64,000 nucleotides of DNA from Candidatus Levyibacteriota bacterium (GCA_003152105.1 PLZJ01000003.1:134899-198898), one strand, 5' to 3'; shown: positions 1-64,000, counted from the first letter of the stretch. A program made the numbers and translations. The notes: generated from the sequence alone by a model not told the origin.

Positions 1-161
1 ATATCCGCTCTATCAAAATGTCGATTTTTATCTCTTTCCTCAAGTGCAAGAATCTCATTTATCCATGGAGGAGTGTCTTTGTCAGGCTTCACTTCACCTG
101 ATCGGAAACGGTCAAGTATACTAACCAACACATCTCCATGATCTCTATTTTCTGACTGCAT
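1..161 (-). CDS. hypothetical protein, ORF running off the window start (N-terminal ~53 aa present)
   Basis: Reverse-strand ATG at 159-161 opens a frame that continues to position 1 (MQSENRDHGDVLVSILDRFRSGEVKPDKDTPPW...). No recognisable motif. Confidence 0.3.
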   Translation of the reverse strand, partial: MQSENRDHGDVLVSILDRFRSGEVKPDKDTPPWINEILALEERDKNRHFDRAD

Positions 162-292
162 ATAGTAATTTTATATCCTATGCAAGTGCGTGTGTCAAAT
201 ACTAAACAAGTAGACAAACGAAGTGTTCTTACCTAATTGTTGCGGAGTTCTTATATTGTTATAATTGATGAGATATATACTATACATAATAT

Positions 293-613
293 ATGTTACT
301 TGCATTAATTGCTGCACTCTTTGTACTTTGGTTTTTTGGATATATACATATTCAGGGATTACAAATTCCAGACATGTCTCTCTTTACTATAAATAATCAT
401 GTGATAACGCTTTGGAATATTCTAATTCTTCTTGTTATAGGTATTATTATTGGAGAGCTTCCAAATCCATTTCGAGCAATTGCGTCTGTCTTTTTAGTAC
501 TTTGGGTTTTATCAGTACTTGGAATAATTGCTTTTGCTGGACTTGATAGTATACTTATTATTTCACTAATCGTAGGGCTTGTACTATATGTAATCACTGG
601 TGCAAGAGCCTAA
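293..613 (+). CDS. small hydrophobic membrane protein (3 predicted TM segments)
   Basis: 106-aa ORF, almost entirely hydrophobic (LLALIAALFVLWFFGY..., VFLVLWVLSVLGIIAFAG). Confidence 0.4.
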   Translation: MLLALIAALFVLWFFGYIHIQGLQIPDMSLFTINNHVITLWNILILLVIGIIIGELPNPFRAIASVFLVLWVLSVLGIIAFAGLDSILIISLIVGLVLYVITGARA

Positions 614-627
614 GATTCCTTACATAG

Positions 628-1329
628 TTACTTAATGTGATCTGACATATTTAGCTCAAGTAATTTATTCAACAATTCTCCAATTTCATAACTTGACGTA
701 TCAATATCGTTTGTCTTAAGAGTTCTAAGTCCTTCGATAATTTTTCGGACTTGCACTGCTTGATCTTTTTTTAAATAATCAATTTTTACTTCATTTTCAG
801 TAAATGTCCGAGATACGACTTGCAAAGAAGCAAAAAAGATACCCGCTTCAATAAATACATTTGTAATATCTTTAATATCAATACTATGTGATTGATATGC
901 CAAAAATTGTCGAAAATTAAAGGTAATTCGATTTTCTTCAACATCAATAGTGTTTGGAAACAAAGTAAATGGAAACGTGGATGAAATACTAATAAGTCGT
1001 CTATTTGATTGTTTGACCAGTTCTTCAACTATATGCTTATCGCTTTCAATTTTGACTTTTTGATCTGCAGCATACTGATCTAATCCCTTGTCTTCTGCAA
1101 TATGCGTTTTTTCTATTTTGTGTTGCAAAATGTTTACGCTTGTAAGTGAATCCTCAGATGTATTTATTTTTTTATTTCTTTGGCCTTGATCATATAATTT
1201 TTTAAGCCAAAAACTTACTTTATTTTCTTCAGTTTGTAATGATTGCCTATCTCTTACCTTAAAAGGATTTTTTGAAAATATAATAGTTGATTTTACTTTC
1301 ACGTATGTACAGTATACTCCTTTATACAT
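628..1329 (-). CDS. hypothetical protein
   Basis: 233-aa ORF with no recognisable catalytic motif. Coding-like composition, followed by a terminator-like hairpin. Confidence 0.45.
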   Translation of the reverse strand: MYKGVYCTYVKVKSTIIFSKNPFKVRDRQSLQTEENKVSFWLKKLYDQGQRNKKINTSEDSLTSVNILQHKIEKTHIAEDKGLDQYAADQKVKIESDKHIVEELVKQSNRRLISISSTFPFTLFPNTIDVEENRITFNFRQFLAYQSHSIDIKDITNVFIEAGIFFASLQVVSRTFTENEVKIDYLKKDQAVQVRKIIEGLRTLKTNDIDTSSYEIGELLNKLLELNMSDHIK

Positions 1330-1362
1330 AAGGAGAGCTTTAGCGCTTCACCTACTTCCACT

Positions 1363-1395
1363 AAAAAACCACAAACAAGCGCTGTTTGTGGTTTT
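1363..1395 (-). terminator. Rho-independent terminator-like hairpin downstream of the YciI-like gene
   Basis: Perfect inverted repeat ccacaaaca-agcgc-tgtttgtgg flanked by A-run/T-run (aaaaaacc...ggtttt). On the minus strand it is followed by a T tract. Confidence 0.5.
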
Positions 1396-1407
1396 AAAAG
1401 CAAGAAG

Positions 1408-1716
1408 TTACATGTCTTTTGCTTCACGAATTTCGACAATACCACCAAATTTAAGATGTGGTGCCATTTGCGCTGCTTTAACAGCATTTTCCATTGAATC
1501 TACTTCAAGTTCTAGCGTTCCAGCAACATCATTATGTGAAGCTTTATAGTCTTCTACACTGTCTGTTGTTACGAGCTTACCACCTGCAAGTGGAACACCT
1601 CCACGAAGAGCTCCTCTGTTCTTGAGCTCATCCATATATGCCATCCATTCCTTTGAATGTTCTTCTAGTTGTTCTTTGGAAACATTTCCTCCTCGAATTA
1701 AAAATAATACCTTCAT
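1408..1716 (-). CDS. YciI-like (YCII/DGPF domain) small protein
   Basis: 102 aa. Pattern MKVLFLIRGG..SKEQLEEHSKEWMAYMDELKNRGAL..GGVPL matches the YciI-family beta-alpha-beta layout. Size is typical. Confidence 0.5.
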   Translation of the reverse strand: MKVLFLIRGGNVSKEQLEEHSKEWMAYMDELKNRGALRGGVPLAGGKLVTTDSVEDYKASHNDVAGTLELEVDSMENAVKAAQMAPHLKFGGIVEIREAKDM

Positions 1717-1793
1717 TTCTATTCACCTCCTTTCGTCATAAAAGTATATCACGAAAAGAAAAGGGGAATTACGGGAAAATATGAAAAAAACGA

Positions 1794-2450
1794 TTAGATT
1801 TGTTCTTCGGAGATAGCAGAAATGTCATCTGCCACTTGTTCAGGGATTATTTTCTTTGTTGTTTTTTTGACAATTTTTTTAACTGGAGGAGTAGGGAAAT
1901 CTACTACGGCTTCTTCAACAACTGGCAATACCTTTTCAACAGTGATTTCTGGTTTCGCTTTTTTTACTTTCTTCGTAGATTCTAATTTTATAGGCTCAAC
2001 ACTTACTTCTTCTTTTGAAGAAGTAGACAGTAAGGATAGTATCTTATCTAATTTTGCATTTACTTCGTCTAACGAAACATTATTTCGAGGTCGCTCATCT
2101 GAACGTTGATTTCCTTTTTCTTTTTGTTCAAAACAATGACTACAGAAAACTTCTCTGCCTTGTCGAGGCTGAAAAGGAATTTGACATCTGTTTCCACAAT
2201 TATCACAAATTGCGTCATACATTGGTCGATCTTGTGGATTTTGTGAACGTCTATCATCATTTCGACGATTCCCTCCACCTTCTAGTTTAAAACAATCATT
2301 ACAAAATAATGGTCTGTTTCCTGTTGGCTTAAAGGGGACTTGGCACGCTGCACCACATTTACTACAAACTGCGCTATGCATTGGGGGGCGTTCTACTCCA
2401 CGATTATATACACTTCTTCCTCTATCTGATCTTCCGTTAAAAATGGCCAT
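1794..2450 (-). CDS. tandem zinc-ribbon protein with lysine-rich C-terminal tail
   Basis: Two copies of C-x2-C-x3-C-x-(V/I)PF-x-P-x3-(R)-x-(L/V)-(F/Y)-C-x2-CF: CSKCGAACQVPFKPTGNRPLFCNDCF and CDNCGNRCQIPFQPRQGREVFCSHCF. C-terminus is KK-rich (KKVKKAKPE...KKIVKKTTKKII). Confidence 0.6.
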   Translation of the reverse strand: MAIFNGRSDRGRSVYNRGVERPPMHSAVCSKCGAACQVPFKPTGNRPLFCNDCFKLEGGGNRRNDDRRSQNPQDRPMYDAICDNCGNRCQIPFQPRQGREVFCSHCFEQKEKGNQRSDERPRNNVSLDEVNAKLDKILSLLSTSSKEEVSVEPIKLESTKKVKKAKPEITVEKVLPVVEEAVVDFPTPPVKKIVKKTTKKIIPEQVADDISAISEEQI

Positions 2451-3183
2451 AATGTAGTATAACAGAAATAGTCCTATAAAAACACGAGCAAAGCAAAATA
2501 TACTATTATTGCTTCTTTTTAAGCAAAGTACTATACTCCAGGTACTATGTCCAGGCCTGAATCAAGACCACAGAATCCAGAAAGAGAAAACGCTGATGCA
2601 AGACGCCGACAATTAAATAGAGATATGGTTGAAAAAGGAAAAAATAGACCTTGGCCACCACTTGTATCCCCAACACAACCAGAGCATTCGCCTAATAACT
2701 ATCCAGAAACTCGTCATACAAACCCAAATAGGCAATTACATTCGCATACACCGAAAAGACTTTTGCACAACAAATAAGGCAGAGTGATATACTACACATA
2801 TGAAGCTTTTGAATAGTCGGAACTTATTTCTTTGTCTTCTTTTACTACTTGCTATCACTTTTATTTTTGCCATTAATCAGTTTTTCATGCTTAGAACGGC
2901 ACATAGCTCATTTGAAAACTACTATAACTTTAGAGGTTGTGTTAGTTTAGTTAAAAAAACAAAAACCTATGGCATTTGTAAGCTCTCATCTGGTAAAACA
3001 ATAAAACTTGTACTTTTTCAAAATAAATGGTATTTAGATAATGATCTTCCTTTTTGTATTGCAAATCATTGTTTTTAATATCCCAGTAACCCTACCGCAG
3101 CGGCATACATAAGCTACATTACTAAAAAATTGGACAAATATAAAAAAATTATATATTATTACTAAACGAGCAGTATAAACGAT

Positions 3184-4101
3184 ATGCCAAAACGTATACA
3201 TGTTTCCATTGCTCTTCCTACATATTCTGGTGGAGAAAGCTTAATCCATACCTTAAAATCCATTTATTCTCAAAGTGCGTATAAAAAATTGCACCACATA
3301 TTGGTAGTTGTTGATGGAAAAAAACTTTCTAAGAAAATACGACTCGAAATACAAAATCCAAAGTTACTCATAAAATACTATCCAAAGAGAAGGGGACAGG
3401 CTGTTCGAATAAATAATATATTTGATTTACTTTTTGATGATTTGATAATACTGACAAACGATGACGTGTTATTGGATCGAAATGTTGTTGAAAATATCAT
3501 ACAAACGTTTCAAAAAACAAAAGCTGATCTAATAGGTTGCAATGTGCAGCCACTAAGTTTTTCTAATGTATTTACAAAAGCGCTCTTTACAGGCCAAATG
3601 GTTCATAAATATATTGCACATAATTGGAATAGGGGAAACAATTACTTTACCTGTAATGGAAGGCTAATTGCAGTTTCAAGAAATCTTGCTAAAAAAATTG
3701 AAATACCAAAAGGTGCAGTAAATAATGATGCATTTATCTATATCTTTACCAAACTTCATAAATTTAAATATGCATTTGCAAAACAAGCGATATGTTATTA
3801 CAAACTTCCTGGAAACTTTAGTGAACACTTACAACAAAATAACAGATTTCAAAATTCTCTCAAAGAAAATAAAGCATACTTTTCCAAACAAATCTATTCA
3901 ATTTACAATTTTCCAAAATCGTTAGCACTGAAAAGCTTTGCCAAATCATTTGTAGCCCATCCTCTTTCTACATTACTCTATATACAAATCCTTTTAAAAA
4001 CGATGAAGCTAAATCTTACGAGTAAAAAGTTTAGAAAAAAAGCGATTTGGAAAACAGATATCAGCACAAAAACATTTAATAAATCACTTCTTGTAAAATA
4101 A
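3184..4101 (+). CDS. glycosyltransferase family 2
   Basis: N-terminal VSIALPTYSGGESL (GT2 signature sheet), VVVDGKK and LTNDDV (DxD-like) motifs. 305 aa. Confidence 0.7.
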   Translation: MPKRIHVSIALPTYSGGESLIHTLKSIYSQSAYKKLHHILVVVDGKKLSKKIRLEIQNPKLLIKYYPKRRGQAVRINNIFDLLFDDLIILTNDDVLLDRNVVENIIQTFQKTKADLIGCNVQPLSFSNVFTKALFTGQMVHKYIAHNWNRGNNYFTCNGRLIAVSRNLAKKIEIPKGAVNNDAFIYIFTKLHKFKYAFAKQAICYYKLPGNFSEHLQQNNRFQNSLKENKAYFSKQIYSIYNFPKSLALKSFAKSFVAHPLSTLLYIQILLKTMKLNLTSKKFRKKAIWKTDISTKTFNKSLLVK

Positions 4102-4141
4102 GTACCGCGTCGTATGTAAACTAAACAAAGATTAAGTGTAA

Positions 4142-5326
4142 TTAGTGTGGGGTAAAGGATATGGCGTCAAGCCAAATAATACTAGACACTTTTGCTAAAT
4201 TAAACTTAACTGAAGCATAAGGGTCAGTCACATGAGAAGTAAATGAATACGTGAATTGTTGCCATTCAGGTGTAATGGTAAAGTCTGCTGTATCATATGG
4301 CTTATGATTTTTATATTGTATAAAAATCTTAAGTGGCCTGCTTATTGTAGCTTTTGCGTAAAAAGTAAGTGTATATGATCTACCAGCTACAAGATTTAAA
4401 TTATTTTGGATAATTTGATAAAACCAATCTCTATCCGCAACATTACCTATATAGGCTACGAAAGAACTATTTCCATCATACGAAGTTGAATTATCTATAG
4501 CATAAAAAGCAGTATATCCTGCACGTTTATAAATATACCAAGGCAAAAAACCGTTTTCAAACGAACCATTGATTAGTGTATTTTTTACTGAAGTTGGAGT
4601 TGGTGTATTTGTAGGTGCTCCAATTGTAGGTATTGGAGTATCAGTTGGAGCTTGAGTAGGAGAAGGTGTCGGTGTATTAGTTGGAATTGGAGTCGCAGTT
4701 GGGGTTGGCGTAGGATTTGCAATATAATATGTACCATTAGTTATGGTAGTTGATTCATCCGTATGAGTACTAGCAGAAATAATGTGGACATCAGTAACAT
4801 TTATGGTACCTGTTCCTACAGCAAGTGCTTGTATGACAAGTTGATAAACTGAACAACTTTGTGAATTATTACCAATTATTCCACCTAAGAAGCTTGGATT
4901 TAAAAGACTTGGAATTTTTATATATGAAAATTTACATAGGCCAACAGTTGGATATAGAATTGATTTGACAAGTAAATTCGAAGAAACTGCAATATTTGCT
5001 TGTGCAACATTAAAAGGATCTAGGCTTTTAATTCCAAGCGAAACAGTAAATGTACTTCCTGGTTGTATTGTCTGAGAGCTTGGACTAATAAACATTGCTG
5101 ATTGAGGTGCCACTTGTTGTGGAGCTGGTGGTTCAAGATTCGGACCAGCAGCATGATTTTGTGTTGTTAAAAAAGTTTTTGAAAGTATTGGCGTAGCAAC
5201 AACAAGAAGCGTTAATACTACCAGGCCAGATTTGATAATAAAATTCTGGTTCTTAAATGATTGCCATACACTTATCACGTACGGATATCTTCTGCTTAAA
5301 TGATCATGTAATCTATTATTTGTCAT
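4142..5326 (-). CDS. membrane-anchored surface protein: cohesin-like domain, Pro/Thr linker, CBM4_9-type carbohydrate-binding module
   Basis: N-terminal TM (VVLTLLVVATPILS). Segment PGSTFTVSLGIKSLDPFNVAQANIAVSSNLLVKSI...LAVGTGTINVTDV resembles type-I cohesin beta-sandwich signature. Linker PTPTPTATPIPTNTPTPSPTQAPTDTPIPTIGAPTNTPTPT. C-terminal INGSFENGFLPW... matches CBM_4_9 (NGxFE...W). Confidence 0.55.
   Translation of the reverse strand: MTNNRLHDHLSRRYPYVISVWQSFKNQNFIIKSGLVVLTLLVVATPILSKTFLTTQNHAAGPNLEPPAPQQVAPQSAMFISPSSQTIQPGSTFTVSLGIKSLDPFNVAQANIAVSSNLLVKSILYPTVGLCKFSYIKIPSLLNPSFLGGIIGNNSQSCSVYQLVIQALAVGTGTINVTDVHIISASTHTDESTTITNGTYYIANPTPTPTATPIPTNTPTPSPTQAPTDTPIPTIGAPTNTPTPTSVKNTLINGSFENGFLPWYIYKRAGYTAFYAIDNSTSYDGNSSFVAYIGNVADRDWFYQIIQNNLNLVAGRSYTLTFYAKATISRPLKIFIQYKNHKPYDTADFTITPEWQQFTYSFTSHVTDPYASVKFNLAKVSSIIWLDAISFTPH
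4592..4645. repeat. 54-nt linker-coding direct repeat, copy 1 (2 mismatches versus copy 2)
   Basis: agttggagttggtgtatttgtaggtgctccaattgtaggt... is identical over 40 nt with 5903-5942, then 12/14 identical. Encodes PTIGAPTNTPTPT on the minus strand in both genes. Confidence 0.8.
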
Positions 5327-5368
5327 ATTGTTAAAATCAAAATTATCGATATAACCTTATACTACATA

Positions 5369-7315
5369 TTAATGTCCAAATTGACTAGCAAATATTGAAA
5401 AGTCAGTTGCGTTGATAACCCCATCTCCATTCATGTCTGAAAATGGATTAAATCCAGATGTTTTATCATAATCACTTAAAAATATTGAATAATCATACAA
5501 ATCCACAACACCATCACCATTTATATCTCCTAATTTATGGACATTAAAGGTAATTTGTGTAGCAGGAGACGAAACTCCAGCTGCATTTTGGCCAACTATT
5601 GCAAATGATTGAAGCCCAATTGGCTTAAGTGTTACCGATGCTTGCCACGTTGTACTTGTTGGATATGTAGTGGTCGAATTTCCGACACTATTAAATAGTA
5701 TTTGCGTCTCCCAACTATCTTTTGTACCAGTTAACACATATGTTGTTTGATACGTTGAAATATTGCTGCTAGTTGGTGATGTGATCACCGGTGCGCTTAG
5801 TGGTTGAGGAGTTGGAGTTGGAGTTGGTGTTGACGTTGGTGGTGGCGCAGTAGGCGTAGGGGTATTTGTTGGCGCTGGTGGAGTTGACGTTGGTGGAAGA
5901 AGAGTTGGAGTTGGTGTATTTGTAGGTGCTCCAATTGTAGGTGCTGGAGTATCAGTAACTATTGGTTCGGGAGTACTCGTTGCAACAACAATATTGTGTT
6001 TTGCAGCAATTACTCTAAAGTAATTTTGGATATAAATACCTCCACCACCTTTGTCGCAGGTAGTTGGCATCCAACTCGTCCACGCTACTTTTTGATTATC
6101 TTGCGTTGCTTTTGGCTTTCTGACCGTTGTTGCACCTGAGCCATCAAATGCATGGACAAGAAGACCGATATTGTGTGCATCAAGATAGTTAAAGAATGAT
6201 GTATCTCTTTTTTCGCCACACAAAGAATCTGTTGCTGAATTTTTTTGATTCCATTCAGTTACCAAAACAGGATATTTATTCGATAAATTACCAAATGCCC
6301 TATCCCAATCTGAGTCATCAAACGTATTTGGATCTATACTACCATACTTAAATACTGCATAAGGATGTTCTGTATAGACAATATTTGGATCATCAAGTAG
6401 ATATGAATCACCAGGATTATTAGGATCTGGCTTTTGAATATTTTCTAAACTCTCAGCCCATTCACCACCATCAGCAATTATTACATTTGTTGCATGATAT
6501 CCTCTAATTTCATTAACCAAATCCTGCATACCTACAATATCTGGATTTGGATCTTCACTTGATACTTTATTTACTTTTATCGGGCAAGACTGATCGACCA
6601 TACAATATTTTCTACCCCATTTCCATTCTTGCCAACCCGTATAGACTGTTTGTCCATTTTCAATTTTTGTGGTGTTTGAATTATTTTGCGGTTCATTATA
6701 TATTTCAAAAATTACTTGTGGATCATTTGCAAGAGGGGACTGCGCAAGTAATTTCCAGGCAGTTTCAGTATCAACTGTTGGCAAAAGACTTTGCGATCCA
6801 CAACCATTATATTCATCATTCACATTTATAATAATACCCGTAACATATTTTTTAGAAAGCGCGACATCTGCTTCTAGTTTATTCAAGTAGTCATTAGCAG
6901 AAATATGTGAATCATTTCCTGCAAGTGCAGGTTGGGAAACTTGATAACGAAGCATTGAGGGAGAACCCCAATTTTGCTTCATGTAGGAAAGCTCATTATC
7001 ATTTAAATTATATGCAGAACCATATGAGCTATTATCACCACAATTTGCTTGATTTAGTGTTCCCATCATATTAAATCCCCACGCAGTAAAGGGACTATCG
7101 TTGTAATATAAAGTTTTACCAATAACATGAAACCCTTGTTCTGATGCTGCGAAATTATGTAACGATTGCTGAAGCATTATTCCAGATGGAATTGAAAGTG
7201 TTATAAGAAGTAACGCAACGATTGCAGACTTTGTTGTCAAAGAAAGAGAGGAAAATAATTTCCATGATTTTTGAATATATGATACGTGTTTTGTATTTGT
7301 CACAATTTCAGCCAT
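5369..7315 (-). CDS. glycoside hydrolase family 5 (cellulase-family) enzyme with C-terminal dockerin module
   Basis: GH5 acid/base motif IFEIYNEPQ and nucleophile motif VLVTEWN. Pro/Thr linker (PTIGAPTNTPTPT...). C-terminal duplicated Ca-binding loops DINGDGVVDLYD / DMNGDGVINATD typical of type-I dockerin. N-terminal TM/signal. Confidence 0.8.
   Translation of the reverse strand: MAEIVTNTKHVSYIQKSWKLFSSLSLTTKSAIVALLLITLSIPSGIMLQQSLHNFAASEQGFHVIGKTLYYNDSPFTAWGFNMMGTLNQANCGDNSSYGSAYNLNDNELSYMKQNWGSPSMLRYQVSQPALAGNDSHISANDYLNKLEADVALSKKYVTGIIINVNDEYNGCGSQSLLPTVDTETAWKLLAQSPLANDPQVIFEIYNEPQNNSNTTKIENGQTVYTGWQEWKWGRKYCMVDQSCPIKVNKVSSEDPNPDIVGMQDLVNEIRGYHATNVIIADGGEWAESLENIQKPDPNNPGDSYLLDDPNIVYTEHPYAVFKYGSIDPNTFDDSDWDRAFGNLSNKYPVLVTEWNQKNSATDSLCGEKRDTSFFNYLDAHNIGLLVHAFDGSGATTVRKPKATQDNQKVAWTSWMPTTCDKGGGGIYIQNYFRVIAAKHNIVVATSTPEPIVTDTPAPTIGAPTNTPTPTLLPPTSTPPAPTNTPTPTAPPPTSTPTPTPTPQPLSAPVITSPTSSNISTYQTTYVLTGTKDSWETQILFNSVGNSTTTYPTSTTWQASVTLKPIGLQSFAIVGQNAAGVSSPATQITFNVHKLGDINGDGVVDLYDYSIFLSDYDKTSGFNPFSDMNGDGVINATDFSIFASQFGH
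5903..5956. repeat. 54-nt linker-coding direct repeat, copy 2
   Basis: Same sequence as 4592-4645, see copy 1. Confidence 0.8.
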
Positions 7316-7529
7316 ACCTACTCTAGTATAGTGAGTAAATTATCAAGAAGTCAACTTTTAGATGATAAAAATAACTAAATAGTAGTTCAGCTCATCAATA
7401 CAATATAATCAATAAACTAAAACTTGCCAATTGAGATCAAATTGCGTATAATAATCCATAATCCTGAAGCTATTTTTATAACTTCACAAAAAATCTAGGT
7501 AAATTAAGAAAGGCAGAGTAAAAAGTACG

Positions 7530-7979
7530 ATGATAAAGGCAGAAACAAAGAAAATTATAAAATCCTCACTTTTTTTTGAGATATTATTTGTTGTTATCGC
7601 ACTTCTTATTATCTTCTCAGGGAATATAAAAACACAACTTTACAAATGGGATCTTCTTCCTCATCCAGAAACATTTACAGAACTCTATTTTGAAAATCAC
7701 ACATTGCTTCCAACAAAAGTTGAAGCAGGGGAGCCATACACGTTTTCCTTTACGACACACAACTTAGAATACAAAACCATGACCTACACTTATCAAATAC
7801 AAATTCAAGATGGAAGCAGAAAAACAACAATACAAAAGGCAAAATTCACTCTCAACCAAAATCAAAAAAAGACTATCAAAGAAACATTCACAGCACCTCA
7901 ACTTTCCAACAGATCAATGGTTGCTGTTGACCTAACAAACAAAAACAATCAACAAATAGATTTTTGGATTACTGAATAA
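7530..7979 (+). CDS. hypothetical membrane-anchored protein
   Basis: 149 aa with N-terminal TM (LFFEILFVVIALLIIF). Stop is 2 nt before the next ATG, so it leads the glycosyltransferase operon. Confidence 0.45.
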   Translation: MIKAETKKIIKSSLFFEILFVVIALLIIFSGNIKTQLYKWDLLPHPETFTELYFENHTLLPTKVEAGEPYTFSFTTHNLEYKTMTYTYQIQIQDGSRKTTIQKAKFTLNQNQKKTIKETFTAPQLSNRSMVAVDLTNKNNQQIDFWITE

Positions 7980-7981
7980 CT

Positions 7982-8746
7982 ATGAATAAAAAGAAAAAAA
8001 TTACCGTATTAATCCCTTGTCATAACGAAGAAAAGGGCATAGGAAAAGTTATTGACGAAATACCAGTTAAGAGACTAAAACGCCTAGGATATATTACGGA
8101 AGTTATTGTTATAAACAATAAATCTACCGATCGAACAGCGCATGTTGCACAATCTCGAGGAGCATATGTACTGGTAGAATTTCGCAAAGGTAAAGGACAA
8201 GCACTTCTCGCAGGATTTAATGCAGTTAGTTCAGATACTTCCTATGTAGTCATGCTTGATGGAGATAATACGTATAAAGCAAAAGAAATGTACCGACTCA
8301 TTGAACCACTTGAGAGTAATTTTTGTCATGCAGTGGTTGGTTCTAGACTTAGTGGAAAAATGAAACATAATTCGTTAAAGTTTTCTAATCGAGTTGCAAA
8401 TTGGGTTTATACTTTTCTAGTTAGACAATTTTACCGTGCTAATGTGACCGATGTTTTAAGTGGATACTTTGCGTGGAAAAAAGAAGTTATAGATGATTTG
8501 AAACACCATATTGAATCAACTGATTTTGCAATAGAAATGGATATAATTACAAAAATGGTAAAACTAGGACATGAAGTTTATTCAGTACCAATAACCTATG
8601 ATGTCAGAGAAGGGAAATCAAAAATTAGTGCATTTGAAGACGGCGTACGAATATTCTATGTCTTATTTAAAAATCTATTTTGGATTCCAAAAAAAACACA
8701 ACATATTAAAAATCAACTAACTTACACAAGCAAATCCTCGGCATAA
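7982..8746 (+). CDS. glycosyltransferase family 2, dolichyl-/polyprenyl-phosphate sugar synthase-like (DPM1/GtrB-like)
   Basis: ITVLIPCHNEEKGIGKVIDEIP N-terminus, VVMLDGDNTY (DxD), ~250 aa size typical of Dpm1/GtrB-type GT2. Confidence 0.75.
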   Translation: MNKKKKITVLIPCHNEEKGIGKVIDEIPVKRLKRLGYITEVIVINNKSTDRTAHVAQSRGAYVLVEFRKGKGQALLAGFNAVSSDTSYVVMLDGDNTYKAKEMYRLIEPLESNFCHAVVGSRLSGKMKHNSLKFSNRVANWVYTFLVRQFYRANVTDVLSGYFAWKKEVIDDLKHHIESTDFAIEMDIITKMVKLGHEVYSVPITYDVREGKSKISAFEDGVRIFYVLFKNLFWIPKKTQHIKNQLTYTSKSSA

Positions 8747-8747
8747 C

Positions 8748-9881
8748 ATGAATATATCACCAATAAAGAAAAAGATAGCGATAGTTTCTGATGCAATTTA
8801 TCCCTACAACAAAGGAGGAAAGGAAAAACGTATTTTTGAAATATCTACAAGACTAGCTAAGAGAGGTCACTATGTGCATATATATACAATGAAATGGTGG
8901 AAAGGTGAAAATATTAAAGTTGAAAATGGAGTTACACTTCACGCGATTAGTCCACTATATCCTTTATATTCAGGAAATAGAAGATCTATAAAAGAAGCCA
9001 TATTTTTTGCCTTACATTGTTTTAAATTATTGTATGAAGACTTTGATGTAATTGAAGTTGATCATATGCCACATCTAATTCTGTTTCCACTTAAAATAGT
9101 TTGCTTGATAAGAAGAAAGAGATTAATTGTAACCTGGAATGAAGTTTGGGGAAGAGTATATTGGATTAAATATATGGGAATTCTAGGTAACATTTCATAT
9201 TTTATTGAAAAATTAAGTGTTTTAATGCCTGATGAAATTATCTCAGTTTCTTATCATACTACCAAAAATCTAAAACACATACTAGGTTTTACAAAAAAGA
9301 TTACAACTATTCCAAATGGAATTGACTTAGAATTAATACGAAATACAAAACCATCTAAAAACAAATCAGATATAATTTTTGCTGGCAGGTTATTATCGCA
9401 CAAAAATATTGATGTATTAATAAAATCTATTTCTCTTTTAATAAAAAAACACCCAAAACTTAAATGTATAATCATAGGTGATGGTCCCGAAAAAAATAAA
9501 TTACTTAAACTAACAGATGATTTAAAATTAAATCATAATATTGTATTTCTTAATTTTTTTAAGAAATCTAAGAAATTATATGCATTAATGAAATCATCTA
9601 AAGTTTTTGTTCTACCTTCAACTAGAGAAGGATTTGGAATTGTTGCAATTGAAGCAAACGCATGCAATATCCCCATAATAACTTCAAAACATAAAGATAA
9701 CGCTGCTAAAGATTTAGTTAAAAAAATGGAAGGTTTTGTTATTGAATTAAATGATAAAGAATTAGCAAGAGCTATCGATTTGCAATTTAATCAAAAATTT
9801 ACTAGTAATTTTTTAGAGTCAGAAAAAAAATATAACTGGAATAGTATTACAAATAAAGTTAATAGTATTTATTTAAAATGA
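8748..9881 (+). CDS. glycosyltransferase family 1 (GT4-type, GT-B fold)
   Basis: C-terminal EGFGIVAIEANACNIPIITS motif (E-x7-E GT4 signature). IIFAGRLLSHKNIDVLIK. 377 aa. Confidence 0.75.
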   Translation: MNISPIKKKIAIVSDAIYPYNKGGKEKRIFEISTRLAKRGHYVHIYTMKWWKGENIKVENGVTLHAISPLYPLYSGNRRSIKEAIFFALHCFKLLYEDFDVIEVDHMPHLILFPLKIVCLIRRKRLIVTWNEVWGRVYWIKYMGILGNISYFIEKLSVLMPDEIISVSYHTTKNLKHILGFTKKITTIPNGIDLELIRNTKPSKNKSDIIFAGRLLSHKNIDVLIKSISLLIKKHPKLKCIIIGDGPEKNKLLKLTDDLKLNHNIVFLNFFKKSKKLYALMKSSKVFVLPSTREGFGIVAIEANACNIPIITSKHKDNAAKDLVKKMEGFVIELNDKELARAIDLQFNQKFTSNFLESEKKYNWNSITNKVNSIYLK

Positions 9882-10825
9882 AAAAAATATCTTTTATAAT
9901 TATAGCTTTTAACGAAGAAAAAACTATTGCACGTTGTATTAAATCTATTATGAAACAAAAAAATCTGTTTGATTACGAAATAATTGTGGTAAATGATAGT
10001 TCAACAGATTCAACTATAAAAGTCGTATCTAAATTCGTTAAAATAAATAAAAGGATAAAACTTCATTCTCTATTAACAAATCAAGGGAGAGGTGCTGCTC
10101 GAAATACTGGAATTAATGCTTCTATTGGTGAATACGTCGCTTTTATAGATGCAGATATTATTTTACCTCAAAACTGGCTAATAACATGCATGAGTTATAT
10201 GGATCGCTATGATGCCGTTAGTGGCATTGCGGTGCCTGATGGTGATGTTAACTATATTTATGTAAAATGTAAACTGAATCCAAAAATTGTATCGCATAGC
10301 ACTATTATAACTGGCAATAATGGCTTATATAATCGAAAAATTTTTGGGTCTGTGATGTTTGACAAAAGTTATAAAAATGGCGAAGACTTTGTTTTCAATC
10401 ATTATTTGAAAAAGAAAAAATATAAAATATATTCAATTACCTCCTTGGTTGTAGAACACAGAGAATCGAAAGATTTTATTAAAGAACTTAAATGGCTTTA
10501 TCAAAGTGGCTTAGGTGCTTCACGCTTATTTAAACAATTCGGTAAATTACGCTTGCCAGATATAACATTTTTTTGTCTATTAATTATTGTTGTCTTAACT
10601 ACCTTGTTAAACTATATACTTCATTTATATATCTTAATACTATTTTTACCTCTTTATGTATTATTTATAAGCACAATACATCTAATTAAAAAATTCCATT
10701 TTCAATTTAACAAATCAATTAGCTTTACTATAGCTATACTTTTAAATAGTATTTTATTAGCTAGTTATTATTGGGGACGTTTTATTGGTATATTTACTGA
10801 AAAAAAGTCAAGGTTCAGTAATTGA
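9878..10825 (+). CDS. glycosyltransferase family 2 with C-terminal TM segments
   Basis: ISFIIIAFNEEKTIARCIKSI, IIVVNDSSTDST, AFIDADI (DxD). C-terminal hydrophobic helices. Start overlaps the previous stop (ATGA). Confidence 0.7.
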   Translation: MKKISFIIIAFNEEKTIARCIKSIMKQKNLFDYEIIVVNDSSTDSTIKVVSKFVKINKRIKLHSLLTNQGRGAARNTGINASIGEYVAFIDADIILPQNWLITCMSYMDRYDAVSGIAVPDGDVNYIYVKCKLNPKIVSHSTIITGNNGLYNRKIFGSVMFDKSYKNGEDFVFNHYLKKKKYKIYSITSLVVEHRESKDFIKELKWLYQSGLGASRLFKQFGKLRLPDITFFCLLIIVVLTTLLNYILHLYILILFLPLYVLFISTIHLIKKFHFQFNKSISFTIAILLNSILLASYYWGRFIGIFTEKKSRFSN

Positions 10826-10857
10826 TAAATAAAACGTATAGTTCAAATTAATATAAT

Positions 10858-11862
10858 ATGAAAAAAACACCTTTTGTAAGTATTTTAATCTGTACATTTA
10901 ACGGTTCTAAAAAAATAGAAAAGTGCTTAAGATCATTGATTAATCAAAATTATCCAAAAAATAAATTTGAATTAATAATTGTTGACGATGGATCTACAGA
11001 TAATACTATTGAGGTAGTATTAAAATTCCCAGTTGTTTTGGTTAAACACCAAAAAAATAAAGGGATCGCAACAGCAAGAAATACTGGGTTAATGAAATCA
11101 CATGGAGAAATTATTGTAAATATTGACGATGATTGTGTTATGGATAAAAATTGGTTGAAAAATTTGATTAAAGCATATGACACCGAAAGCGTAATGGGTG
11201 CAGGAGGTGTATTAATTTTACCAAATAATCCTTCTATCGTAGATGAATACTGTTATCATGTTGGGTATGGGAATCCTACCCCAATTTTATTAGGGAAATC
11301 CAATAACATTGTTGAACGATTTTGGAATTATTTGCATGTCAACTTTACGAATCCTCAATCTAAATACATAAATGGTTCCTTGGTATTTGAGTTTCCAACA
11401 ATTAATTCTTCGTTTAGAAAAAAATATCTAACTAGAATAAATGGATGGAATGAACTTTTCACTACTTCATCAGAAGATCTTGATATATGTAGAAGACTAA
11501 AAAACAGATACCCTAAATTAGATTTTGTTGTAATGCCAAAAGCAAAATTAATACATAAACAAGATTTAACATTGTTAAAATTTCTTTCTAAAGAATACAA
11601 TCGTGGAAAATTAAGAAAGAAATATTACACAATAAAGAATCAAATACCACCATATTTTCCTTTTCCAATTTTATTCATTTTGATTAGTATTATTATAGTA
11701 CTCTTGAAATTATCAGTTATAATTATATTATTTATACCATTTTTACTTTATCCTTGGTGGATTATCAGAGCATTTAATCAAAAAAGAGTTAAAATATTAT
11801 TATTCCCATATTTGCAACTATTACATGAAGAGGCTACAGTTTTAGGGATGTTGATTAATTAA
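10858..11862 (+). CDS. glycosyltransferase family 2 with C-terminal TM segments
   Basis: VSILICTFNGSKKIEKCLRSL, LIIVDDGSTDNT, NIDDDC (DxD). C-terminal membrane helices. Confidence 0.75.
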   Translation: MKKTPFVSILICTFNGSKKIEKCLRSLINQNYPKNKFELIIVDDGSTDNTIEVVLKFPVVLVKHQKNKGIATARNTGLMKSHGEIIVNIDDDCVMDKNWLKNLIKAYDTESVMGAGGVLILPNNPSIVDEYCYHVGYGNPTPILLGKSNNIVERFWNYLHVNFTNPQSKYINGSLVFEFPTINSSFRKKYLTRINGWNELFTTSSEDLDICRRLKNRYPKLDFVVMPKAKLIHKQDLTLLKFLSKEYNRGKLRKKYYTIKNQIPPYFPFPILFILISIIIVLLKLSVIIILFIPFLLYPWWIIRAFNQKRVKILLFPYLQLLHEEATVLGMLIN

Positions 11863-11863
11863 T

Positions 11864-14770
11864 ATGATTTCAATAATAATAATTCTTAAAAATGATTTAG
11901 AAATAATACAAACTATAGGAGGAATAAATGATCAAGATTTTCATGGCGAAGTCGAATTAATAGTTATAGATAGATCAACCATTAATTATCCTCAAATACA
12001 CAGCAGATTTCCTTTAAAATGGGTAAAATTTAATCCAAAAGGCAAACAATTTACTATTCCGGAACAAAGAAATAGAGGACTCACTGAGTCAAAAGGAAAT
12101 ATTATTGTATTTCTGGATGTAAGTTGTATTCCTCAAACAAATTGGTTAACAGAATTAGTAAAACCAATAATAAAGTACAATGAAAAAATTGTGATGGGTA
12201 AAACTGGGTCAATTGGAAAAAAAACATTAAATGACTTATCCTATGATAAATTAGTTAATATTAAATATGTTAATGAAGCACCAACTATAAACATAGCTAT
12301 TTCTAAAGAAATATTTAATACAGTTGGTTTATTTGATGAAAAGCTTGAGTATGGTTCGGACGTAGATTTTAGTTGGCGTGCAATTGATAAAGGATATGCT
12401 ATTCGATATCAACCTTTAGCTCTAGTTAGTCATAACTGGGGCAATAATAAAAGAGAAATAAAACGAACAATTCTATATGGAAAAGCCAGAGCTAGACTTC
12501 TTATTAAACATATTAGAACACGTTGGAAAAACCTGTTTGGTAAAGATTCACCAGTGTTATTATATCCAGCACTTATTATGGGTTTACCAATTACAATCAT
12601 TTATCATTGGTATTTGTTAGTATTTCCATTATTAGTATTAAAAAATACAAAAGAACCAAATCCTATTGGTATAGTATCCAAACATATAATTTATGGGGTT
12701 GGTGTATTAATAGAAATTGTAAATCTATTATTCAAATGTCTAAACAAAATTCTTAAAGAAGCAAACAGTTTAGAATTTACCTACACGCTAGGTCTAGCAT
12801 TATTTTCCGCGATGACTTATGGCTTAATAGTAAATTTTATTTTACCGCAATTTGGTATTAATTCACCTCTTTCATTTCATTATATTTGGCCAGTTTATAT
12901 TTTCTTTTTGTTTCCATTAATTAATCTATTATCAGAAATTAAAAAGTGGTTCAATAAAGATTATTTATCATGGCTGTTAAAGATATTATTTTTATTAAAT
13001 CCTATACTTGCTATAGCAGGAGTAAATTATCTTGATAATACGGGTAATGGATCGCTAGCTTTAGCTTCTGTAGCGTTAATTTGTTTAAATTTTACAATAA
13101 CATTTTTACAAAGAAATTATAGAGATGAAATATTTAAATTATCTTTATATTCATCGGCTATATCATTACTATTAGCTAATTCTCTAAGAAGTCACTTTCT
13201 TGTTGGATGGGATATTCACCAAGAATATTTTGTTTTTCGTCTAACTAATCTTCACAACTTTTGGAATATAAATTCCTTCAGAGATGCTTATAATGCATGT
13301 TTAAGTATTACCATTCTACCAACAATAATTCATAATCTTTCTGGATTTTCACCGTTAACAATATTTCGATTAATATATCCACTAATAATTGCCTTAGTAC
13401 CAATTGTTGTATATCAAGTTGGAACAAAATTAACTGATAAAAAAATAGCCTATGCCGGAGCATTTGCTTTTTTACTCCAAGCTCAATATTTTACAGAATT
13501 ACCATCTCTGCTAAGACAGGGGATAGCTTTTTTGTTTTTTGCACTACTTATTGAAATATTAATTAGCACTAAAATAAGTCAAAAAAGAAGAAACCTTTAT
13601 TTTTTGATATTTGGTATAGGTATGATTTTTTCCCACTATTCCACAACCTACGTAGCATTAGCAATATTATTGTTAGCAAAGATAATCAATGTCATCTTTA
13701 ATAAGTTTTGGTCAGGTAAAGAGTTAACAAGCCCAATAACTTTTAGCTCGTTAACAATTCTTTTTCTTATAACTTTTTTATGGAATACATTAATAACCAA
13801 CACTACACAAGGAATTAATCAAATCTTTATAAATGTCTTTAATAATATTGGTAGCACTTTTTCTCTTGAAAATAAATCTAACATGATCAGAAATATAGTT
13901 TACCAACCTTCCAATAATACAACTGAAGTAATAAATTATTCAAATAAAAGTATGGAAAACATTACTGATCCTCAAAATTATAAAGATTATCAGATTTATC
14001 CGGTGTCATTAAACACTGGTAAATCAGTTTTAATTTCTGATCCAACTCCGATATATTTCCATTTAATAATTCCATGGGTATTTCGCTTTTCAATACTTTT
14101 AGGGTTTATTTATCTACTAATAAATTATTTCAAGAGAAAAGAATCTCCTTTTATTATTAGTATATGCTTTTCAATGTTTATTATAACTTTAAGTATTGGA
14201 ATACTACCATATTTATCAATTAATTATAATTTTGAGAGAGTATTTCAGCAAATGTTAGTATTATTAGCACCTATAAGTATAATTGGTTTTATACATATAA
14301 TTAGGGTTGTTAAAAAAATACCAATTTCCTTACCTATTATCATATTTTTATTATCATATTTCATTCAAACAACCGGATTTGTCGACCATTTTATATATAA
14401 TAGCAGCATATGGATGTATAATAATTCTGGTGAACAATACTACCGTTATTATTCATCAAGTGGTGAAATTAATGGTATCATTTGGCTAGAAAAAAATACT
14501 AATCCAACTATCTTACTGTATGCTGATGAATATTCAAAATTAAGATTTCAAGCATACTCAAATGAAAAATTCAGCTATATTTCTAATCAGATTAACCCAC
14601 CTGTCATAGAAAAAGATAGCTATATTTTCTCAGGTCTAGCTGGAACTAAGGCTAATACTGTATATTCTGAAATCAATAATCAAGCTCTTGAATTTAGTTT
14701 TCCCAATAAATACTTATCTGAAACTAAAAACACAATTTATTCAAACTCAGTTACAAAAATATATAAATGA
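11864..14770 (+). CDS. GT2-domain / large polytopic membrane-domain fusion protein (968 aa)
   Basis: N-terminal ~230 aa with GT2 features (ISIIIILKND..., LIVIDRST, FLDVSC). Followed by ~700 aa with >=14 hydrophobic helices. Start is 2 nt after the previous stop. Confidence 0.6.
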   Translation: MISIIIILKNDLEIIQTIGGINDQDFHGEVELIVIDRSTINYPQIHSRFPLKWVKFNPKGKQFTIPEQRNRGLTESKGNIIVFLDVSCIPQTNWLTELVKPIIKYNEKIVMGKTGSIGKKTLNDLSYDKLVNIKYVNEAPTINIAISKEIFNTVGLFDEKLEYGSDVDFSWRAIDKGYAIRYQPLALVSHNWGNNKREIKRTILYGKARARLLIKHIRTRWKNLFGKDSPVLLYPALIMGLPITIIYHWYLLVFPLLVLKNTKEPNPIGIVSKHIIYGVGVLIEIVNLLFKCLNKILKEANSLEFTYTLGLALFSAMTYGLIVNFILPQFGINSPLSFHYIWPVYIFFLFPLINLLSEIKKWFNKDYLSWLLKILFLLNPILAIAGVNYLDNTGNGSLALASVALICLNFTITFLQRNYRDEIFKLSLYSSAISLLLANSLRSHFLVGWDIHQEYFVFRLTNLHNFWNINSFRDAYNACLSITILPTIIHNLSGFSPLTIFRLIYPLIIALVPIVVYQVGTKLTDKKIAYAGAFAFLLQAQYFTELPSLLRQGIAFLFFALLIEILISTKISQKRRNLYFLIFGIGMIFSHYSTTYVALAILLLAKIINVIFNKFWSGKELTSPITFSSLTILFLITFLWNTLITNTTQGINQIFINVFNNIGSTFSLENKSNMIRNIVYQPSNNTTEVINYSNKSMENITDPQNYKDYQIYPVSLNTGKSVLISDPTPIYFHLIIPWVFRFSILLGFIYLLINYFKRKESPFIISICFSMFIITLSIGILPYLSINYNFERVFQQMLVLLAPISIIGFIHIIRVVKKIPISLPIIIFLLSYFIQTTGFVDHFIYNSSIWMYNNSGEQYYRYYSSSGEINGIIWLEKNTNPTILLYADEYSKLRFQAYSNEKFSYISNQINPPVIEKDSYIFSGLAGTKANTVYSEINNQALEFSFPNKYLSETKNTIYSNSVTKIYK

Positions 14771-15846
14771 AAATTAAAGTATTAGTATATCCTTACGACA
14801 TAAATCCATACCAGAACTTACTTTATAATCATATGCGCAATGGAGTTGAGATAAAATATTTGAAAGGATCAACTTCATCTCAAACAATAAACAATATATT
14901 GCTTCCATTATTACTTATAAAATACAGAGTAAAAGGGTATAAAATTTTTCATCTCCACTGGACCTATGGCTTTACTTTTCCTGGCAAAAATTATCTATCA
15001 CTTTTTTTTTCAACAATATATTACTATTTAATTCTAACTTTTATTAAGTTTACAGGATATAAAATCGTTTGGACTGTTCACAATATTCTTCCTCATGAAA
15101 AACAATTTATCAATGATATTTATGCAAGTAAAGTTTTATCAAAATTATGTAATGTTAAAATAGTCCATTCAAAATCCGCAATTGATGAAATGAGACATTT
15201 AGACTTTGACATTAAAAATATAAATATAATTCCTCATGGAAACTATATTGAATCATATGTAAATGAAATTACTAGAAAGGAAGCGAGAAGAATATTAAAT
15301 ATTAATAATAATGATTTTATTTTTCTTTTTTTTGGGAGAGTTGAAAAATATAAAGGTATTGAATATATGTTAAATGAATTTTCAAAAATTAATAATCACA
15401 ATATTAAACTTATAATATGCGGGGCTTGTACTGATCCAGAACTATTAACAAAAATACAATTATATATTACTAACAGTAATATAACATTTATAAATAAACA
15501 CATTAATAATAATGATATACAAATATTCATGAATGCATCTGATACTGTAATTTTACCATTCAATAAAATAAACTCAAGTGGCTCTGCAATTCTAGCATTA
15601 TCATTCGCTAAGACCATTATTGCACCACAAAAAGGAACATTAAATGAAATGCCAAAAAATGTTGGTTATTTTTATAGTAATGGAAATAATAATGGTTTAT
15701 ATAAAAGTATGATTAATTCAATTTCAAAAAGAAATATGCTTGAAATTATAGGTCAGAATGGATATGAATATATTAAAACTTTTTCTTGGAACAATATTTC
15801 AAAAAAAACGTTAAGACTCTATAAAGAATTAGAACAAAAGGATTAA
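14767..15846 (+). CDS. glycosyltransferase family 1-like (GT-B)
   Basis: FIFLFFGRVEKYKGIEYML and NASDTVILPFNKINSSGSAILALSFAKTIIAP resemble GT4 C-terminal domain. Overlaps the upstream gene by 4 nt. Confidence 0.55.
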   Translation: MKIKVLVYPYDINPYQNLLYNHMRNGVEIKYLKGSTSSQTINNILLPLLLIKYRVKGYKIFHLHWTYGFTFPGKNYLSLFFSTIYYYLILTFIKFTGYKIVWTVHNILPHEKQFINDIYASKVLSKLCNVKIVHSKSAIDEMRHLDFDIKNINIIPHGNYIESYVNEITRKEARRILNINNNDFIFLFFGRVEKYKGIEYMLNEFSKINNHNIKLIICGACTDPELLTKIQLYITNSNITFINKHINNNDIQIFMNASDTVILPFNKINSSGSAILALSFAKTIIAPQKGTLNEMPKNVGYFYSNGNNNGLYKSMINSISKRNMLEIIGQNGYEYIKTFSWNNISKKTLRLYKELEQKD

Positions 15847-15848
15847 TA

Positions 15849-16973
15849 TCAGAGTACCGATTTATATGCATCAAGTGTTTCTTTTGCGCAACGTTTCCAA
15901 CTAAACTTTCTTGATTGATTTATGCCTTTTTTTATAAGGATATTTTGCAAATTATTATTATCTAAGATTTTATTCATTTGTAAACATATTTCATTTATAT
16001 CATAGGGATCTACTTTTATTGCGGCGTCACCGACAATTTCGGATAAAGATGAACTTGAAGAAGTTATAACAGGGACCCCTGATGCCATAGCCTCAAGTGG
16101 AGTAAAGCCAAAACCTTCATATTTTGAAGGATAAACAAATAAATCAGCCCTATGATAATAACTTAATAATTGTCTCTCGTCTATAAAACCTAGAAAATGG
16201 ACAAATTTGTTTAAATTTAATTTATGTATAATCTGGTTAAGCTTAAAAAACTCATCACCATCTCCACCAATTATTAATCTAACATCATTCCTTTTTTTAG
16301 CTAATTTATTAAACGCATATATAGTCTCGTATATTCCCTTTCTTTTTGTAAGTCCACCTAAAAAAAGTATTATTTTTGTATTACTTGATTTTCTTTGTAA
16401 AGGATAAAATTTATTTGTATCTATTCCTGGATAAATTACTAGTATTTTATTTTCAGATATTCCAAGAACATTAATTAAATCTTCTTTAGTTTTTGTAGAG
16501 ACAGCCAATAGAAGTTGGCTTTTTTTTGCGTAGCTAGAATAAGTATTAAAGTAATATTTTTCAAATTTATATCTTGATTCAGAAACCAAAGGAATAATGT
16601 CATGAAAAGTAGTGATTAAAGGTTTTTTATATAATTTTATAGGCATGATTGATTCACTTGGAGAAATTGCATGATAAACTTGTGAATTAATATCTTTCAA
16701 TTCATTCAGCATTGAAAATTTGTTATTTCTAAACCTAGAATAATAGTGAAATTCATTTTTTATTGGATTAATATAACTTTTAATAATATCAGGAATAAAA
16801 GGAGTAATAGGATTTTTTTTACTATTTATAGATGGTGATTGAAACGTATCAGATATAACGTTTAATTGTAAATTTTTATCAAGTAATTTTAATTCCTTAA
16901 CAAGCGTAGTAGTATATCTTCCTATACCATCTTTGCTATGATAATATCTTCCTGCAATAATAGAAACATTCAT
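15849..16973 (-). CDS. glycosyltransferase family 1 (GT4-type)
   Basis: [37 protein letters not shown] (GT4 E-x7-E motif). 374 aa. Confidence 0.75.
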
Positions 16974-17884
16974 AGTTTATGGGAATAACTTCCTGTTCTG
17001 CCAATATAGCCATCTAAAATTCCTTGTAAAATTACCTTAGCCATCTTGAATTCTTTTTTAATTATATGTTTATAAATTTGATAAAATGATTCTTTTAAAA
17101 ATATGGAATTAAAAATTAAATTATCAACAAAAGAATAATTATTTTTATAAAAAAATATTAAATTTCTAATAAAATAATACCTAACATTTTCTTTTCCAAT
17201 AAGATCACTTGATTTTCCAATTTTATGCCAAACTTTTGAGCTTGGTATCGCATAAAGAGAAAAATCATTTTTTACAGCCATAAGACTATAATCCATATCT
17301 TCGATATATAAAAAGTATTCTTCTTTATATAAACCTATTTTATCAATTACACTTTTTTTAATTAACATACTACAGCCAGTAAGAAATTCTACTTTTCTAT
17401 TATTTTTAAATTGACCTCTATCAATTTTTGATTTATTTTTATCGATAAAAGGCCAGGAATTCCTAAAATTGAAGTTAAGTCCTGATGACCATATTACTTC
17501 AGGTTTATCAGCTAAGTAAATAAAAGGACTCAAAATACCTATTTTCTCATCAGTTTCACCAACAGAAACTAATTCAGAAAGAAAATTCTTACTAACAACA
17601 GTGTCATTATTTAATAATAGAATATAATCAGCATCATGTTTTAATGCATATCTTATCCCCACATTACATCCTCCTGAAAAACCTAAATTTTTCAAATTTT
17701 CTAATAATTTAATATTAGGGAATTTTGATTTTATTTCCTTAACTGAGTCGTTTGTCGATGCGTTATCAATCAAAATTATTTTATAATTTTTATAGTCTAT
17801 TTTGAGCAATGATTTTAGACATTCTATGGTGTCTTTATAGCCATTCCAATTTAAAATAATAATGTAAACTAATGGGTATTTCAT
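16970..17884 (-). CDS. glycosyltransferase family 2
   Basis: LVYIIILNWNGYKDTIECLKSL, IILIDNASTDDS, DYILLLNNDTVV (DxD). 304 aa. Overlaps neighbours on both sides by 4 nt. Confidence 0.75.
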   Translation of the reverse strand: MKYPLVYIIILNWNGYKDTIECLKSLLKIDYKNYKIILIDNASTNDSVKEIKSKFPNIKLLENLKNLGFSGGCNVGIRYALKHDADYILLLNNDTVVSKNFLSELVSVGETDEKIGILSPFIYLADKPEVIWSSGLNFNFRNSWPFIDKNKSKIDRGQFKNNRKVEFLTGCSMLIKKSVIDKIGLYKEEYFLYIEDMDYSLMAVKNDFSLYAIPSSKVWHKIGKSSDLIGKENVRYYFIRNLIFFYKNNYSFVDNLIFNSIFLKESFYQIYKHIIKKEFKMAKVILQGILDGYIGRTGSYSHKL

Positions 17885-19128
17885 AAGACTTTAATCCAAA
17901 CGATTATTGAGTATAGTATTGCAATTATACCTTCTCCCAAAAACCAACCATAACCAAGAGTTACTAGTCCCTTGGGAATAACAAAATGAAGTATCGATAA
18001 TAAAATTAAAGGTCCCAAGATGCACATCATCAGAAGCAAATTTAACCTACCTTTAATATTTAATATAGTACTTAAAGTACCATTAATAGAAGTAAAGATC
18101 ACAGATAATGCAAGTAATTGAAGCAAGAAAATGCCTTGACTGGAATATTCTTTACCAAAAAAAAGGAGTATATACTTCCCAAATAAAATTATAAAAATAA
18201 TTGAAGGAATAAGGATCATTATTGTAAATTTAACGGACTTGATAATATATTTTTTCAGTTCTTTATCATTATTACTACCTTCTGCAAATAAGGACTGATT
18301 TATAGATGATTGGATAGCATTTAAAAGTGTAATAATTGACATATCAATGTAGTAATAAGCGGCTTGTTTAGGTCCTAAGCTTGATGCAATCATTAGGGGA
18401 AGAAGATTTAATGGTAAACTTGCAGTGAAACTAGCTATAAAATTAATGAACGATAAATTAAATATTTTGTAAAATATATCCTTTTTTATTGTTAATTTAA
18501 ACTTATATCCAAAAAATTTGTATAAAATATATAAACTAATAAAGAAAGTTATAATCGAACCGAAAGATGTTGAAAAAAATATTGCAAAAGCGCCAAATGA
18601 AATTAATAAAAATGGGAGAAAAATCTTAAAAATACTTCCAATGATAGTTTTAAATAATATATACTTTGTATGTCTATATGCTATAAATACGTTACTATAT
18701 AATGCATCTAAGCTTCCGAAAACTGCAAATATAATATAAATGAATATATAGGCATTATTTTGTTTAAGAAATATTAATTTTGAAGAAAAATAGTTTAATC
18801 CCGAAATATATATAATAGAAATTGCAATTGTTGATATTAAAATAATTGTAATTACAGTATTAATTATATCTACTTTATTTTCAGATTTTGGCAAATAACG
18901 TATAATTCCAGTATTAAATCCAAATAAACTTAGACCTGTTATTAAAGCTAATGAAGAAATCAAGACCGTAGCTAGTCCAATTTGCTCAACCGAAAATAAT
19001 CTTGTATTAATAACCCAAAAAATAAACCCAAAAGACGACATTACTAAGGTGTTTAGCATCAAATAAATAGAATTTCTATAAATAGAATCATTCATAAAAT
19101 GACTATATAAATCTTTAATTAAACCCAT
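17881..19128 (-). CDS. polysaccharide biosynthesis protein / Wzx-like oligosaccharide flippase (MOP superfamily)
   Basis: 415 aa with ~12 hydrophobic helices. Position inside a glycosyltransferase cluster and size/topology typical of Wzx/MurJ-type flippases. Confidence 0.6.
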   Translation of the reverse strand: MGLIKDLYSHFMNDSIYRNSIYLMLNTLVMSSFGFIFWVINTRLFSVEQIGLATVLISSLALITGLSLFGFNTGIIRYLPKSENKVDIINTVITIILISTIAISIIYISGLNYFSSKLIFLKQNNAYIFIYIIFAVFGSLDALYSNVFIAYRHTKYILFKTIIGSIFKIFLPFLLISFGAFAIFFSTSFGSIITFFISLYILYKFFGYKFKLTIKKDIFYKIFNLSFINFIASFTASLPLNLLPLMIASSLGPKQAAYYYIDMSIITLLNAIQSSINQSLFAEGSNNDKELKKYIIKSVKFTIMILIPSIIFIILFGKYILLFFGKEYSSQGIFLLQLLALSVIFTSINGTLSTILNIKGRLNLLLMMCILGPLILLSILHFVIPKGLVTLGYGWFLGEGIIAILYSIIVWIKVL

Positions 19129-20080
19129 GTTTAAATCCTTTCGTCAGTAAATCTGGATAAATATACTTCATAAATAAAAGAAAATAAATAAGAAATAAAA
19201 TCATTCCTAAATAAGTATGGAAAAGATTTATCATAATCTCAGGAGATGTTAGAAGTCCAATCCAAATTAAGATATACACTCTTAAGCAATTTACAATAAA
19301 TAGACCCGTTAATAAGGGGAAATAATATATGAAAACTTTAAAGTGGCTTAATTTGTTCCAATCAAATATTGAAACTAGAAAATATAATGCAGTAAAAAGA
19401 TATATAGAATCTATACCAGAACAAGATTCTTCTATTATAACAACAAAGTTTCGGATAAATAACCCTCTAGGAGGCACTATACTTAATGGTTTAGTGGTGT
19501 ATGAAAACATAAAATATATGACATGTAGAACTATTGAACTTAAATAAGGCCATAGATTCCAAACAAAAAAGATAGACAATTCAAAAAGTATGGATAATCC
19601 AAGACACACTAAAATTGTTTTTATATTTTGTTTAAAGAACTCAAAAGTATAACTAATTCCAAAACATCCCAATATTAAAAATGTTGGGATAGATATAAAA
19701 ATAAGATGAGTAAGAATTAATTGTGGACTATAAAATAAGTTATCTTCGCTCAATATTAATTGTTTAGCTAAATATATAAATATTGGAATTAAAACTAATG
19801 ATAAAAATATTGATACAATATCTATTTTGTTAAATGTCGGGACTTTAATTTTAATTATTTTATCCCGATTAATTAAAATATATGCCATAAAAGCAAATAA
19901 TAATATTTTCCCTAAATTTGGGTATATATAAAAGTAGTATTTATAAAGAAGTTGAGATGGTATTATGAAAAATCCTAAAAATCCTGACTCAACTATAAAT
20001 ATTATCGAGAAAATTATTATACGAACTAGTAATGATTTATGAAATGATAATTTAGATTTCAACATCAAAGAATTATACAT
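19115..20080 (-). CDS. exosortase/archaeosortase-family intramembrane transpeptidase (putative)
   Basis: 321 aa, ~8 TM helices. Contains EESCSGIDSIY (Cys-Ser-Gly active-site-like motif) and N-C-L-R (NxxR) about 45 residues later, as in exosortase/archaeosortase families. Sits in an exopolysaccharide locus, as EpsH-type exosortases do. A PEF-CTERM substrate candidate is at 27256-27723. Confidence 0.45.
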   Translation of the reverse strand: MYNSLMLKSKLSFHKSLLVRIIIFSIIFIVESGFLGFFIIPSQLLYKYYFYIYPNLGKILLFAFMAYILINRDKIIKIKVPTFNKIDIVSIFLSLVLIPIFIYLAKQLILSEDNLFYSPQLILTHLIFISIPTFLILGCFGISYTFEFFKQNIKTILVCLGLSILFELSIFFVWNLWPYLSSIVLHVIYFMFSYTTKPLSIVPPRGLFIRNFVVIIEESCSGIDSIYLFTALYFLVSIFDWNKLSHFKVFIYYFPLLTGLFIVNCLRVYILIWIGLLTSPEIMINLFHTYLGMILFLIYFLLFMKYIYPDLLTKGFKHGFN

Positions 20081-20326
20081 TTTCTTAATCTTAAAGGAAA
20101 GTCAAAAAAAAACTGAATTTATAATGATCTCTTAAAACTTAAAAAGTGTATAGCCTATGTTATATTTTAATCAACCTATTAGGATATGATTTACTCAGAT
20201 TTTATAACACAAATCCTAACTTATTTGAATTTGATATACTACAAAGTCAAAACGCAAGTATTCATTCTTGAGATAAGAAAATAATTCTATTATAATTGAA
20301 AATTAAATTCCCTATATTTTACTAAC

Positions 20327-21826
20327 TTGATTATTATGTATAAAAGCCTCATATCAATAATTAAAAAACATATTGATCTGTTATTTATTGCTTTGGGTTT
20401 ATCTTTAGCACTCAGTTTAAGTCTATATTATCTTGGTAATAAAAGTTTATTTTTGGATGAAGTAGGTTCATTTACCATCACACAAAATTGGACGCACATG
20501 CAGAGCATTTTTAGAAATTCTGAAGGCAATATGTGGTTTTACTACATTCTTTTATACTTCTGGACTAGACTAGGCACGAGTGAAATTATATTAAGAAGTT
20601 TGTCTGCGATTTTTGCTATAGCAACAATTATTCCATTATTTTATCTTACAAAACATATTTTTGGGAATAGAACTGCACGTATCTCAATGATATTATTCCC
20701 AATCAATATTTTTTTTGTTAAGAATGCTCAGTTTGCTCGTGGATATAGTTTATTAATACTTCTTACCACTATCTCATCATATTTATTCTTGCTTTATGTT
20801 CATACATCTAAAAAACGCTACTTATTACTTTATATTATACTAAGCGTACTAAGTGTATATACTCATTTATTTGCTCTATTTGTAATTGCTTCACAATTAT
20901 TCTCTTTAATGTTTCTTCAAAATAAAAAATCTTGGAAATATTTTGCCGTAGCTTATGCTTTAATTCTCGTTTTAATAATACCTATATTTATTTCTCCTTC
21001 CATACATTCCCAGCAAATTAATTGGATAATGAAGCCTACATTAATTTATTTTGTGGGTATATATGCTATTTTATCCGGCGATTTTCTCCCGACTACTCTT
21101 ATATCGAGTTTATTGATCCTATGGTATTTATACTCTATCTGGAATCATGGTAAATTTAAATCTATTATTAATGATTATAATTTTAAATTTGTAGTGATAA
21201 GTTTTTTATTACCATGTATTGCTTCATTTATTTTTTCATTAACTGTAAAACCAATCCTTGTTTTGGAGTATTTAGTTATTTGTTTAGTACCTTTTATACT
21301 ATTACTATCGGCAGCCTTTGACACTATTTATGGTACAAGATTATTTAAAATTATATTGGTTTTATTTATTTTATTTTCCATTATACGTTTACATGGCTGG
21401 TATTCTGAAGATCAAAGATTTGCAGTTGCGATACCTAATAATACTGAGAATTGGAAAACTGCAGCTCAATTAGTTTCAAATTATGCAAAAAATAATGATG
21501 CGTATTTAGTTTTACCCACTTATTCGCTATCATGTTTTAACTATTATTATAATCAAGAAAATTTAAACACAAAAGTTACTGAACTAAAATTGATTATTAA
21601 TAATTCCTCAATCGAAGTTATCTCTAACAATCACATATCACCATTATCAACAATTTTTCAAAAGTATAAAAGGATATGGTATATGCAAGATGTAGTTGCC
21701 GGAGTTGGATACAATAAAATGGAATCAGATATTAATAAGTTATTAAATAAAAAGTATACGTTGATGAGTGGCGTAAAGTTCTTTAGATTAACTGTGTATC
21801 TTTATGAACTTAAGAAAAATAAGTAA
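20327..21826 (+). CDS. polytopic membrane glycosyltransferase-like protein (GT39/ArnT/PMT-like, putative)
   Basis: 499 aa. N-terminal two thirds has ~11 TM helices, C-terminal third is soluble. Architecture matches GT-C enzymes (ArnT / dolichyl-phosphate-mannose protein mannosyltransferase family). Confidence 0.45.
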   Translation: MIIMYKSLISIIKKHIDLLFIALGLSLALSLSLYYLGNKSLFLDEVGSFTITQNWTHMQSIFRNSEGNMWFYYILLYFWTRLGTSEIILRSLSAIFAIATIIPLFYLTKHIFGNRTARISMILFPINIFFVKNAQFARGYSLLILLTTISSYLFLLYVHTSKKRYLLLYIILSVLSVYTHLFALFVIASQLFSLMFLQNKKSWKYFAVAYALILVLIIPIFISPSIHSQQINWIMKPTLIYFVGIYAILSGDFLPTTLISSLLILWYLYSIWNHGKFKSIINDYNFKFVVISFLLPCIASFIFSLTVKPILVLEYLVICLVPFILLLSAAFDTIYGTRLFKIILVLFILFSIIRLHGWYSEDQRFAVAIPNNTENWKTAAQLVSNYAKNNDAYLVLPTYSLSCFNYYYNQENLNTKVTELKLIINNSSIEVISNNHISPLSTIFQKYKRIWYMQDVVAGVGYNKMESDINKLLNKKYTLMSGVKFFRLTVYLYELKKNK

Positions 21827-21832
21827 TACTAT

Positions 21833-22549
21833 TCAAAAGAATAAAATATTATGAGATATGAAATAGAAAGTTATTTGAAAAAGTAGATAAAATATCATCA
21901 CTAAATAAATATTTTTCCAGAAGAAATATAATAATGTGCCACAAAGTCCATAGAGTATAATTATTATTAGTTGTTCATTATTAGTAGTACTATGAAAAAA
22001 TCCATATAGTATTATCGTAAAGATAACTCCAGTTATTGGATTTATCAAGTTGCAAACTGCATTTTGTATTAGTCCTTGAAAATATAATGCTTCACTAACT
22101 GATGAAAGTAAGATAATTAAAGCTGACAAAAATAATGGTAAATTGCTATGAGGCAAATATAGCCCAGCTAAAATACCAAATAATACAGCATAAATCAAAC
22201 TTAAAATTATAAACTTAAATGATCTTAGGTGATAAAGCTTATTTTTTAAAGGTAAGAATGAATAAAATAGTTCAGAAATTATAAGAAGAGATGCGAAAAT
22301 AAATATATCTCTAACTATTAAAGATTGTATAAATAAAGATATAACAAATAATGACAAAAAAGGAATAACACTCAAGTAAGCAAATAGCACTTCTGCATAT
22401 AAATCAAAAATATCATAAATTGTTAAGAACAATAAAAGAATGACCATAGCTGATGTAACTAGTATTCCAACCTGAGGATATAAAACTAAATTAACCTGAG
22501 ATATAAAAAGGAGCGTGAAAACGCATATTAGTAAGTATAAGTGTTTCAT
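21833..22549 (-). CDS. CPBP-family (CAAX protease/Abi-like) intramembrane metalloprotease, putative
   Basis: Polytopic. Motifs SVSEALYFQG (EExxxR-like motif 1) and ILYGFFHST (FxxxH motif 2). Confidence 0.4.
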   Translation of the reverse strand: MKHLYLLICVFTLLFISQVNLVLYPQVGILVTSAMVILLLFLTIYDIFDLYAEVLFAYLSVIPFLSLFVISLFIQSLIVRDIFIFASLLIISELFYSFLPLKNKLYHLRSFKFIILSLIYAVLFGILAGLYLPHSNLPLFLSALIILLSSVSEALYFQGLIQNAVCNLINPITGVIFTIILYGFFHSTTNNEQLIIIILYGLCGTLLYFFWKNIYLVMIFYLLFQITFYFISHNILFF

Positions 22550-22755
22550 GTCAAATGGTTCATTAAAAATAGGATAAAATAAAGTGAACAGGTTATTATT
22601 ACAGGGTATAAAAGCTTTCTAGCTCGTTGTATATTCTCAGTTTTATTAATTGAAGTAAATTCTAACAATAATAGGGCAAAAATCGTAATTAGTGTAATTG
22701 CAATTATAGCAAAATTACGTAAAACATATTCATAATTAAGGTAAGAAAAAAACAT
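22546..22755 (-). CDS. small membrane protein
   Basis: 69 aa, two hydrophobic helices. Overlaps downstream gene start by 4 nt. Confidence 0.3.
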   Translation of the reverse strand: MFFSYLNYEYVLRNFAIIAITLITIFALLLLEFTSINKTENIQRARKLLYPVIITCSLYFILFLMNHLT

Positions 22756-22906
22756 AATTTAATTATAGCAATAAACTGATAAATAAATATTAGCTATAAA
22801 TAGTTGAATGAAAATTATAAATTTATTTAAAAATAACTCAAAACATCCCAGTATAAAAGAATAGGATTAAGTTATATAATATTGATTACAAAATTATTAT
22901 GTTAAT

Positions 22907-23776
22907 ATGAAATTCTTAAAAACGATTGTGGTTATTCCTGTCGGTCCAACTTGTCAAGTTAACTTTATTTTAGATACTTTGAATAGCATTTATTATTATA
23001 TGAATCAAACTTCAACTAAGGTTATTTTGATAGACGATAGTCAAATCGAAACAGGAAAGTTGATTTCAAAAACTTATTCCAAAGTAGAGGTTTTAAAAAC
23101 TCCTTACAATAGAGGTAAAAATGCCGGCTTGTATTATTCATTAGCAGAAGGATTTAACTATGCTTATAAAAACTATAAATTTAAAGTATTATTAAGACTC
23201 GATACTGATGCTCTAATCATAGGGAAAAATCCAGAAAATAAAGCGATCGAATACTTTGAAAAGAATAAAAAAATTGGAATTTTAGGTTCTTATAAATATA
23301 GTTATAATGGTAGACTTCGTGATTTTTCATGGCCAGAACGACAATTAATTTTAGAAAGCTCAATACTCTCTTTGTTAAAAGGATTATATCGAATAAAAGG
23401 TATTTTAACTTTAAGGACAATTACTAAGCAGGCAAAGAAAAACGGTTATATTTTAGGCGAACATTGCATGGGTGGCGCATGTTTTTATAGCTACAACTGT
23501 ATTAAATCTCTATATGATAATAATTATTTACCCATAAAAAATATTCAATGGAGCAAATTGCAAGAAGATATGATTTTTGGATTACTTATTAAATCTATAG
23601 ATATACATATGCATGATTTTGTCCTTGGTAACGATACATTAGGAGTTAAGTGGAGAGGTTTACCGGATAAACCATCTGAATTAATTAAGAAAAAAAAGAT
23701 TATACATTCGACAAGGTTTTTTGAAGACATGGACGAAAAAGCTATTCGTGATTATTTTAAATCAAAAAGAAATTAG
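22907..23776 (+). CDS. GT-A fold glycosyltransferase-like protein (GT2-like)
   Basis: IVVIPVGPTCQVNFILDTLNSI, KVILIDDSQ and LRLDTDALI (DxD-like) motifs. 289 aa. Confidence 0.45.
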   Translation: MKFLKTIVVIPVGPTCQVNFILDTLNSIYYYMNQTSTKVILIDDSQIETGKLISKTYSKVEVLKTPYNRGKNAGLYYSLAEGFNYAYKNYKFKVLLRLDTDALIIGKNPENKAIEYFEKNKKIGILGSYKYSYNGRLRDFSWPERQLILESSILSLLKGLYRIKGILTLRTITKQAKKNGYILGEHCMGGACFYSYNCIKSLYDNNYLPIKNIQWSKLQEDMIFGLLIKSIDIHMHDFVLGNDTLGVKWRGLPDKPSELIKKKKIIHSTRFFEDMDEKAIRDYFKSKRN

Positions 23777-24460
23777 ATGAGAAACAAATTAAAGTCTACT
23801 TTTTATAATCCATTTGATTTTTCATCAAAACCTAATTGGTATTATGGATTATACCGAAAAGAGATGATTAAATATGTACCAAGAACGGCAAAAACAATAC
23901 TTGATGTTGGTTGCAGTAGTGGATTATTTGGAGCTCAATTAAAAAAAGTTTTAGGAGCCGAAGTATGGGGTATTGAATTAAATAAAGAATCTGCATTAAA
24001 AGCTAATGCTAAACTGAGTAAAGTTTTAATTGGAGATATTAATGAATTAATTAAGGACATTCCTGATTCATATTTTGATGCAGTAGTTTTCAATGATGTA
24101 TTAGAACATCTAGTTGATCCCTTTGAAGTACTGTTAAAAATGAAAAAAAAACTTGCTCCTGAAGGTGTAATTGTATGTTCTCTACCAAATATCAGATACA
24201 TAGTAACGTTAAAGCGTTTATTAATCAATAAGCAGTGGAAGTACGAAGACAGTGGAATTATGGATAAAACTCACTTAAGGTTTTTCACTCTTAATAGTAT
24301 TAAGTATATGTTTAAGTCTCTAAATTTTGAGATATTAAAAATTGAAGGTATTAACTCAATTAATTTATGGTTTGTACCATTATTAATCATAATTACATTT
24401 GGATATTTTTCTGATACTAAATATCAAGAATTTGCCTGCGTAGTAAAACCATCTTCGTAA
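23777..24460 (+). CDS. class I SAM-dependent methyltransferase
   Basis: Motif I ILDVGCSSGLFGAQL. Post-I acidic residue (GIELNKE). Motif resembling Methyltransf_11/23 (VVFNDVLEHLVDP). Start is 1 nt after the previous stop. Confidence 0.7.
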   Translation: MRNKLKSTFYNPFDFSSKPNWYYGLYRKEMIKYVPRTAKTILDVGCSSGLFGAQLKKVLGAEVWGIELNKESALKANAKLSKVLIGDINELIKDIPDSYFDAVVFNDVLEHLVDPFEVLLKMKKKLAPEGVIVCSLPNIRYIVTLKRLLINKQWKYEDSGIMDKTHLRFFTLNSIKYMFKSLNFEILKIEGINSINLWFVPLLIIITFGYFSDTKYQEFACVVKPSS

Positions 24461-24502
24461 ATTAAGTAGTTTATTAATAACATATAAATATATGCTAAAA
24501 TA

Positions 24503-26029
24503 GTGCTAGTGAACACTGATATTGCATTGGGAAAACAAGTAAACCAAATTAAGATCGAGAATAAGATAAACAGAAATGTTTATTTGTTAATTACTCTTAC
24601 TTGCTTATTATTTATAATAGTCTTTGCTTTAATATTAGTGAAATTATTGTTTCGTAAACCCTCGGAGCAGCTATATTTAGCTTCTACTTCTCAAAGTCAA
24701 GCATCTATTAACACAAGTAAATTTCCAAATTTAAATCCCTCAAAGCCTTATTACGGAGTAAATGTTGATATGGATCAACTTATTCCAGGATCTAGCAATT
24801 ATTCCATAAACGCGAAAGGCGAGGATTATATAGATATAGCACATCATTTAGGAATAAATCTCTTCCGTATAGATAATGCTATAAGAGGATTTCCGGGAAA
24901 TACTATTTATTCTGAAGCACAATGGAATTATGTACTTGGTAAAATGCAAAAAAATGGAATAAAGGCAATTATACTTATTGAAGGAGTGGATGGTGATGCA
25001 AATCTAAAATCTGATAATATAAATAACGCGTATCTGAACTTCATTCAAAAATATATTATAGATTCTAATGTTGGATATAATTCAGATGTAATAGGTATTG
25101 ATTTAAAAAACGAACCTACATTATCTACTAACAATGTATTATATTTAAAACAAGCAACACAATTAGTTAAAAATAAATACTCTAAAATGCCAGTCTGTGT
25201 AGGGGGTTGGAGAATTGATACTGGGAAGAAAAAAAATGATGGAACTCGTTATTATATTTACAATCAACCTCTTGATGCATCATCACTTTCATCAATAGTA
25301 GATTTCTATTGTGTTCATGTTTATCATTTTGATGAAAAAGACTCTCATGGTAATTATCCCGACCCAACAACATTAACAACAAATTATCTACAACAAATAT
25401 CATCAGTATCAAAGAATAAACCCATATTAATTGAAGAATTTGGTGCAGCAAATAATACTACTATTACTGATCAGGAAACACTTGGAAGTGCTCAAGAACA
25501 AGCAAATGTTTACAACGGCGTATATCAATCAATTATTAAAAATAGAGCTATCAATGTTATTGGTTCTACGGCATATTTATTTGCACCTAGGGGTTCTATA
25601 CCTGATAGCTGGGCAATCTTAAGTAAAAATGGTAATGATATTGATTTCGCAGCTTATGTTTTGCAAAAATATTCTTTAGACAAGTCTGACATATCTCTTT
25701 CATTACCATTTAAAAATATTCCGCAAACATATATATATAAAAATAATACTAGTGGTTCAACACAAACTGTAAAAATAGATGGTAGTATAGGTTTAGTTCT
25801 ACAACTACCTAAATATTATAAATATGTTGGGTTACTATCTTCTAAAAATTTAGCTAATCTTAATGAGGCAGTTCAATTTGATTCAAAAAACAATAATTAT
25901 GATACTGTTATTTATGCAGCTCATTTAGGAATAGTTAAATTTATAGTTTATAATAATCCACTTTGTACATTTGGAAATAGCAACTGTATAAATAATATAG
26001 TTTATTCGATAACTCTCAACATTAAATAA
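24503..26029 (+). CDS. membrane-anchored glycoside hydrolase family 5-like protein
   Basis: N-terminal TM (LLITLTCLLFIIVFALILV). Motifs IGIDLKNEPT (GH5 NEP acid/base) and ILIEEFGA (nucleophile Glu context). Confidence 0.6.
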   Translation: MLVNTDIALGKQVNQIKIENKINRNVYLLITLTCLLFIIVFALILVKLLFRKPSEQLYLASTSQSQASINTSKFPNLNPSKPYYGVNVDMDQLIPGSSNYSINAKGEDYIDIAHHLGINLFRIDNAIRGFPGNTIYSEAQWNYVLGKMQKNGIKAIILIEGVDGDANLKSDNINNAYLNFIQKYIIDSNVGYNSDVIGIDLKNEPTLSTNNVLYLKQATQLVKNKYSKMPVCVGGWRIDTGKKKNDGTRYYIYNQPLDASSLSSIVDFYCVHVYHFDEKDSHGNYPDPTTLTTNYLQQISSVSKNKPILIEEFGAANNTTITDQETLGSAQEQANVYNGVYQSIIKNRAINVIGSTAYLFAPRGSIPDSWAILSKNGNDIDFAAYVLQKYSLDKSDISLSLPFKNIPQTYIYKNNTSGSTQTVKIDGSIGLVLQLPKYYKYVGLLSSKNLANLNEAVQFDSKNNNYDTVIYAAHLGIVKFIVYNNPLCTFGNSNCINNIVYSITLNIK

Positions 26030-26049
26030 CTAAATAATATTATTGTTAT

Positions 26050-27207
26050 TTATTGCACTTTTTGTTGACTTATTAACAAAATTGGTATAATTTCTCCCAG
26101 ATTTATTATTTTATTAGCTTGATGATAAGCAAAAGTATTGTCTGAATTATTCTTGGTATCAAAAACCTTCCCTGCTAAATAATATTCTCCTTGTTCAGTT
26201 TGATTACTTTGTTGTGTGTATATAATTTCATTACCTTTCCATAAGTAAGGAATAAGCGTGGCGCTGTCTGTTGCTGTATAGAGAGTTTGAGTTTCACCGT
26301 TTTGTAAATTTAGCGTCATTAGCTTATCTTTGAAACTAGTTAATGCAATGTTTTTCGTTAAATCAGAAGGAAAAATAAGTAATTGTAATTGCTTTAAAGT
26401 GGAATCAGAGATATTAATTTGACTTGAAACTTGTTGTGTAAATTTTTGACTAAACAGTCCATTATAAGTTTGATAATAGAGTGTATTTGTTTCACTATTA
26501 CAATATATATTAGCTATATTTGCAACCGGTGTGGTAAAAATTCTTGTTGCAGTTTTTTTCTCAAGAGAAAATAAGTATAAGTGGCCTAATTGGGTTTGAA
26601 AAATTACACTAGTTTCATAATGTGACCAACAAATTGGTTGTGGATTACTTCCTAATTCTTGTATGTAAGGGATTTCTTGCGGGGTTGAACTAGAAATAGT
26701 TTGTAGTTGAAATTCTGAAGTATTTTGTTTTGTATTAGGATCAATCACTTTTGTAACAAATATGGCTTTTGAATTGCTAGGAGACACAGTAAGTGGCAAT
26801 GATGTTGTTTCAACAGGATATAAAAAATGACTAACAAGATTTAAATTTGCTGCGGAAGTAGTATTTTGAAGGTACAAATGTGAATTAAATATCGAAAATG
26901 ATGTATATGGAGTTTGATTTGGTTTGGTTTCATATGCTCCATAAATTCCTTGTTGCGAATTGGATTCGATTGTATATTGATAGAGTCTATCAAACGAATT
27001 GTTGTAATCATAATAGAGGAATGTTGTTTGTGGGGTAGGAGTAGGAGTTACAGTTATGGTTGGAACTTTTGAAGTAGATATTTTAGGTAAATGCGGCTTT
27101 TGTCCCATTAAAATAGACAGGCCAAATACCAATATAATACCTACTACAGCCAAAAATGTTGCATGAAAATGACGAGTAAACATATGGGTATTATATCTCA
27201 TTACCAC
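26050..27207 (-). CDS. membrane-anchored secreted protein with Pro/Thr linker (possible beta-propeller-like repeats)
   Basis: N-terminal TM (FLAVVGIILVFGLSILMG), TVTPTPTPQTT linker, Tyr/Thr/Ser-rich repetitive body. Confidence 0.45.
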   Translation of the reverse strand: MVMRYNTHMFTRHFHATFLAVVGIILVFGLSILMGQKPHLPKISTSKVPTITVTPTPTPQTTFLYYDYNNSFDRLYQYTIESNSQQGIYGAYETKPNQTPYTSFSIFNSHLYLQNTTSAANLNLVSHFLYPVETTSLPLTVSPSNSKAIFVTKVIDPNTKQNTSEFQLQTISSSTPQEIPYIQELGSNPQPICWSHYETSVIFQTQLGHLYLFSLEKKTATRIFTTPVANIANIYCNSETNTLYYQTYNGLFSQKFTQQVSSQINISDSTLKQLQLLIFPSDLTKNIALTSFKDKLMTLNLQNGETQTLYTATDSATLIPYLWKGNEIIYTQQSNQTEQGEYYLAGKVFDTKNNSDNTFAYHQANKIINLGEIIPILLISQQKVQ

Positions 27208-27255
27208 AAAATATTCGAATAATTAGAATATCAGTAGATTTAAGTAAGTTTTCTA

Positions 27256-27723
27256 TTACGAAACTTTATGAAGATTTCTTTTTCGCATTAAAAAGAATGT
27301 CCCAATAGCTAAGAATCCTGCAATTGCACCAAGTGTTGTGCTGAATTCTGGAACTGAGAAATTAACTACTGCAAAGTTTATAACAAGTGAATCAGTTGTT
27401 ACTAAATTATTGACACTTGCAGATCCACCACCGGATTGAGACCCTTTGGTACCAGTAACTGAAACAGTTTTTCCAATGACGCACCCGTCGGATTCTGGAA
27501 TTGAAAAACCATAGCTTCCATTTGATAGAGTAGTAGTACTGTGTGAAAACCCGTTACAGGTTTCTGTTACGGATACTCCTGAATCAACGTGATTTGTTGC
27601 ATCTTTCACAACACCTGTAATAGTAGTTATTACTTGTGGTCCTGCGGCAAAAGTTGAAAGAGGAAAAGCAAGCGATGCAATTATAAGACCTGCAGTTGGA
27701 AGTAGTGATTTTTTAAGTGTCAT
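27256..27723 (-). CDS. secreted protein with PEF-CTERM (PEP-CTERM variant) sorting signal
   Basis: N-terminal signal peptide (LLPTAGLIIASLAFPLSTFAAGP). C-terminus ...NFSVPEF-STTLGAIAGFLAIGTFFLM-RKRNLHKVS is a VPEF tripeptide plus TM helix plus basic cluster. This is the PEP-CTERM architecture recognised by exosortase/archaeosortase. Confidence 0.6.
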   Translation of the reverse strand: MTLKKSLLPTAGLIIASLAFPLSTFAAGPQVITTITGVVKDATNHVDSGVSVTETCNGFSHSTTTLSNGSYGFSIPESDGCVIGKTVSVTGTKGSQSGGGSASVNNLVTTDSLVINFAVVNFSVPEFSTTLGAIAGFLAIGTFFLMRKRNLHKVS

Positions 27724-27819
27724 TTTGATTTACTTAATGTACTAAACTATTAATGCTGTGTCAATGACCAAAATAGAATGAGATTAGTAGTTAATTGTGA
27801 AAAGGAATTGTGAAATTAT

Positions 27820-28164
27820 TTATACTCTAATAAGCGGTTTTGGTGAAACAATTGTTTGCGTTTTTAGTTTTGTATTTTCAAGTTCAAGCTCTCGAATTTT
27901 TTGTTGTTGCTCAAGTTCAATTTTCTTGCTTTTTTTAATAGTTGAATCTTTGCCTCGTAGAATTGACCAAGAAGAAAATAACTGGGTCATATGAATAATA
28001 CTTCCAATAAGTAGTCCAATAAGCATTGATGCTATAACGACTACATATAATGGGAGTGCAAAAAAAGTGATTGGTAAAAATTTAACTACAGTAATAGCTG
28101 TATTTTGAGTAGCAAAAAAAGCAAATAAAAGTCCGAATGCTACTGTAAGCAATAATCCAAGCAT
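27820..28164 (-). CDS. small membrane protein with C-terminal coiled coil (LapA/DUF1049-like)
   Basis: Two N-terminal TM helices, then a charged coiled-coil tail (KKSKKIELEQQQKIRELELENTKLK). Layout like the LapA domain. Confidence 0.4.
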   Translation of the reverse strand: MLGLLLTVAFGLLFAFFATQNTAITVVKFLPITFFALPLYVVVIASMLIGLLIGSIIHMTQLFSSWSILRGKDSTIKKSKKIELEQQQKIRELELENTKLKTQTIVSPKPLIRV

Positions 28165-28302
28165 GTACTTAGTATAAGAGGGGAATATAAGGAGGCAGTG
28201 ATAATAGCGTAAGGAATATGCAAGAGCTTAAACATTTCAATAAAGATAATGAGCAATGAATCGCACAATATTTATAATAATAGCATCTAAAAAAGCAAGA
28301 AA

Positions 28303-29499
28303 CTAAGGAAGGCTTGAAAAAAGATTAATTGTTTTATTTACTTCAAGAAGTGGAGTGGAAACATCTTCAGATAAATAGTGCAGCGACCCATGCAACGGAT
28401 ATATATCTGCATTATCAAACGCCTCATCAATTCGTGAATTTGCAAATAATACTTCCGCTGTATTTATGTCACCCGTTGAAAATGCAGTTGCGACGTTATT
28501 GTCATGTAGCCGCATACTGTCTACGATATAGACGACCTTTTTTTCACCATCACGAAGCTCTACTTCAGCAGGTGAAATGGGGTAAAACATATCTCGTGTT
28601 ATTTCAAGTGGCGTAACAAAAAGATTGTTTTGATCGGCACCGATTAAGCGCTGCTTATATTCTATTTCTTTTTTCCCACCGTGCTCTCTTCCTGTATATG
28701 TTTGTCCATGCATAAACGTCATCCATAATCCATTTCGTTTGACAAACGATCCTCCAATACCCGTTTTTACATTATTAAATCCATCAATAATCGGAAAACA
28801 TACTTCATCAAGTTTTATTGGACTATCTGGAAATTCATCTTGTACGTGATACACACTAAATCTGTTCGTATTACCTTGTGCTAGATTATCTTCACGAACC
28901 ATAAAAATAGCACTGTCTGCTGTAGCAGATAAAATCATGGTGTTTTTTCCAATAATACTTCGCATTACAACTGGCGGCTTTGCAATTACCATACCATCTT
29001 TGTCTTTATATATGCGAACAATCATTGGGTGATATTCAGTTGACTGGTTTGGTGGTACGGCAGTTCCTCCAGATACTGATTCGATTGTCCCATCAGGTCC
29101 AACGAGCGTTATACCATCTCGTAAATCTTCGTAGTTCCAAAGCTCCTCAGGAGACTTAGAACGATCTGGCATGCTTCCAGTTGGATCTGGGATAATAAGG
29201 GGCCCTACATCTACACCTGAGCAGGTACGAATTCGATACTCATTATAATCAACTCCATCCTCAACTGTGCCCAAATTGATAATTTGTCTGGCTAAATACA
29301 ATCCAATACCACTATGGTAACTTGCGTTAAACGCGTCCCCAAAAAGCATACGAGCTTGTATCCTATCTCCAATAACAACACTCTTTCCAACATATCCTCT
29401 GGAGATTTCAAGTTTTTCTTGCGTGGTTAAAGAAGGAGTTGGATTTATTCCAACTTCAATAGGAGAAAATGTAGAACCTGTTTCTTGCAAAACTGGCAT
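28303..29499 (-). CDS. uncharacterised cytoplasmic protein (398 aa), GC-elevated island
   Basis: Long clean ORF with noticeably higher GC than the flanks. No TM, no signal peptide, no recognisable motif. Last gene of a three-gene minus-strand set. Confidence 0.5.
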   Translation of the reverse strand: MPVLQETGSTFSPIEVGINPTPSLTTQEKLEISRGYVGKSVVIGDRIQARMLFGDAFNASYHSGIGLYLARQIINLGTVEDGVDYNEYRIRTCSGVDVGPLIIPDPTGSMPDRSKSPEELWNYEDLRDGITLVGPDGTIESVSGGTAVPPNQSTEYHPMIVRIYKDKDGMVIAKPPVVMRSIIGKNTMILSATADSAIFMVREDNLAQGNTNRFSVYHVQDEFPDSPIKLDEVCFPIIDGFNNVKTGIGGSFVKRNGLWMTFMHGQTYTGREHGGKKEIEYKQRLIGADQNNLFVTPLEITRDMFYPISPAEVELRDGEKKVVYIVDSMRLHDNNVATAFSTGDINTAEVLFANSRIDEAFDNADIYPLHGSLHYLSEDVSTPLLEVNKTINLFSSLP

Positions 29500-29593
29500 A
29501 TTTCCTTGTATATCTAAGGTTGATACAACCTGATGAGTTTGTCAATAAGAAAAGGGGATCAAATACAATTTAAGGCACGCCAACTCTTTTTAT

Positions 29594-30322
29594 CTAGTAG
29601 CCTAATTTTTGTGCTTCTTCATATGAAACTTTATAATACCGCTCTGCAAGTTGTGCTCCTAAATAAACAAAATGAGGATTTCTGTAACTTGGGAATAGGG
29701 GAATCATAGGTTCTTTATCTGATTCTGGATTATATGAGTCCGTTACGTGTTCAACAAGCGAATATCCGCTTAATCCTTTGTGGTCTTGTAAAAACGTTCT
29801 TGCCTTAACAGCAAGATCAAGCAGTCGCACATCTTGATTTATCGTACCTTCTGTATGAGTAACTTGTGCTTCTTGATTTAATTCATCGTTTAATGTTCCA
29901 TTTAGTAATGCCTCTCCAAGTGCAAGTGGCAGTCGAACCATATCAATTCCATAGGAAAAATCTGAGCTAGAAACTGCATAGGGCATATCATTTGAATGGA
30001 ATATATGACCAATCATCATTTCTTGCACCAACTGCTGATCTCTAACCATCGCTGTTGCAATTTCTCGAGTTGATGGTGGACGTCCTAATTTACTAAATTC
30101 ATCATTTCGAAGTACTTCTAGACCAGATTCTCTAAATAATTCTGGGTATCTAAGTGGAAATGACAAGGTATTTTGGCATCGTGCCAGTAGCAAATCGGTC
30201 ACTCTTCTAAAATCTTTGTTACTAATATCTGCACTTTGTTGCTGTTCACGAACAAACAAACTTGTCCGCGACGTATCAAGGTGCGTTTGCTCTAAGTCTC
30301 TCCAAGAAGAATCACGTTCCAT
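29594..30322 (-). CDS. uncharacterised cytoplasmic protein (242 aa), GC-elevated island
   Basis: Clean ORF in the GC-elevated region, no recognisable motif. Confidence 0.5.
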   Translation of the reverse strand: MERDSSWRDLEQTHLDTSRTSLFVREQQQSADISNKDFRRVTDLLLARCQNTLSFPLRYPELFRESGLEVLRNDEFSKLGRPPSTREIATAMVRDQQLVQEMMIGHIFHSNDMPYAVSSSDFSYGIDMVRLPLALGEALLNGTLNDELNQEAQVTHTEGTINQDVRLLDLAVKARTFLQDHKGLSGYSLVEHVTDSYNPESDKEPMIPLFPSYRNPHFVYLGAQLAERYYKVSYEEAQKLGY

Positions 30323-30425
30323 ATAAGATGCTATTATAGTATAAATGCTATAGGATTACAAATGAGGCCATATTATTATGTAAGGCAATAGCTAACATGA
30401 GTTACTACTTCTCCTAATACTTAGG

Positions 30426-30782
30426 TTATTTCAATCCTGAATCGGAAGTAGGACTCTGTGAATCGTTATCATTCGTGCTATCAACTACAATCAAGTGAAT
30501 TGTTCCAGTTTTTGAATGTTTCCCAATTAAATCGAATATCGTTTCTTCTAAAGATTTTTCAGCAGGTTTTGAACTAGAAAACTTTGGAATAGTATATGTT
30601 ACTCTGGGAACTGCATCTAAAACATCCTTAACAGGCGTCAAATCATGCAAGTTACCATCTGAATAAAATCCAGCGTCAATTGCTTTTTTATAATTAATCA
30701 TTCTTTGTGTAGGCACAAATTCCTTCCCTTTATTCATAGTGGCATTATAGCAAAAACTGTGTAAAAATATCTTATATAACAA
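30426..30782 (-). CDS. uncharacterised small protein (118 aa; true start may be the internal Met at 30737)
   Basis: ORF in the island. A TATAAT-like box (gctataatgcc) lies just upstream of the internal ATG (MNKGKEF...), so the N-terminus is uncertain. Confidence 0.4.
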   Translation of the reverse strand: MLYKIFLHSFCYNATMNKGKEFVPTQRMINYKKAIDAGFYSDGNLHDLTPVKDVLDAVPRVTYTIPKFSSSKPAEKSLEETIFDLIGKHSKTGTIHLIVVDSTNDNDSQSPTSDSGLK

Positions 30783-30826
30783 AAAGCAGTAAAATGTATT
30801 AAAATGGCATAAATTAACTTATAGTA

Positions 30827-30855
30827 TTGACAGTTGACCTCACATTTACTACAAT
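30827..30855 (+). promoter_or_regulatory. sigma70-like promoter (TTGACA-N17-TACAAT) in the divergent intergenic region
   Basis: ttgaca at 30827-30832 and tacaat at 30850-30855 with 17-nt spacing. A second tacaat lies at 30863-30868 immediately before ATG 30869. Confidence 0.3.
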
Positions 30856-31834
30856 TCCAAAATACAATATGGCAAGAGCTGAAAATGATCAACCACAACA
30901 AGAAAGCTTCTTAAGTAAAAGGATAGGAATGTTTCGTAAAAAAGGGATATTTTCTCCCAGTCCCGTCCAAACTGCTGATGCTGACAAACCACTCTCAGCG
31001 CAACTCCTAGGGGTAAATATGCTTGAGAGCTCAGAAGAAAATATTTCTTGGGATAAATTTAAATTTTATTTCTCAGCACTTCCTCTTTCAATCGAACAAT
31101 TAAATCCAAGTCGCGCTGGATTTGGAGATTTGTATGTAGCGCAAAGAAACTCAGGTCAACCTATAACGGTAGTTCCAATGTATATAAAGGAATGGAAAAA
31201 GGGACATCATGGATTCCATGAAGATTTACTTCTCATTCTGGCACTTAATCATCATGATCATGTTGTTGGAATGAGAACGATAAATATGAAATTTTCTGGA
31301 CCAGTAATTCAATCTGAAGGAGCAGTTGCTTCAGCTATCTGTGATGAAGGAATTGCAAGCGTCTTAGAACAAGTAAGAGATCGAACAATGCATGAACTAC
31401 TTACTAAGCTTCGTCGTGAAGGAAAAGGAATTAAGGCAATTAAACACACTGTGCAAGATGAAAATAAAGGAGCACTTGAAAAGTTTCAAAGCGAAGCACG
31501 TTTACATCCAGAAGATCCATTATTTGCAATGAGATTTGAGCATGCAAGAGAAGATAGACCAAGATGGGAAACGCTTTTTAGTCCAAGTAGTCAAAGACAT
31601 ATTAATCCAAACCAACAAATTTGGATTCAACCAAATGACTTGTTATCGAGAGGATTTTGTTCACCTGAAAAAACGGTGTTTATGATGAAAAAACAAAAAG
31701 GACAAGAGGGTACTGTGTGGGATTTTGAAGAATTTTCTGATCAAACAATTATCAGTACAATGCAACAAAGATATCTAGACAAACCTTACTTAGCAACTCA
31801 AATGAAACTTGCATTGACACAAAGACCTGAATAA
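30827..31834 (+). CDS. uncharacterised protein with protein-kinase-N-lobe-like motif order (likely real start at ATG 30869)
   Basis: The ORF track starts at a TTG that coincides with the -35-like hexamer, and the in-frame ATG at 30869 (MARAEND...) is more plausible. Ordered motifs GFGDLYVA / VVPMYIK / HEDLLL / LNHHDHVVG resemble Gly-loop, beta3-Lys, alphaC-Glu and the HPN-like segment of kinases. No HRD/DFG motif found. Confidence 0.45.
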   Translation: MTVDLTFTTIPKYNMARAENDQPQQESFLSKRIGMFRKKGIFSPSPVQTADADKPLSAQLLGVNMLESSEENISWDKFKFYFSALPLSIEQLNPSRAGFGDLYVAQRNSGQPITVVPMYIKEWKKGHHGFHEDLLLILALNHHDHVVGMRTINMKFSGPVIQSEGAVASAICDEGIASVLEQVRDRTMHELLTKLRREGKGIKAIKHTVQDENKGALEKFQSEARLHPEDPLFAMRFEHAREDRPRWETLFSPSSQRHINPNQQIWIQPNDLLSRGFCSPEKTVFMMKKQKGQEGTVWDFEEFSDQTIISTMQQRYLDKPYLATQMKLALTQRPE

Positions 31835-31869
31835 CAAATTAAGCAGTAATCGCTACTTATATCACTTAG

Positions 31870-32469
31870 TTAGGATTTTTGATATACCTTTTTAAATTGC
31901 GGAAGATCAGCTGCTCTCTTCTCTCTCTTATATCCAAGTTCTACGGCTAGGGCACTTGACCATCCGCTTCGTACTATTGAAGTATCATTATCATCGCTTG
32001 CACTTGCTGCATCAATAATTCTGGCGATTACCGTTTTTCCATCAAAATCCTCTGGATATCTTCTCATAACATCTCTAATAACCCGGTCAGACATAAGACC
32101 AAGTGTTGAACCAAGACCTTTCCCTTCAAATCCTGGTCTTGTAAGCGAGGCAGACGTAATAGTAATTACTCCGTTTTTCGTATGATTAAAATAAAATGAT
32201 CTTCCTGAAACTTCTCCACCCATTAGCACTACTTTACTTAAATTATTATCAGTATACAGAGAATCGGCAAGTGCTGAAGGCTGTGTAAGCGACAGCACAA
32301 GTCGTGCCTGACGAGCATAAATGTTATGCACATAGTACGCCAGTATATAAGGAGTGCGTTCAATGATTTGTTCATGAGATCCAACAAAACCATTAGAATC
32401 ACTAGATCTTTCAAATGGAAGTGAAGCTGATCTTCCTTTTATTGCTGGTCTATTCTCGAGTCCTATCAT
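31870..32469 (-). CDS. GNAT-family N-acetyltransferase-like protein (putative)
   Basis: FEGKGLGSTLGLM resembles GNAT motif A (R/Q-x-x-G-x-G/A). C-terminal ...SALAVELGYKRE resembles a GNAT terminal strand. 199 aa. Confidence 0.4.
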   Translation of the reverse strand: MIGLENRPAIKGRSASLPFERSSDSNGFVGSHEQIIERTPYILAYYVHNIYARQARLVLSLTQPSALADSLYTDNNLSKVVLMGGEVSGRSFYFNHTKNGVITITSASLTRPGFEGKGLGSTLGLMSDRVIRDVMRRYPEDFDGKTVIARIIDAASASDDNDTSIVRSGWSSALAVELGYKREKRAADLPQFKKVYQKS

Positions 32470-32566
32470 AGAACTCCTATTATAGCATAAAATAAGCCTA
32501 TAATAAAGTGTTGTTGAAATAAACCAGCTTCAATGAAGATATTGAGAATAAGATAAAATGAACTAT

Positions 32567-33469
32567 CTATAAATCGGTTACTTGAGGAATTACTTCGAGA
32601 GATACTTTTTTAATCGGATCTATTTCATACATGGTAGGAATGCCCATTATTGCATGATCAATTCCAAGACTATGAAGATGCTTTAATTCTTCAACTACTT
32701 TTTTTGCATCAAACTCAGGTGGCACTTGATAGAGAACTGTTTTTTCAATTTCATCATAATTTCTCCCAACATCGCTGCAATGTTTTTTTAATATATCAAG
32801 TTTTCGAACGAGTTCCTCTTCACCAGCTCTTGCAAATAAATTACATGCATCTGCATACTGTGCAACGTATCGAAGGGTCTTTTTTTCACCACCACCACCA
32901 ATTAATATTGGAGGATGTGGTTTTGAAATAGCTTGCGGATGATTCAAAGGACGGGGGAGAGTAAATTGTTTTCCAGTAAATGCACGCTCATCATCGCTCC
33001 ACATTTGCTTTGCTAGTTTTAATACATCTTCTAGTTGTTCAAATCTGACTTTAATTTCAGGAAATGGAAACCCAAGTGCTTTCGATTCACTTTCATTCCA
33101 TGCAGCACCAACACCAAAATATGCTCTTCCATTACTAATAACATCAAGCGTAGTTACTGCTTTTATTAAAAGTGCAGGTTGTCGATAGATAACTCCCGTA
33201 ACCATTGTTCCAAGTTTTACCTGTTTTGTAATACCAGCTAAATACCCAAGTGTAGTATATGCTTCAAGCATTGGCTCTTCTTCAGGACCGATATATTCTA
33301 TTTGGAAAAAATGATCCATTACCCATAAACTAGAAAAGCCGCCTTTATCAGCAGTTTGTGCAATTTTTGTAAGTATCGAATGGATTGTTTTTGGCTCTCC
33401 AGGCCAAGTGAATTTACTAATTTGAAGTCCGACTTTCATTTCTATAAGTGTAGCGCATTTTTGTAACAT
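32567..33469 (-). CDS. LLM-class (luciferase-like) F420-dependent oxidoreductase
   Basis: MKVGLQISKFTWPG...SLWVMDHFFQ...GTMVTGVIYRQPALLIKAVTTLDVISNGRAYFGVGAAW is a typical luciferase-like monooxygenase / F420-dependent TIM-barrel signature. Confidence 0.75.
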   Translation of the reverse strand: MLQKCATLIEMKVGLQISKFTWPGEPKTIHSILTKIAQTADKGGFSSLWVMDHFFQIEYIGPEEEPMLEAYTTLGYLAGITKQVKLGTMVTGVIYRQPALLIKAVTTLDVISNGRAYFGVGAAWNESESKALGFPFPEIKVRFEQLEDVLKLAKQMWSDDERAFTGKQFTLPRPLNHPQAISKPHPPILIGGGGEKKTLRYVAQYADACNLFARAGEEELVRKLDILKKHCSDVGRNYDEIEKTVLYQVPPEFDAKKVVEELKHLHSLGIDHAIMGIPTMYEIDPIKKVSLEVIPQVTDL

Positions 33470-33522
33470 TTGTGTAAGAAAATATAAACTCTATTGACTT
33501 ATATTTTATATAGTTATATGCT

Positions 33523-33936
33523 TTGTACACAAAACATATGGATAATAGTAAAATCATTGAGGAATTTCGAAAAAACCACGGTAAAGTAGGCGGCATGTTT
33601 GAGGGAATGAATATTTTGCTTGTGACTGCAATTGGTGCAAAATCTGGCAAAGAAATTACCTTTCCCGTTGCGTATACCATTGACGATGGTCAATATATCA
33701 TTGTTGCATCCAAAGGGGGAGCACCTGAGAATCCAAGTTGGTATTATAACTTAACTTCACATCCTCAAGTAGTTGTTGAACTAGGTGATGAAAAATTCAA
33801 TGCGGTTGCTAAGGAAACAATCAATGAAGAAAGAGAACGATTATTTGATTTACACGCAAAAGTTTATCCAACCTTCTATGAATATAAAGCAAAAACATCA
33901 CGAGTTATTCCTGTCTTTTTACTCAAAAGAGCATAA
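33523..33936 (+). CDS. Ddn/DUF385-family deazaflavin (F420H2)-dependent reductase (split-barrel)
   Basis: HGKVGGMFEGMNILLVTAIGAKSGKEITFPVAY...APENPSWYYNLTSHPQVVVELGDEKF matches the nitroreductase-family deazaflavin-dependent oxidoreductase signature (GxKSGK...NP.WY.NL). Confidence 0.7.
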   Translation: MYTKHMDNSKIIEEFRKNHGKVGGMFEGMNILLVTAIGAKSGKEITFPVAYTIDDGQYIIVASKGGAPENPSWYYNLTSHPQVVVELGDEKFNAVAKETINEERERLFDLHAKVYPTFYEYKAKTSRVIPVFLLKRA

Positions 33937-34205
33937 TATATTCTCCTAACTATTGACTTCCATAATCTCCAGAATAGTATCTCAAATGTATATTACATGA
34001 AAGTGAAAAAGAAATAATAAAAATATAGTATATGAGTGGAATGGCAGGGGGAAGAAAATAGGCGCAGAATTGCGTTTTGCGTGCGAGCCCTGGTTGGGGA
34101 TCGTGCCTATTTCTTCTTTCATGCGTATGCATGCCTGCCACTCCTTGGCATCACCTCCTTTCATAGAAATATTTTAGAATCGAACTCTGTGGTTACCCGA
34201 CGTCC

Positions 34206-34850
34206 TTACAGACTTGCTGCAACAACGGGATCCATGTCCATCATGATAACGTGGATTTCCACTTCTCCGTCGACAAGATTACCGAACATGTCACCCATAT
34301 GAAGTCGATACGAGTTGCGTATCTTTTCAGAGGCGGCGGCATCAAGACGCAACTGACATGGTCTGCATGACCGAACGTGATCCTTGAGCTCGCTACTGAG
34401 GTACGGAAATTCGTCGACGGTGAACTCTACTCTGGTCGTCAATCTCTCGAAAGGGTCATCCACCGAGGGTCGATGAGTGAGCAAATCGAACCAATCGAGC
34501 GTGAGTTGCCGATCACAGAGCGCATCCGAAAGATGGGCGACGCCGTCGAAAGGAACCACGCACGCAAAGATTGGGTTTTCGAGATAACGGTTGACATCGT
34601 TATAGAGCAACTGGCCGGGGCCGAGAACAAGAACCAGTGGGCAAGAAGTAAGAAGCTTCGAAAAGTCTTCGCTCTTATTGGCGTAATCGATGATCGACTC
34701 GAGTGAGCCGGTATCCACAACCACAACGTAGTCGCTTGGCCAGCTATCGAAATCAACCACGATCGCATCTTCACTCAAGTCCTCTGGTAGAGCCTTGATA
34801 AGTTCCTCTGAGACTCCCTCGAAAATATACACGAATCGAATTCCTTTCAC
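34206..34850 (-). CDS. hypothetical protein (214 aa) in a local high-GC patch
   Basis: Clean ORF with the highest GC in the window (~50%). No recognisable motif. Overlapping short plus-strand ORFs are likely spurious. Confidence 0.4.
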   Translation of the reverse strand: MKGIRFVYIFEGVSEELIKALPEDLSEDAIVVDFDSWPSDYVVVVDTGSLESIIDYANKSEDFSKLLTSCPLVLVLGPGQLLYNDVNRYLENPIFACVVPFDGVAHLSDALCDRQLTLDWFDLLTHRPSVDDPFERLTTRVEFTVDEFPYLSSELKDHVRSCRPCQLRLDAAASEKIRNSYRLHMGDMFGNLVDGEVEIHVIMMDMDPVVAASL

Positions 34851-35193
34851 GTGAATCAGGTTTTGACTACTCTACGATCTCTGATATTTCATGAGCACTT
34901 CTTAGTAAAAAGCCTCATCCTCTTCCTTCTCTTATTCTTTGTTTTGTTTTTAGTTCACATGCGTAACTCCGTTAACATAAAATTATCATTCCAAAATGGA
35001 AGACACTTTAAGTACCATGTAAAATGATAATCAAAGTGCCTTCCACTTGTATTTCTATAAAGGTGTTAATGAGCCAGTAAAAAAGTAAAAACAACATTTA
35101 ATAGGCAGCTTATGCCTAATTTGCTGTTTTTAGTTTAGGAATTGTATCAGAAAGCATTACATTAGTCAATTACTACAGGGTGAAAAAAGAGAT

Positions 35194-35787
35194 TTATGTA
35201 TGTACATTTTGTGACTTAGAAAATAAAGCTAAATCATCCATAGTATCAATATCAAACGCAGTTGTATTATTCACATATACGTAGTAAGACAAATTATTGT
35301 TTTTTGCACACTTTTCAAATTTTTTTAGACTGTTTCGCCCAAATAAATAGGGGAGTAGTAATGGTTTTTTCATAGCTATTGCGTTTGTTCCTGTTTGCTC
35401 TTTGGAAGAAGCAAAAACAATATCATATTTTCCAAGTAGAGTTACCATATCCTGTACATTCTGGGTCGTAACAAGAGGCAAATCAGAAGAAATAACCAGA
35501 AGTGGTTTTGATTCTACTAATAAAGAGGCTTCAGTCAACGCCTTATTATGTGTTGTTGTTTTGTCAAAAAGTGTTTTTACACCAAATTCTTTTGCTAAAC
35601 TTGCTACTTTCTTGTCTTTTGAAACCAAGTAAATGTCGTCACATACTTTTGAGTGAATAAGAGTAGCTATAACGTGAGATACCATTGATAATACCAACGC
35701 TTCTCTTTGTTCGATACTTAATTGTTTTGAAAGTCGAGACTTTGCATTTGCTAATAACTTAACAGGTATTAATACATTTACTTTCAT
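35194..35787 (-). CDS. cofC: 2-phospho-L-lactate (or PEP-derived) guanylyltransferase CofC
   Basis: MKVNVLIPVKLLANAKSRLSKQLSIEQREAL... matches the CofC/MobA-like N-terminus (IPVK.L..AKSRL). GTNAI motif. 197 aa. Immediately downstream of cofD with a 4-nt overlap. Confidence 0.8.
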   Translation of the reverse strand: MKVNVLIPVKLLANAKSRLSKQLSIEQREALVLSMVSHVIATLIHSKVCDDIYLVSKDKKVASLAKEFGVKTLFDKTTTHNKALTEASLLVESKPLLVISSDLPLVTTQNVQDMVTLLGKYDIVFASSKEQTGTNAIAMKKPLLLPYLFGRNSLKKFEKCAKNNNLSYYVYVNNTTAFDIDTMDDLALFSKSQNVHT

Positions 35788-36707
35788 ATTGCATGTAAAA
35801 CAGTTTCAGCTAATGCTTTCTTTGATAGCAGCGTTTTCATTATTGTATTGGTAATGACAACTTTTATAGCAAATCGTTCAATTTCTTTTTTTAATACACT
35901 ATCCTTCTTATCAATTATCAAAACATCGATAAAGTCTTGATACAGTTTTGCAACACCAATGGCGGATGGTTCAAATCCAAGACCTGAGAGCATCTTATCT
36001 GCTGGACCTTTAATTGTTTTTCCTGCAATTATTGGACTTATTGCTATTTTTTTAGCTTTTGCTTGAAATAACAATTCTCGCATTGTAGGAACTGCTAAAA
36101 TTGCGCCGATACTAACAATTGGATTACTAGGAGCAACAATAATACAATCTGCTCCCGCAATTGCCTCTTTTACCTCATCACTTGGGGTTGCCTGTGCGAT
36201 CCCTTTAAACCACACATCCACTACCTGATCTTTGCATTTTCTTTTTACAAAATATTCCTGAAAGGGAAATACTCCCTTTCTTGTATGTACCATTGTTGTA
36301 ATCTTGTCATTTGTCATTGGAAGAAGAGCTATGGGAATGTTATATCTTTCAACGAGTTGTTTTGTTACTTCAGTTTTTGTTTTACCGCTTTGAAGTAGTG
36401 AAGTACGTAGCAGATGTGTTGCAATATCTTTATCACCAAGCGTAAACCACGTATCAATTCCTAGTTTCTTAAGTTGAGAAAGCGTCGTATATGTGTCATT
36501 TTTTACACCCCATCCTTGTTTTTTATTATTGTTCCCAGATAGTGTATAGATAATAGTGTCAATATCAGGACATACGTATAGACCGTAAAACTCTTCGTCA
36601 TCTCCAGTATTCACGATTACGGTAATGTCTTTTGGATCAGTAACTTTGACGAGTCCTTCTAAAAATCGTGCGGCTCCAACGCCACCTGCGAGTACTGTTA
36701 TTTTCAT
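35784..36707 (-). CDS. cofD: 2-phospho-L-lactate transferase CofD (F420-0 synthase)
   Basis: MKITVLAGGVGAARFLEGL N-terminus characteristic of the CofD/YvcK family. 307 aa. Sits between cofE and cofC. Confidence 0.85.
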   Translation of the reverse strand: MKITVLAGGVGAARFLEGLVKVTDPKDITVIVNTGDDEEFYGLYVCPDIDTIIYTLSGNNNKKQGWGVKNDTYTTLSQLKKLGIDTWFTLGDKDIATHLLRTSLLQSGKTKTEVTKQLVERYNIPIALLPMTNDKITTMVHTRKGVFPFQEYFVKRKCKDQVVDVWFKGIAQATPSDEVKEAIAGADCIIVAPSNPIVSIGAILAVPTMRELLFQAKAKKIAISPIIAGKTIKGPADKMLSGLGFEPSAIGVAKLYQDFIDVLIIDKKDSVLKKEIERFAIKVVITNTIMKTLLSKKALAETVLHAI

Positions 36708-36710
36708 ATG

Positions 36711-37469
36711 CTAACGGAATAAGTCAATTTTTGCATTTCGTAAAAGCGTTTTTGCATCTGTATTTTTTTCTTGATATGCATAGCCTCGGATATGAGCAGC
36801 TGGAACTTTATCTACTTTTCCCATTACAAGTTCTGCACTTGCTGCAAGTTCATCTGCTATACCAATAACACTGGCAGAAAGCGTATACCCATACGAATCT
36901 TTTTCTCCTCTATAATCACGTATTGCCTCCATTCCTGCTACGCCAATTGCAAAATTTACTTGCCCTTCTCTCCATGGCCTTCCCCATGTATCAGAAATGA
37001 TAACCGCGACTTTTTGTACACCACTTAGTTCTTGCAGATTACTTCGAATAAGTTTTGCGGATGCATCTGGATCGCTGGGTAAAAGCGTTGCCGTGTCTGT
37101 GTTTCCAACATTTGATTGATCTATACCAGCATTTGCGCATATAAAACCTTGTTTTGTTTCAGAAATAATTACCCCATGATCCATACGAACTATTCGTTTA
37201 CTTTCTCGAAAAATCAATTCAATAAGACGTGGGTCTTTTTTAAATTCAGTTGCAAAACCTATTGCTTTATCAGAGGGTTCTATTTCGGAAAGCAAAACAA
37301 CTTGCCCTTCAGCTTTGGATACGATTTTTTGTGTAACAACAAGTATGTCACCCTCTTCTATATGAAGATTCTGTTTTTTACATGATGAAACTAAATGCAT
37401 TGCAATGTTTGAGGCTTTTGTAATTTCTCCTATATGCGTAAGAGGTGAAATAATTACTGTATCAGTCAT
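36711..37469 (-). CDS. cofE: F420-0:gamma-glutamyl ligase CofE
   Basis: EEGDILVVTQKIVSKAEGQVV and GANAGIDQSNVG motifs typical of CofE. 252 aa. 4-nt overlap with the upstream Fgd-like gene. Confidence 0.8.
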   Translation of the reverse strand: MTDTVIISPLTHIGEITKASNIAMHLVSSCKKQNLHIEEGDILVVTQKIVSKAEGQVVLLSEIEPSDKAIGFATEFKKDPRLIELIFRESKRIVRMDHGVIISETKQGFICANAGIDQSNVGNTDTATLLPSDPDASAKLIRSNLQELSGVQKVAVIISDTWGRPWREGQVNFAIGVAGMEAIRDYRGEKDSYGYTLSASVIGIADELAASAELVMGKVDKVPAAHIRGYAYQEKNTDAKTLLRNAKIDLFR

Positions 37470-38449
37470 AATGCCCTAAGATTTGGCAGTACCTCTTTTC
37501 CAAGCAGTTCTATAATAGCAGTCTGATTTTTTCCTGTTGTTTGTATAACTACCGTATCAGCATTTACCGTTGTTATCAGTGGTGCATAATTTTCAATATA
37601 ATCAGAAGCGTTTGCAACGATTGAATACCTTGAGAGGATATCTTCTTTTGAAAGCGAATCTGCTTCATCTTGCAACTGCTTTGGATCAACCGCATGATCT
37701 CGGCTAGGAGCTCTGAGCCCTCTCCAAGGCTGAATAGCCAAAAACGCTTCGTCATCATTTTGTGCATAAATTGACCATCTACTTGCTGTTACTTGAAAAT
37801 CTTTTTTCCCAATTGCTTTTGCTTTATCTCGGGTAGGTGATACAACAAGATTTGCACTGTCATCTGCATTTTTAACACTAACAATAATGCCATCTGCATG
37901 TTCAGCAGAGAGCATTCCTGATTTTGGACCTCCAGCAGCAAGAAGTATCGGAACTTTATGTAGCGGAGGGGAGTACAGTTTTACATTTTTAGTTTGATAA
38001 TACTCGCCCTTAAACGTAACTTTTTCTCCGCTTAATAATCTCTGCATAATTTCTAATGCTTCAATCATTCGCTCTGATCGTTCTTTATATTTTGGAAATT
38101 CATACCCAAGTGGAGATTCGTTAATTGATTCACCTGTGCCAACTCCTAAACTTACCCGACCATTCGAAAGTCTATCAATTGTTGCAATTGCTTGTGCAAC
38201 AACTGCTGGATGGTAACGAAAGAGGGGAGTGACAACACCTGTCATCAGTTCTATTTTTTTCGTTGCTTGTGCAACTGCGCCAAGTGTTGCAAATGCAAAC
38301 CCTGAACTTCCTTTATCCTCAACCCATGGATGAAAGTGTTCAGAAACAAAAAGCCCATCAAATCCTGCTTTTTCAGCAAGTACAGCATGTGAAACTAATT
38401 CTTCGGGCTGAAATTGTTCATGTCCTAAATAATAATAGAGTTTTTTCAT
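37466..38449 (-). CDS. F420-dependent glucose-6-phosphate dehydrogenase-like LLM oxidoreductase (Fgd family)
   Basis: LGHEQFQPEELVSHAVLAEKAGFDGLFVSEHFHPW...TPLFRYHPAVVAQAIATIDRLSNGRVSLGVGTGESINE closely parallels the mycobacterial Fgd1 N-terminal half (LGYKASAEQF..., DHFQPW, TPTFRYNPAVIAQAFAT, RVFLGVGTGEALNE). Confidence 0.75.
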   Translation of the reverse strand: MKKLYYYLGHEQFQPEELVSHAVLAEKAGFDGLFVSEHFHPWVEDKGSSGFAFATLGAVAQATKKIELMTGVVTPLFRYHPAVVAQAIATIDRLSNGRVSLGVGTGESINESPLGYEFPKYKERSERMIEALEIMQRLLSGEKVTFKGEYYQTKNVKLYSPPLHKVPILLAAGGPKSGMLSAEHADGIIVSVKNADDSANLVVSPTRDKAKAIGKKDFQVTASRWSIYAQNDDEAFLAIQPWRGLRAPSRDHAVDPKQLQDEADSLSKEDILSRYSIVANASDYIENYAPLITTVNADTVVIQTTGKNQTAIIELLGKEVLPNLRAL

Positions 38450-38508
38450 TCGAGTTGTATCTGTGTATCATAGCAAATTTTTGTGAGATTTATGCAAGAA
38501 AATACTCG

Positions 38509-39438
38509 TTATTCTTTAAGAAGTAATATGTATAAGAATATGAGGCTTGGGATAACAAAAACCATCCCAATACCAAATGACCAAAGCATAAGTTGAAATG
38601 TTTTCAAATCAGTAAACGCGTTATATATGGTAATACTTGGATAAATAAGATAGGGCAAATGAAGGAGGGCAAAGAAAAATAATACTGCTCCCATTAAAAG
38701 AGATATCGTAAGAAATAATAATAAATGTTTTCTTGCAACAAAGAATACCAAGGAAGAAAGTAATAAGAAAATAATTATACTACTATAGATATGTAGGTTA
38801 GCATCGCTCAGTAACATCCAGGAAGAAGTGTGGATAAGATCATACATAAATAATATAAGACTTAAAACAAATATGACATATGAAAAGGAAAGTATTCTTC
38901 TGAGTAAATGGAAATCAGATTTATTTTTACTATAAAATTGATAAAACGATCCAGAAATTAATAGTATGTTTGACAAAACAAGCGCATATATAGGTAAGTT
39001 AAGATTTTGCAAAAAGAGATTAGTAGTATTTCCTGTTATCATATATACAAACCCAGAAGAAAAGAAAAGAGGAGCTAAGAAACAAGATAGAAAAAATACT
39101 ATTCTAATCAACTTCGAATCCATATCACCATAAAAAAGAAATAACATACAAGCAGATCTTACACCAAGAAATAAAAATGCTATAAGGAGCGGAACTATTA
39201 AATTCGTTCCAAAAAAATAGGTTGATTTTGGAAAAAACGTAAAAATACAGATAATAGTGAAAACTAAAAACACATTTGTCGTTTCCCAAATAGGGGATAT
39301 AGCTTGTTTTAACAAGATGTCATTTCTTAGTATTTTTGGGAATAGTAAAAAAAATGATGTTCCATATTCAATTGAAGTAAAAAGCATATACGCATATAAA
39401 AATACAAGTGGAATGAGAGCAGCTAATAATTGATACAT
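38509..39438 (-). CDS. cydB: cytochrome bd oxidase subunit II (CydB), putative
   Basis: 309-aa polytopic membrane protein immediately downstream of cydA (6-nt gap). Assigned by operon context and topology. Confidence 0.5.
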   Translation of the reverse strand: MYQLLAALIPLVFLYAYMLFTSIEYGTSFFLLFPKILRNDILLKQAISPIWETTNVFLVFTIICIFTFFPKSTYFFGTNLIVPLLIAFLFLGVRSACMLFLFYGDMDSKLIRIVFFLSCFLAPLFFSSGFVYMITGNTTNLFLQNLNLPIYALVLSNILLISGSFYQFYSKNKSDFHLLRRILSFSYVIFVLSLILFMYDLIHTSSWMLLSDANLHIYSSIIIFLLLSSLVFFVARKHLLLFLTISLLMGAVLFFFALLHLPYLIYPSITIYNAFTDLKTFQLMLWSFGIGMVFVIPSLIFLYILLLKE

Positions 39439-39444
39439 AATAAA

Positions 39445-40779
39445 TTATAGATCAAGCTTATTCTTTTTATAATGTCGTTTTAAAATCCAAATAGTAACTG
39501 CAAATAAAAAGATATAAAGAGTAGGGAAGAGGTATCCAAATGTTGCAACTGAGGTAGAAGTTGTAAACGCTTGTTTTGTTGTCATAATGCCTCTTATTGC
39601 AAATGGTTGACGACCAACCTCAGTTAATATCCATCCAAATTCAACTGCACAAAATGAAACCACACCAGAGAGAAAAAGTAACAGAAGCATTATTTTTGAA
39701 AAGGCAAATGCTTTTTTAAAACGGGCAAGCAGTAGGAAGAGTAGGGGAATGATCGTGATAAATATGCCACTGCCAACCATAAAATCAAACATATAATGAA
39801 TCCAAAGTGGTGGCCATAATGTTGGATTAAAATAATTAAGTCCCAGAACTCTTGCCTGAGTGGAACCAAAAGAAAGGAAACTAAGTAAGCCTGGGATGGT
39901 AAGTGCATGTAATACACCATGATTTGTTGTAATACCTAAAACTTGAAGTGGAGCATTTGTTTGCGTGGTATAAAGTCCTTCTGCTGCTGCAAGTTTTAGT
40001 GGTTCTGATTGTGCTAAATATTTTGCCGAAGAATCTCCCGTTAGACCAATTAAAAGAACAAAAATAAAACTTACACAAACCAAAAAAGTGATAGTTTTTT
40101 TATAATACATTTTGCGTTTTAATTCTTTTTTATCATTTATTTTTGATTTAAATAAAAATAACGCGTACATTCCTGCAAAAAATAAACACGTTGTTAGATA
40201 ATAAGAAACGATTGAGTGAGTGGTTTCTGTTGGCGTTGCTTGATTAAACATTGCTTTTATTGGATCTATGTTACTTGCTATACCATGTTTATAAGTAAAT
40301 CCAGCTGGGGAGTTCATAAATGCATTTGCTGTTGTAATAAAAAAAGCTGAAGCAACCGAACCCAGAACAATCGGCAATGAACAAAGCCAATGAATATAAG
40401 GATTTTTAAATCGCTTCCAGGTAAAAAGATAAATACCAAGAAAAATTGCCTCAATAAAAAAAGCAAATCCTTCCAAGAAAAAGGGGAGTCCAATTACTTT
40501 ACCAGCAAGTGCCATAAACGTTGGCCAAAGCGTCGAAAGTTGAGTTGATATTATCATTCCGGAAATTGCACCTGTAACAAACAATACGCTCATCACATAA
40601 GACCACCTCTTTGCCATTGTTGTATATAAAATATCATGTCTTACTATACCAAGAAGTTCAGAAAGTGAAACAAGTAGGGGAATGCCAACACCAAGGAGAG
40701 CAAAGATGATGTGAAACCCAAGTGAATCTCCCATTAATGTACGACCATAGTCTAGTTGCATATAGTAATTATAAGACAA
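39445..40779 (-). CDS. cydA: cytochrome bd ubiquinol oxidase subunit I (CydA)
   Basis: GFHIIFA N-terminal helix. LPFFLEGFAFFIEAIFLGIYLFTW matches the CydA consensus ([22 protein letters not shown]). 444 aa, 9 TM. Confidence 0.8.
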   Translation of the reverse strand: MSYNYYMQLDYGRTLMGDSLGFHIIFALLGVGIPLLVSLSELLGIVRHDILYTTMAKRWSYVMSVLFVTGAISGMIISTQLSTLWPTFMALAGKVIGLPFFLEGFAFFIEAIFLGIYLFTWKRFKNPYIHWLCSLPIVLGSVASAFFITTANAFMNSPAGFTYKHGIASNIDPIKAMFNQATPTETTHSIVSYYLTTCLFFAGMYALFLFKSKINDKKELKRKMYYKKTITFLVCVSFIFVLLIGLTGDSSAKYLAQSEPLKLAAAEGLYTTQTNAPLQVLGITTNHGVLHALTIPGLLSFLSFGSTQARVLGLNYFNPTLWPPLWIHYMFDFMVGSGIFITIIPLLFLLLARFKKAFAFSKIMLLLLFLSGVVSFCAVEFGWILTEVGRQPFAIRGIMTTKQAFTTSTSVATFGYLFPTLYIFLFAVTIWILKRHYKKNKLDL

Positions 40780-40876
40780 ATCTTAAACATTGGTAAGCGC
40801 TTAGAATGCAAAAGCAAAAAAGCTTACACTATGTAATTTACTATATTGGCAAAATGTTTTACACTTAAGTAAGAGT

Positions 40877-41239
40877 ATGTGGATCCCTCTATTTCTAATT
40901 GTTCTTGGTTTGTTAGCAGGAGGATTAAGTGGATTAATCGGCATTGGGGGTGGCATTATAATAGTACCCGCTCTTGTGTATCTATTTGGTCTTTCTCAAC
41001 AACAAGCTCAAGGAACAACTCTTGCTCTTCTTCTTCCTCCAATCGGCATCCTTGCTGTATGGCAATATTATAAACATGGATATGTAGATTTTAGGATCGC
41101 ACTATTTATTATTATTGGTTTTTTGATAGGTAGTCTTTTTGGTTCCCGTTTTGCAACAGCACTTCCTGCAAATGTCTTATCAAAAATATTTGGCATTACA
41201 CTACTTCTTGTATCTCTTAAAATGCTTTTCACAAACTAA
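40877..41239 (+). CDS. TauE/SafE-family (sulfite exporter-like) membrane protein, half-size single-repeat form
   Basis: GLIGIGGGIIIVPALVYLFGL motif typical of TauE/SafE (DUF81). Only 120 aa with ~4 TM, i.e. one repeat unit. Confidence 0.5.
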   Translation: MWIPLFLIVLGLLAGGLSGLIGIGGGIIIVPALVYLFGLSQQQAQGTTLALLLPPIGILAVWQYYKHGYVDFRIALFIIIGFLIGSLFGSRFATALPANVLSKIFGITLLLVSLKMLFTN

Positions 41240-41298
41240 TATTAGTATAATTCTTTAACGAAAAGAAATATTTTTTGCTATAATAGCCTGCATGGCAG

Positions 41299-42003
41299 TT
41301 GAAGATCGCGCTCGAGCACCTGAAGAAACTACTATTGATGCTATTACCAAATCTTTCAGAACAAGATGCAAATATGATCGTTCGTGCGTATACGTTATCA
41401 GAAATTGCACACAGAAGACAAAAAAGATTAAGTGGAGAACCATATTTTGAACATGTTAAAGCAATTGCATTAATTTTAATTGATGAATGTCATATTACAG
41501 ATGCATCCATAATAAGCGCTGCATTCTTGCATGATGTAGTTGAAGACACAAAAGCATTCGGAAAACAAGTAAAAATACCCTATACAGTATGGATAGAAGA
41601 AGTACGAAGCAATATTGCACAGCAATTTAATCCAAAAGTCGCAAATAGCGTCGTTGCATTAACAGAACCTGGTGTAGATAAAGTAGAAATAATTGATAAA
41701 AAACAGGCAAAATTGATAAAACATAATCTACTTTTTCATGCACCTGCACAAACACTACTAGTTAAAATGGCTGATAGACTACATAATTTACGCACATTCT
41801 ATCCAAAAGCTGGGATAGACCCCAAAGAACAGAAAGAAAAGAAAATTAAAGAAACAAAAGAAATTCTCATTCCTATATTTAGAAAAGTGCTCAAAACATA
41901 TCCTGTGGAAGGTGCTTATTTACTAAATGAAATTGACAAAGCTATCGCAGTAATTTCCAACTCAACCTTTCTCAGTCCAAATGGATTAAATGGAGGGATG
42001 TGA
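41299..42003 (+). CDS. HD-domain (p)ppGpp hydrolase-like protein (RelA/SpoT-type HD only; small alarmone hydrolase)
   Basis: AHRRQKRLSGEPYFEHVKAIALIL...ISAAFLHDVVEDT matches the RelA/SpoT hydrolase HD signature (H..Q.R.SGEPY..H ... LHDVVEDT). 234 aa, no synthetase domain. Confidence 0.75.
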   Translation: MKIALEHLKKLLLMLLPNLSEQDANMIVRAYTLSEIAHRRQKRLSGEPYFEHVKAIALILIDECHITDASIISAAFLHDVVEDTKAFGKQVKIPYTVWIEEVRSNIAQQFNPKVANSVVALTEPGVDKVEIIDKKQAKLIKHNLLFHAPAQTLLVKMADRLHNLRTFYPKAGIDPKEQKEKKIKETKEILIPIFRKVLKTYPVEGAYLLNEIDKAIAVISNSTFLSPNGLNGGM

Positions 42004-42780
42004 AATTGATTTTTTATTGATCGAATCTTTAATTTCAAGATAGAGTGCTTCATAATCTTTTTTTGATAAATACCATAGTCCTGGTCTGTATGGATTATCC
42101 AGATCATCTATTAATAAATAAATACCAAATGATAATATGCCTATAAAAAGCACTAAAATATATTCAATTACGACATTATCAAAATACAAAAGCAGGGAAG
42201 ACAGAACAATAGCAAACATAGTAGAAAGTATAAATACCCGAACGCCGATTGGTAGCTTGTGAGAAAGTGTTTGTAGTCGTTTTTCCCTATACTCTAAACA
42301 ATTCCTTACTAAATCAAAAGACAATACGCCAATATTTGGATGCTCTGAATAGTTGATATCGAGAACCGTTTCTTCAAGTTCATAAATTGCTCTTTCAATG
42401 TCATCTGAGCGGAAATATAAATTTTTATTATCAATTTTTTCATTTATAATAAGCTTTAAATATGCTGCAATATGCTTTCGAAGATCTACTCGAATAGGTG
42501 TTGGAAAATGATTTGTTAGTACAAACAGCTGTTTAAGAGAAGAAATCTCTCCGTGCGTAGCATCAGTTAACTGATTCCAACTTTCCCATTTTGATTGAAT
42601 AACAAAACCTGAAATAATAGAAAAAAGTATAGTAAAAGCAGAGAAAAGGGGAGAAACACTATCTCTGGTAGTTGAGGATATAAAAATATATTTTAGCTCA
42701 AGATAATGAAAAATAATATATGTTAAAGAAATGAGAATAATGTATCCGCTTATTTTGCTAAATAATACTTTTAAATTCAT
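41986..42780 (-). CDS. hypothetical membrane protein
   Basis: 264 aa with several hydrophobic helices, no recognisable motif. Confidence 0.4.
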   Translation of the reverse strand: MNLKVLFSKISGYIILISLTYIIFHYLELKYIFISSTTRDSVSPLFSAFTILFSIISGFVIQSKWESWNQLTDATHGEISSLKQLFVLTNHFPTPIRVDLRKHIAAYLKLIINEKIDNKNLYFRSDDIERAIYELEETVLDINYSEHPNIGVLSFDLVRNCLEYREKRLQTLSHKLPIGVRVFILSTMFAIVLSSLLLYFDNVVIEYILVLFIGILSFGIYLLIDDLDNPYRPGLWYLSKKDYEALYLEIKDSINKKSISHPSI

Positions 42781-42848
42781 GCTGCTTTTATTATCTTATA
42801 TCTTATCAGATATAACAATTCTAACTTTGGAATTCTCTTAAATCTCAA

Positions 42849-44564
42849 TTACTGGATTACTATATTGAATGCATTTGAAGAATTAATGCTATTAAACAAA
42901 GCATTAATAACTTTATTATTTGGATGTACTATTTTTGCATTTTGTAAATCCACGACCGCTTCGGTTTTATTTCCTAATAAGTAGTCATTATATGCGTCTA
43001 GAATTAAAATATACGAAGATTTTGGATACTCTTGAATTCCTTTTTCTAATACTTTTTTAGCATCTAAGTTATCGTTGTTTTGAATGAGTAACTTTCCAAG
43101 TACCATATAGGTATTTGCATCATGTAGATTCGGGCCATAATTATTTGCTGCATATGCTTTCTGAGCAAAATATACAGCACTATTATGATCGCCTATCTTA
43201 TCTTCAACTAAAGATTTCATTGTTAGGTTATTATCATATGGAAATAAAGCTATAGATGCATCTACATGACTTAACGAATCTAAATAATCACCCGCATTAT
43301 AATACGCGTCCGCCAATTGATTTTCATTACTATAATTATCATCAACATTTACTGCTGTTGAAAAAAGTCGTATATTGTCAGACCAGTAAGTATTTCTAAG
43401 ATTAGTTCTATAACTGAGAAGGACAATTATAATTACAAAAAAGACAATGAATATTTTTTGAAACTTTTTATAGTATGGTAGCTCTTGAACGAATATGCCT
43501 AACATTCCTAAGAGTCCTATCATTGGAAAATATATCCATCGTGCAGCTACGGTATAGTCAAGCGGAATAAATACTTGGAGAAAAAATGCGATACTTGACC
43601 AAAACATAATGAAAAATAAAATATATGCTTTAAAAAGCGTTTTATTTTTTCTATATACAAACCACCCCATCAAAAGTAGAACGATCAGAAAAACTAAATC
43701 ATAGAAAAGAGGCAAATAGAAATTCTTCATTGATACATCGGTTATTATCCATAAATGATTAATCCCTATACGATATGGATAGAAAAACTTATTAATATAA
43801 TAAAATAACATTTGAGGCACATTGAGAAATCTCTGTAAAATAGTAAGGCCAAGTAGTGGATATAAATAGTTTTGCGGCTGCGTAAACCCCATTCCAAGCA
43901 GTTCGCGCATTATTATATAAAAAATACCCGTACCAATAAGACCAATGGATACAATCTTTACATTTTTACGAGAAAATAATAACGAATGAATAAATATAAA
44001 TAAGAAGAAAAATATTCCAGATTCCTTTGCAAGCAAACTAACTAATAACAAAAAGCAAATACCGCTATATTTTTTAATTGTCAACTTTTTTGTATTAAGA
44101 TAGAGTAAAATTGCAATTAAACCAAAAGTCACAAACAACAATCCATCAGCATCACTTATAAAAGCTGCTGTTGCTTCATTCATTGGATGTAGTAAATAAA
44201 CGATAGAAATTATCATGGCAATAGGTTTTTTTAAAAAATGGAGGAAAATATAATACAATAAGCATGCATTTGCTATAAAAAGACAAATTTGAATAACATG
44301 AAAGGGGGTAGGAGAGCTACCAAATAAATGCGCAATGAGGAAATAGTAGAATGCAGTTATAGGTCGGTAGTAACCAGGCTGCGTTGAAACACTCCCATAA
44401 AAGATGTGAAACACATTAAAAGTCCTAGTAACGGGAGGATTTGTATACATTGCATCAGTCCATACAAACTGGTTTCTTAAAATATTCCAAAAAGTTATTA
44501 TACCGACGATAATTACATAAAAGGGGAATTGTTGAAGAATATGTTTGGTAATAAACCTACTCAC
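42849..44564 (-). CDS. polytopic membrane protein with C-terminal TPR repeats (PMT/ArnT-like GT-C architecture)
   Basis: ~400-aa N-terminal domain with >=11 TM helices, then ~170 aa with TPR-like repeats (AYYNAGDYLDSLSHVDASIALFPYDNN..., YMVLGKLLIQNNDNLDAKKVLEKGIQEYP). Confidence 0.5.
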   Translation of the reverse strand: MSRFITKHILQQFPFYVIIVGIITFWNILRNQFVWTDAMYTNPPVTRTFNVFHIFYGSVSTQPGYYRPITAFYYFLIAHLFGSSPTPFHVIQICLFIANACLLYYIFLHFLKKPIAMIISIVYLLHPMNEATAAFISDADGLLFVTFGLIAILLYLNTKKLTIKKYSGICFLLLVSLLAKESGIFFFLFIFIHSLLFSRKNVKIVSIGLIGTGIFYIIMRELLGMGFTQPQNYLYPLLGLTILQRFLNVPQMLFYYINKFFYPYRIGINHLWIITDVSMKNFYLPLFYDLVFLIVLLLMGWFVYRKNKTLFKAYILFFIMFWSSIAFFLQVFIPLDYTVAARWIYFPMIGLLGMLGIFVQELPYYKKFQKIFIVFFVIIIVLLSYRTNLRNTYWSDNIRLFSTAVNVDDNYSNENQLADAYYNAGDYLDSLSHVDASIALFPYDNNLTMKSLVEDKIGDHNSAVYFAQKAYAANNYGPNLHDANTYMVLGKLLIQNNDNLDAKKVLEKGIQEYPKSSYILILDAYNDYLLGNKTEAVVDLQNAKIVHPNNKVINALFNSINSSNAFNIVIQ

Positions 44565-44624
44565 TAAATAAGTATAACATAGCTTTTTAGTAATTGATAA
44601 TACTACTTAACTTGCTTAACTATA

Positions 44625-44918
44625 TTATTTTTGTTTTTCTGGAGGAATAACTTTTAGTACGGTACCAGACAACATAGATAAGGCTTCAAATCCACTTAAT
44701 ATACTTGCATGAACGACAGCTTTTTTAGGAGTTACTTCTGTGCGAGGGAGATGTCTTGGGTAAGGTATATGAATTGAATTAACTCGAACATTTTTAGCTG
44801 TATCGCTAACTTCCACAACATGCTCTACTGCACCGACTTCTTGTTCACGAATAACCCTTGGTCCGCATGGTAATGATATAAATCTAACTTCTTTACTCAT
44901 AGGCATACAGTATAGCAT
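44625..44918 (-). CDS. hypothetical small protein
   Basis: 97-aa ORF (possible internal start at MSKEV). No motif recognised. GC slightly elevated. Confidence 0.3.
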   Translation of the reverse strand: MLYCMPMSKEVRFISLPCGPRVIREQEVGAVEHVVEVSDTAKNVRVNSIHIPYPRHLPRTEVTPKKAVVHASILSGFEALSMLSGTVLKVIPPEKQK

Positions 44919-45054
44919 AGCACTTTTTCAAAAATAGCCTCAAATAATGAGCCATTACCTCAAATTATTAGTTCTCTCAATACAAATAAGACTTATAGTT
45001 GCAAACCGGTTAGGACTATAGTATAATATCCAAATCTTGATAGCATACTAATTT

Positions 45055-46080
45055 ATGGCTACATCTTTTGAAAATTCACGAATATTAGTTACTGGTGGTA
45101 CGGGTTCATGGGGTAATGAGCTTGTTAAACAATTACTAGAACATTATCCAACAATTTCTGAAATCCGCATTTACTCTCGTGGCGAGCACAAACAAGTTGA
45201 AATGAAGCGCAGATTCAACGATAATCCAAAACTCAAATTTATAATAGGAGATATTAGAGATAAAAATATCTTAAATTACGCAATGAAAGGCATAGATATT
45301 GTTTTTCACCTTGCAGCCCTTAAGCATGTCCCGGTTTGTGAAGATAATAGCTGGGAAGCAGTACTAACAAACATTCACGGCACGCAAAATGTTATTGAAA
45401 CTGCAATTGCAAACAAAGTAAAAAAAGTAGTTGATGTATCAACAGACAAAGCTGTTGAACCGTTTAACACATACGGTGTTACTAAAGCTGCAGGAGAGAA
45501 ATTAATGATTAATGCAAATTATAATTATTCTCACAATCATGAATATGCAACTAAGTTCATTTGTATACGTGGGGGTAATGTAATAGGAACAAACGGTTCT
45601 GTTATGCCGCTTTTTAAAGAACAGTTGACATTACATAATGAAGTAACCATAACAAATCCAGAAATGACTCGATATTTAATGAGCACAAAAGAAGCAATTA
45701 GCCTTATTTTTACCGCTGTTGAGGACTCTATGGGAGGCGAATTATTTGTAATGAACATGCCTGGTGCTACAATTAATACAATATCAAATGTTATGATTTC
45801 ACTTTTTGGAAATAAAGATTCTAAAATGAAAATAATAGGGGAGAGACCAGGAGAAAAAATGCATGAGGTACTCGTATCTAAAAATGAGTCTCCATTTACA
45901 TATACAATATCAGATAAGTATTATGTAATTTTGCCACAAATTCATAATGAAGATTTAGTTGAAAAATATAAGAAATTTCCACGATTTAAACAAGTTGAAT
46001 TCTCTTCTTCAAACACAGAACAACTAGGGGAGAAGGAACTAACCGCTATTCTTAAAAAAGAAGACTGGCTATGGAAATAG
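45055..46080 (+). CDS. UDP-N-acetylglucosamine 4,6-dehydratase (PseB/CapD/FlaA1 family, extended SDR)
   Basis: ILVTGGTGSWGNELVKQLL (Rossmann GxxGxxG), FHLAALKHVP, YGVTKAAGEKL (YxxxK) and IGERPGEKMHEVL closely parallel PseB/FlaA1-type dehydratases. Confidence 0.8.
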   Translation: MATSFENSRILVTGGTGSWGNELVKQLLEHYPTISEIRIYSRGEHKQVEMKRRFNDNPKLKFIIGDIRDKNILNYAMKGIDIVFHLAALKHVPVCEDNSWEAVLTNIHGTQNVIETAIANKVKKVVDVSTDKAVEPFNTYGVTKAAGEKLMINANYNYSHNHEYATKFICIRGGNVIGTNGSVMPLFKEQLTLHNEVTITNPEMTRYLMSTKEAISLIFTAVEDSMGGELFVMNMPGATINTISNVMISLFGNKDSKMKIIGERPGEKMHEVLVSKNESPFTYTISDKYYVILPQIHNEDLVEKYKKFPRFKQVEFSSSNTEQLGEKELTAILKKEDWLWK

Positions 46081-46877
46081 GCACAATTGGTATTACGGGT
46101 GGCACAGGATTCATTGGTCAAAACGTAATTACAAAACTCAAAGATAAAAATATTCCCTATGTCCTCTTTACTGGCAATATATTAGACTCCAAAACCGTTG
46201 AGATTTTTTTTAAAAAACATCATATTACAACCCTTATTCATTTGGTTGGAAGCTTTTCTTTACCATTTGAGAATCTCATTGACCTAAATGTTGTTGCTTT
46301 GCAAAATGTTTTGGAAATTGGCGTAAAGTATGGACTTAAAAAAATTGTTTACACCTCCTCTGGCGCTGTTTATGGTGAACCAATAAACGAAACCTCAACA
46401 GAAACTGATCCGTTAACTCCTAATACGCTATATGGACTTTCAAAAGTATTTGCAGAGGAAATGATTGCGTATTATGGAAAAAAAGCTAACATAACACACA
46501 TTATTCTCCGATTTCCAAATGTATATGGCAAAGATAGCAATAAAGGGGTAATCTATAATTTTTTACAAAGTATTAAAAATACGAAATCAGTAACGATAGC
46601 GGGAGATGGCAAACAAATGAGAAACTTTCTCCATGTTTCCGACGCAGCAAATGCAATCGAAAAAGCACTTCTTTATAACGATTCAGATATTTTTAATATT
46701 GGAAGCCCTGTTAATTTATCTATTAATGAAGTTGTTGAAAAGTTAAAAAGCAAATATACATTTACTGTGCGTCACGTAAAAGAAGATAATGAATTGAAAA
46801 AGCTCTTACTAAGTTACGAAAAAGCTGAAAAAGTGCTTGACTATAAACCAACAATTGATACGCTCTTACTCACCTAG
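46071..46877 (+). CDS. NAD-dependent epimerase/dehydratase (SDR family)
   Basis: IGITGGTGFIGQNVITKL Rossmann motif, YGLSKVFAEE (YxxxK). 268 aa. Overlaps the upstream dehydratase gene by 10 nt (translational coupling). Confidence 0.7.
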   Translation: MEIGTIGITGGTGFIGQNVITKLKDKNIPYVLFTGNILDSKTVEIFFKKHHITTLIHLVGSFSLPFENLIDLNVVALQNVLEIGVKYGLKKIVYTSSGAVYGEPINETSTETDPLTPNTLYGLSKVFAEEMIAYYGKKANITHIILRFPNVYGKDSNKGVIYNFLQSIKNTKSVTIAGDGKQMRNFLHVSDAANAIEKALLYNDSDIFNIGSPVNLSINEVVEKLKSKYTFTVRHVKEDNELKKLLLSYEKAEKVLDYKPTIDTLLLT

Positions 46878-46888
46878 CTTACTAAAAA

Positions 46889-47518
46889 TTATTGGTAGCC
46901 CTTCCAAGATCCATCTGCAAATGCACGAACTCTTGGATATGTAGCATACTTAAAAGCTCCTTTGTAGTAAAAATTCACATCACACCAATACAATATCTCA
47001 GATTGATGGTTCACATACGAATGTCCTTCTTTTGTAACTCTTGCAGACCAATCACCGCCAACTCCCGGATCTGGAAGACACTGTCTTTTTGGTGCATTTG
47101 GATTATTGTTTTCTAAGAGTGAATAATATTTAAGTGTTGAATGCTTTTCATCATTTGTAAAAGAAAAATTAAATAATGTAAAATTTCCATTTAATGGTGG
47201 ATATCCATAACGTTGTGATTGGTTATAGAAATCATAATTAGCTGTATATGTATAAATCGGAGCATTATTTTTATTCATTGTAACTGTTTGAGCGGTACCA
47301 CTATCTTGCACTTGCGAAAAATCCATTGGATCTTCTTGAGGCGGCATAGACTGACCATCTAATGATTGCTCTGGTACTGGAGGTGTTATTCCTGCGGCAT
47401 TTTGTTGCCCTTGATGCGATATGGATACACCATATATCGTTATTGGGACAGCAACTATAAGAGCAATAATACCAAAATATCCCCATAAGTTTTGATTCTT
47501 CTTGTATGATTTTGCCAT
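46889..47518 (-). CDS. membrane-anchored secreted hypothetical protein
   Basis: N-terminal TM (YFGIIALIVAVPITIYGV), Pro/Gln-rich linker, Tyr/Asn-rich body. No motif. Confidence 0.4.
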   Translation of the reverse strand: MAKSYKKNQNLWGYFGIIALIVAVPITIYGVSISHQGQQNAAGITPPVPEQSLDGQSMPPQEDPMDFSQVQDSGTAQTVTMNKNNAPIYTYTANYDFYNQSQRYGYPPLNGNFTLFNFSFTNDEKHSTLKYYSLLENNNPNAPKRQCLPDPGVGGDWSARVTKEGHSYVNHQSEILYWCDVNFYYKGAFKYATYPRVRAFADGSWKGYQ

Positions 47519-47611
47519 ATATAAAACCTTTCTATATCAATAGTAGAGTTAACGTAATCTTATTGTCAAGCTTGAATACGATTACTATATATAAAATATA
47601 AAGATTACATT

Positions 47612-48073
47612 GTGTATACAGCACAAATAGCATATAATACCCAAACGATGCCAGGCAGAGTTGAAATTACAGATCATAGAAGAGAGATTGCTATTGAAGT
47701 AGATATCCCAGAAGAAATTAAGCCTTTTTGTATGGCATATTTAAACGCCAAAGGCAAAGTTGAATACCTTGTTACACAATCTATAAATGAAGGTACGCTT
47801 TTTGCATTAGTTAAAGATCCAAATGATATCGATATTCGTTTTGCAGATTATTCTATGACACACGACGGCGTTACGGTTCCAAATATTTATACAAAAAATG
47901 AAGACAATCTAATTGGAAGTTATTTTTTAAGACCTGGCTGTGAACCACTTGAAATAGATTTAGAAAAAGAAAATGGTCATCAACATACTGATGTAGATTC
48001 TACACCTCCAACCGCAACGATATTATTTGAACATATTCCACAAATGCCTTTTTCTCAAAAACCCGATTGTTAA
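47612..48073 (+). CDS. hypothetical protein
   Basis: 153-aa ORF, no recognisable motif. Confidence 0.4.
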   Translation: MYTAQIAYNTQTMPGRVEITDHRREIAIEVDIPEEIKPFCMAYLNAKGKVEYLVTQSINEGTLFALVKDPNDIDIRFADYSMTHDGVTVPNIYTKNEDNLIGSYFLRPGCEPLEIDLEKENGHQHTDVDSTPPTATILFEHIPQMPFSQKPDC

Positions 48074-48975
48074 CCAAAATACATTTCATATTAGTACTCT
48101 GTAAAACCCTCACCTCATTTATAATTCACGACTGTCTAAAACGCCCTAGAAGGCCTTAGAAATACAAAAGAGGTATGGATAGTCATCTCTAAAACTTATC
48201 CGTAAAAATAGATCCCCTGGAATCAATATAAACGGAGAAGCATGCTAAGACAAAATTTTCACTAAATTCTAGCCTCAAATTACGCATAAAAATAAAGTGA
48301 AAAATGGCATTTTAGGCCTATAATGGGGGGATTATAGCATTTTTCAAAGTCAAGAATATAAGGGGAATAAATAAGAGAAATAAGAGGAATAATAGTTAAT
48401 GAAATGTTAATTACAAAAATAAAAGAAAATTAAAAACAGAAAAAAGAGCACTCCTCCCAGGAACTAGCCATGGTTCATGTCGCAAAAGTATTATTGTGCG
48501 ACATGATAGGATCTTCTTCTCCGGACACATATTTCTTCATTAATTACCGAAAGAGAATGGTGGTATATTAATTAGTACAATTAATATACCATATGAAACT
48601 AAGTAACTACCTATTGCACATACGTCGTCCATTTTCTTCCACTCCTTCTGTAAGAGCCCTGTCGCAATAGACGTTCGAGTTTTTTTCGTCCTGTAGGAAT
48701 TAGGCCAACTACCTAAGAAGAGAGTGATTGGCACTTACCAGGCTTGTCTGTTTATATCCTTCTCGTTGAGTGCTCATTGCCTCACTTCTTCCAAATATAA
48801 TGATTTTCAGCCTTGATTCTGTCCTGTGAAAATTCGCATAATAAGCCCGTGAAAACTAAAGTTATCCACATAAAGTATCCTATAATTAACTATATCATAC
48901 TATATCACCTCCTACTCCTCTGCTCTGTTGTTTTTGGAAAATTTATTTGTAAATTACGCGGCTTTTAGTGGATTA

Positions 48976-49827
48976 TTAGCTTCGCCATTGGGTTGAAAAT
49001 ATAAATATAATAAATATTACTAGGCCTACCCATACATACTCCCATAATACATTTCTAAATAATCTCCTATCTATCCATACATGTGATAGTCCAGCCACGA
49101 TATAAAATAACCCAGTTAAAAATAAGGCAATAACTGTTGGTGAACTTGGCCAAAACCATAATAATATGGCCATTTCACTTATACAAAGAGTTAATAAACT
49201 CACCCATGTACCAGATGAAAGAATCGATTTATCAAGTGTATACGTCCAAAGTGAATGATATAGAAGAAAAAATGTAAACACTATGATAATACCTACTGTT
49301 AAAAAAATATTACTATGCAACGAATAGCTTACATTAACAAGGAAAAAGAATGAAACAAGCGTTAAAACAAACGACACTATCCTCGCCCCTGTTAACAAAG
49401 CGATAGTTCTTATAGATGCGACTACAAAAATATTTTCACTCAGAAATAAAGAGTAAAGACCTATTGCATACAATGTTGTTACAATAATATTTGTTAAAAA
49501 ACGTGGAGGTGTTAAATAGTAAAAAAGCCCAAATGACAAGCTATAAAAGAATGGAAGAACAAAAATTTGATACGATTTTGTATCCTGTATATCTGAATAC
49601 ATAGACCAAAGGAAAAACAATTCAGTGCAAATAGCTATTATGAATGAGAAAAGTATCCCCGCATTCATAAATACTCTTTCTGAAAAAAAGAATGCTAGAG
49701 ACAATATTAACATTGCTATAATGAACTTTTGTCTCTTGTTAAAAAGTGCCCTAAGTTTTACACGGTTGCTACCTTTTTTTACTTTAACTTCCCTTTGTTT
49801 TGTTTGTTTAAATGGTAAAGAGATCAT
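48976..49827 (-). CDS. polytopic membrane protein, hypothetical
   Basis: 283 aa, ~8 hydrophobic helices. Lys/Arg-rich N-terminus. Confidence 0.45.
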   Translation of the reverse strand: MISLPFKQTKQREVKVKKGSNRVKLRALFNKRQKFIIAMLILSLAFFFSERVFMNAGILFSFIIAICTELFFLWSMYSDIQDTKSYQIFVLPFFYSLSFGLFYYLTPPRFLTNIIVTTLYAIGLYSLFLSENIFVVASIRTIALLTGARIVSFVLTLVSFFFLVNVSYSLHSNIFLTVGIIIVFTFFLLYHSLWTYTLDKSILSSGTWVSLLTLCISEMAILLWFWPSSPTVIALFLTGLFYIVAGLSHVWIDRRLFRNVLWEYVWVGLVIFIIFIFSTQWRS

Positions 49828-49858
49828 ATACGTGATGCTAAGCTTACACCCCTAAATA

Positions 49859-50590
49859 TTAATTGTCCACATCGATATTAGAATATACTTTCTGCACATC
49901 TTGTAAGTCTTCCATCTTTTCTAAAAATGCTATAACCTGATCTGTAGACTCACTATTCTCCATTGCAATCTTTGTTAGTGGCACATATTCTAGTTCTTCT
50001 TCAGTAATTTCAATTCCTTGTTGAGTTAATAATTGCCTTACTCGAGCTAAATCACTTGGCTTTGTAAAAACATTTACCACTTCCCCACTTTCTTCAACGT
50101 CTTCTGCTCCGGAATCTACTGCCAATAAAAAAATATCGTCTAAACTTTTATCTTTTTTAACGACTTCAATTCTTCCAACTTGCTTAAATAAGTAGGATAC
50201 TGAGCCTGGCTGTCCCATACTCCCCCCTTGTCGATCAAAAAGATTTTTTACTTCTGAGGTGGTCCTCATTTTGTTATCTGTTGCACCTTCTACGATAACC
50301 GCAATTCCATGTGGACCAAATCCCTCATATACTACCTCATCAACATGAGCCATATTTTTTCCTGATGCCCTATCGATAGCTCGTGCTATATTATCTTTTG
50401 GCATATTGGCAGCTTTTGCAGCATCGATAGCAAGTCTTAATCTAAAATTTGAATCTGGATCTCCTATCCCTCCCCCTTGTTTGACAGCGAGCGTAATTGC
50501 CATTGATAATTTTGTAAACGCTTGTCCACGTTTAACATCAGCAGCACCTTTCTGTCTTTTAATAGTTGCCCATTTAGAATGACCGCTCAT
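49859..50590 (-). CDS. yebC: YebC/PmpR-family transcriptional regulator
   Basis: MSGHSKWATIKRQKGAADVKRGQAFTKL is the invariant YebC/TACO1 N-terminus. 243 aa. Confidence 0.9.
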   Translation of the reverse strand: MSGHSKWATIKRQKGAADVKRGQAFTKLSMAITLAVKQGGGIGDPDSNFRLRLAIDAAKAANMPKDNIARAIDRASGKNMAHVDEVVYEGFGPHGIAVIVEGATDNKMRTTSEVKNLFDRQGGSMGQPGSVSYLFKQVGRIEVVKKDKSLDDIFLLAVDSGAEDVEESGEVVNVFTKPSDLARVRQLLTQQGIEITEEELEYVPLTKIAMENSESTDQVIAFLEKMEDLQDVQKVYSNIDVDN

Positions 50591-50715
50591 AATTTTTTGC
50601 TGCTTTACTTAGGCTAAATATTTGTAGTGCAGCTTCGTTATTATACTGTTTCTAGCTTGACTTTTGCAACAAATGATAGTACACTTTTGTAACTTAAAAC
50701 ACATCCGTTTCTAAG

Positions 50716-51384
50716 ATGGATCTTAAAAATCAAGCGATCAAAACTGCCCTTACAGGAGACTGGAATAAGGCAATTCAAATAAACACTTCAATTCTTGAAC
50801 AAGAATCTCAAGACATCGATTCGTTAAACAGATTAGCGTTTGCGTATGCTGAACTTGGAGATATAAAAAACGCAAAAAGTACTTATCAAAAAGTACTTTC
50901 AATAGATAATTACAACCCAATCGCACTCAAAAATTTGAAAAGACTAGCATCCCTTGAAAACGGAAAAGTATCTTCAGCAAATAATAATCACACCCCACTT
51001 TTAACTAATGCCTTCTTAGAAGAAACTGGTAAAACAAAGGTAATTGATTTAAGCAATATAGGTCAAGCAGACATACTCTTAAGACTTAGGATGGGAACAC
51101 CGGTCAAGTTAGCAGTTAAACGATCAAAGATTTTTATTGTAGACGCAGATAATAATTTTATTGGTATGCTCCCTGATAATATAAGCAGTCGACTCATTAA
51201 ACTAATTGAAGGTGGCAATGAATATGAAGCGTGTATTAAATCACTTGATAAAAATAGGGTTACAATTTTTATGAAAGAGACCATTCGGGCAGCTCGATTT
51301 AAGTTTCAACCTTCTTTCTTAACTTCTGAAAAAACTCAATTAGAATTAAAAGAAATTCCTGTACCTAAAAATACCGCTAAGTAG
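50716..51384 (+). CDS. TPR-repeat protein, hypothetical
   Basis: N-terminal TPR-like repeats (WNKAIQINTSILEQESQDIDSLNRLAFAYAELGDIKNAKSTYQKVLSIDNYNPIALKNL). C-terminal domain unknown. Confidence 0.5.
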   Translation: MDLKNQAIKTALTGDWNKAIQINTSILEQESQDIDSLNRLAFAYAELGDIKNAKSTYQKVLSIDNYNPIALKNLKRLASLENGKVSSANNNHTPLLTNAFLEETGKTKVIDLSNIGQADILLRLRMGTPVKLAVKRSKIFIVDADNNFIGMLPDNISSRLIKLIEGGNEYEACIKSLDKNRVTIFMKETIRAARFKFQPSFLTSEKTQLELKEIPVPKNTAK

Positions 51385-51550
51385 CTTGCTCTTCTTTAGA
51401 TGATTGGGGATTATAAAAGATAACACGTCCTTTAGCTAGTTCTCTCGAAGCATGTTCGCTTTCATTTCGTTTGTGCATTTGCTTAAAAGAAAGAAGCGCC
51501 CAAAGAAATGAAAAAATTAATAATCCAATAACTATTTCTATAAATAACAT
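51377..51550 (-). CDS. unannotated small membrane protein (57 aa), possibly co-transcribed with the LCP-like gene
   Basis: ATG (revcomp of cat 51548-51550) 4 nt downstream of the LCP-like stop. MLFIEIVIGLLIFSFLWALLSF TM helix plus charged tail. Below the 60-aa ORF-track cutoff. Overlaps the convergent TPR gene end by 8 nt. Confidence 0.3.
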   Translation of the reverse strand: MLFIEIVIGLLIFSFLWALLSFKQMHKRNESEHASRELAKGRVIFYNPQSSKEEQAT

Positions 51551-51554
51551 ATTG

Positions 51555-52364
51555 TTAAAATTGTTCGTTATTCTCTTTGTCTTGACCGATTGTAATGATT
51601 ATATCCGCAAATGATTTCTTCTGCATAGGTATTGAGTGATAATTGGTAATCTTAACCAATTTAGAAACTGTATATCCTCTACTCCCAACAAAAGTAATAC
51701 TTGAATGTTTTGCTAACTGGTCTGGGCTTTCTACTGATATGACATTTCCACCCATATTCGAAATGACACGAGACAACCTATTTCCAAGACCTGTAACGTC
51801 AGTTTGATTAATTATCTGTATGTTCAAATTTTCTGCAACAATAGCATTATCTTTAAATAACGAGGAAGAAATGTTATCAAGCTTCTCTACATCATATGGA
51901 TAGGTAATTTCACGTTTAGAAACATTTGTTTGATCTATTCCTCTGGAGTAAAACCATAATCTTATTAAATCAATACTTGTCAACTGTTTAAAATCCCTAT
52001 AATGCATCAACATATAAAATAAAACCTGGGTTGAGTTTTCGCTATCTGGTATATTTTGATTTTTAATAAATGCATCAACTGGAATAGCAAGATATTGTCG
52101 AGCGTTATAAATAGTCGTTTTAGAAGACATGCTTAACACTGAAATCGTACTATCTTGAGGAGACAAAGAAAAAGCTCTCACTTCTTTCGCATTATATTGG
52201 ATAAGCAATGTATATCTATGTGTTCCATCAAATGTACTTTTTGCTATTATAGATGCAACTTTAAGTATGCCTGAAAGGAGCAATAAAATAGCAACTCCGA
52301 CTAAAAAGAGTCGAAGTAGCAATGTGCTTTGTTTTTCTTTTCCATGTTCAGTTTTTTTCCTCAT
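51555..52364 (-). CDS. LytR-CpsA-Psr (LCP)-like membrane-anchored protein with LytR_C-like C-terminal domain, putative
   Basis: N-terminal TM (LLLRLFLVGVAILLLLSGIL). Segment RYTLLIQYNAKEVRAFSLSPQDSTISV parallels the LCP core (..LL.G.D....D...L.SIPRDT.V). C-terminal IQIINQTDVTGLGNRLSRVISNMGGNVISV resembles the LytR_C domain. Confidence 0.4.
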   Translation of the reverse strand: MRKKTEHGKEKQSTLLLRLFLVGVAILLLLSGILKVASIIAKSTFDGTHRYTLLIQYNAKEVRAFSLSPQDSTISVLSMSSKTTIYNARQYLAIPVDAFIKNQNIPDSENSTQVLFYMLMHYRDFKQLTSIDLIRLWFYSRGIDQTNVSKREITYPYDVEKLDNISSSLFKDNAIVAENLNIQIINQTDVTGLGNRLSRVISNMGGNVISVESPDQLAKHSSITFVGSRGYTVSKLVKITNYHSIPMQKKSFADIIITIGQDKENNEQF

Positions 52365-52547
52365 GCAAAATTAATCTTTATACGTAATAGTATATTCTTA
52401 ACGTTCTTTTTTCTTCTTTTGCACTAGTTCAGGCAATTCAAGAACAAATGATGAGGATCCTGTATTTTTCCCACCTTGTCCTTTTTTAGCCTTTTTTTTC
52501 TCACCTTTATAAAATCCACCGAAGCTTCCCATACTTCACCTCCTTTA

Positions 52548-53303
52548 TCATAGTATAGCTAAGTTACTAATTTTAGCATAGTTCTCTAAAAAACTTATTA
52601 AGTCTTGCGGTAATTGACTAGTGTATGTTACCGAAATATTTGTTTTTGGATGAGTAAAAATAATTGTACCCGCATGTAAGAATAATCGATGTAATAACTT
52701 CCTATCCTCTCTCGCAGTTTTTCTTCCTCCATATAGTTCATCTGAAAAAATTGGGTGCTGTAAATACTTTAAATGTACTCGAATTTGATGCGTGCGTCCA
52801 GTCAAGGGAGAAACGGAAAGCAAAGAAAGAGTTTCGTGTTGCTTTGTTTGCAGTATATAATACGCCGTAGTACTGTATTTAGTAAAAGAATCTCTTCCTC
52901 CTGCTACTACACCAAATCGTTTTCTATTCCATGTTAATCTACCAACTGGAACTTGAATTTCTCCTTCTGGTGGAATTATTTTTCCATGCACCAATGCTTG
53001 ATATGTTTTTTTAACTATTCTTTCTTTAAATTGCGATTGTAAATTTTTAAATGATGCGATGTTTTTAGCACACAGCAATATTCCAGAAGTTTCTTTATCT
53101 AAGCGATGCACAATACCCATACGTTTTATAAAATCTTCGTTGTTATCAATATCCATTGTTTCAAATGCTTCTCTTTTGTTGGTTTCTAACCAATCCTGAA
53201 GTGTTATCTCATGACGAGTAGTATCTGCCTTATTTACCGTCATTCCCGAGGGTTTATCAACTACAATAATATCTTGATCTTCAAATATAATTTTGGGTTC
53301 CAT
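52548..53303 (-). CDS. RluA-family pseudouridine synthase
   Basis: GIVHRLDKETSGILLCAKN (catalytic Asp motif HRLD..TSG). 251 aa. Confidence 0.85.
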   Translation of the reverse strand: MEPKIIFEDQDIIVVDKPSGMTVNKADTTRHEITLQDWLETNKREAFETMDIDNNEDFIKRMGIVHRLDKETSGILLCAKNIASFKNLQSQFKERIVKKTYQALVHGKIIPPEGEIQVPVGRLTWNRKRFGVVAGGRDSFTKYSTTAYYILQTKQHETLSLLSVSPLTGRTHQIRVHLKYLQHPIFSDELYGGRKTAREDRKLLHRLFLHAGTIIFTHPKTNISVTYTSQLPQDLISFLENYAKISNLAIL

Positions 53304-53306
53304 ATC

Positions 53307-53975
53307 TTATTTCCTTGTTGCATACAAAAATATTACACTTACTGTTGCTAAAATAAAAACAATAAATAATAGTAATTCATCTCCTGAAAAAATGTACAGC
53401 AATCGATCTTTGTCAAAAATTAAATGATCTATTAGTGATATAAAGGAAAATACTGAAACTACGCTTAAAGACAATAGTCCTTCTCTCCCTTTCCATCTTA
53501 AAAAAAGCTGAAATTCTCCAATTAAAACTGAGATGAAAAATAAAATAAATAAAATATTCAAAATGAACAAAAAGACTGTTTTTTGAGAAAAAAGTGCTGG
53601 CAAAAAAGTGAACGGCACAGCACTAAGAAAAGACAACATGAACAAATCAGATAATCTGGCAAAAGGGAGTTTTTTAGTTCTGTAGTACAAGACATAAAAT
53701 AACAATCCTCCCGTCATAGCTCCAATTAATGATAGACCTGGATATTTTAAGATATGGAAAAAAACAAGTGGATTTAAGTACCCTACTTTAAAATGGAATA
53801 GTACATAAAATAATCGAGATGATAAAGCACTAACAAGTAACAATATAAATGCCATATTGAATACTTGTTCAATTGTTACGTTTTTTCTGAATAAGATATA
53901 ATCCTCTCTTGCGAGCAAATATAACGTAAACAGAAACGCGAACATACAAAAAATTACCGAGATAATAACAATCAT
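53307..53975 (-). CDS. hypothetical polytopic membrane protein
   Basis: 222 aa, ~6 TM helices, no signature. Confidence 0.4.
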   Translation of the reverse strand: MIVIISVIFCMFAFLFTLYLLAREDYILFRKNVTIEQVFNMAFILLLVSALSSRLFYVLFHFKVGYLNPLVFFHILKYPGLSLIGAMTGGLLFYVLYYRTKKLPFARLSDLFMLSFLSAVPFTFLPALFSQKTVFLFILNILFILFFISVLIGEFQLFLRWKGREGLLSLSVVSVFSFISLIDHLIFDKDRLLYIFSGDELLLFIVFILATVSVIFLYATRK

Positions 53976-53977
53976 AA

Positions 53978-55237
53978 TTATAAAAATCTTCTAACTAATG
54001 CTGTAAATAGTATAACAACACCTAAGCCTGTTAACACATCTCCTACTCCAAAAATATCTGAAAGCTTTCCAACAGCAATAACTGGTAGCAAAGAAAAAGC
54101 TCCTGTTAAAGCTCCAGTAAATCCATAAATTTTCCCTCTGTATTTATCTTCAGTTTTTTCTTGTATAAGCGTATTTGATGGTACAAAAATTAATGCACCT
54201 CCTATACCAAGAAGGAATGATAAAACAATTATAAAATGCAGATTAGATATTGCAAAAAAATGTGGCAACATTCCGTTAAGCCAAACAAAAAATGATCTTG
54301 ATTCTACTTTCGAACCTAGTGGTAATAATAAAGTGGTAATACCGATAAGTATTAAACCTGAAGTAGATACTTTATCCTTTTTGAAATTCTCAAAATAATG
54401 ACCAACTATTAATGCACCAACGATAAGTCCTATTGCTGCAGGCGTCACTATCAGTAAAGGAAAATTTACTACAGAAATATTTAATATTTGTTTTGCATAC
54501 CCAGGTCCGATCGTCGCAATTATAAGAATTAATGTATTAAAAAATATGAGAAGGAAAATTGACTGGAAGATTTCTTTTGTTTTAACGATAATTTTCCATG
54601 TATCAACTATTTCCGACATTATATATTCTTTTGTTATTTTCGTTTCCTTAATTAATTCATTTTTTTTAGTATTTTTAATAAGAAGGATAAAAAATCCAGA
54701 AATGATAAAAAATAATGTTAAAATAATATATGTATTTCTCTCACCGAGTAAAATTATAAAAGGACCAGAAAGTGCGTACGCAATCAGAATTGATGCGTAA
54801 ATACCAATTCCAAATAAGGCATTTGCTGGTAGTAATAATTCCTTTGGAACAATTTGAGGAATAATCGGTGTTTCAGCAGGAATGAAAAATTGCGTAACAA
54901 CGAAAATCAGGAATCCTATTATATATAGCACTATTAGGTTATGGAAAAATATCGTTAATACAACCAGTAGAAGAGCTCTGGAAAAATTCGTATACAATAA
55001 TACATTACGTTTATTAATTCTATCCACAAATACGCCAGCAATTACACCGAATAATATAGCCGGAACGGTAAAAGTTAAAATTATTCCCGAAACCGCGCTA
55101 CTTGAATTTGTTAACTGAAATACCGCAACGATCAATACAAAATTTAACATGTTCATTGCAATCTGAGAAAATACTTCAGCAAGCCAGATATATAAAAATG
55201 GACGTACACCAAGTACGCGGAATAAACCTTTGTTCAT
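53978..55237 (-). CDS. MFS transporter
   Basis: 419 aa, 12 predicted TM helices. GVFVDRINKRNVLL loop motif between TM2-3 typical of MFS. Confidence 0.7.
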   Translation of the reverse strand: MNKGLFRVLGVRPFLYIWLAEVFSQIAMNMLNFVLIVAVFQLTNSSSAVSGIILTFTVPAILFGVIAGVFVDRINKRNVLLYTNFSRALLLVVLTIFFHNLIVLYIIGFLIFVVTQFFIPAETPIIPQIVPKELLLPANALFGIGIYASILIAYALSGPFIILLGERNTYIILTLFFIISGFFILLIKNTKKNELIKETKITKEYIMSEIVDTWKIIVKTKEIFQSIFLLIFFNTLILIIATIGPGYAKQILNISVVNFPLLIVTPAAIGLIVGALIVGHYFENFKKDKVSTSGLILIGITTLLLPLGSKVESRSFFVWLNGMLPHFFAISNLHFIIVLSFLLGIGGALIFVPSNTLIQEKTEDKYRGKIYGFTGALTGAFSLLPVIAVGKLSDIFGVGDVLTGLGVVILFTALVRRFL

Positions 55238-55242
55238 AATGA

Positions 55243-55800
55243 TTAATTTGCTTTTTCTGAGTAGGAACCTGTCCTTGTATCTATGCGGATTTTATCCCCT
55301 ACTTTAATAAATAGAGGAACCTTTGTTTTAAAACCATTTTCAAGTATTGCGTCTTTAAAAACATTTGTAGCAGAATTTCCTTTTGCTCCAGATCCTGTTT
55401 CAGTAACTACAAATTCCATCTTTGGAGGAAAATTAACGGACAATGGTTCATCCTCTAAAAAACTTATATTTACTTGTTCACCATCTTTTAAGAATTGATG
55501 ATCTGGAATAGAGTTTAGCGTAATAACCACTTGCTCGTAAGAAACTGGATCCATAAAATAAGCGTTCTCATCATCTTTATAAAGAAACTGTAAATCTCTT
55601 TTCATAACTGCCACATCATTTACTCTTGCTCCATTAATAAAACTTTTTTCAGTTGTCGAACCACTTTTAATATTTTTGACTTTTACTTTAATATTTGCAC
55701 TTCCTCTGCCCACTTTGTTGTGTTCATAAGTGACTACTTGGTAGTATTGACCGTATTCTTCAAAAACTGTTCCTGCTCGTAGTTCAGTTACATTTAGCAT
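55243..55800 (-). CDS. efp: elongation factor P
   Basis: MLNVTELRAGTVFEEYGQYYQVVTYEHNKVGRGSANIKVKVKNIKSG is a canonical EF-P N-terminal KOW-like domain. 185 aa. Confidence 0.9.
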   Translation of the reverse strand: MLNVTELRAGTVFEEYGQYYQVVTYEHNKVGRGSANIKVKVKNIKSGSTTEKSFINGARVNDVAVMKRDLQFLYKDDENAYFMDPVSYEQVVITLNSIPDHQFLKDGEQVNISFLEDEPLSVNFPPKMEFVVTETGSGAKGNSATNVFKDAILENGFKTKVPLFIKVGDKIRIDTRTGSYSEKAN

Positions 55801-55801
55801 T

Positions 55802-57304
55802 CTATTTATGTCCTCCTATATAATCTAATAATAATCTAACTCCAAAACCTGTACCACCTTTGTCACCGAACTCATAAGGTTTTTCTGCAAATGCAGGCCC
55901 TGCTATATCTATATGCGCCCAGGGAGTTTTATTAACAAACGCTTGCAGAAATAATGCTGCTGTTATAGCACCACCATATCTAGACGAGGGAATATTTGCA
56001 ATATCTGCTACAGAACTTTTATTTAGTGATCTATATTCTCTCGGTAATGGAAGCTCCCAAATCTTATCTCCTGAAATTTCAGATGCTTCAATAAGCTTTT
56101 TAGCTACATCTTTATTATTAGAAAATAATCCAGCGATATCCATGCCAAGTGCAACCATACATGCACCGGTTAATGTTGCTAGGTCTATAATTTCAGTTGC
56201 ACCTTGCTTTACTGCATATGACAAACTATCTGCCATTGTAACTCTTCCTTCTGCGTCAGTGTTTAATATTTCGATTGTTTTCCCATTTAAGGCAGTTACA
56301 ACATCACCGGGAACAATGCTATTTGCAGAAATCAAATTTGGAGTTGCTGCGATAACACCCATTACTGAAAATTCTGGCTTTTTCTTCGCTATTACTGAAA
56401 ACACTCCAAGTACTGCAGCAGCTCCTGCCATATCCATTTTCATAGTTTGCATGTGATCTCCTGGTTTTACATTTATTCCCCCACTGTCAAAAGTAATTCC
56501 TTTACCAATAAGAGCAAGCTTTCTTTTTGATTTATTATTCTTGGGGGTATACGTCAATACAATGAATTTTGGAGGCAATAGAGATGCCCGAGCTATACCT
56601 AAAAATCCTCCCATTCCCATTTTTTTGGCTTCTTCTTTGTCTATAATTTTGCAAGTTATCTGAGGATCGGATTTACCAATTGAAGAAGCTAAGTCAGCTA
56701 AAAATCCTGGTGTTGCAACTTCAGCTGGCTCATTTACTAAATCCCTTGCTATTATAGTTGCCTGTGCATAATATTCGCCTTTTACAATTGCCGTTTCAAT
56801 GCTTTTTGTTTCATTCTTCTTAATATCTCCAAATAAGATTGTTTGCAATTCTTTCTTTCCTTCTTTTTGTTTTTTGTACTTGGAAAATGAATAATTTGTA
56901 AGCATAATTGTCTCAACAATTAAACTTGTTTGAGTAGACTTACTAATCGCTATATCATTTGGCAATGCAACCAAAACTGCCTGAATTTTTCCGGAAAGAC
57001 TCTTCGTTGCTTTTGCTATGGCAGTTCGCATTTTCGATATGCTAACTTTCTCTTTTTTACCAAGTCCAACTACCACTACTTGTTTTACGAGAGACTTCTT
57101 ATCTAGCGGCACGAATAATACCTGTCCTTTTTTTCCAATAAATTGCTCGAAATTTGCAATTTGCTCAATATGATCTTTTTGATTTTGCGTTAAGATTGAT
57201 GCATTTTCTGCCAATTCATATTGTTTTTCTCTTTTAAACGCAAATAGTAAGGCAACATCAGCAGATAAACTATCTAAGTAGTTTTGAGATATTTCGAATT
57301 TCAT
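55802..57304 (-). CDS. pepA: leucyl aminopeptidase (M17 family, PepA)
   Basis: NTDAEGRVTMADSL (M17 signature NTDAEGRL), GKGITFDSGG, MKMDMAGAAAV metal-binding segments. 500 aa. Confidence 0.85.
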   Translation of the reverse strand: MKFEISQNYLDSLSADVALLFAFKREKQYELAENASILTQNQKDHIEQIANFEQFIGKKGQVLFVPLDKKSLVKQVVVVGLGKKEKVSISKMRTAIAKATKSLSGKIQAVLVALPNDIAISKSTQTSLIVETIMLTNYSFSKYKKQKEGKKELQTILFGDIKKNETKSIETAIVKGEYYAQATIIARDLVNEPAEVATPGFLADLASSIGKSDPQITCKIIDKEEAKKMGMGGFLGIARASLLPPKFIVLTYTPKNNKSKRKLALIGKGITFDSGGINVKPGDHMQTMKMDMAGAAAVLGVFSVIAKKKPEFSVMGVIAATPNLISANSIVPGDVVTALNGKTIEILNTDAEGRVTMADSLSYAVKQGATEIIDLATLTGACMVALGMDIAGLFSNNKDVAKKLIEASEISGDKIWELPLPREYRSLNKSSVADIANIPSSRYGGAITAALFLQAFVNKTPWAHIDIAGPAFAEKPYEFGDKGGTGFGVRLLLDYIGGHK

Positions 57305-57377
57305 TCCTTATATTGTAATAAGTTTGGGCTGATAAATCAACAATAACACAAAGCTGTGATATAATTTGAGCATAAAA

Positions 57378-57461
57378 GCCGGGGTGGCGGAATGGTATAC
57401 GCGGTAGTCTCAAAAACTACTGATTATAATGATCATAGGGGTTCGAATCCCCTCCCCGGCA
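57378..57461 (+). tRNA. tRNA-Leu (anticodon CAA), long variable arm, 3' CCA not encoded
   Basis: Hand-folded cloverleaf: acceptor GCCGGGG/CCCCGGC, 3-bp D-stem, anticodon stem GTAGT/ACTAC with loop CTCAAAA (anticodon CAA), 16-nt variable arm, T-arm AGGGG-TTCGAAT-CCCCT, discriminator A. Confidence 0.8.
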
Positions 57462-57507
57462 CAAAACATGAAATTAATAAAAGAAGTTAATTTTTGAGGA
57501 GAAATAT

Positions 57508-59187
57508 TTATTTTAACCAAAGAACTTGATATGGCATAATATGCATATCCTGTTCTGGAGAATGCTTAGTTCCTGTTAATATATCTACCTTATTTTTGTG
57601 TCCAAATATTTCAATTTTTTCTTTGGGTAATAGAATTTCTTCATCACTTACATTAATTATTGAAATTAGCGATTGACTCCCCTTATATCTTTTAATAGTA
57701 AATAATTTAGTATCCAGATCTAGTATTTCTTGGTCAGTAGTCGGATTAAATAATGGCTCGTTTGCTCTAACAGAGAGCAATTTTTTATACCTATTATATA
57801 CCGTGTGTCTTATTGATGAAGTATCATTTATTTCATCTGAAAGTGTTTGAAACAAAAATTTTTCCCTATTTATTGCCCGTGTATAACCTAACTTTTCTAC
57901 TCCTTCAGTCCAATTTGGTGATCCAAAAAAACTATTAAAATATATTCCTGGAACTCCTTGAAGTGCAACCATTGCAGCTTGACTAGCCATAAATTTATCT
58001 ATATTTTTACCCATTGCCTCAAAAAATACTATATTAAACTCATAGGGCTTTTCAGAACCATCTTCAGCTTTTCTGTACAAAATTTTGCCTCCTCGACTCG
58101 CGCAATATGCAACCAGTGATTGCATTTCTTTTTCTGAAATAAAATTATAAAGCGATAAAACCGGAATACCATCATGGGAAGCACTGAAGTTGAAGAAAGT
58201 TGCCTCATCTGATGGATTTTTTAATGTCTTTGCCCAGTTAGTTAATACACTGGCGTCTCCATTTATAAACGTATGAAGTAAAAGTGGTGGAAGTGCAAAA
58301 TTATAGACAAGTTGCGCTTCATCATTTCCGTTCCCAAAATAAGATATATTTTCGAGATGTGGTCTATTTTGTTCTGTAATTAGCCAAACATTCGGTGAAA
58401 CTTGATTTACTACTTCTCTAAATATTTTTATTATTTCGTGAGTTTGTGGTAAGTCGACTGAATAGGTACCCAGTTGCTTCCACATCATATGAACCGCATC
58501 CATCCGTATTAGTTTTGCTCCATTTTTAATGTAAAATAAAAAGACTTTTATCATTTCAAGTAGAACTTCTGGGTTTTCGAAATTAACATCTATCTGATCA
58601 GCAGAAAAAGTTGTCCAAACATATTTTTTACCAATTTTGGTTTCAAACGCGGTTAACAAAGGGTGCGCTCGAGGACGAAATACTTTTGATACATCGACTT
58701 CCTCATCAAATGCGATAAAAAAATTTACAAATTTACTATCTCCTTCAAGAAATTTTTTAAACCAAACACTCTTTTGTGAAATATGATTACATACAAAGTC
58801 ATACATTAAATCAAAATCAGTTGCAATCGCTCTAACGTCATCCCAAGATCCAAATTCATCTTTTACCTTATAATAATTTATTACAGAAAACCCATCGTCT
58901 GATGAGTAAGGATAAAAGGGTAAAAAATGTACTTTTGGAATACTTCCCTTAACATACTTATTGAGAAATGTATGCATTGTTTGAAAAGTTTTTTTATTCT
59001 CTTCATACACATGGTCTGCGTAACAAATAAGTACAGCATCTTTTTCTGAATACAGTGGGATAGATTTCTTAGGTGCCTTAAACTCTTTAGAAAATGCAGT
59101 GAGAATATGTTGCAGCTTTTTATTTATTTCTTCTCCTCGTTTAGGATATAAGAATTCAAGCTTTTCAATGAATACGTTATCTTTCAT
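57508..59187 (-). CDS. GH13 sucrose phosphorylase-family enzyme (sucrose / glucosylglycerate phosphorylase-like)
   Basis: ICYADHV...FLPFYPYSSDDGFSVINYYKVKDEFGSWDDV, IRMDAVHMMWKQLGT (RxDAV nucleophile region), YNFALPPLLLHTF and FFNFSASHDGI all match GH13_18 sucrose phosphorylase conserved blocks. 559 aa. Confidence 0.75.
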   Translation of the reverse strand: MKDNVFIEKLEFLYPKRGEEINKKLQHILTAFSKEFKAPKKSIPLYSEKDAVLICYADHVYEENKKTFQTMHTFLNKYVKGSIPKVHFLPFYPYSSDDGFSVINYYKVKDEFGSWDDVRAIATDFDLMYDFVCNHISQKSVWFKKFLEGDSKFVNFFIAFDEEVDVSKVFRPRAHPLLTAFETKIGKKYVWTTFSADQIDVNFENPEVLLEMIKVFLFYIKNGAKLIRMDAVHMMWKQLGTYSVDLPQTHEIIKIFREVVNQVSPNVWLITEQNRPHLENISYFGNGNDEAQLVYNFALPPLLLHTFINGDASVLTNWAKTLKNPSDEATFFNFSASHDGIPVLSLYNFISEKEMQSLVAYCASRGGKILYRKAEDGSEKPYEFNIVFFEAMGKNIDKFMASQAAMVALQGVPGIYFNSFFGSPNWTEGVEKLGYTRAINREKFLFQTLSDEINDTSSIRHTVYNRYKKLLSVRANEPLFNPTTDQEILDLDTKLFTIKRYKGSQSLISIINVSDEEILLPKEKIEIFGHKNKVDILTGTKHSPEQDMHIMPYQVLWLK

Positions 59188-59217
59188 ATCTATCGATAAT
59201 AGTAAACAATTTGCCTG

Positions 59218-60549
59218 TTATGCTTCTGGTCTTTTCTTATCAACATTATAAAAACGAATTCTATCTCCACGAAACATTAAGTCAACTTCGCCCATTGGAC
59301 CATTTCTATGTTTTGCAATTAATACTTTTGTTTGAATGTTTGGTGTAATAATTTCTGTTTCTGGTCTATAGATAAACATAACCACATCAGCATCTTGTTC
59401 AATAGCACCACTTTCACGAAGATCTGATAACTGTGGCTTCTTATCTCCTCCACGACTTTCAACGCTTCGATTAAGTTGTGATACAGCAAGTACGGGAATT
59501 TTAAGTTCTCTTGCAATATTTTTCATGGCCTGTGAAACAACTGATACTTCTTGCGTTCGACTTTCAAATTTTCTTCCTGGGTCAACAAGCTGTAAATAAT
59601 CAACAATTAATAGACCAATATCTTGTTCAAGCTGTAAACGTCTTGCTTTTGTTCTAATTTCAGATATTGTAATACCTGGTGTATCATCAATAAAAATTGG
59701 CGCCTCAGCAAGTTCTCCCATTGCATCAGATAATTTTGTGAAATCATCTTCATTTAAATTTCCCGTTTTTAATTTCCACGCATCAACATCTGCTTGTCCA
59801 ACTAGTAACCTATCAACAAGCTCTTCTTGACTCATCTCAAGAGAAAATATTCCAACTGGTGCTTTTTCAACTACTGCAATATGCTGTGCAATATTAATTA
59901 CCATAGCTGTTTTTCCTTGTCCAGGTCTTGCAGCAAGAATAAGTAAATTTGATTTTTGCATTCCAGATAAAACGTTATCTAAATCAACAAATCCTGTTTT
60001 TATGCCTCTAAGTCCTGCACCTTTTTTATGTAATTCATCAATTCTGTCAAAGCTTTCTGCAAGTCCTTCTTTGATTGCGCGAAACCCTCTTTTTAGATTT
60101 TTTTGAGAAATTGAAAATATTAATGATTCAGCTTTATCTATAATTTCACTGGTTTCAACTTCCTCATCGAATCCATATTCGGCAATCTGTCCTCCAGAAT
60201 GAATTAGTTCTCGTCTACTCGATGTTTCCTTAACAAGCTTAGCGTATTGCTCAATATTTGCTGCAGTGGGAACACTATTAATAAGATCTTTTAAATAGTC
60301 CGATCCTACTTTATCTAGTTCTTTTCGTTTTTTTAAAAGTGTAGTGACAGTGATTAAATCAATTGGTTTGCTCTCCTCAGAAAGGGTTTTCATTGTATCG
60401 AAAAGGATCTCATGAGTCTTGGCATAAAAATCTGAGGGTTGAAGAATTTCAGATACTATATTAAAGGCGTCTTTTTCTATGAGGATTCCACCCAATACGC
60501 TTTTTTCCGCATCATCATTATGCGGTGGAATTTTTTGAATTGTTGGCAT
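59218..60549 (-). CDS. dnaB: replicative DNA helicase DnaB
   Basis: N-terminal DnaB domain (AEKSVLGGILIEKDAFNIV), Walker A ARPGQGKTA, motif IDYLQL, arginine finger region RELKIPVLAVSQLNR. 443 aa, no intein. Confidence 0.9.
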   Translation of the reverse strand: MPTIQKIPPHNDDAEKSVLGGILIEKDAFNIVSEILQPSDFYAKTHEILFDTMKTLSEESKPIDLITVTTLLKKRKELDKVGSDYLKDLINSVPTAANIEQYAKLVKETSSRRELIHSGGQIAEYGFDEEVETSEIIDKAESLIFSISQKNLKRGFRAIKEGLAESFDRIDELHKKGAGLRGIKTGFVDLDNVLSGMQKSNLLILAARPGQGKTAMVINIAQHIAVVEKAPVGIFSLEMSQEELVDRLLVGQADVDAWKLKTGNLNEDDFTKLSDAMGELAEAPIFIDDTPGITISEIRTKARRLQLEQDIGLLIVDYLQLVDPGRKFESRTQEVSVVSQAMKNIARELKIPVLAVSQLNRSVESRGGDKKPQLSDLRESGAIEQDADVVMFIYRPETEIITPNIQTKVLIAKHRNGPMGEVDLMFRGDRIRFYNVDKKRPEA

Positions 60550-60551
60550 AA

Positions 60552-61079
60552 TTATCCAAGTAGTATTACTTCCATTTCAGCTGGAAATTTATCAGCGGCA
60601 GTTACAAATTTTGAAACTTTCGATTTTGTTCCTTTTCCAAGTCCCGAAGAAACTTCCTCTGCTTTTTCACCAAATAATACTGCAATTCTAGGTGAAAGTG
60701 ACAATAGTGAAGCAGGACTTGCAATCGTATCGCAGTTACAGAGTAATATCTCTGTATCTTTTTGCTTTCCATGAGCTTTTTCTAAGACGCTCGCTTTTCC
60801 AACAAGAATATCAACACCATCAAGTACAATGGCATAAAGTAATTGATCTCCATTACCAAATCCATTTATTTTTATTCCGCTTATTTCGTATTCACCAGGA
60901 CCAACGATTGATACACGACTTGATTTTTCAAGATCAGAAGAAAAATTTGATTCATCAGCTATTGCATAAAAAAGCATTGCATCTGCTGTAGTTTTAACTT
61001 TTTTAGTAGGCTCAATAACAATAGATCCGAGCTTTCCTTTTACTTTCACTGCATTATCTTCAAGCATGACAATTTCCAT
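60552..61079 (-). CDS. hypothetical protein occupying the position usually held by rplI upstream of dnaB
   Basis: 175-aa ORF 2 nt upstream of dnaB on the same strand. The N-terminus MEIVMLEDNAVKVKGK superficially resembles L9, but the remainder does not. Confidence 0.35.
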   Translation of the reverse strand: MEIVMLEDNAVKVKGKLGSIVIEPTKKVKTTADAMLFYAIADESNFSSDLEKSSRVSIVGPGEYEISGIKINGFGNGDQLLYAIVLDGVDILVGKASVLEKAHGKQKDTEILLCNCDTIASPASLLSLSPRIAVLFGEKAEEVSSGLGKGTKSKVSKFVTAADKFPAEMEVILLG

Positions 61080-61167
61080 GTCCCTATCCTATCACATGCG
61101 TACTTTTCTTGACAAGAAGCGACTTATGAATTATTATAAGAAATGATCTCTTCTGACCCACTTACAC

Positions 61168-61602
61168 ATGAAAACGGAAAAAGTTGTGCTCTCATTTGTG
61201 GCCGCATTATTTGGACTAATTGTCGCATTTGTAGTCTTTTATTTTTACCAAAGTTCAAAAGTAATACCGGTTACAAAAACAGTACTTTCCACGACAAATA
61301 AAATATCCAATCCTACCCCAACTCCAGATAAAAGTTTTTTCTTAACAGTAGATTCTCCTTCAGATGAATCAGTTACCACTAATAAAACAGTTGAGGTTAC
61401 CGGTAGAACCAGTCCAAGCGCAACAGTTACGGTACTTACGCCAACTAACCAACAAGTAGTGCAACCTTCCCAAACTGGCTCTTATTCATTGTCAACTACT
61501 ATTGGGGATGGGGCAAACGTTATTGAAGTTACGGCAATTTCTCCAGACGGAGAAGAAAAAATAGTAGCAAAAACAATAACATTTTCGACAGAGAGTTTTT
61601 AA
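61168..61602 (+). CDS. membrane-anchored secreted hypothetical protein
   Basis: N-terminal TM (VVLSFVAALFGLIVAFVVFYFY), Thr/Pro-rich linker, Ig-like Thr/Val-rich body. Confidence 0.45.
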   Translation: MKTEKVVLSFVAALFGLIVAFVVFYFYQSSKVIPVTKTVLSTTNKISNPTPTPDKSFFLTVDSPSDESVTTNKTVEVTGRTSPSATVTVLTPTNQQVVQPSQTGSYSLSTTIGDGANVIEVTAISPDGEEKIVAKTITFSTESF

Positions 61603-61605
61603 TAT

Positions 61606-62367
61606 ATGAAAAAAATACTATTACTACTTATTAGTTTTATACTACTAGTAACCACCCATGGACTGGTTAATGCACAAACTACAACCTCTACTCCTTCACC
61701 TACAAATTCAGTTACGACAACAGATATTAATAATCAAATCAATGAATTAAAAAATAGAATATCAAGTAAAGTTACTCAGTTAAAACTAGTCGAAAAAAGA
61801 GGATTTATGGGAACGGTTACTGATACATCTAGTACCCAATTAACCGTAACGGATGCTCATGGAAACGCAAGAATAATAGACGTTGATGAATTAACAAAAT
61901 TTGTAAGCGATTTACTGGGAACTACATTTGGCATTTCAGACATTAAAAAAGGTATGGAGCTAGAAATATTAGGTCTCTATAATAAAGATTCCCAGCATAC
62001 ATTGGCACGTGTCATTACCTATACTACAGAACCAGTGTATATACACGCTACGCTAACAAGCATTGATACAAAAGGAAGAAATTATTATGGAGAAACGTCT
62101 AATTCAAAACAGGTTCTAATTGATATTGAGAATAATTCAAATATATTTGCCTACACTAAATCAGGCGGTCTCGCAAAAGCATCTTTCTCTACGGGAGTTG
62201 TAGGATCACATGTAATAGCAAATGGGTATTATGACAAAAAGGATCCGACAAAGTTAGTAGTTACAAATATTATTATATTTTCAGAACTTCCTGCTGATCC
62301 ATCTATTCCCGTTAATCTTACACCTACAACACCTATTACTTCTTCCCCTACTCCAAGTAGCAAATAA
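61606..62367 (+). CDS. secreted hypothetical protein
   Basis: Signal peptide (ILLLLISFILLVTTHGLVNA), Thr/Ser-rich N- and C-terminal linkers. 253 aa. Confidence 0.45.
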   Translation: MKKILLLLISFILLVTTHGLVNAQTTTSTPSPTNSVTTTDINNQINELKNRISSKVTQLKLVEKRGFMGTVTDTSSTQLTVTDAHGNARIIDVDELTKFVSDLLGTTFGISDIKKGMELEILGLYNKDSQHTLARVITYTTEPVYIHATLTSIDTKGRNYYGETSNSKQVLIDIENNSNIFAYTKSGGLAKASFSTGVVGSHVIANGYYDKKDPTKLVVTNIIIFSELPADPSIPVNLTPTTPITSSPTPSSK

Positions 62368-62368
62368 C

Positions 62369-63457
62369 GTGCAAACTTATATCTCATTATTCGAAGCTCT
62401 TAAAAAAGAACCAATAGATGCTATCCTTGTTTCTTCATCTCAAAATATTATTTATATCACCGGCTATTCTAATTTTTCCAAAGTTGAGCGAGATGCTTTT
62501 TTATTAGTGAGCAAAAATAATATCTATATACTAACTAGTCCGCTTTATAAAGAGGCAGTAATGAAACTCATTCCATTTGCAACATATATTGAAATATCTT
62601 CAACATCACCATTACGTAATGCCTTCGAGAAAATCAAATCGAAAGAAAATATTGAAAAACTTGGAATAGAAACAAACAACATTACCGTATCAGAATATGT
62701 AATTCTTAAAAAACATTTTAAACTTAGTAATAGTAGTATCATAGAAATGCTTCGTCAATATAAAACGAAATATGAAATCGAAAAAATAAAAAAAGCATGC
62801 GCTATAGGTGACAAAGCTTTTTTATATATCTTAAAACAACTTCGTGTAGGAGTTACTGAAAAAGATATTGCATACCTACTAACAAATTATATTAGAAAAC
62901 TACATGCGGAAATTTCTTTTGAACCTATTATTGCGTTTGGTAAAAATAGTTCAGATATTCATCATCAACCAACAAATAGTAAATTAACTAAAAATAACTT
63001 TGTGCTATTTGATTTTGGCGTATCCTTTAAAAACTACTGCTCTGATATGAGTAGAACAATATTCTTTGGAATACCAAATGAAAAACAAAAAGAACTTTAC
63101 AATACTGTTTTACTTTCACAAAATCATGCAATTAAAACGCTCAAAACCCAAATTACCAAAGAAAATCATGTAAATGGTTCAGTAGTTGACCAAGCTGCAA
63201 GAGGTGTAATTTCAAAAACTAACTTTCCTCTATTTCCTCATGGTACGGGACATGGCATAGGACTTGCTGTGCATGAAAATCCTAGACTTTCACCAAAATC
63301 TACGAGCACATTAATAAATGGTATGGTCTTTACCATTGAACCAGGCATATATATTGAAGGTGAAGAAGGAGTTAGAATTGAAGATATGTTTGTGATTGTC
63401 AACAATAAGATATTACAACTTACCAAAAGCTCGCATGCATTTTTGTATAACGACTAA
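62369..63457 (+). CDS. M24-family Xaa-Pro aminopeptidase
   Basis: HGTGHGIGLAVHENP (M24B metal-binding signature), FTIEPGIYIEGEEGVRIEDM. 362 aa. Confidence 0.8.
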   Translation: MQTYISLFEALKKEPIDAILVSSSQNIIYITGYSNFSKVERDAFLLVSKNNIYILTSPLYKEAVMKLIPFATYIEISSTSPLRNAFEKIKSKENIEKLGIETNNITVSEYVILKKHFKLSNSSIIEMLRQYKTKYEIEKIKKACAIGDKAFLYILKQLRVGVTEKDIAYLLTNYIRKLHAEISFEPIIAFGKNSSDIHHQPTNSKLTKNNFVLFDFGVSFKNYCSDMSRTIFFGIPNEKQKELYNTVLLSQNHAIKTLKTQITKENHVNGSVVDQAARGVISKTNFPLFPHGTGHGIGLAVHENPRLSPKSTSTLINGMVFTIEPGIYIEGEEGVRIEDMFVIVNNKILQLTKSSHAFLYND

Positions 63458-63502
63458 TATTCATCCTTGAATAATTAAGCTCAAGCTCTATATAATAATA
63501 GT

Positions 63503-64000
63503 ATGTTAAATGATCTAAAAAAAGATGTTAGTCTTATACGAATTCTCGTAATTTTACTAATTTTTGCAGTAATTGTTAATTTATGGACAACTCTTTGGTA
63601 CATTCTCGTTGATTTTTCAGATGTTCTTCTGGTACTTATCTTTTCTTGGCTTTTAAGTTTTATTTTAGAACCAATCGTTGAGTTTATATCAAAAGGTACG
63701 AAACTTTCTAAAGTATGGTCTGCTGTTTTAACATATGCTCTTTTTACACTTGTAATTTCCGTAGCAATTTATTTCTATATTCCTCCAATTGAAAATCAGA
63801 TATTTCGATTGCTACATGTTTTACCAGCTGAACTACAAGGAACTCCAAGCTTTATCACAAAATGGATCCTATCCTTTACAGGATCATTAGATACAATCCT
63901 TTCTGGCATACTATTTTATTTACCTTATATTGCTAATATACTCTTTCTATTTTTTATTACGCTTCTTATATCCTTTTACTTAGTTGTAGACAAAGCAAAT
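63503..64000 (+). CDS. AI-2E family (UPF0118/PerM-like) transporter, 5' portion (runs off window end)
   Basis: ATG at 63503 with an open frame to the window end. LIFSWLLSFILEPIVEFISKGTKLSKVWSAVLTYALF matches the AI-2E N-terminal consensus (L..P.V..L...G..R..A..L.Y). Confidence 0.5.
   Translation, partial: MLNDLKKDVSLIRILVILLIFAVIVNLWTTLWYILVDFSDVLLVLIFSWLLSFILEPIVEFISKGTKLSKVWSAVLTYALFTLVISVAIYFYIPPIENQIFRLLHVLPAELQGTPSFITKWILSFTGSLDTILSGILFYLPYIANILFLFFITLLISFYLVVDKAN

Follow-up and report, generated by a model that had tools for sequence, protein, structure and literature searches.

A putative cofactor F420 module in a bacterium of CPR type, and its recurrence in other low-GC loci

In the 64-kb stretch of DNA analysed here (the window), all six F420-related open reading frames proposed by an initial annotation were found where it had placed them (Table 1), and the six proteins scored above curated NCBIfam cut-offs, with Pfam concurring in each case. 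The four genes from LLM1 to cofC had been described as an operon with 4-nt overlaps. Such overlaps (ATGA) exist between LLM1 and cofE and between cofD and cofC, but not between cofE and cofD, where a 3-nt gap separates stop from start. Likewise, the Ddn-like gene is real, albeit with a different start from that given before, as gene callers use ATG at 33538 (132 aa) and not TTG at 33523. The 1.26 kb that separate cofC from the Ddn-like gene hold a GC-rich orphan ORF.

Table 1. Features of the F420 locus (positions within the window)
Feature	Position	Strand	Assignment and basis
cydA, cydB	38509..40779 (cydA 39445-40779; cydB 38509-39438)	-	cytochrome bd quinol oxidase; PF01654, PF02322
LLM1	37466..38449	-	TIGR03557-family ('F420_G6P_family') luciferase-like F420-dependent dehydrogenase
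cofE	36711..37469	-	F420-0:gamma-glutamyl ligase, 252 aa; TIGR01916, PF01996
cofD	35784..36707	-	2-phospho-L-lactate (or enolpyruvyl) transferase; TIGR01819
cofC	35194..35787	-	guanylyltransferase activating 2-phospho-L-lactate or PEP; TIGR03552
GC-rich insert	34020..34870	-	orphan ORF 34206-34832 (208 aa); composition
Ddn-type FDOR-A	33538..33936	+	F420H2-dependent reductase; TIGR00026, PF04075
LLM2	32567..33469	-	TIGR03560-family (Rv1855c-type) F420-dependent luciferase-like oxidoreductase

The calls of CofC, CofD and CofE were borne out by their profile scores. CofE reached 264.7 bits against the equivalog model TIGR01916 (cut-off 180.65), with PF01996 over residues 13-229 (E = 1.5e-70), and is a single-domain protein that lacks the C-terminal nitroreductase domain of FbiB-type proteins. 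CofD reached 344.3 bits against TIGR01819 (cut-off 257.45) over profile positions 1-300 of 301, and CofC 141.2 bits against TIGR03552 (cut-off 105). Judging from family membership, CofC would activate a C3 acid in a GTP-dependent manner, CofD would join Fo, a deazaflavin, to the activated acid, and CofE would add the glutamate tail to give F420-n. When aligned to 7p97, CofC retains the substrate and Mg ligands (Lys, the Asp of DLP, Thr-Asn, Ser, and Asp-x-Asp), and has Gly at the position of Mycetohabitans Ser162 and Thr at that of His145. Ser or Thr at the Ser162 position is diagnostic of the 3PG-F420 route (PMC8764529). Because CofC lacks the diagnostic Ser162 and His145, this route is not predicted, and the diagnostic residue shows the predicted substrate to be 2-phospho-L-lactate (2-PL) or PEP rather than 3-phosphoglycerate. 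Use of PEP would require a dehydro-F420 reductase, and none is visible: CofE has no FbiB-type domain that could act as dehydro-F420-0 reductase, and neither the window nor the flanking sequence of the related loci described below encodes a PF00881 protein.

LLM1 had been called Fgd-like. It belongs to the TIGR03557 subfamily (227.4 bits, cut-off 210.4), but it falls below the cut-off of the Fgd equivalog TIGR03554 (203.6 against 420 bits), and thus the Fgd call is good only at the subfamily level. LLM1 is 35% and 33% identical to Fgd1 of Mtb and R. jostii, respectively, and its PDB matches Fgd1, fHMAD, and Adf all score alike (about 1e-50 to 1e-54). The catalytic His40, Trp44, and Glu109 are present in LLM1 and in 120, 120, and 118 of the 120 clade sequences, respectively. 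Basic residues are found at or next to the Fgd1 pocket positions Lys198, Lys259, and Arg283, with the register shifted by one residue at Lys198 and the placement of Lys259 dependent on the alignment; the Arg283 position is Arg or Lys in 97 of 120 sequences. With this conserved triad and a putative phosphate-type pocket of basic residues, LLM1 is probably an F420-reducing enzyme that would act at the expense of a phosphorylated sugar as its likely substrate. Regeneration of F420H2 from glucose-6-phosphate, which the initial annotation had attributed to Fgd, is plausible rather than established, given the equivalog score and the low identity to Fgd1. Furthermore, in L092 a homologue of LLM1 with 62% identity occurs by itself, in surroundings that are high in GC and non-CPR-looking, and therefore the role of LLM1 need not be bound to the module.

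The assignments of a second LLM oxidoreductase and of a DUF385/Ddn-type reductase were also sound. The Ddn-type protein scored 90.4 bits against TIGR00026 (cut-off 46.35) and matched PF04075 over positions 7-128 of 130 (E = 1e-36). Among its best matches of solved structure are MSMEG_3356 (3h96) and MSMEG_2027 (4y9i), which belong to the FDOR-A1 class, and mycobacterial FDOR-A1 enzymes reduce menaquinone and thereby feed the respiratory chain (PMC8498797). Relatives in its clade are 58-71% identical, one of them being a Saccharimonadales protein, and a homologue directly adjoins the module in L090, L091, and L094. LLM2 scored 280 bits against the subfamily model TIGR03560 (cut-off 231.4), and its orthologues (62-73% identity) directly follow cofC or cofD in L084, L086, L088, L090, and L091, and are one opposite-strand gene away from the module in L093. 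By this gene order, LLM2 is a conserved terminal gene of the F420 module. Together, FDOR-A and LLM2 would re-oxidise F420H2.

The window sits on a 1.14 Mb scaffold and contains no rRNA genes. Its DnaB (59218-60549) is 69-73% identical to its close relatives and 70-73% identical to proteins of Levybacteria and other Patescibacteria, and the named ones among its best 120 relatives are Levybacteria, Berkelbacteria or 'Patescibacteria group', with two exceptions. By this one marker, the host is a CPR/Patescibacteria bacterium, as had been supposed from the type of genome. Taken with the HMM scores, the proposal of a coherent module for F420 tail biosynthesis and utilisation in a genuinely CPR-type genome stands.

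The module is not peculiar to one genome. The arrangement LLM1-cofE-cofD-(cofC)-LLM2, with or without an FDOR-A gene, was found again in some nine further low-GC loci, of which at least one is labelled Saccharimonadales. The gene order is the same in L011, L084/85 (the Saccharimonadales-labelled locus), L086/87, L088, L090, L091, and L093, and partly so in L094 and L097; cofC is absent from the operon in two of these (L086 and L088). Identities to the proteins of the window are 61-72% for LLM1, 49-64% for CofE, 51-64% for CofD, and 62-73% for LLM2. CPR affiliation comes from labels for a few of these loci and is deduced from low GC and shared gene order for the rest. Since the gene set recurs in other CPR genomes, F420 is probably part of the metabolism of these bacteria. 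The presence of F420 in a CPR-like organism had been regarded as essentially undescribed, and indeed no description of F420 in CPR was found in the literature searched, including CPR papers of 2025-2026 and a 2021 F420 review.

In a CofE tree, eight CPR loci and 15 loci of the order cofE-NTR-cofD-cofC form one clade (67/100; 99/100 once three further tips are included). The gene between cofE and cofD in the latter belongs to PF00881, and one of these loci bears Ktedonobacteraceae names. By sequence, the closest non-CPR relatives of the cofE/cofD/cofC core are thus Chloroflexota (Ktedonobacteria) operons. These operons (Thermomicrobia/Ktedonobacteria-type) share with the CPR module the order of the three genes and a single-domain CofE, encode the closest sequences found (CofE 55-61%, CofD 51-55%, CofC 36-44% identical), and often carry an F420-dependent LLM or PPOX gene after cofC. 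In contrast to the CPR module, in which cofE directly abuts cofD, they have a stand-alone nitroreductase gene between the two. Further differences of the CPR module are an upstream Fgd-like LLM that is translationally coupled to cofE, a downstream TIGR03560 LLM, and its residence in low-GC genomes of ~1 Mb.

Other F420 systems resemble the module in part. The archaeal 2-PL route likewise has a stand-alone CofE, no dehydro-F420 reductase, and a CofC of the 2-PL/PEP type, to which the CofC of the window belongs by the Gly at its Ser162 position; the three enzymes encoded in the window score above cut-off in the same equivalog models. Archaea differ in encoding CofG/CofH and in using F420 for central energy metabolism. 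The CPR module, by contrast, has no visible Fo synthase and is accompanied by LLM and FDOR-A enzymes of bacterial type. In the mycobacterial Fgd1/Ddn/FbiABCD system, an Fgd-family LLM reduces F420 and a Ddn-like FDOR-A uses F420H2 (PMC8498797), and Fgd1 shares its catalytic triad and basic residues in or near the phosphate pocket with LLM1. However, LLM1 is distant from Fgd1, CofE is not fused to an FbiB nitroreductase domain, no FbiC is visible, and the CPR genes form one compact cluster whereas their mycobacterial counterparts are scattered. The symbiont-associated 3PG-F420 of Mycetohabitans (Paraburkholderia) rhizoxinica likewise comes from a host-associated bacterium that lies beyond the phyla classically linked to F420, and there too a dehydro-F420 reductase is not needed. 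M. rhizoxinica differs in the two CofC residues considered above, and has no known F420-dependent enzymes, whereas the CPR module carries three.

We consider it likely, from sequence comparison, that the locus represents the local copy of an F420 module conserved in Patescibacteria and serving tail completion and redox use of F420, with putative import of Fo. The initial annotation had instead read a GC-elevated island as a sign of horizontal acquisition. Indeed, GC is 0.35-0.40 in 28-38.5 kb but about 0.32 in the window as a whole, the module correlates less well in tetranucleotides with the rest of the window (0.92) than random 5-kb pieces do (0.97 +/- 0.01), and the CofD, CofE, and CofC sequences are Chloroflexota-like. 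Nevertheless, GC3 of the F420 genes (0.19-0.25) is at the level of housekeeping genes (dnaB 0.17, efp 0.19, pepA 0.23), the raised GC being located in first codon positions, and in RSCU they correlate at r = 0.90 with housekeeping genes, whose range the values of the single F420 genes overlap. Even the best foreign proteins reach just 50-61% identity, the same architecture is found in other low-GC CPR loci, and the locus with its junctions was recovered on three large contigs and, from three separate short-read runs, in Logan assemblies. It is therefore very improbable that the region was recently acquired from an F420 user such as Chloroflexi, Actinobacteria or an archaeon, or that it is a chimera of assembly or binning. 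Because their codon usage matches that of the host, the F420 genes appear to have resided in the genome for long.

As to the supply of Fo, the absence of Fo synthase genes (cofG/cofH, fbiC) from the module holds for the whole window, and no radical-SAM Fo synthase was found within 10 kb of the module in those related loci that have flanking sequence. Salvage of Fo is thus plausible: Fo would not be made by this locus, and would most likely be imported from producing neighbours or hosts, be they methanogens, Actinobacteria or Chloroflexi. Alternatively, F420 may be made completely de novo, with Fo synthase and the supply of riboflavin-pathway precursors encoded elsewhere on the chromosome and nothing salvaged. 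Riboflavin and aromatic amino-acid biosynthesis, the sources of Fo precursors, are usually absent from CPR genomes, which together with the lack of an Fo synthase in the stretches covered makes de novo synthesis rather unlikely. In its favour, the window covers only about 6% of the scaffold, RibD_C-domain proteins are encoded near the module in L084 and L086, and known F420 producers mostly have the Fo genes along with cofC/D/E, though not necessarily next to them (PMC8498797). A different possibility is that the module makes or uses a non-canonical deazaflavin: CofC would use PEP, as do its Chloroflexi relatives, and for want of the stand-alone nitroreductase the product would be either dehydro-F420 itself or a form reduced by a non-orthologous enzyme such as the closely linked LLM2. 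The missing PF00881 protein, set against the cofE-NTR-cofD-cofC order of the nearest relatives, would fit this possibility, as would the position of LLM2: of the six other loci with this gene, five have it adjoining cofC or cofD, and in the sixth (L093) it is one gene off. Archaea, however, use 2-phospho-L-lactate with a single-domain CofE and no nitroreductase, so that no extra enzyme is strictly needed. In addition, a nitroreductase could be encoded elsewhere, and LLM enzymes are not known to reduce dehydro-F420. Thus, although 2-PL and PEP use by CofC is not separable by sequence (PMC8764529), we regard a non-canonical product as unlikely, and favour tail completion by the conserved module.

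Directly upstream of LLM1 and on the same strand lies cydAB (PF01654, E = 2e-110; PF02322, E = 5e-30), which went unmentioned in the initial annotation and with which its view of a purely fermentative host fits badly. None of the other related loci examined has cydAB within 10 kb of its module; the adjacency is unique to this locus among them, and cydAB is possibly linked to the F420 module in function. The 59-nt gap between cydB and LLM1 contains no terminator-like site. By our own reading it contains an extended -10-like TGCTATGAT, and LLM1 may therefore have its own promoter. From the family of FDOR-A and the neighbouring cydAB, we infer F420H2-dependent quinone reduction: in this genome, FDOR-A may pass electrons to a putative quinone, which the adjacent cytochrome bd would then oxidise with O2.

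It is tempting, albeit speculative and on balance improbable, to extend this to a piracy of the cofactor, in which some CPR bacteria would import Fo from hosts or neighbours, complete F420 with a streamlined, nitroreductase-less CofCDE, and run a minimal F420 redox loop. LLM1 would take electrons from sugar phosphate to form F420H2, which FDOR-A would use; in this genome the loop would feed scavenged quinone and an otherwise orphan cytochrome bd oxidase. If so, it would provide an electron-input route for the terminal oxidases of CPR, for which the donors have been unclear. The F420 module would then also serve as a genomic marker of host range, and LLM2 might represent a novel kind of dehydro-F420 reductase.

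The GC-rich insert differs from all these genes. It spans 850 bp with a GC of about 0.49-0.54 and sharp composition boundaries, and nothing in it points to a role in F420 metabolism. Its orphan ORF has a GC of 0.50, a GC3 of 0.56, an RSCU correlation with host genes of -0.08, and a tetranucleotide correlation of 0.06. This ORF matched no Pfam or NCBIfam family, and has four weak homologues (24-31% identity) among 1.84 billion representatives. The insert is present in none of the related loci and breaks the ancestral cofC-LLM2 junction, and by its composition it looks like the sole truly foreign, recent-looking DNA in the module. An independent assembly, made from run SRR7151521, contained both of its junctions.

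All six ORFs that the initial annotation had assigned to an F420 module are present where it had placed them, each encoded protein scores above the curated threshold of the NCBIfam model expected for it (see the table of features), and Pfam is concordant for all six. All parts of the module are ordinary members of known families, and public annotation already names the genes correctly. Two details of the initial description hold in part. The 4-nt overlaps (ATGA) are found between LLM1, the Fgd-like luciferase-like protein gene, and cofE and between cofD and cofC, whereas cofE and cofD are 3 nt apart. Likewise, the Fgd label stands as subfamily membership (TIGR03557), but LLM1 scores 203.6 against the Fgd equivalog model TIGR03554, whose cut-off is 420, and thus only subfamily membership is established.

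Coordinates of features in the window and in related loci (L handles) from other genomes or metagenomes, with NCBIfam scores
Feature	Sequence	Position (strand)	Model	Score	Cut-off
LLM1	window	37466-38449 (-)	TIGR03557	227.4	210.4
cofE	window	36711-37469 (-)	TIGR01916	264.7	180.65
cofD	window	35784-36707 (-)	TIGR01819	344.3	257.45
cofC	window	35194-35787 (-)	TIGR03552	141.2	105
LLM2 (second luciferase-like oxidoreductase)	window	32567-33469 (-)	TIGR03560	280	231.4
Ddn-type gene (FDOR-A)	window	33538-33936 (+)	TIGR00026	90.4	46.35
cydAB	window	38509-40779 (-)
TauE/SafE gene, half-length (120 aa)	window	40877-41239
GC-rich insert	window	34020-34870
Orphan ORF in insert (208 aa, GC3 0.56, H-x3-C-x2-C motif HVRSCRPC)	window	34206-34832
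Five successive ORFs (398, 242, 118, 335, 199 aa)	window	28303-32469
Glycosylation/exopolysaccharide cluster	window	8748-22549
Two GH5 cellulase-family proteins	window	4142-7315; 24503-26029
Protein with two CxxC-x17-CxxC domains	window	1794-2450	TIGR04272	E = 9e-31
PAS-HisKA sensor kinase	L084	15546-16988
PAS-HisKA sensor kinase	L086	6467-8071
PAS-HisKA sensor kinase	L093	8095-9921
Module without cofC	L086	8166-11761
Module without cofC	L088	10001-13615
EamA (DMT-family) transporter	L091	1154-2107
MFS transporter	L090	325-1782
Two half-length TauE genes	L092	11807-12588

LLM1 has many homologues with 59-73% identity, and all but one of those named by organism are labelled Saccharimonadales or "Patescibacteria group bacterium". 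The module architecture recurs on contigs of low GC (0.33-0.38; see the table of gene orders), and the Ddn-type protein falls in its own clade (58-71% identity), which includes one Saccharimonadales member. This shared architecture, along with the Ddn-type clade, makes the six genes a recurrent unit. In the Saccharimonadales genome with the module, the Ddn-type gene is located on a different contig. In L086 and L088, cofC was found neither within the operon nor in the 10 kb around it; it may be encoded elsewhere, or the activation step may be done otherwise.

Gene orders in related loci
Locus	Gene order
L011	LLM1-cofE-cofD-cofC
L084/85 (labelled Saccharimonadales)	LLM1-cofE-cofD-cofC-LLM2
L086/87 and L088	LLM1-cofE-cofD-LLM2 (operon without cofC)
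L090	Ddn-LLM1-cofE-cofD-cofC-LLM2
L091	LLM1-cofE-cofD-cofC-LLM2-Ddn
L093	LLM1-cofE-cofD-cofC-x-LLM2-LLM
L094	LLM1-Ddn
L097 (fragment)	cofE-cofD-cofC

The lone odd label among the LLM1 homologues, "Candidatus Sulfotelmatobacter", is in our opinion a mislabel. Two protein records carry this NCBI label (P0115 and P0137, the latter from L094), one a DnaB 72% identical to that of the window and the other an LLM1 homologue, and the LLM1 context in L094 has a GC of 0.33 and shares DUF1905/OmdA and PfkB genes with a Saccharimonadales genome; both records look like mislabelled Patescibacteria MAGs. PAS-HisKA sensor kinases adjoin the module in three loci (directly upstream in L086 and L093), which suggests redox- or O2-responsive regulation, and none is found near the module in the window.

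The view of the host as CPR-like (Patescibacteria) is borne out by the rest-of-window gene content, by the scaffold, which is 1,139,039 bp long and has a 1,149,594-bp version in another assembly, and by DnaB, whose close relatives (69-73% identity), where named by organism, are nearly all Candidatus Levybacteria, Berkelbacteria or "Patescibacteria group". The initial annotation had read a GC-elevated island as a sign of horizontal acquisition. We reject this reading on GC3 and relative synonymous codon usage (RSCU): GC3 of the F420 genes (0.19-0.25) is indistinguishable from that of dnaB (0.17), efp (0.19) and pepA (0.23), and module RSCU correlates with that of housekeeping genes at r = 0.90 (0.67-0.85 per gene, versus 0.74-0.91 for the housekeeping genes). 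The raised total GC is due to first codon positions, a pattern shared by other conserved enzymes. Tetranucleotide similarity of the module is slightly low (0.92 versus 0.97 +/- 0.01 for random 5-kb pieces), a measure confounded by amino-acid composition. Furthermore, three large contigs carry the locus, as do independent Logan assemblies from three sequencing runs. On the available evidence, GC3, RSCU and these assemblies speak against an island or chimera and against recent transfer.

Outside CPR, a CofD scan of GTDB gave at most 43-55% identity, in Dehalococcoidia, Binatia and Thermoproteota. The metagenome scan revealed a group of higher GC (0.47-0.59) with the order cofE-x-cofD-cofC, where x is a 216-aa PF00881 nitroreductase; one of these loci bears the names Ktedonobacteraceae/Ktedonosporobacter. 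These sequences (CofE 55-61%, CofC 36-44% identity) are as similar to those of the window as the CPR copies. A single exclusively CPR CofD clade appeared in a neighbour-joining tree of 86 sequences (86/100) and was lost after 80 metagenome loci were added; in these wider trees CPR CofD and CofE copies are intermixed with Chloroflexota-type sequences, and we therefore withdraw the exclusive clade. In the CofE tree, eight CPR loci group with 15 nitroreductase-type loci in a single clade (67/100, or 99/100 with three more tips). A shared origin of the CPR modules thus rests on shared derived gene order rather than on trees: compared with Chloroflexota-type operons, the CPR module is derived in having lost the nitroreductase and gained LLM1 and LLM2 at its flanks. 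Judged by sequence, the cofE/cofD/cofC core is Chloroflexota-like, by old transfer or by shared ancestry.

Family membership indicates that CofC, CofD and CofE would convert Fo, the deazaflavin head-group, to F420-n. At the CofC position where Ser or Thr marks 3-phosphoglycerate use (PMC8764529), the window protein has Gly, and the 3PG-F420 route is rejected on this residue; as the ligand residues are kept, the substrate would be 2-phospho-L-lactate or PEP. CofE has a single domain, and neither the window nor the related flanks contain a nitroreductase. Considering these two features, an archaeal-type route via 2-phospho-L-lactate, an unlinked dehydro-F420 reductase, and dehydro-F420 itself as the product are all possible. 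As the initial annotation had it, the 64-kb window has no Fo synthase (CofG plus CofH, or FbiC), nor does any occur within 10 kb of related modules. Fo could be salvaged or made by a synthase encoded elsewhere, and we prefer salvage while regarding the two as about equally probable. A search for a conserved Fo transporter across the loci gave scattered candidates in no consistent pattern: EamA in L091, immediately preceding LLM1 in the same orientation, and MFS in L084 and L090, divergent and upstream of the module in the latter. The L091 EamA and L090 MFS proteins are candidate Fo or flavin importers.

LLM1 keeps the Fgd catalytic residues His40, Trp44, and Glu109, essentially invariant among 120 homologues, and has conserved basic residues at or beside all three phosphate-pocket positions, two of which lack them in hydroxymycolate dehydrogenase. 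The catalytic triad and basic pocket favour a role as an F420-reducing sugar-phosphate dehydrogenase. However, LLM1 shares only 33-35% identity with Fgd1, and caution on this role also comes from L092, where a homologue of 62% identity occurs by itself in high-GC surroundings that do not look like CPR. The window FDOR-A resembles mycobacterial FDOR-A1 enzymes, which reduce menaquinone and feed respiration (PMC8498797). This likeness, along with the adjoining cydAB, suggests for this one locus that electrons may pass from F420H2 via FDOR-A to quinone, cytochrome bd oxidase and O2. Because cydAB immediately precedes LLM1 on its strand, the earlier description of the host as fermentative is questionable. 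Conserved cydAB linkage was considered and rejected, as it is absent from the nine related loci examined. A half-length TauE/SafE gene adjoins cydA in the window, and two half-length TauE genes closely follow the solitary LLM1 homologue of L092, which may be coincidence.

F420 is known from Euryarchaeota, Actinobacteria, Chloroflexi, some Proteobacteria and a few candidate phyla, with CPR not mentioned in a 2021 review (PMC8498797). The earlier statement that F420 in CPR is undescribed agrees with the searchable F420 and CPR literature: full-text searches for F420 or deazaflavin together with CPR names gave no paper on the subject, and 2025 CPR metabolism papers and a 2026 review of the phylum do not mention F420. 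What is new is the occurrence of known-family genes as a conserved, streamlined F420 module in Patescibacteria. It would give ultra-small, host-dependent bacteria, whose metabolism is very sparse, a low-potential redox cofactor, with a testable dependency on partner-supplied Fo. In this genome, it suggests a possible answer to how a stand-alone cytochrome bd oxidase obtains electrons. The more novel reading, in which Fo piracy is coupled to electron delivery to the orphan oxidase, seems to us rather unlikely. With its five or six genes, the compact, nitroreductase-free natural operon could also be expressed heterologously for work on F420 biochemistry.

The only compositionally foreign DNA in the F420 region is a sharply bordered insert of ~850 bp with a GC of ~0.5 in a ~32% GC genome, a GC3 of 0.56 and a codon usage correlation of -0.08 with host genes. 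Its junctions are reproduced in an independent assembly, and thus the insert is real. The ancestral cofC-LLM2 junction is split here by the Ddn gene and this insert. The orphan ORF within it has no Pfam, NCBIfam or plasmid match and only four weak homologues among 1.84 billion representatives. The five ORFs beyond LLM2 also have no Pfam match, and the four for which codon usage was computed resemble the host (RSCU r = 0.94 against housekeeping genes).

Elsewhere, the window contains housekeeping genes (efp, yebC, rluA, and pepA), many family-less ORFs, GH5 cellulases and a large glycosyltransferase cluster, and tRNA-Leu is the sole Rfam match. The cluster (24-27% GC) is further off the window average than the F420 region and encodes several GT2/GT4 glycosyltransferases, a 968-aa GT2-DUF2206 fusion, a Wzx-type flippase, an exosortase-EpsH-like membrane protein, a PMT_2 protein and an Rce1-like protease. 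CBM_4_9 carbohydrate-binding proteins accompany the GH5 proteins, one of which has a C-terminal type I dockerin, to our knowledge unusual for a CPR genome, a hint of attachment to the scaffoldin of a partner or of plant-polymer breakdown. The window also encodes a protein with two CxxC-x17-CxxC domains, a domain first described from Methanosarcina.
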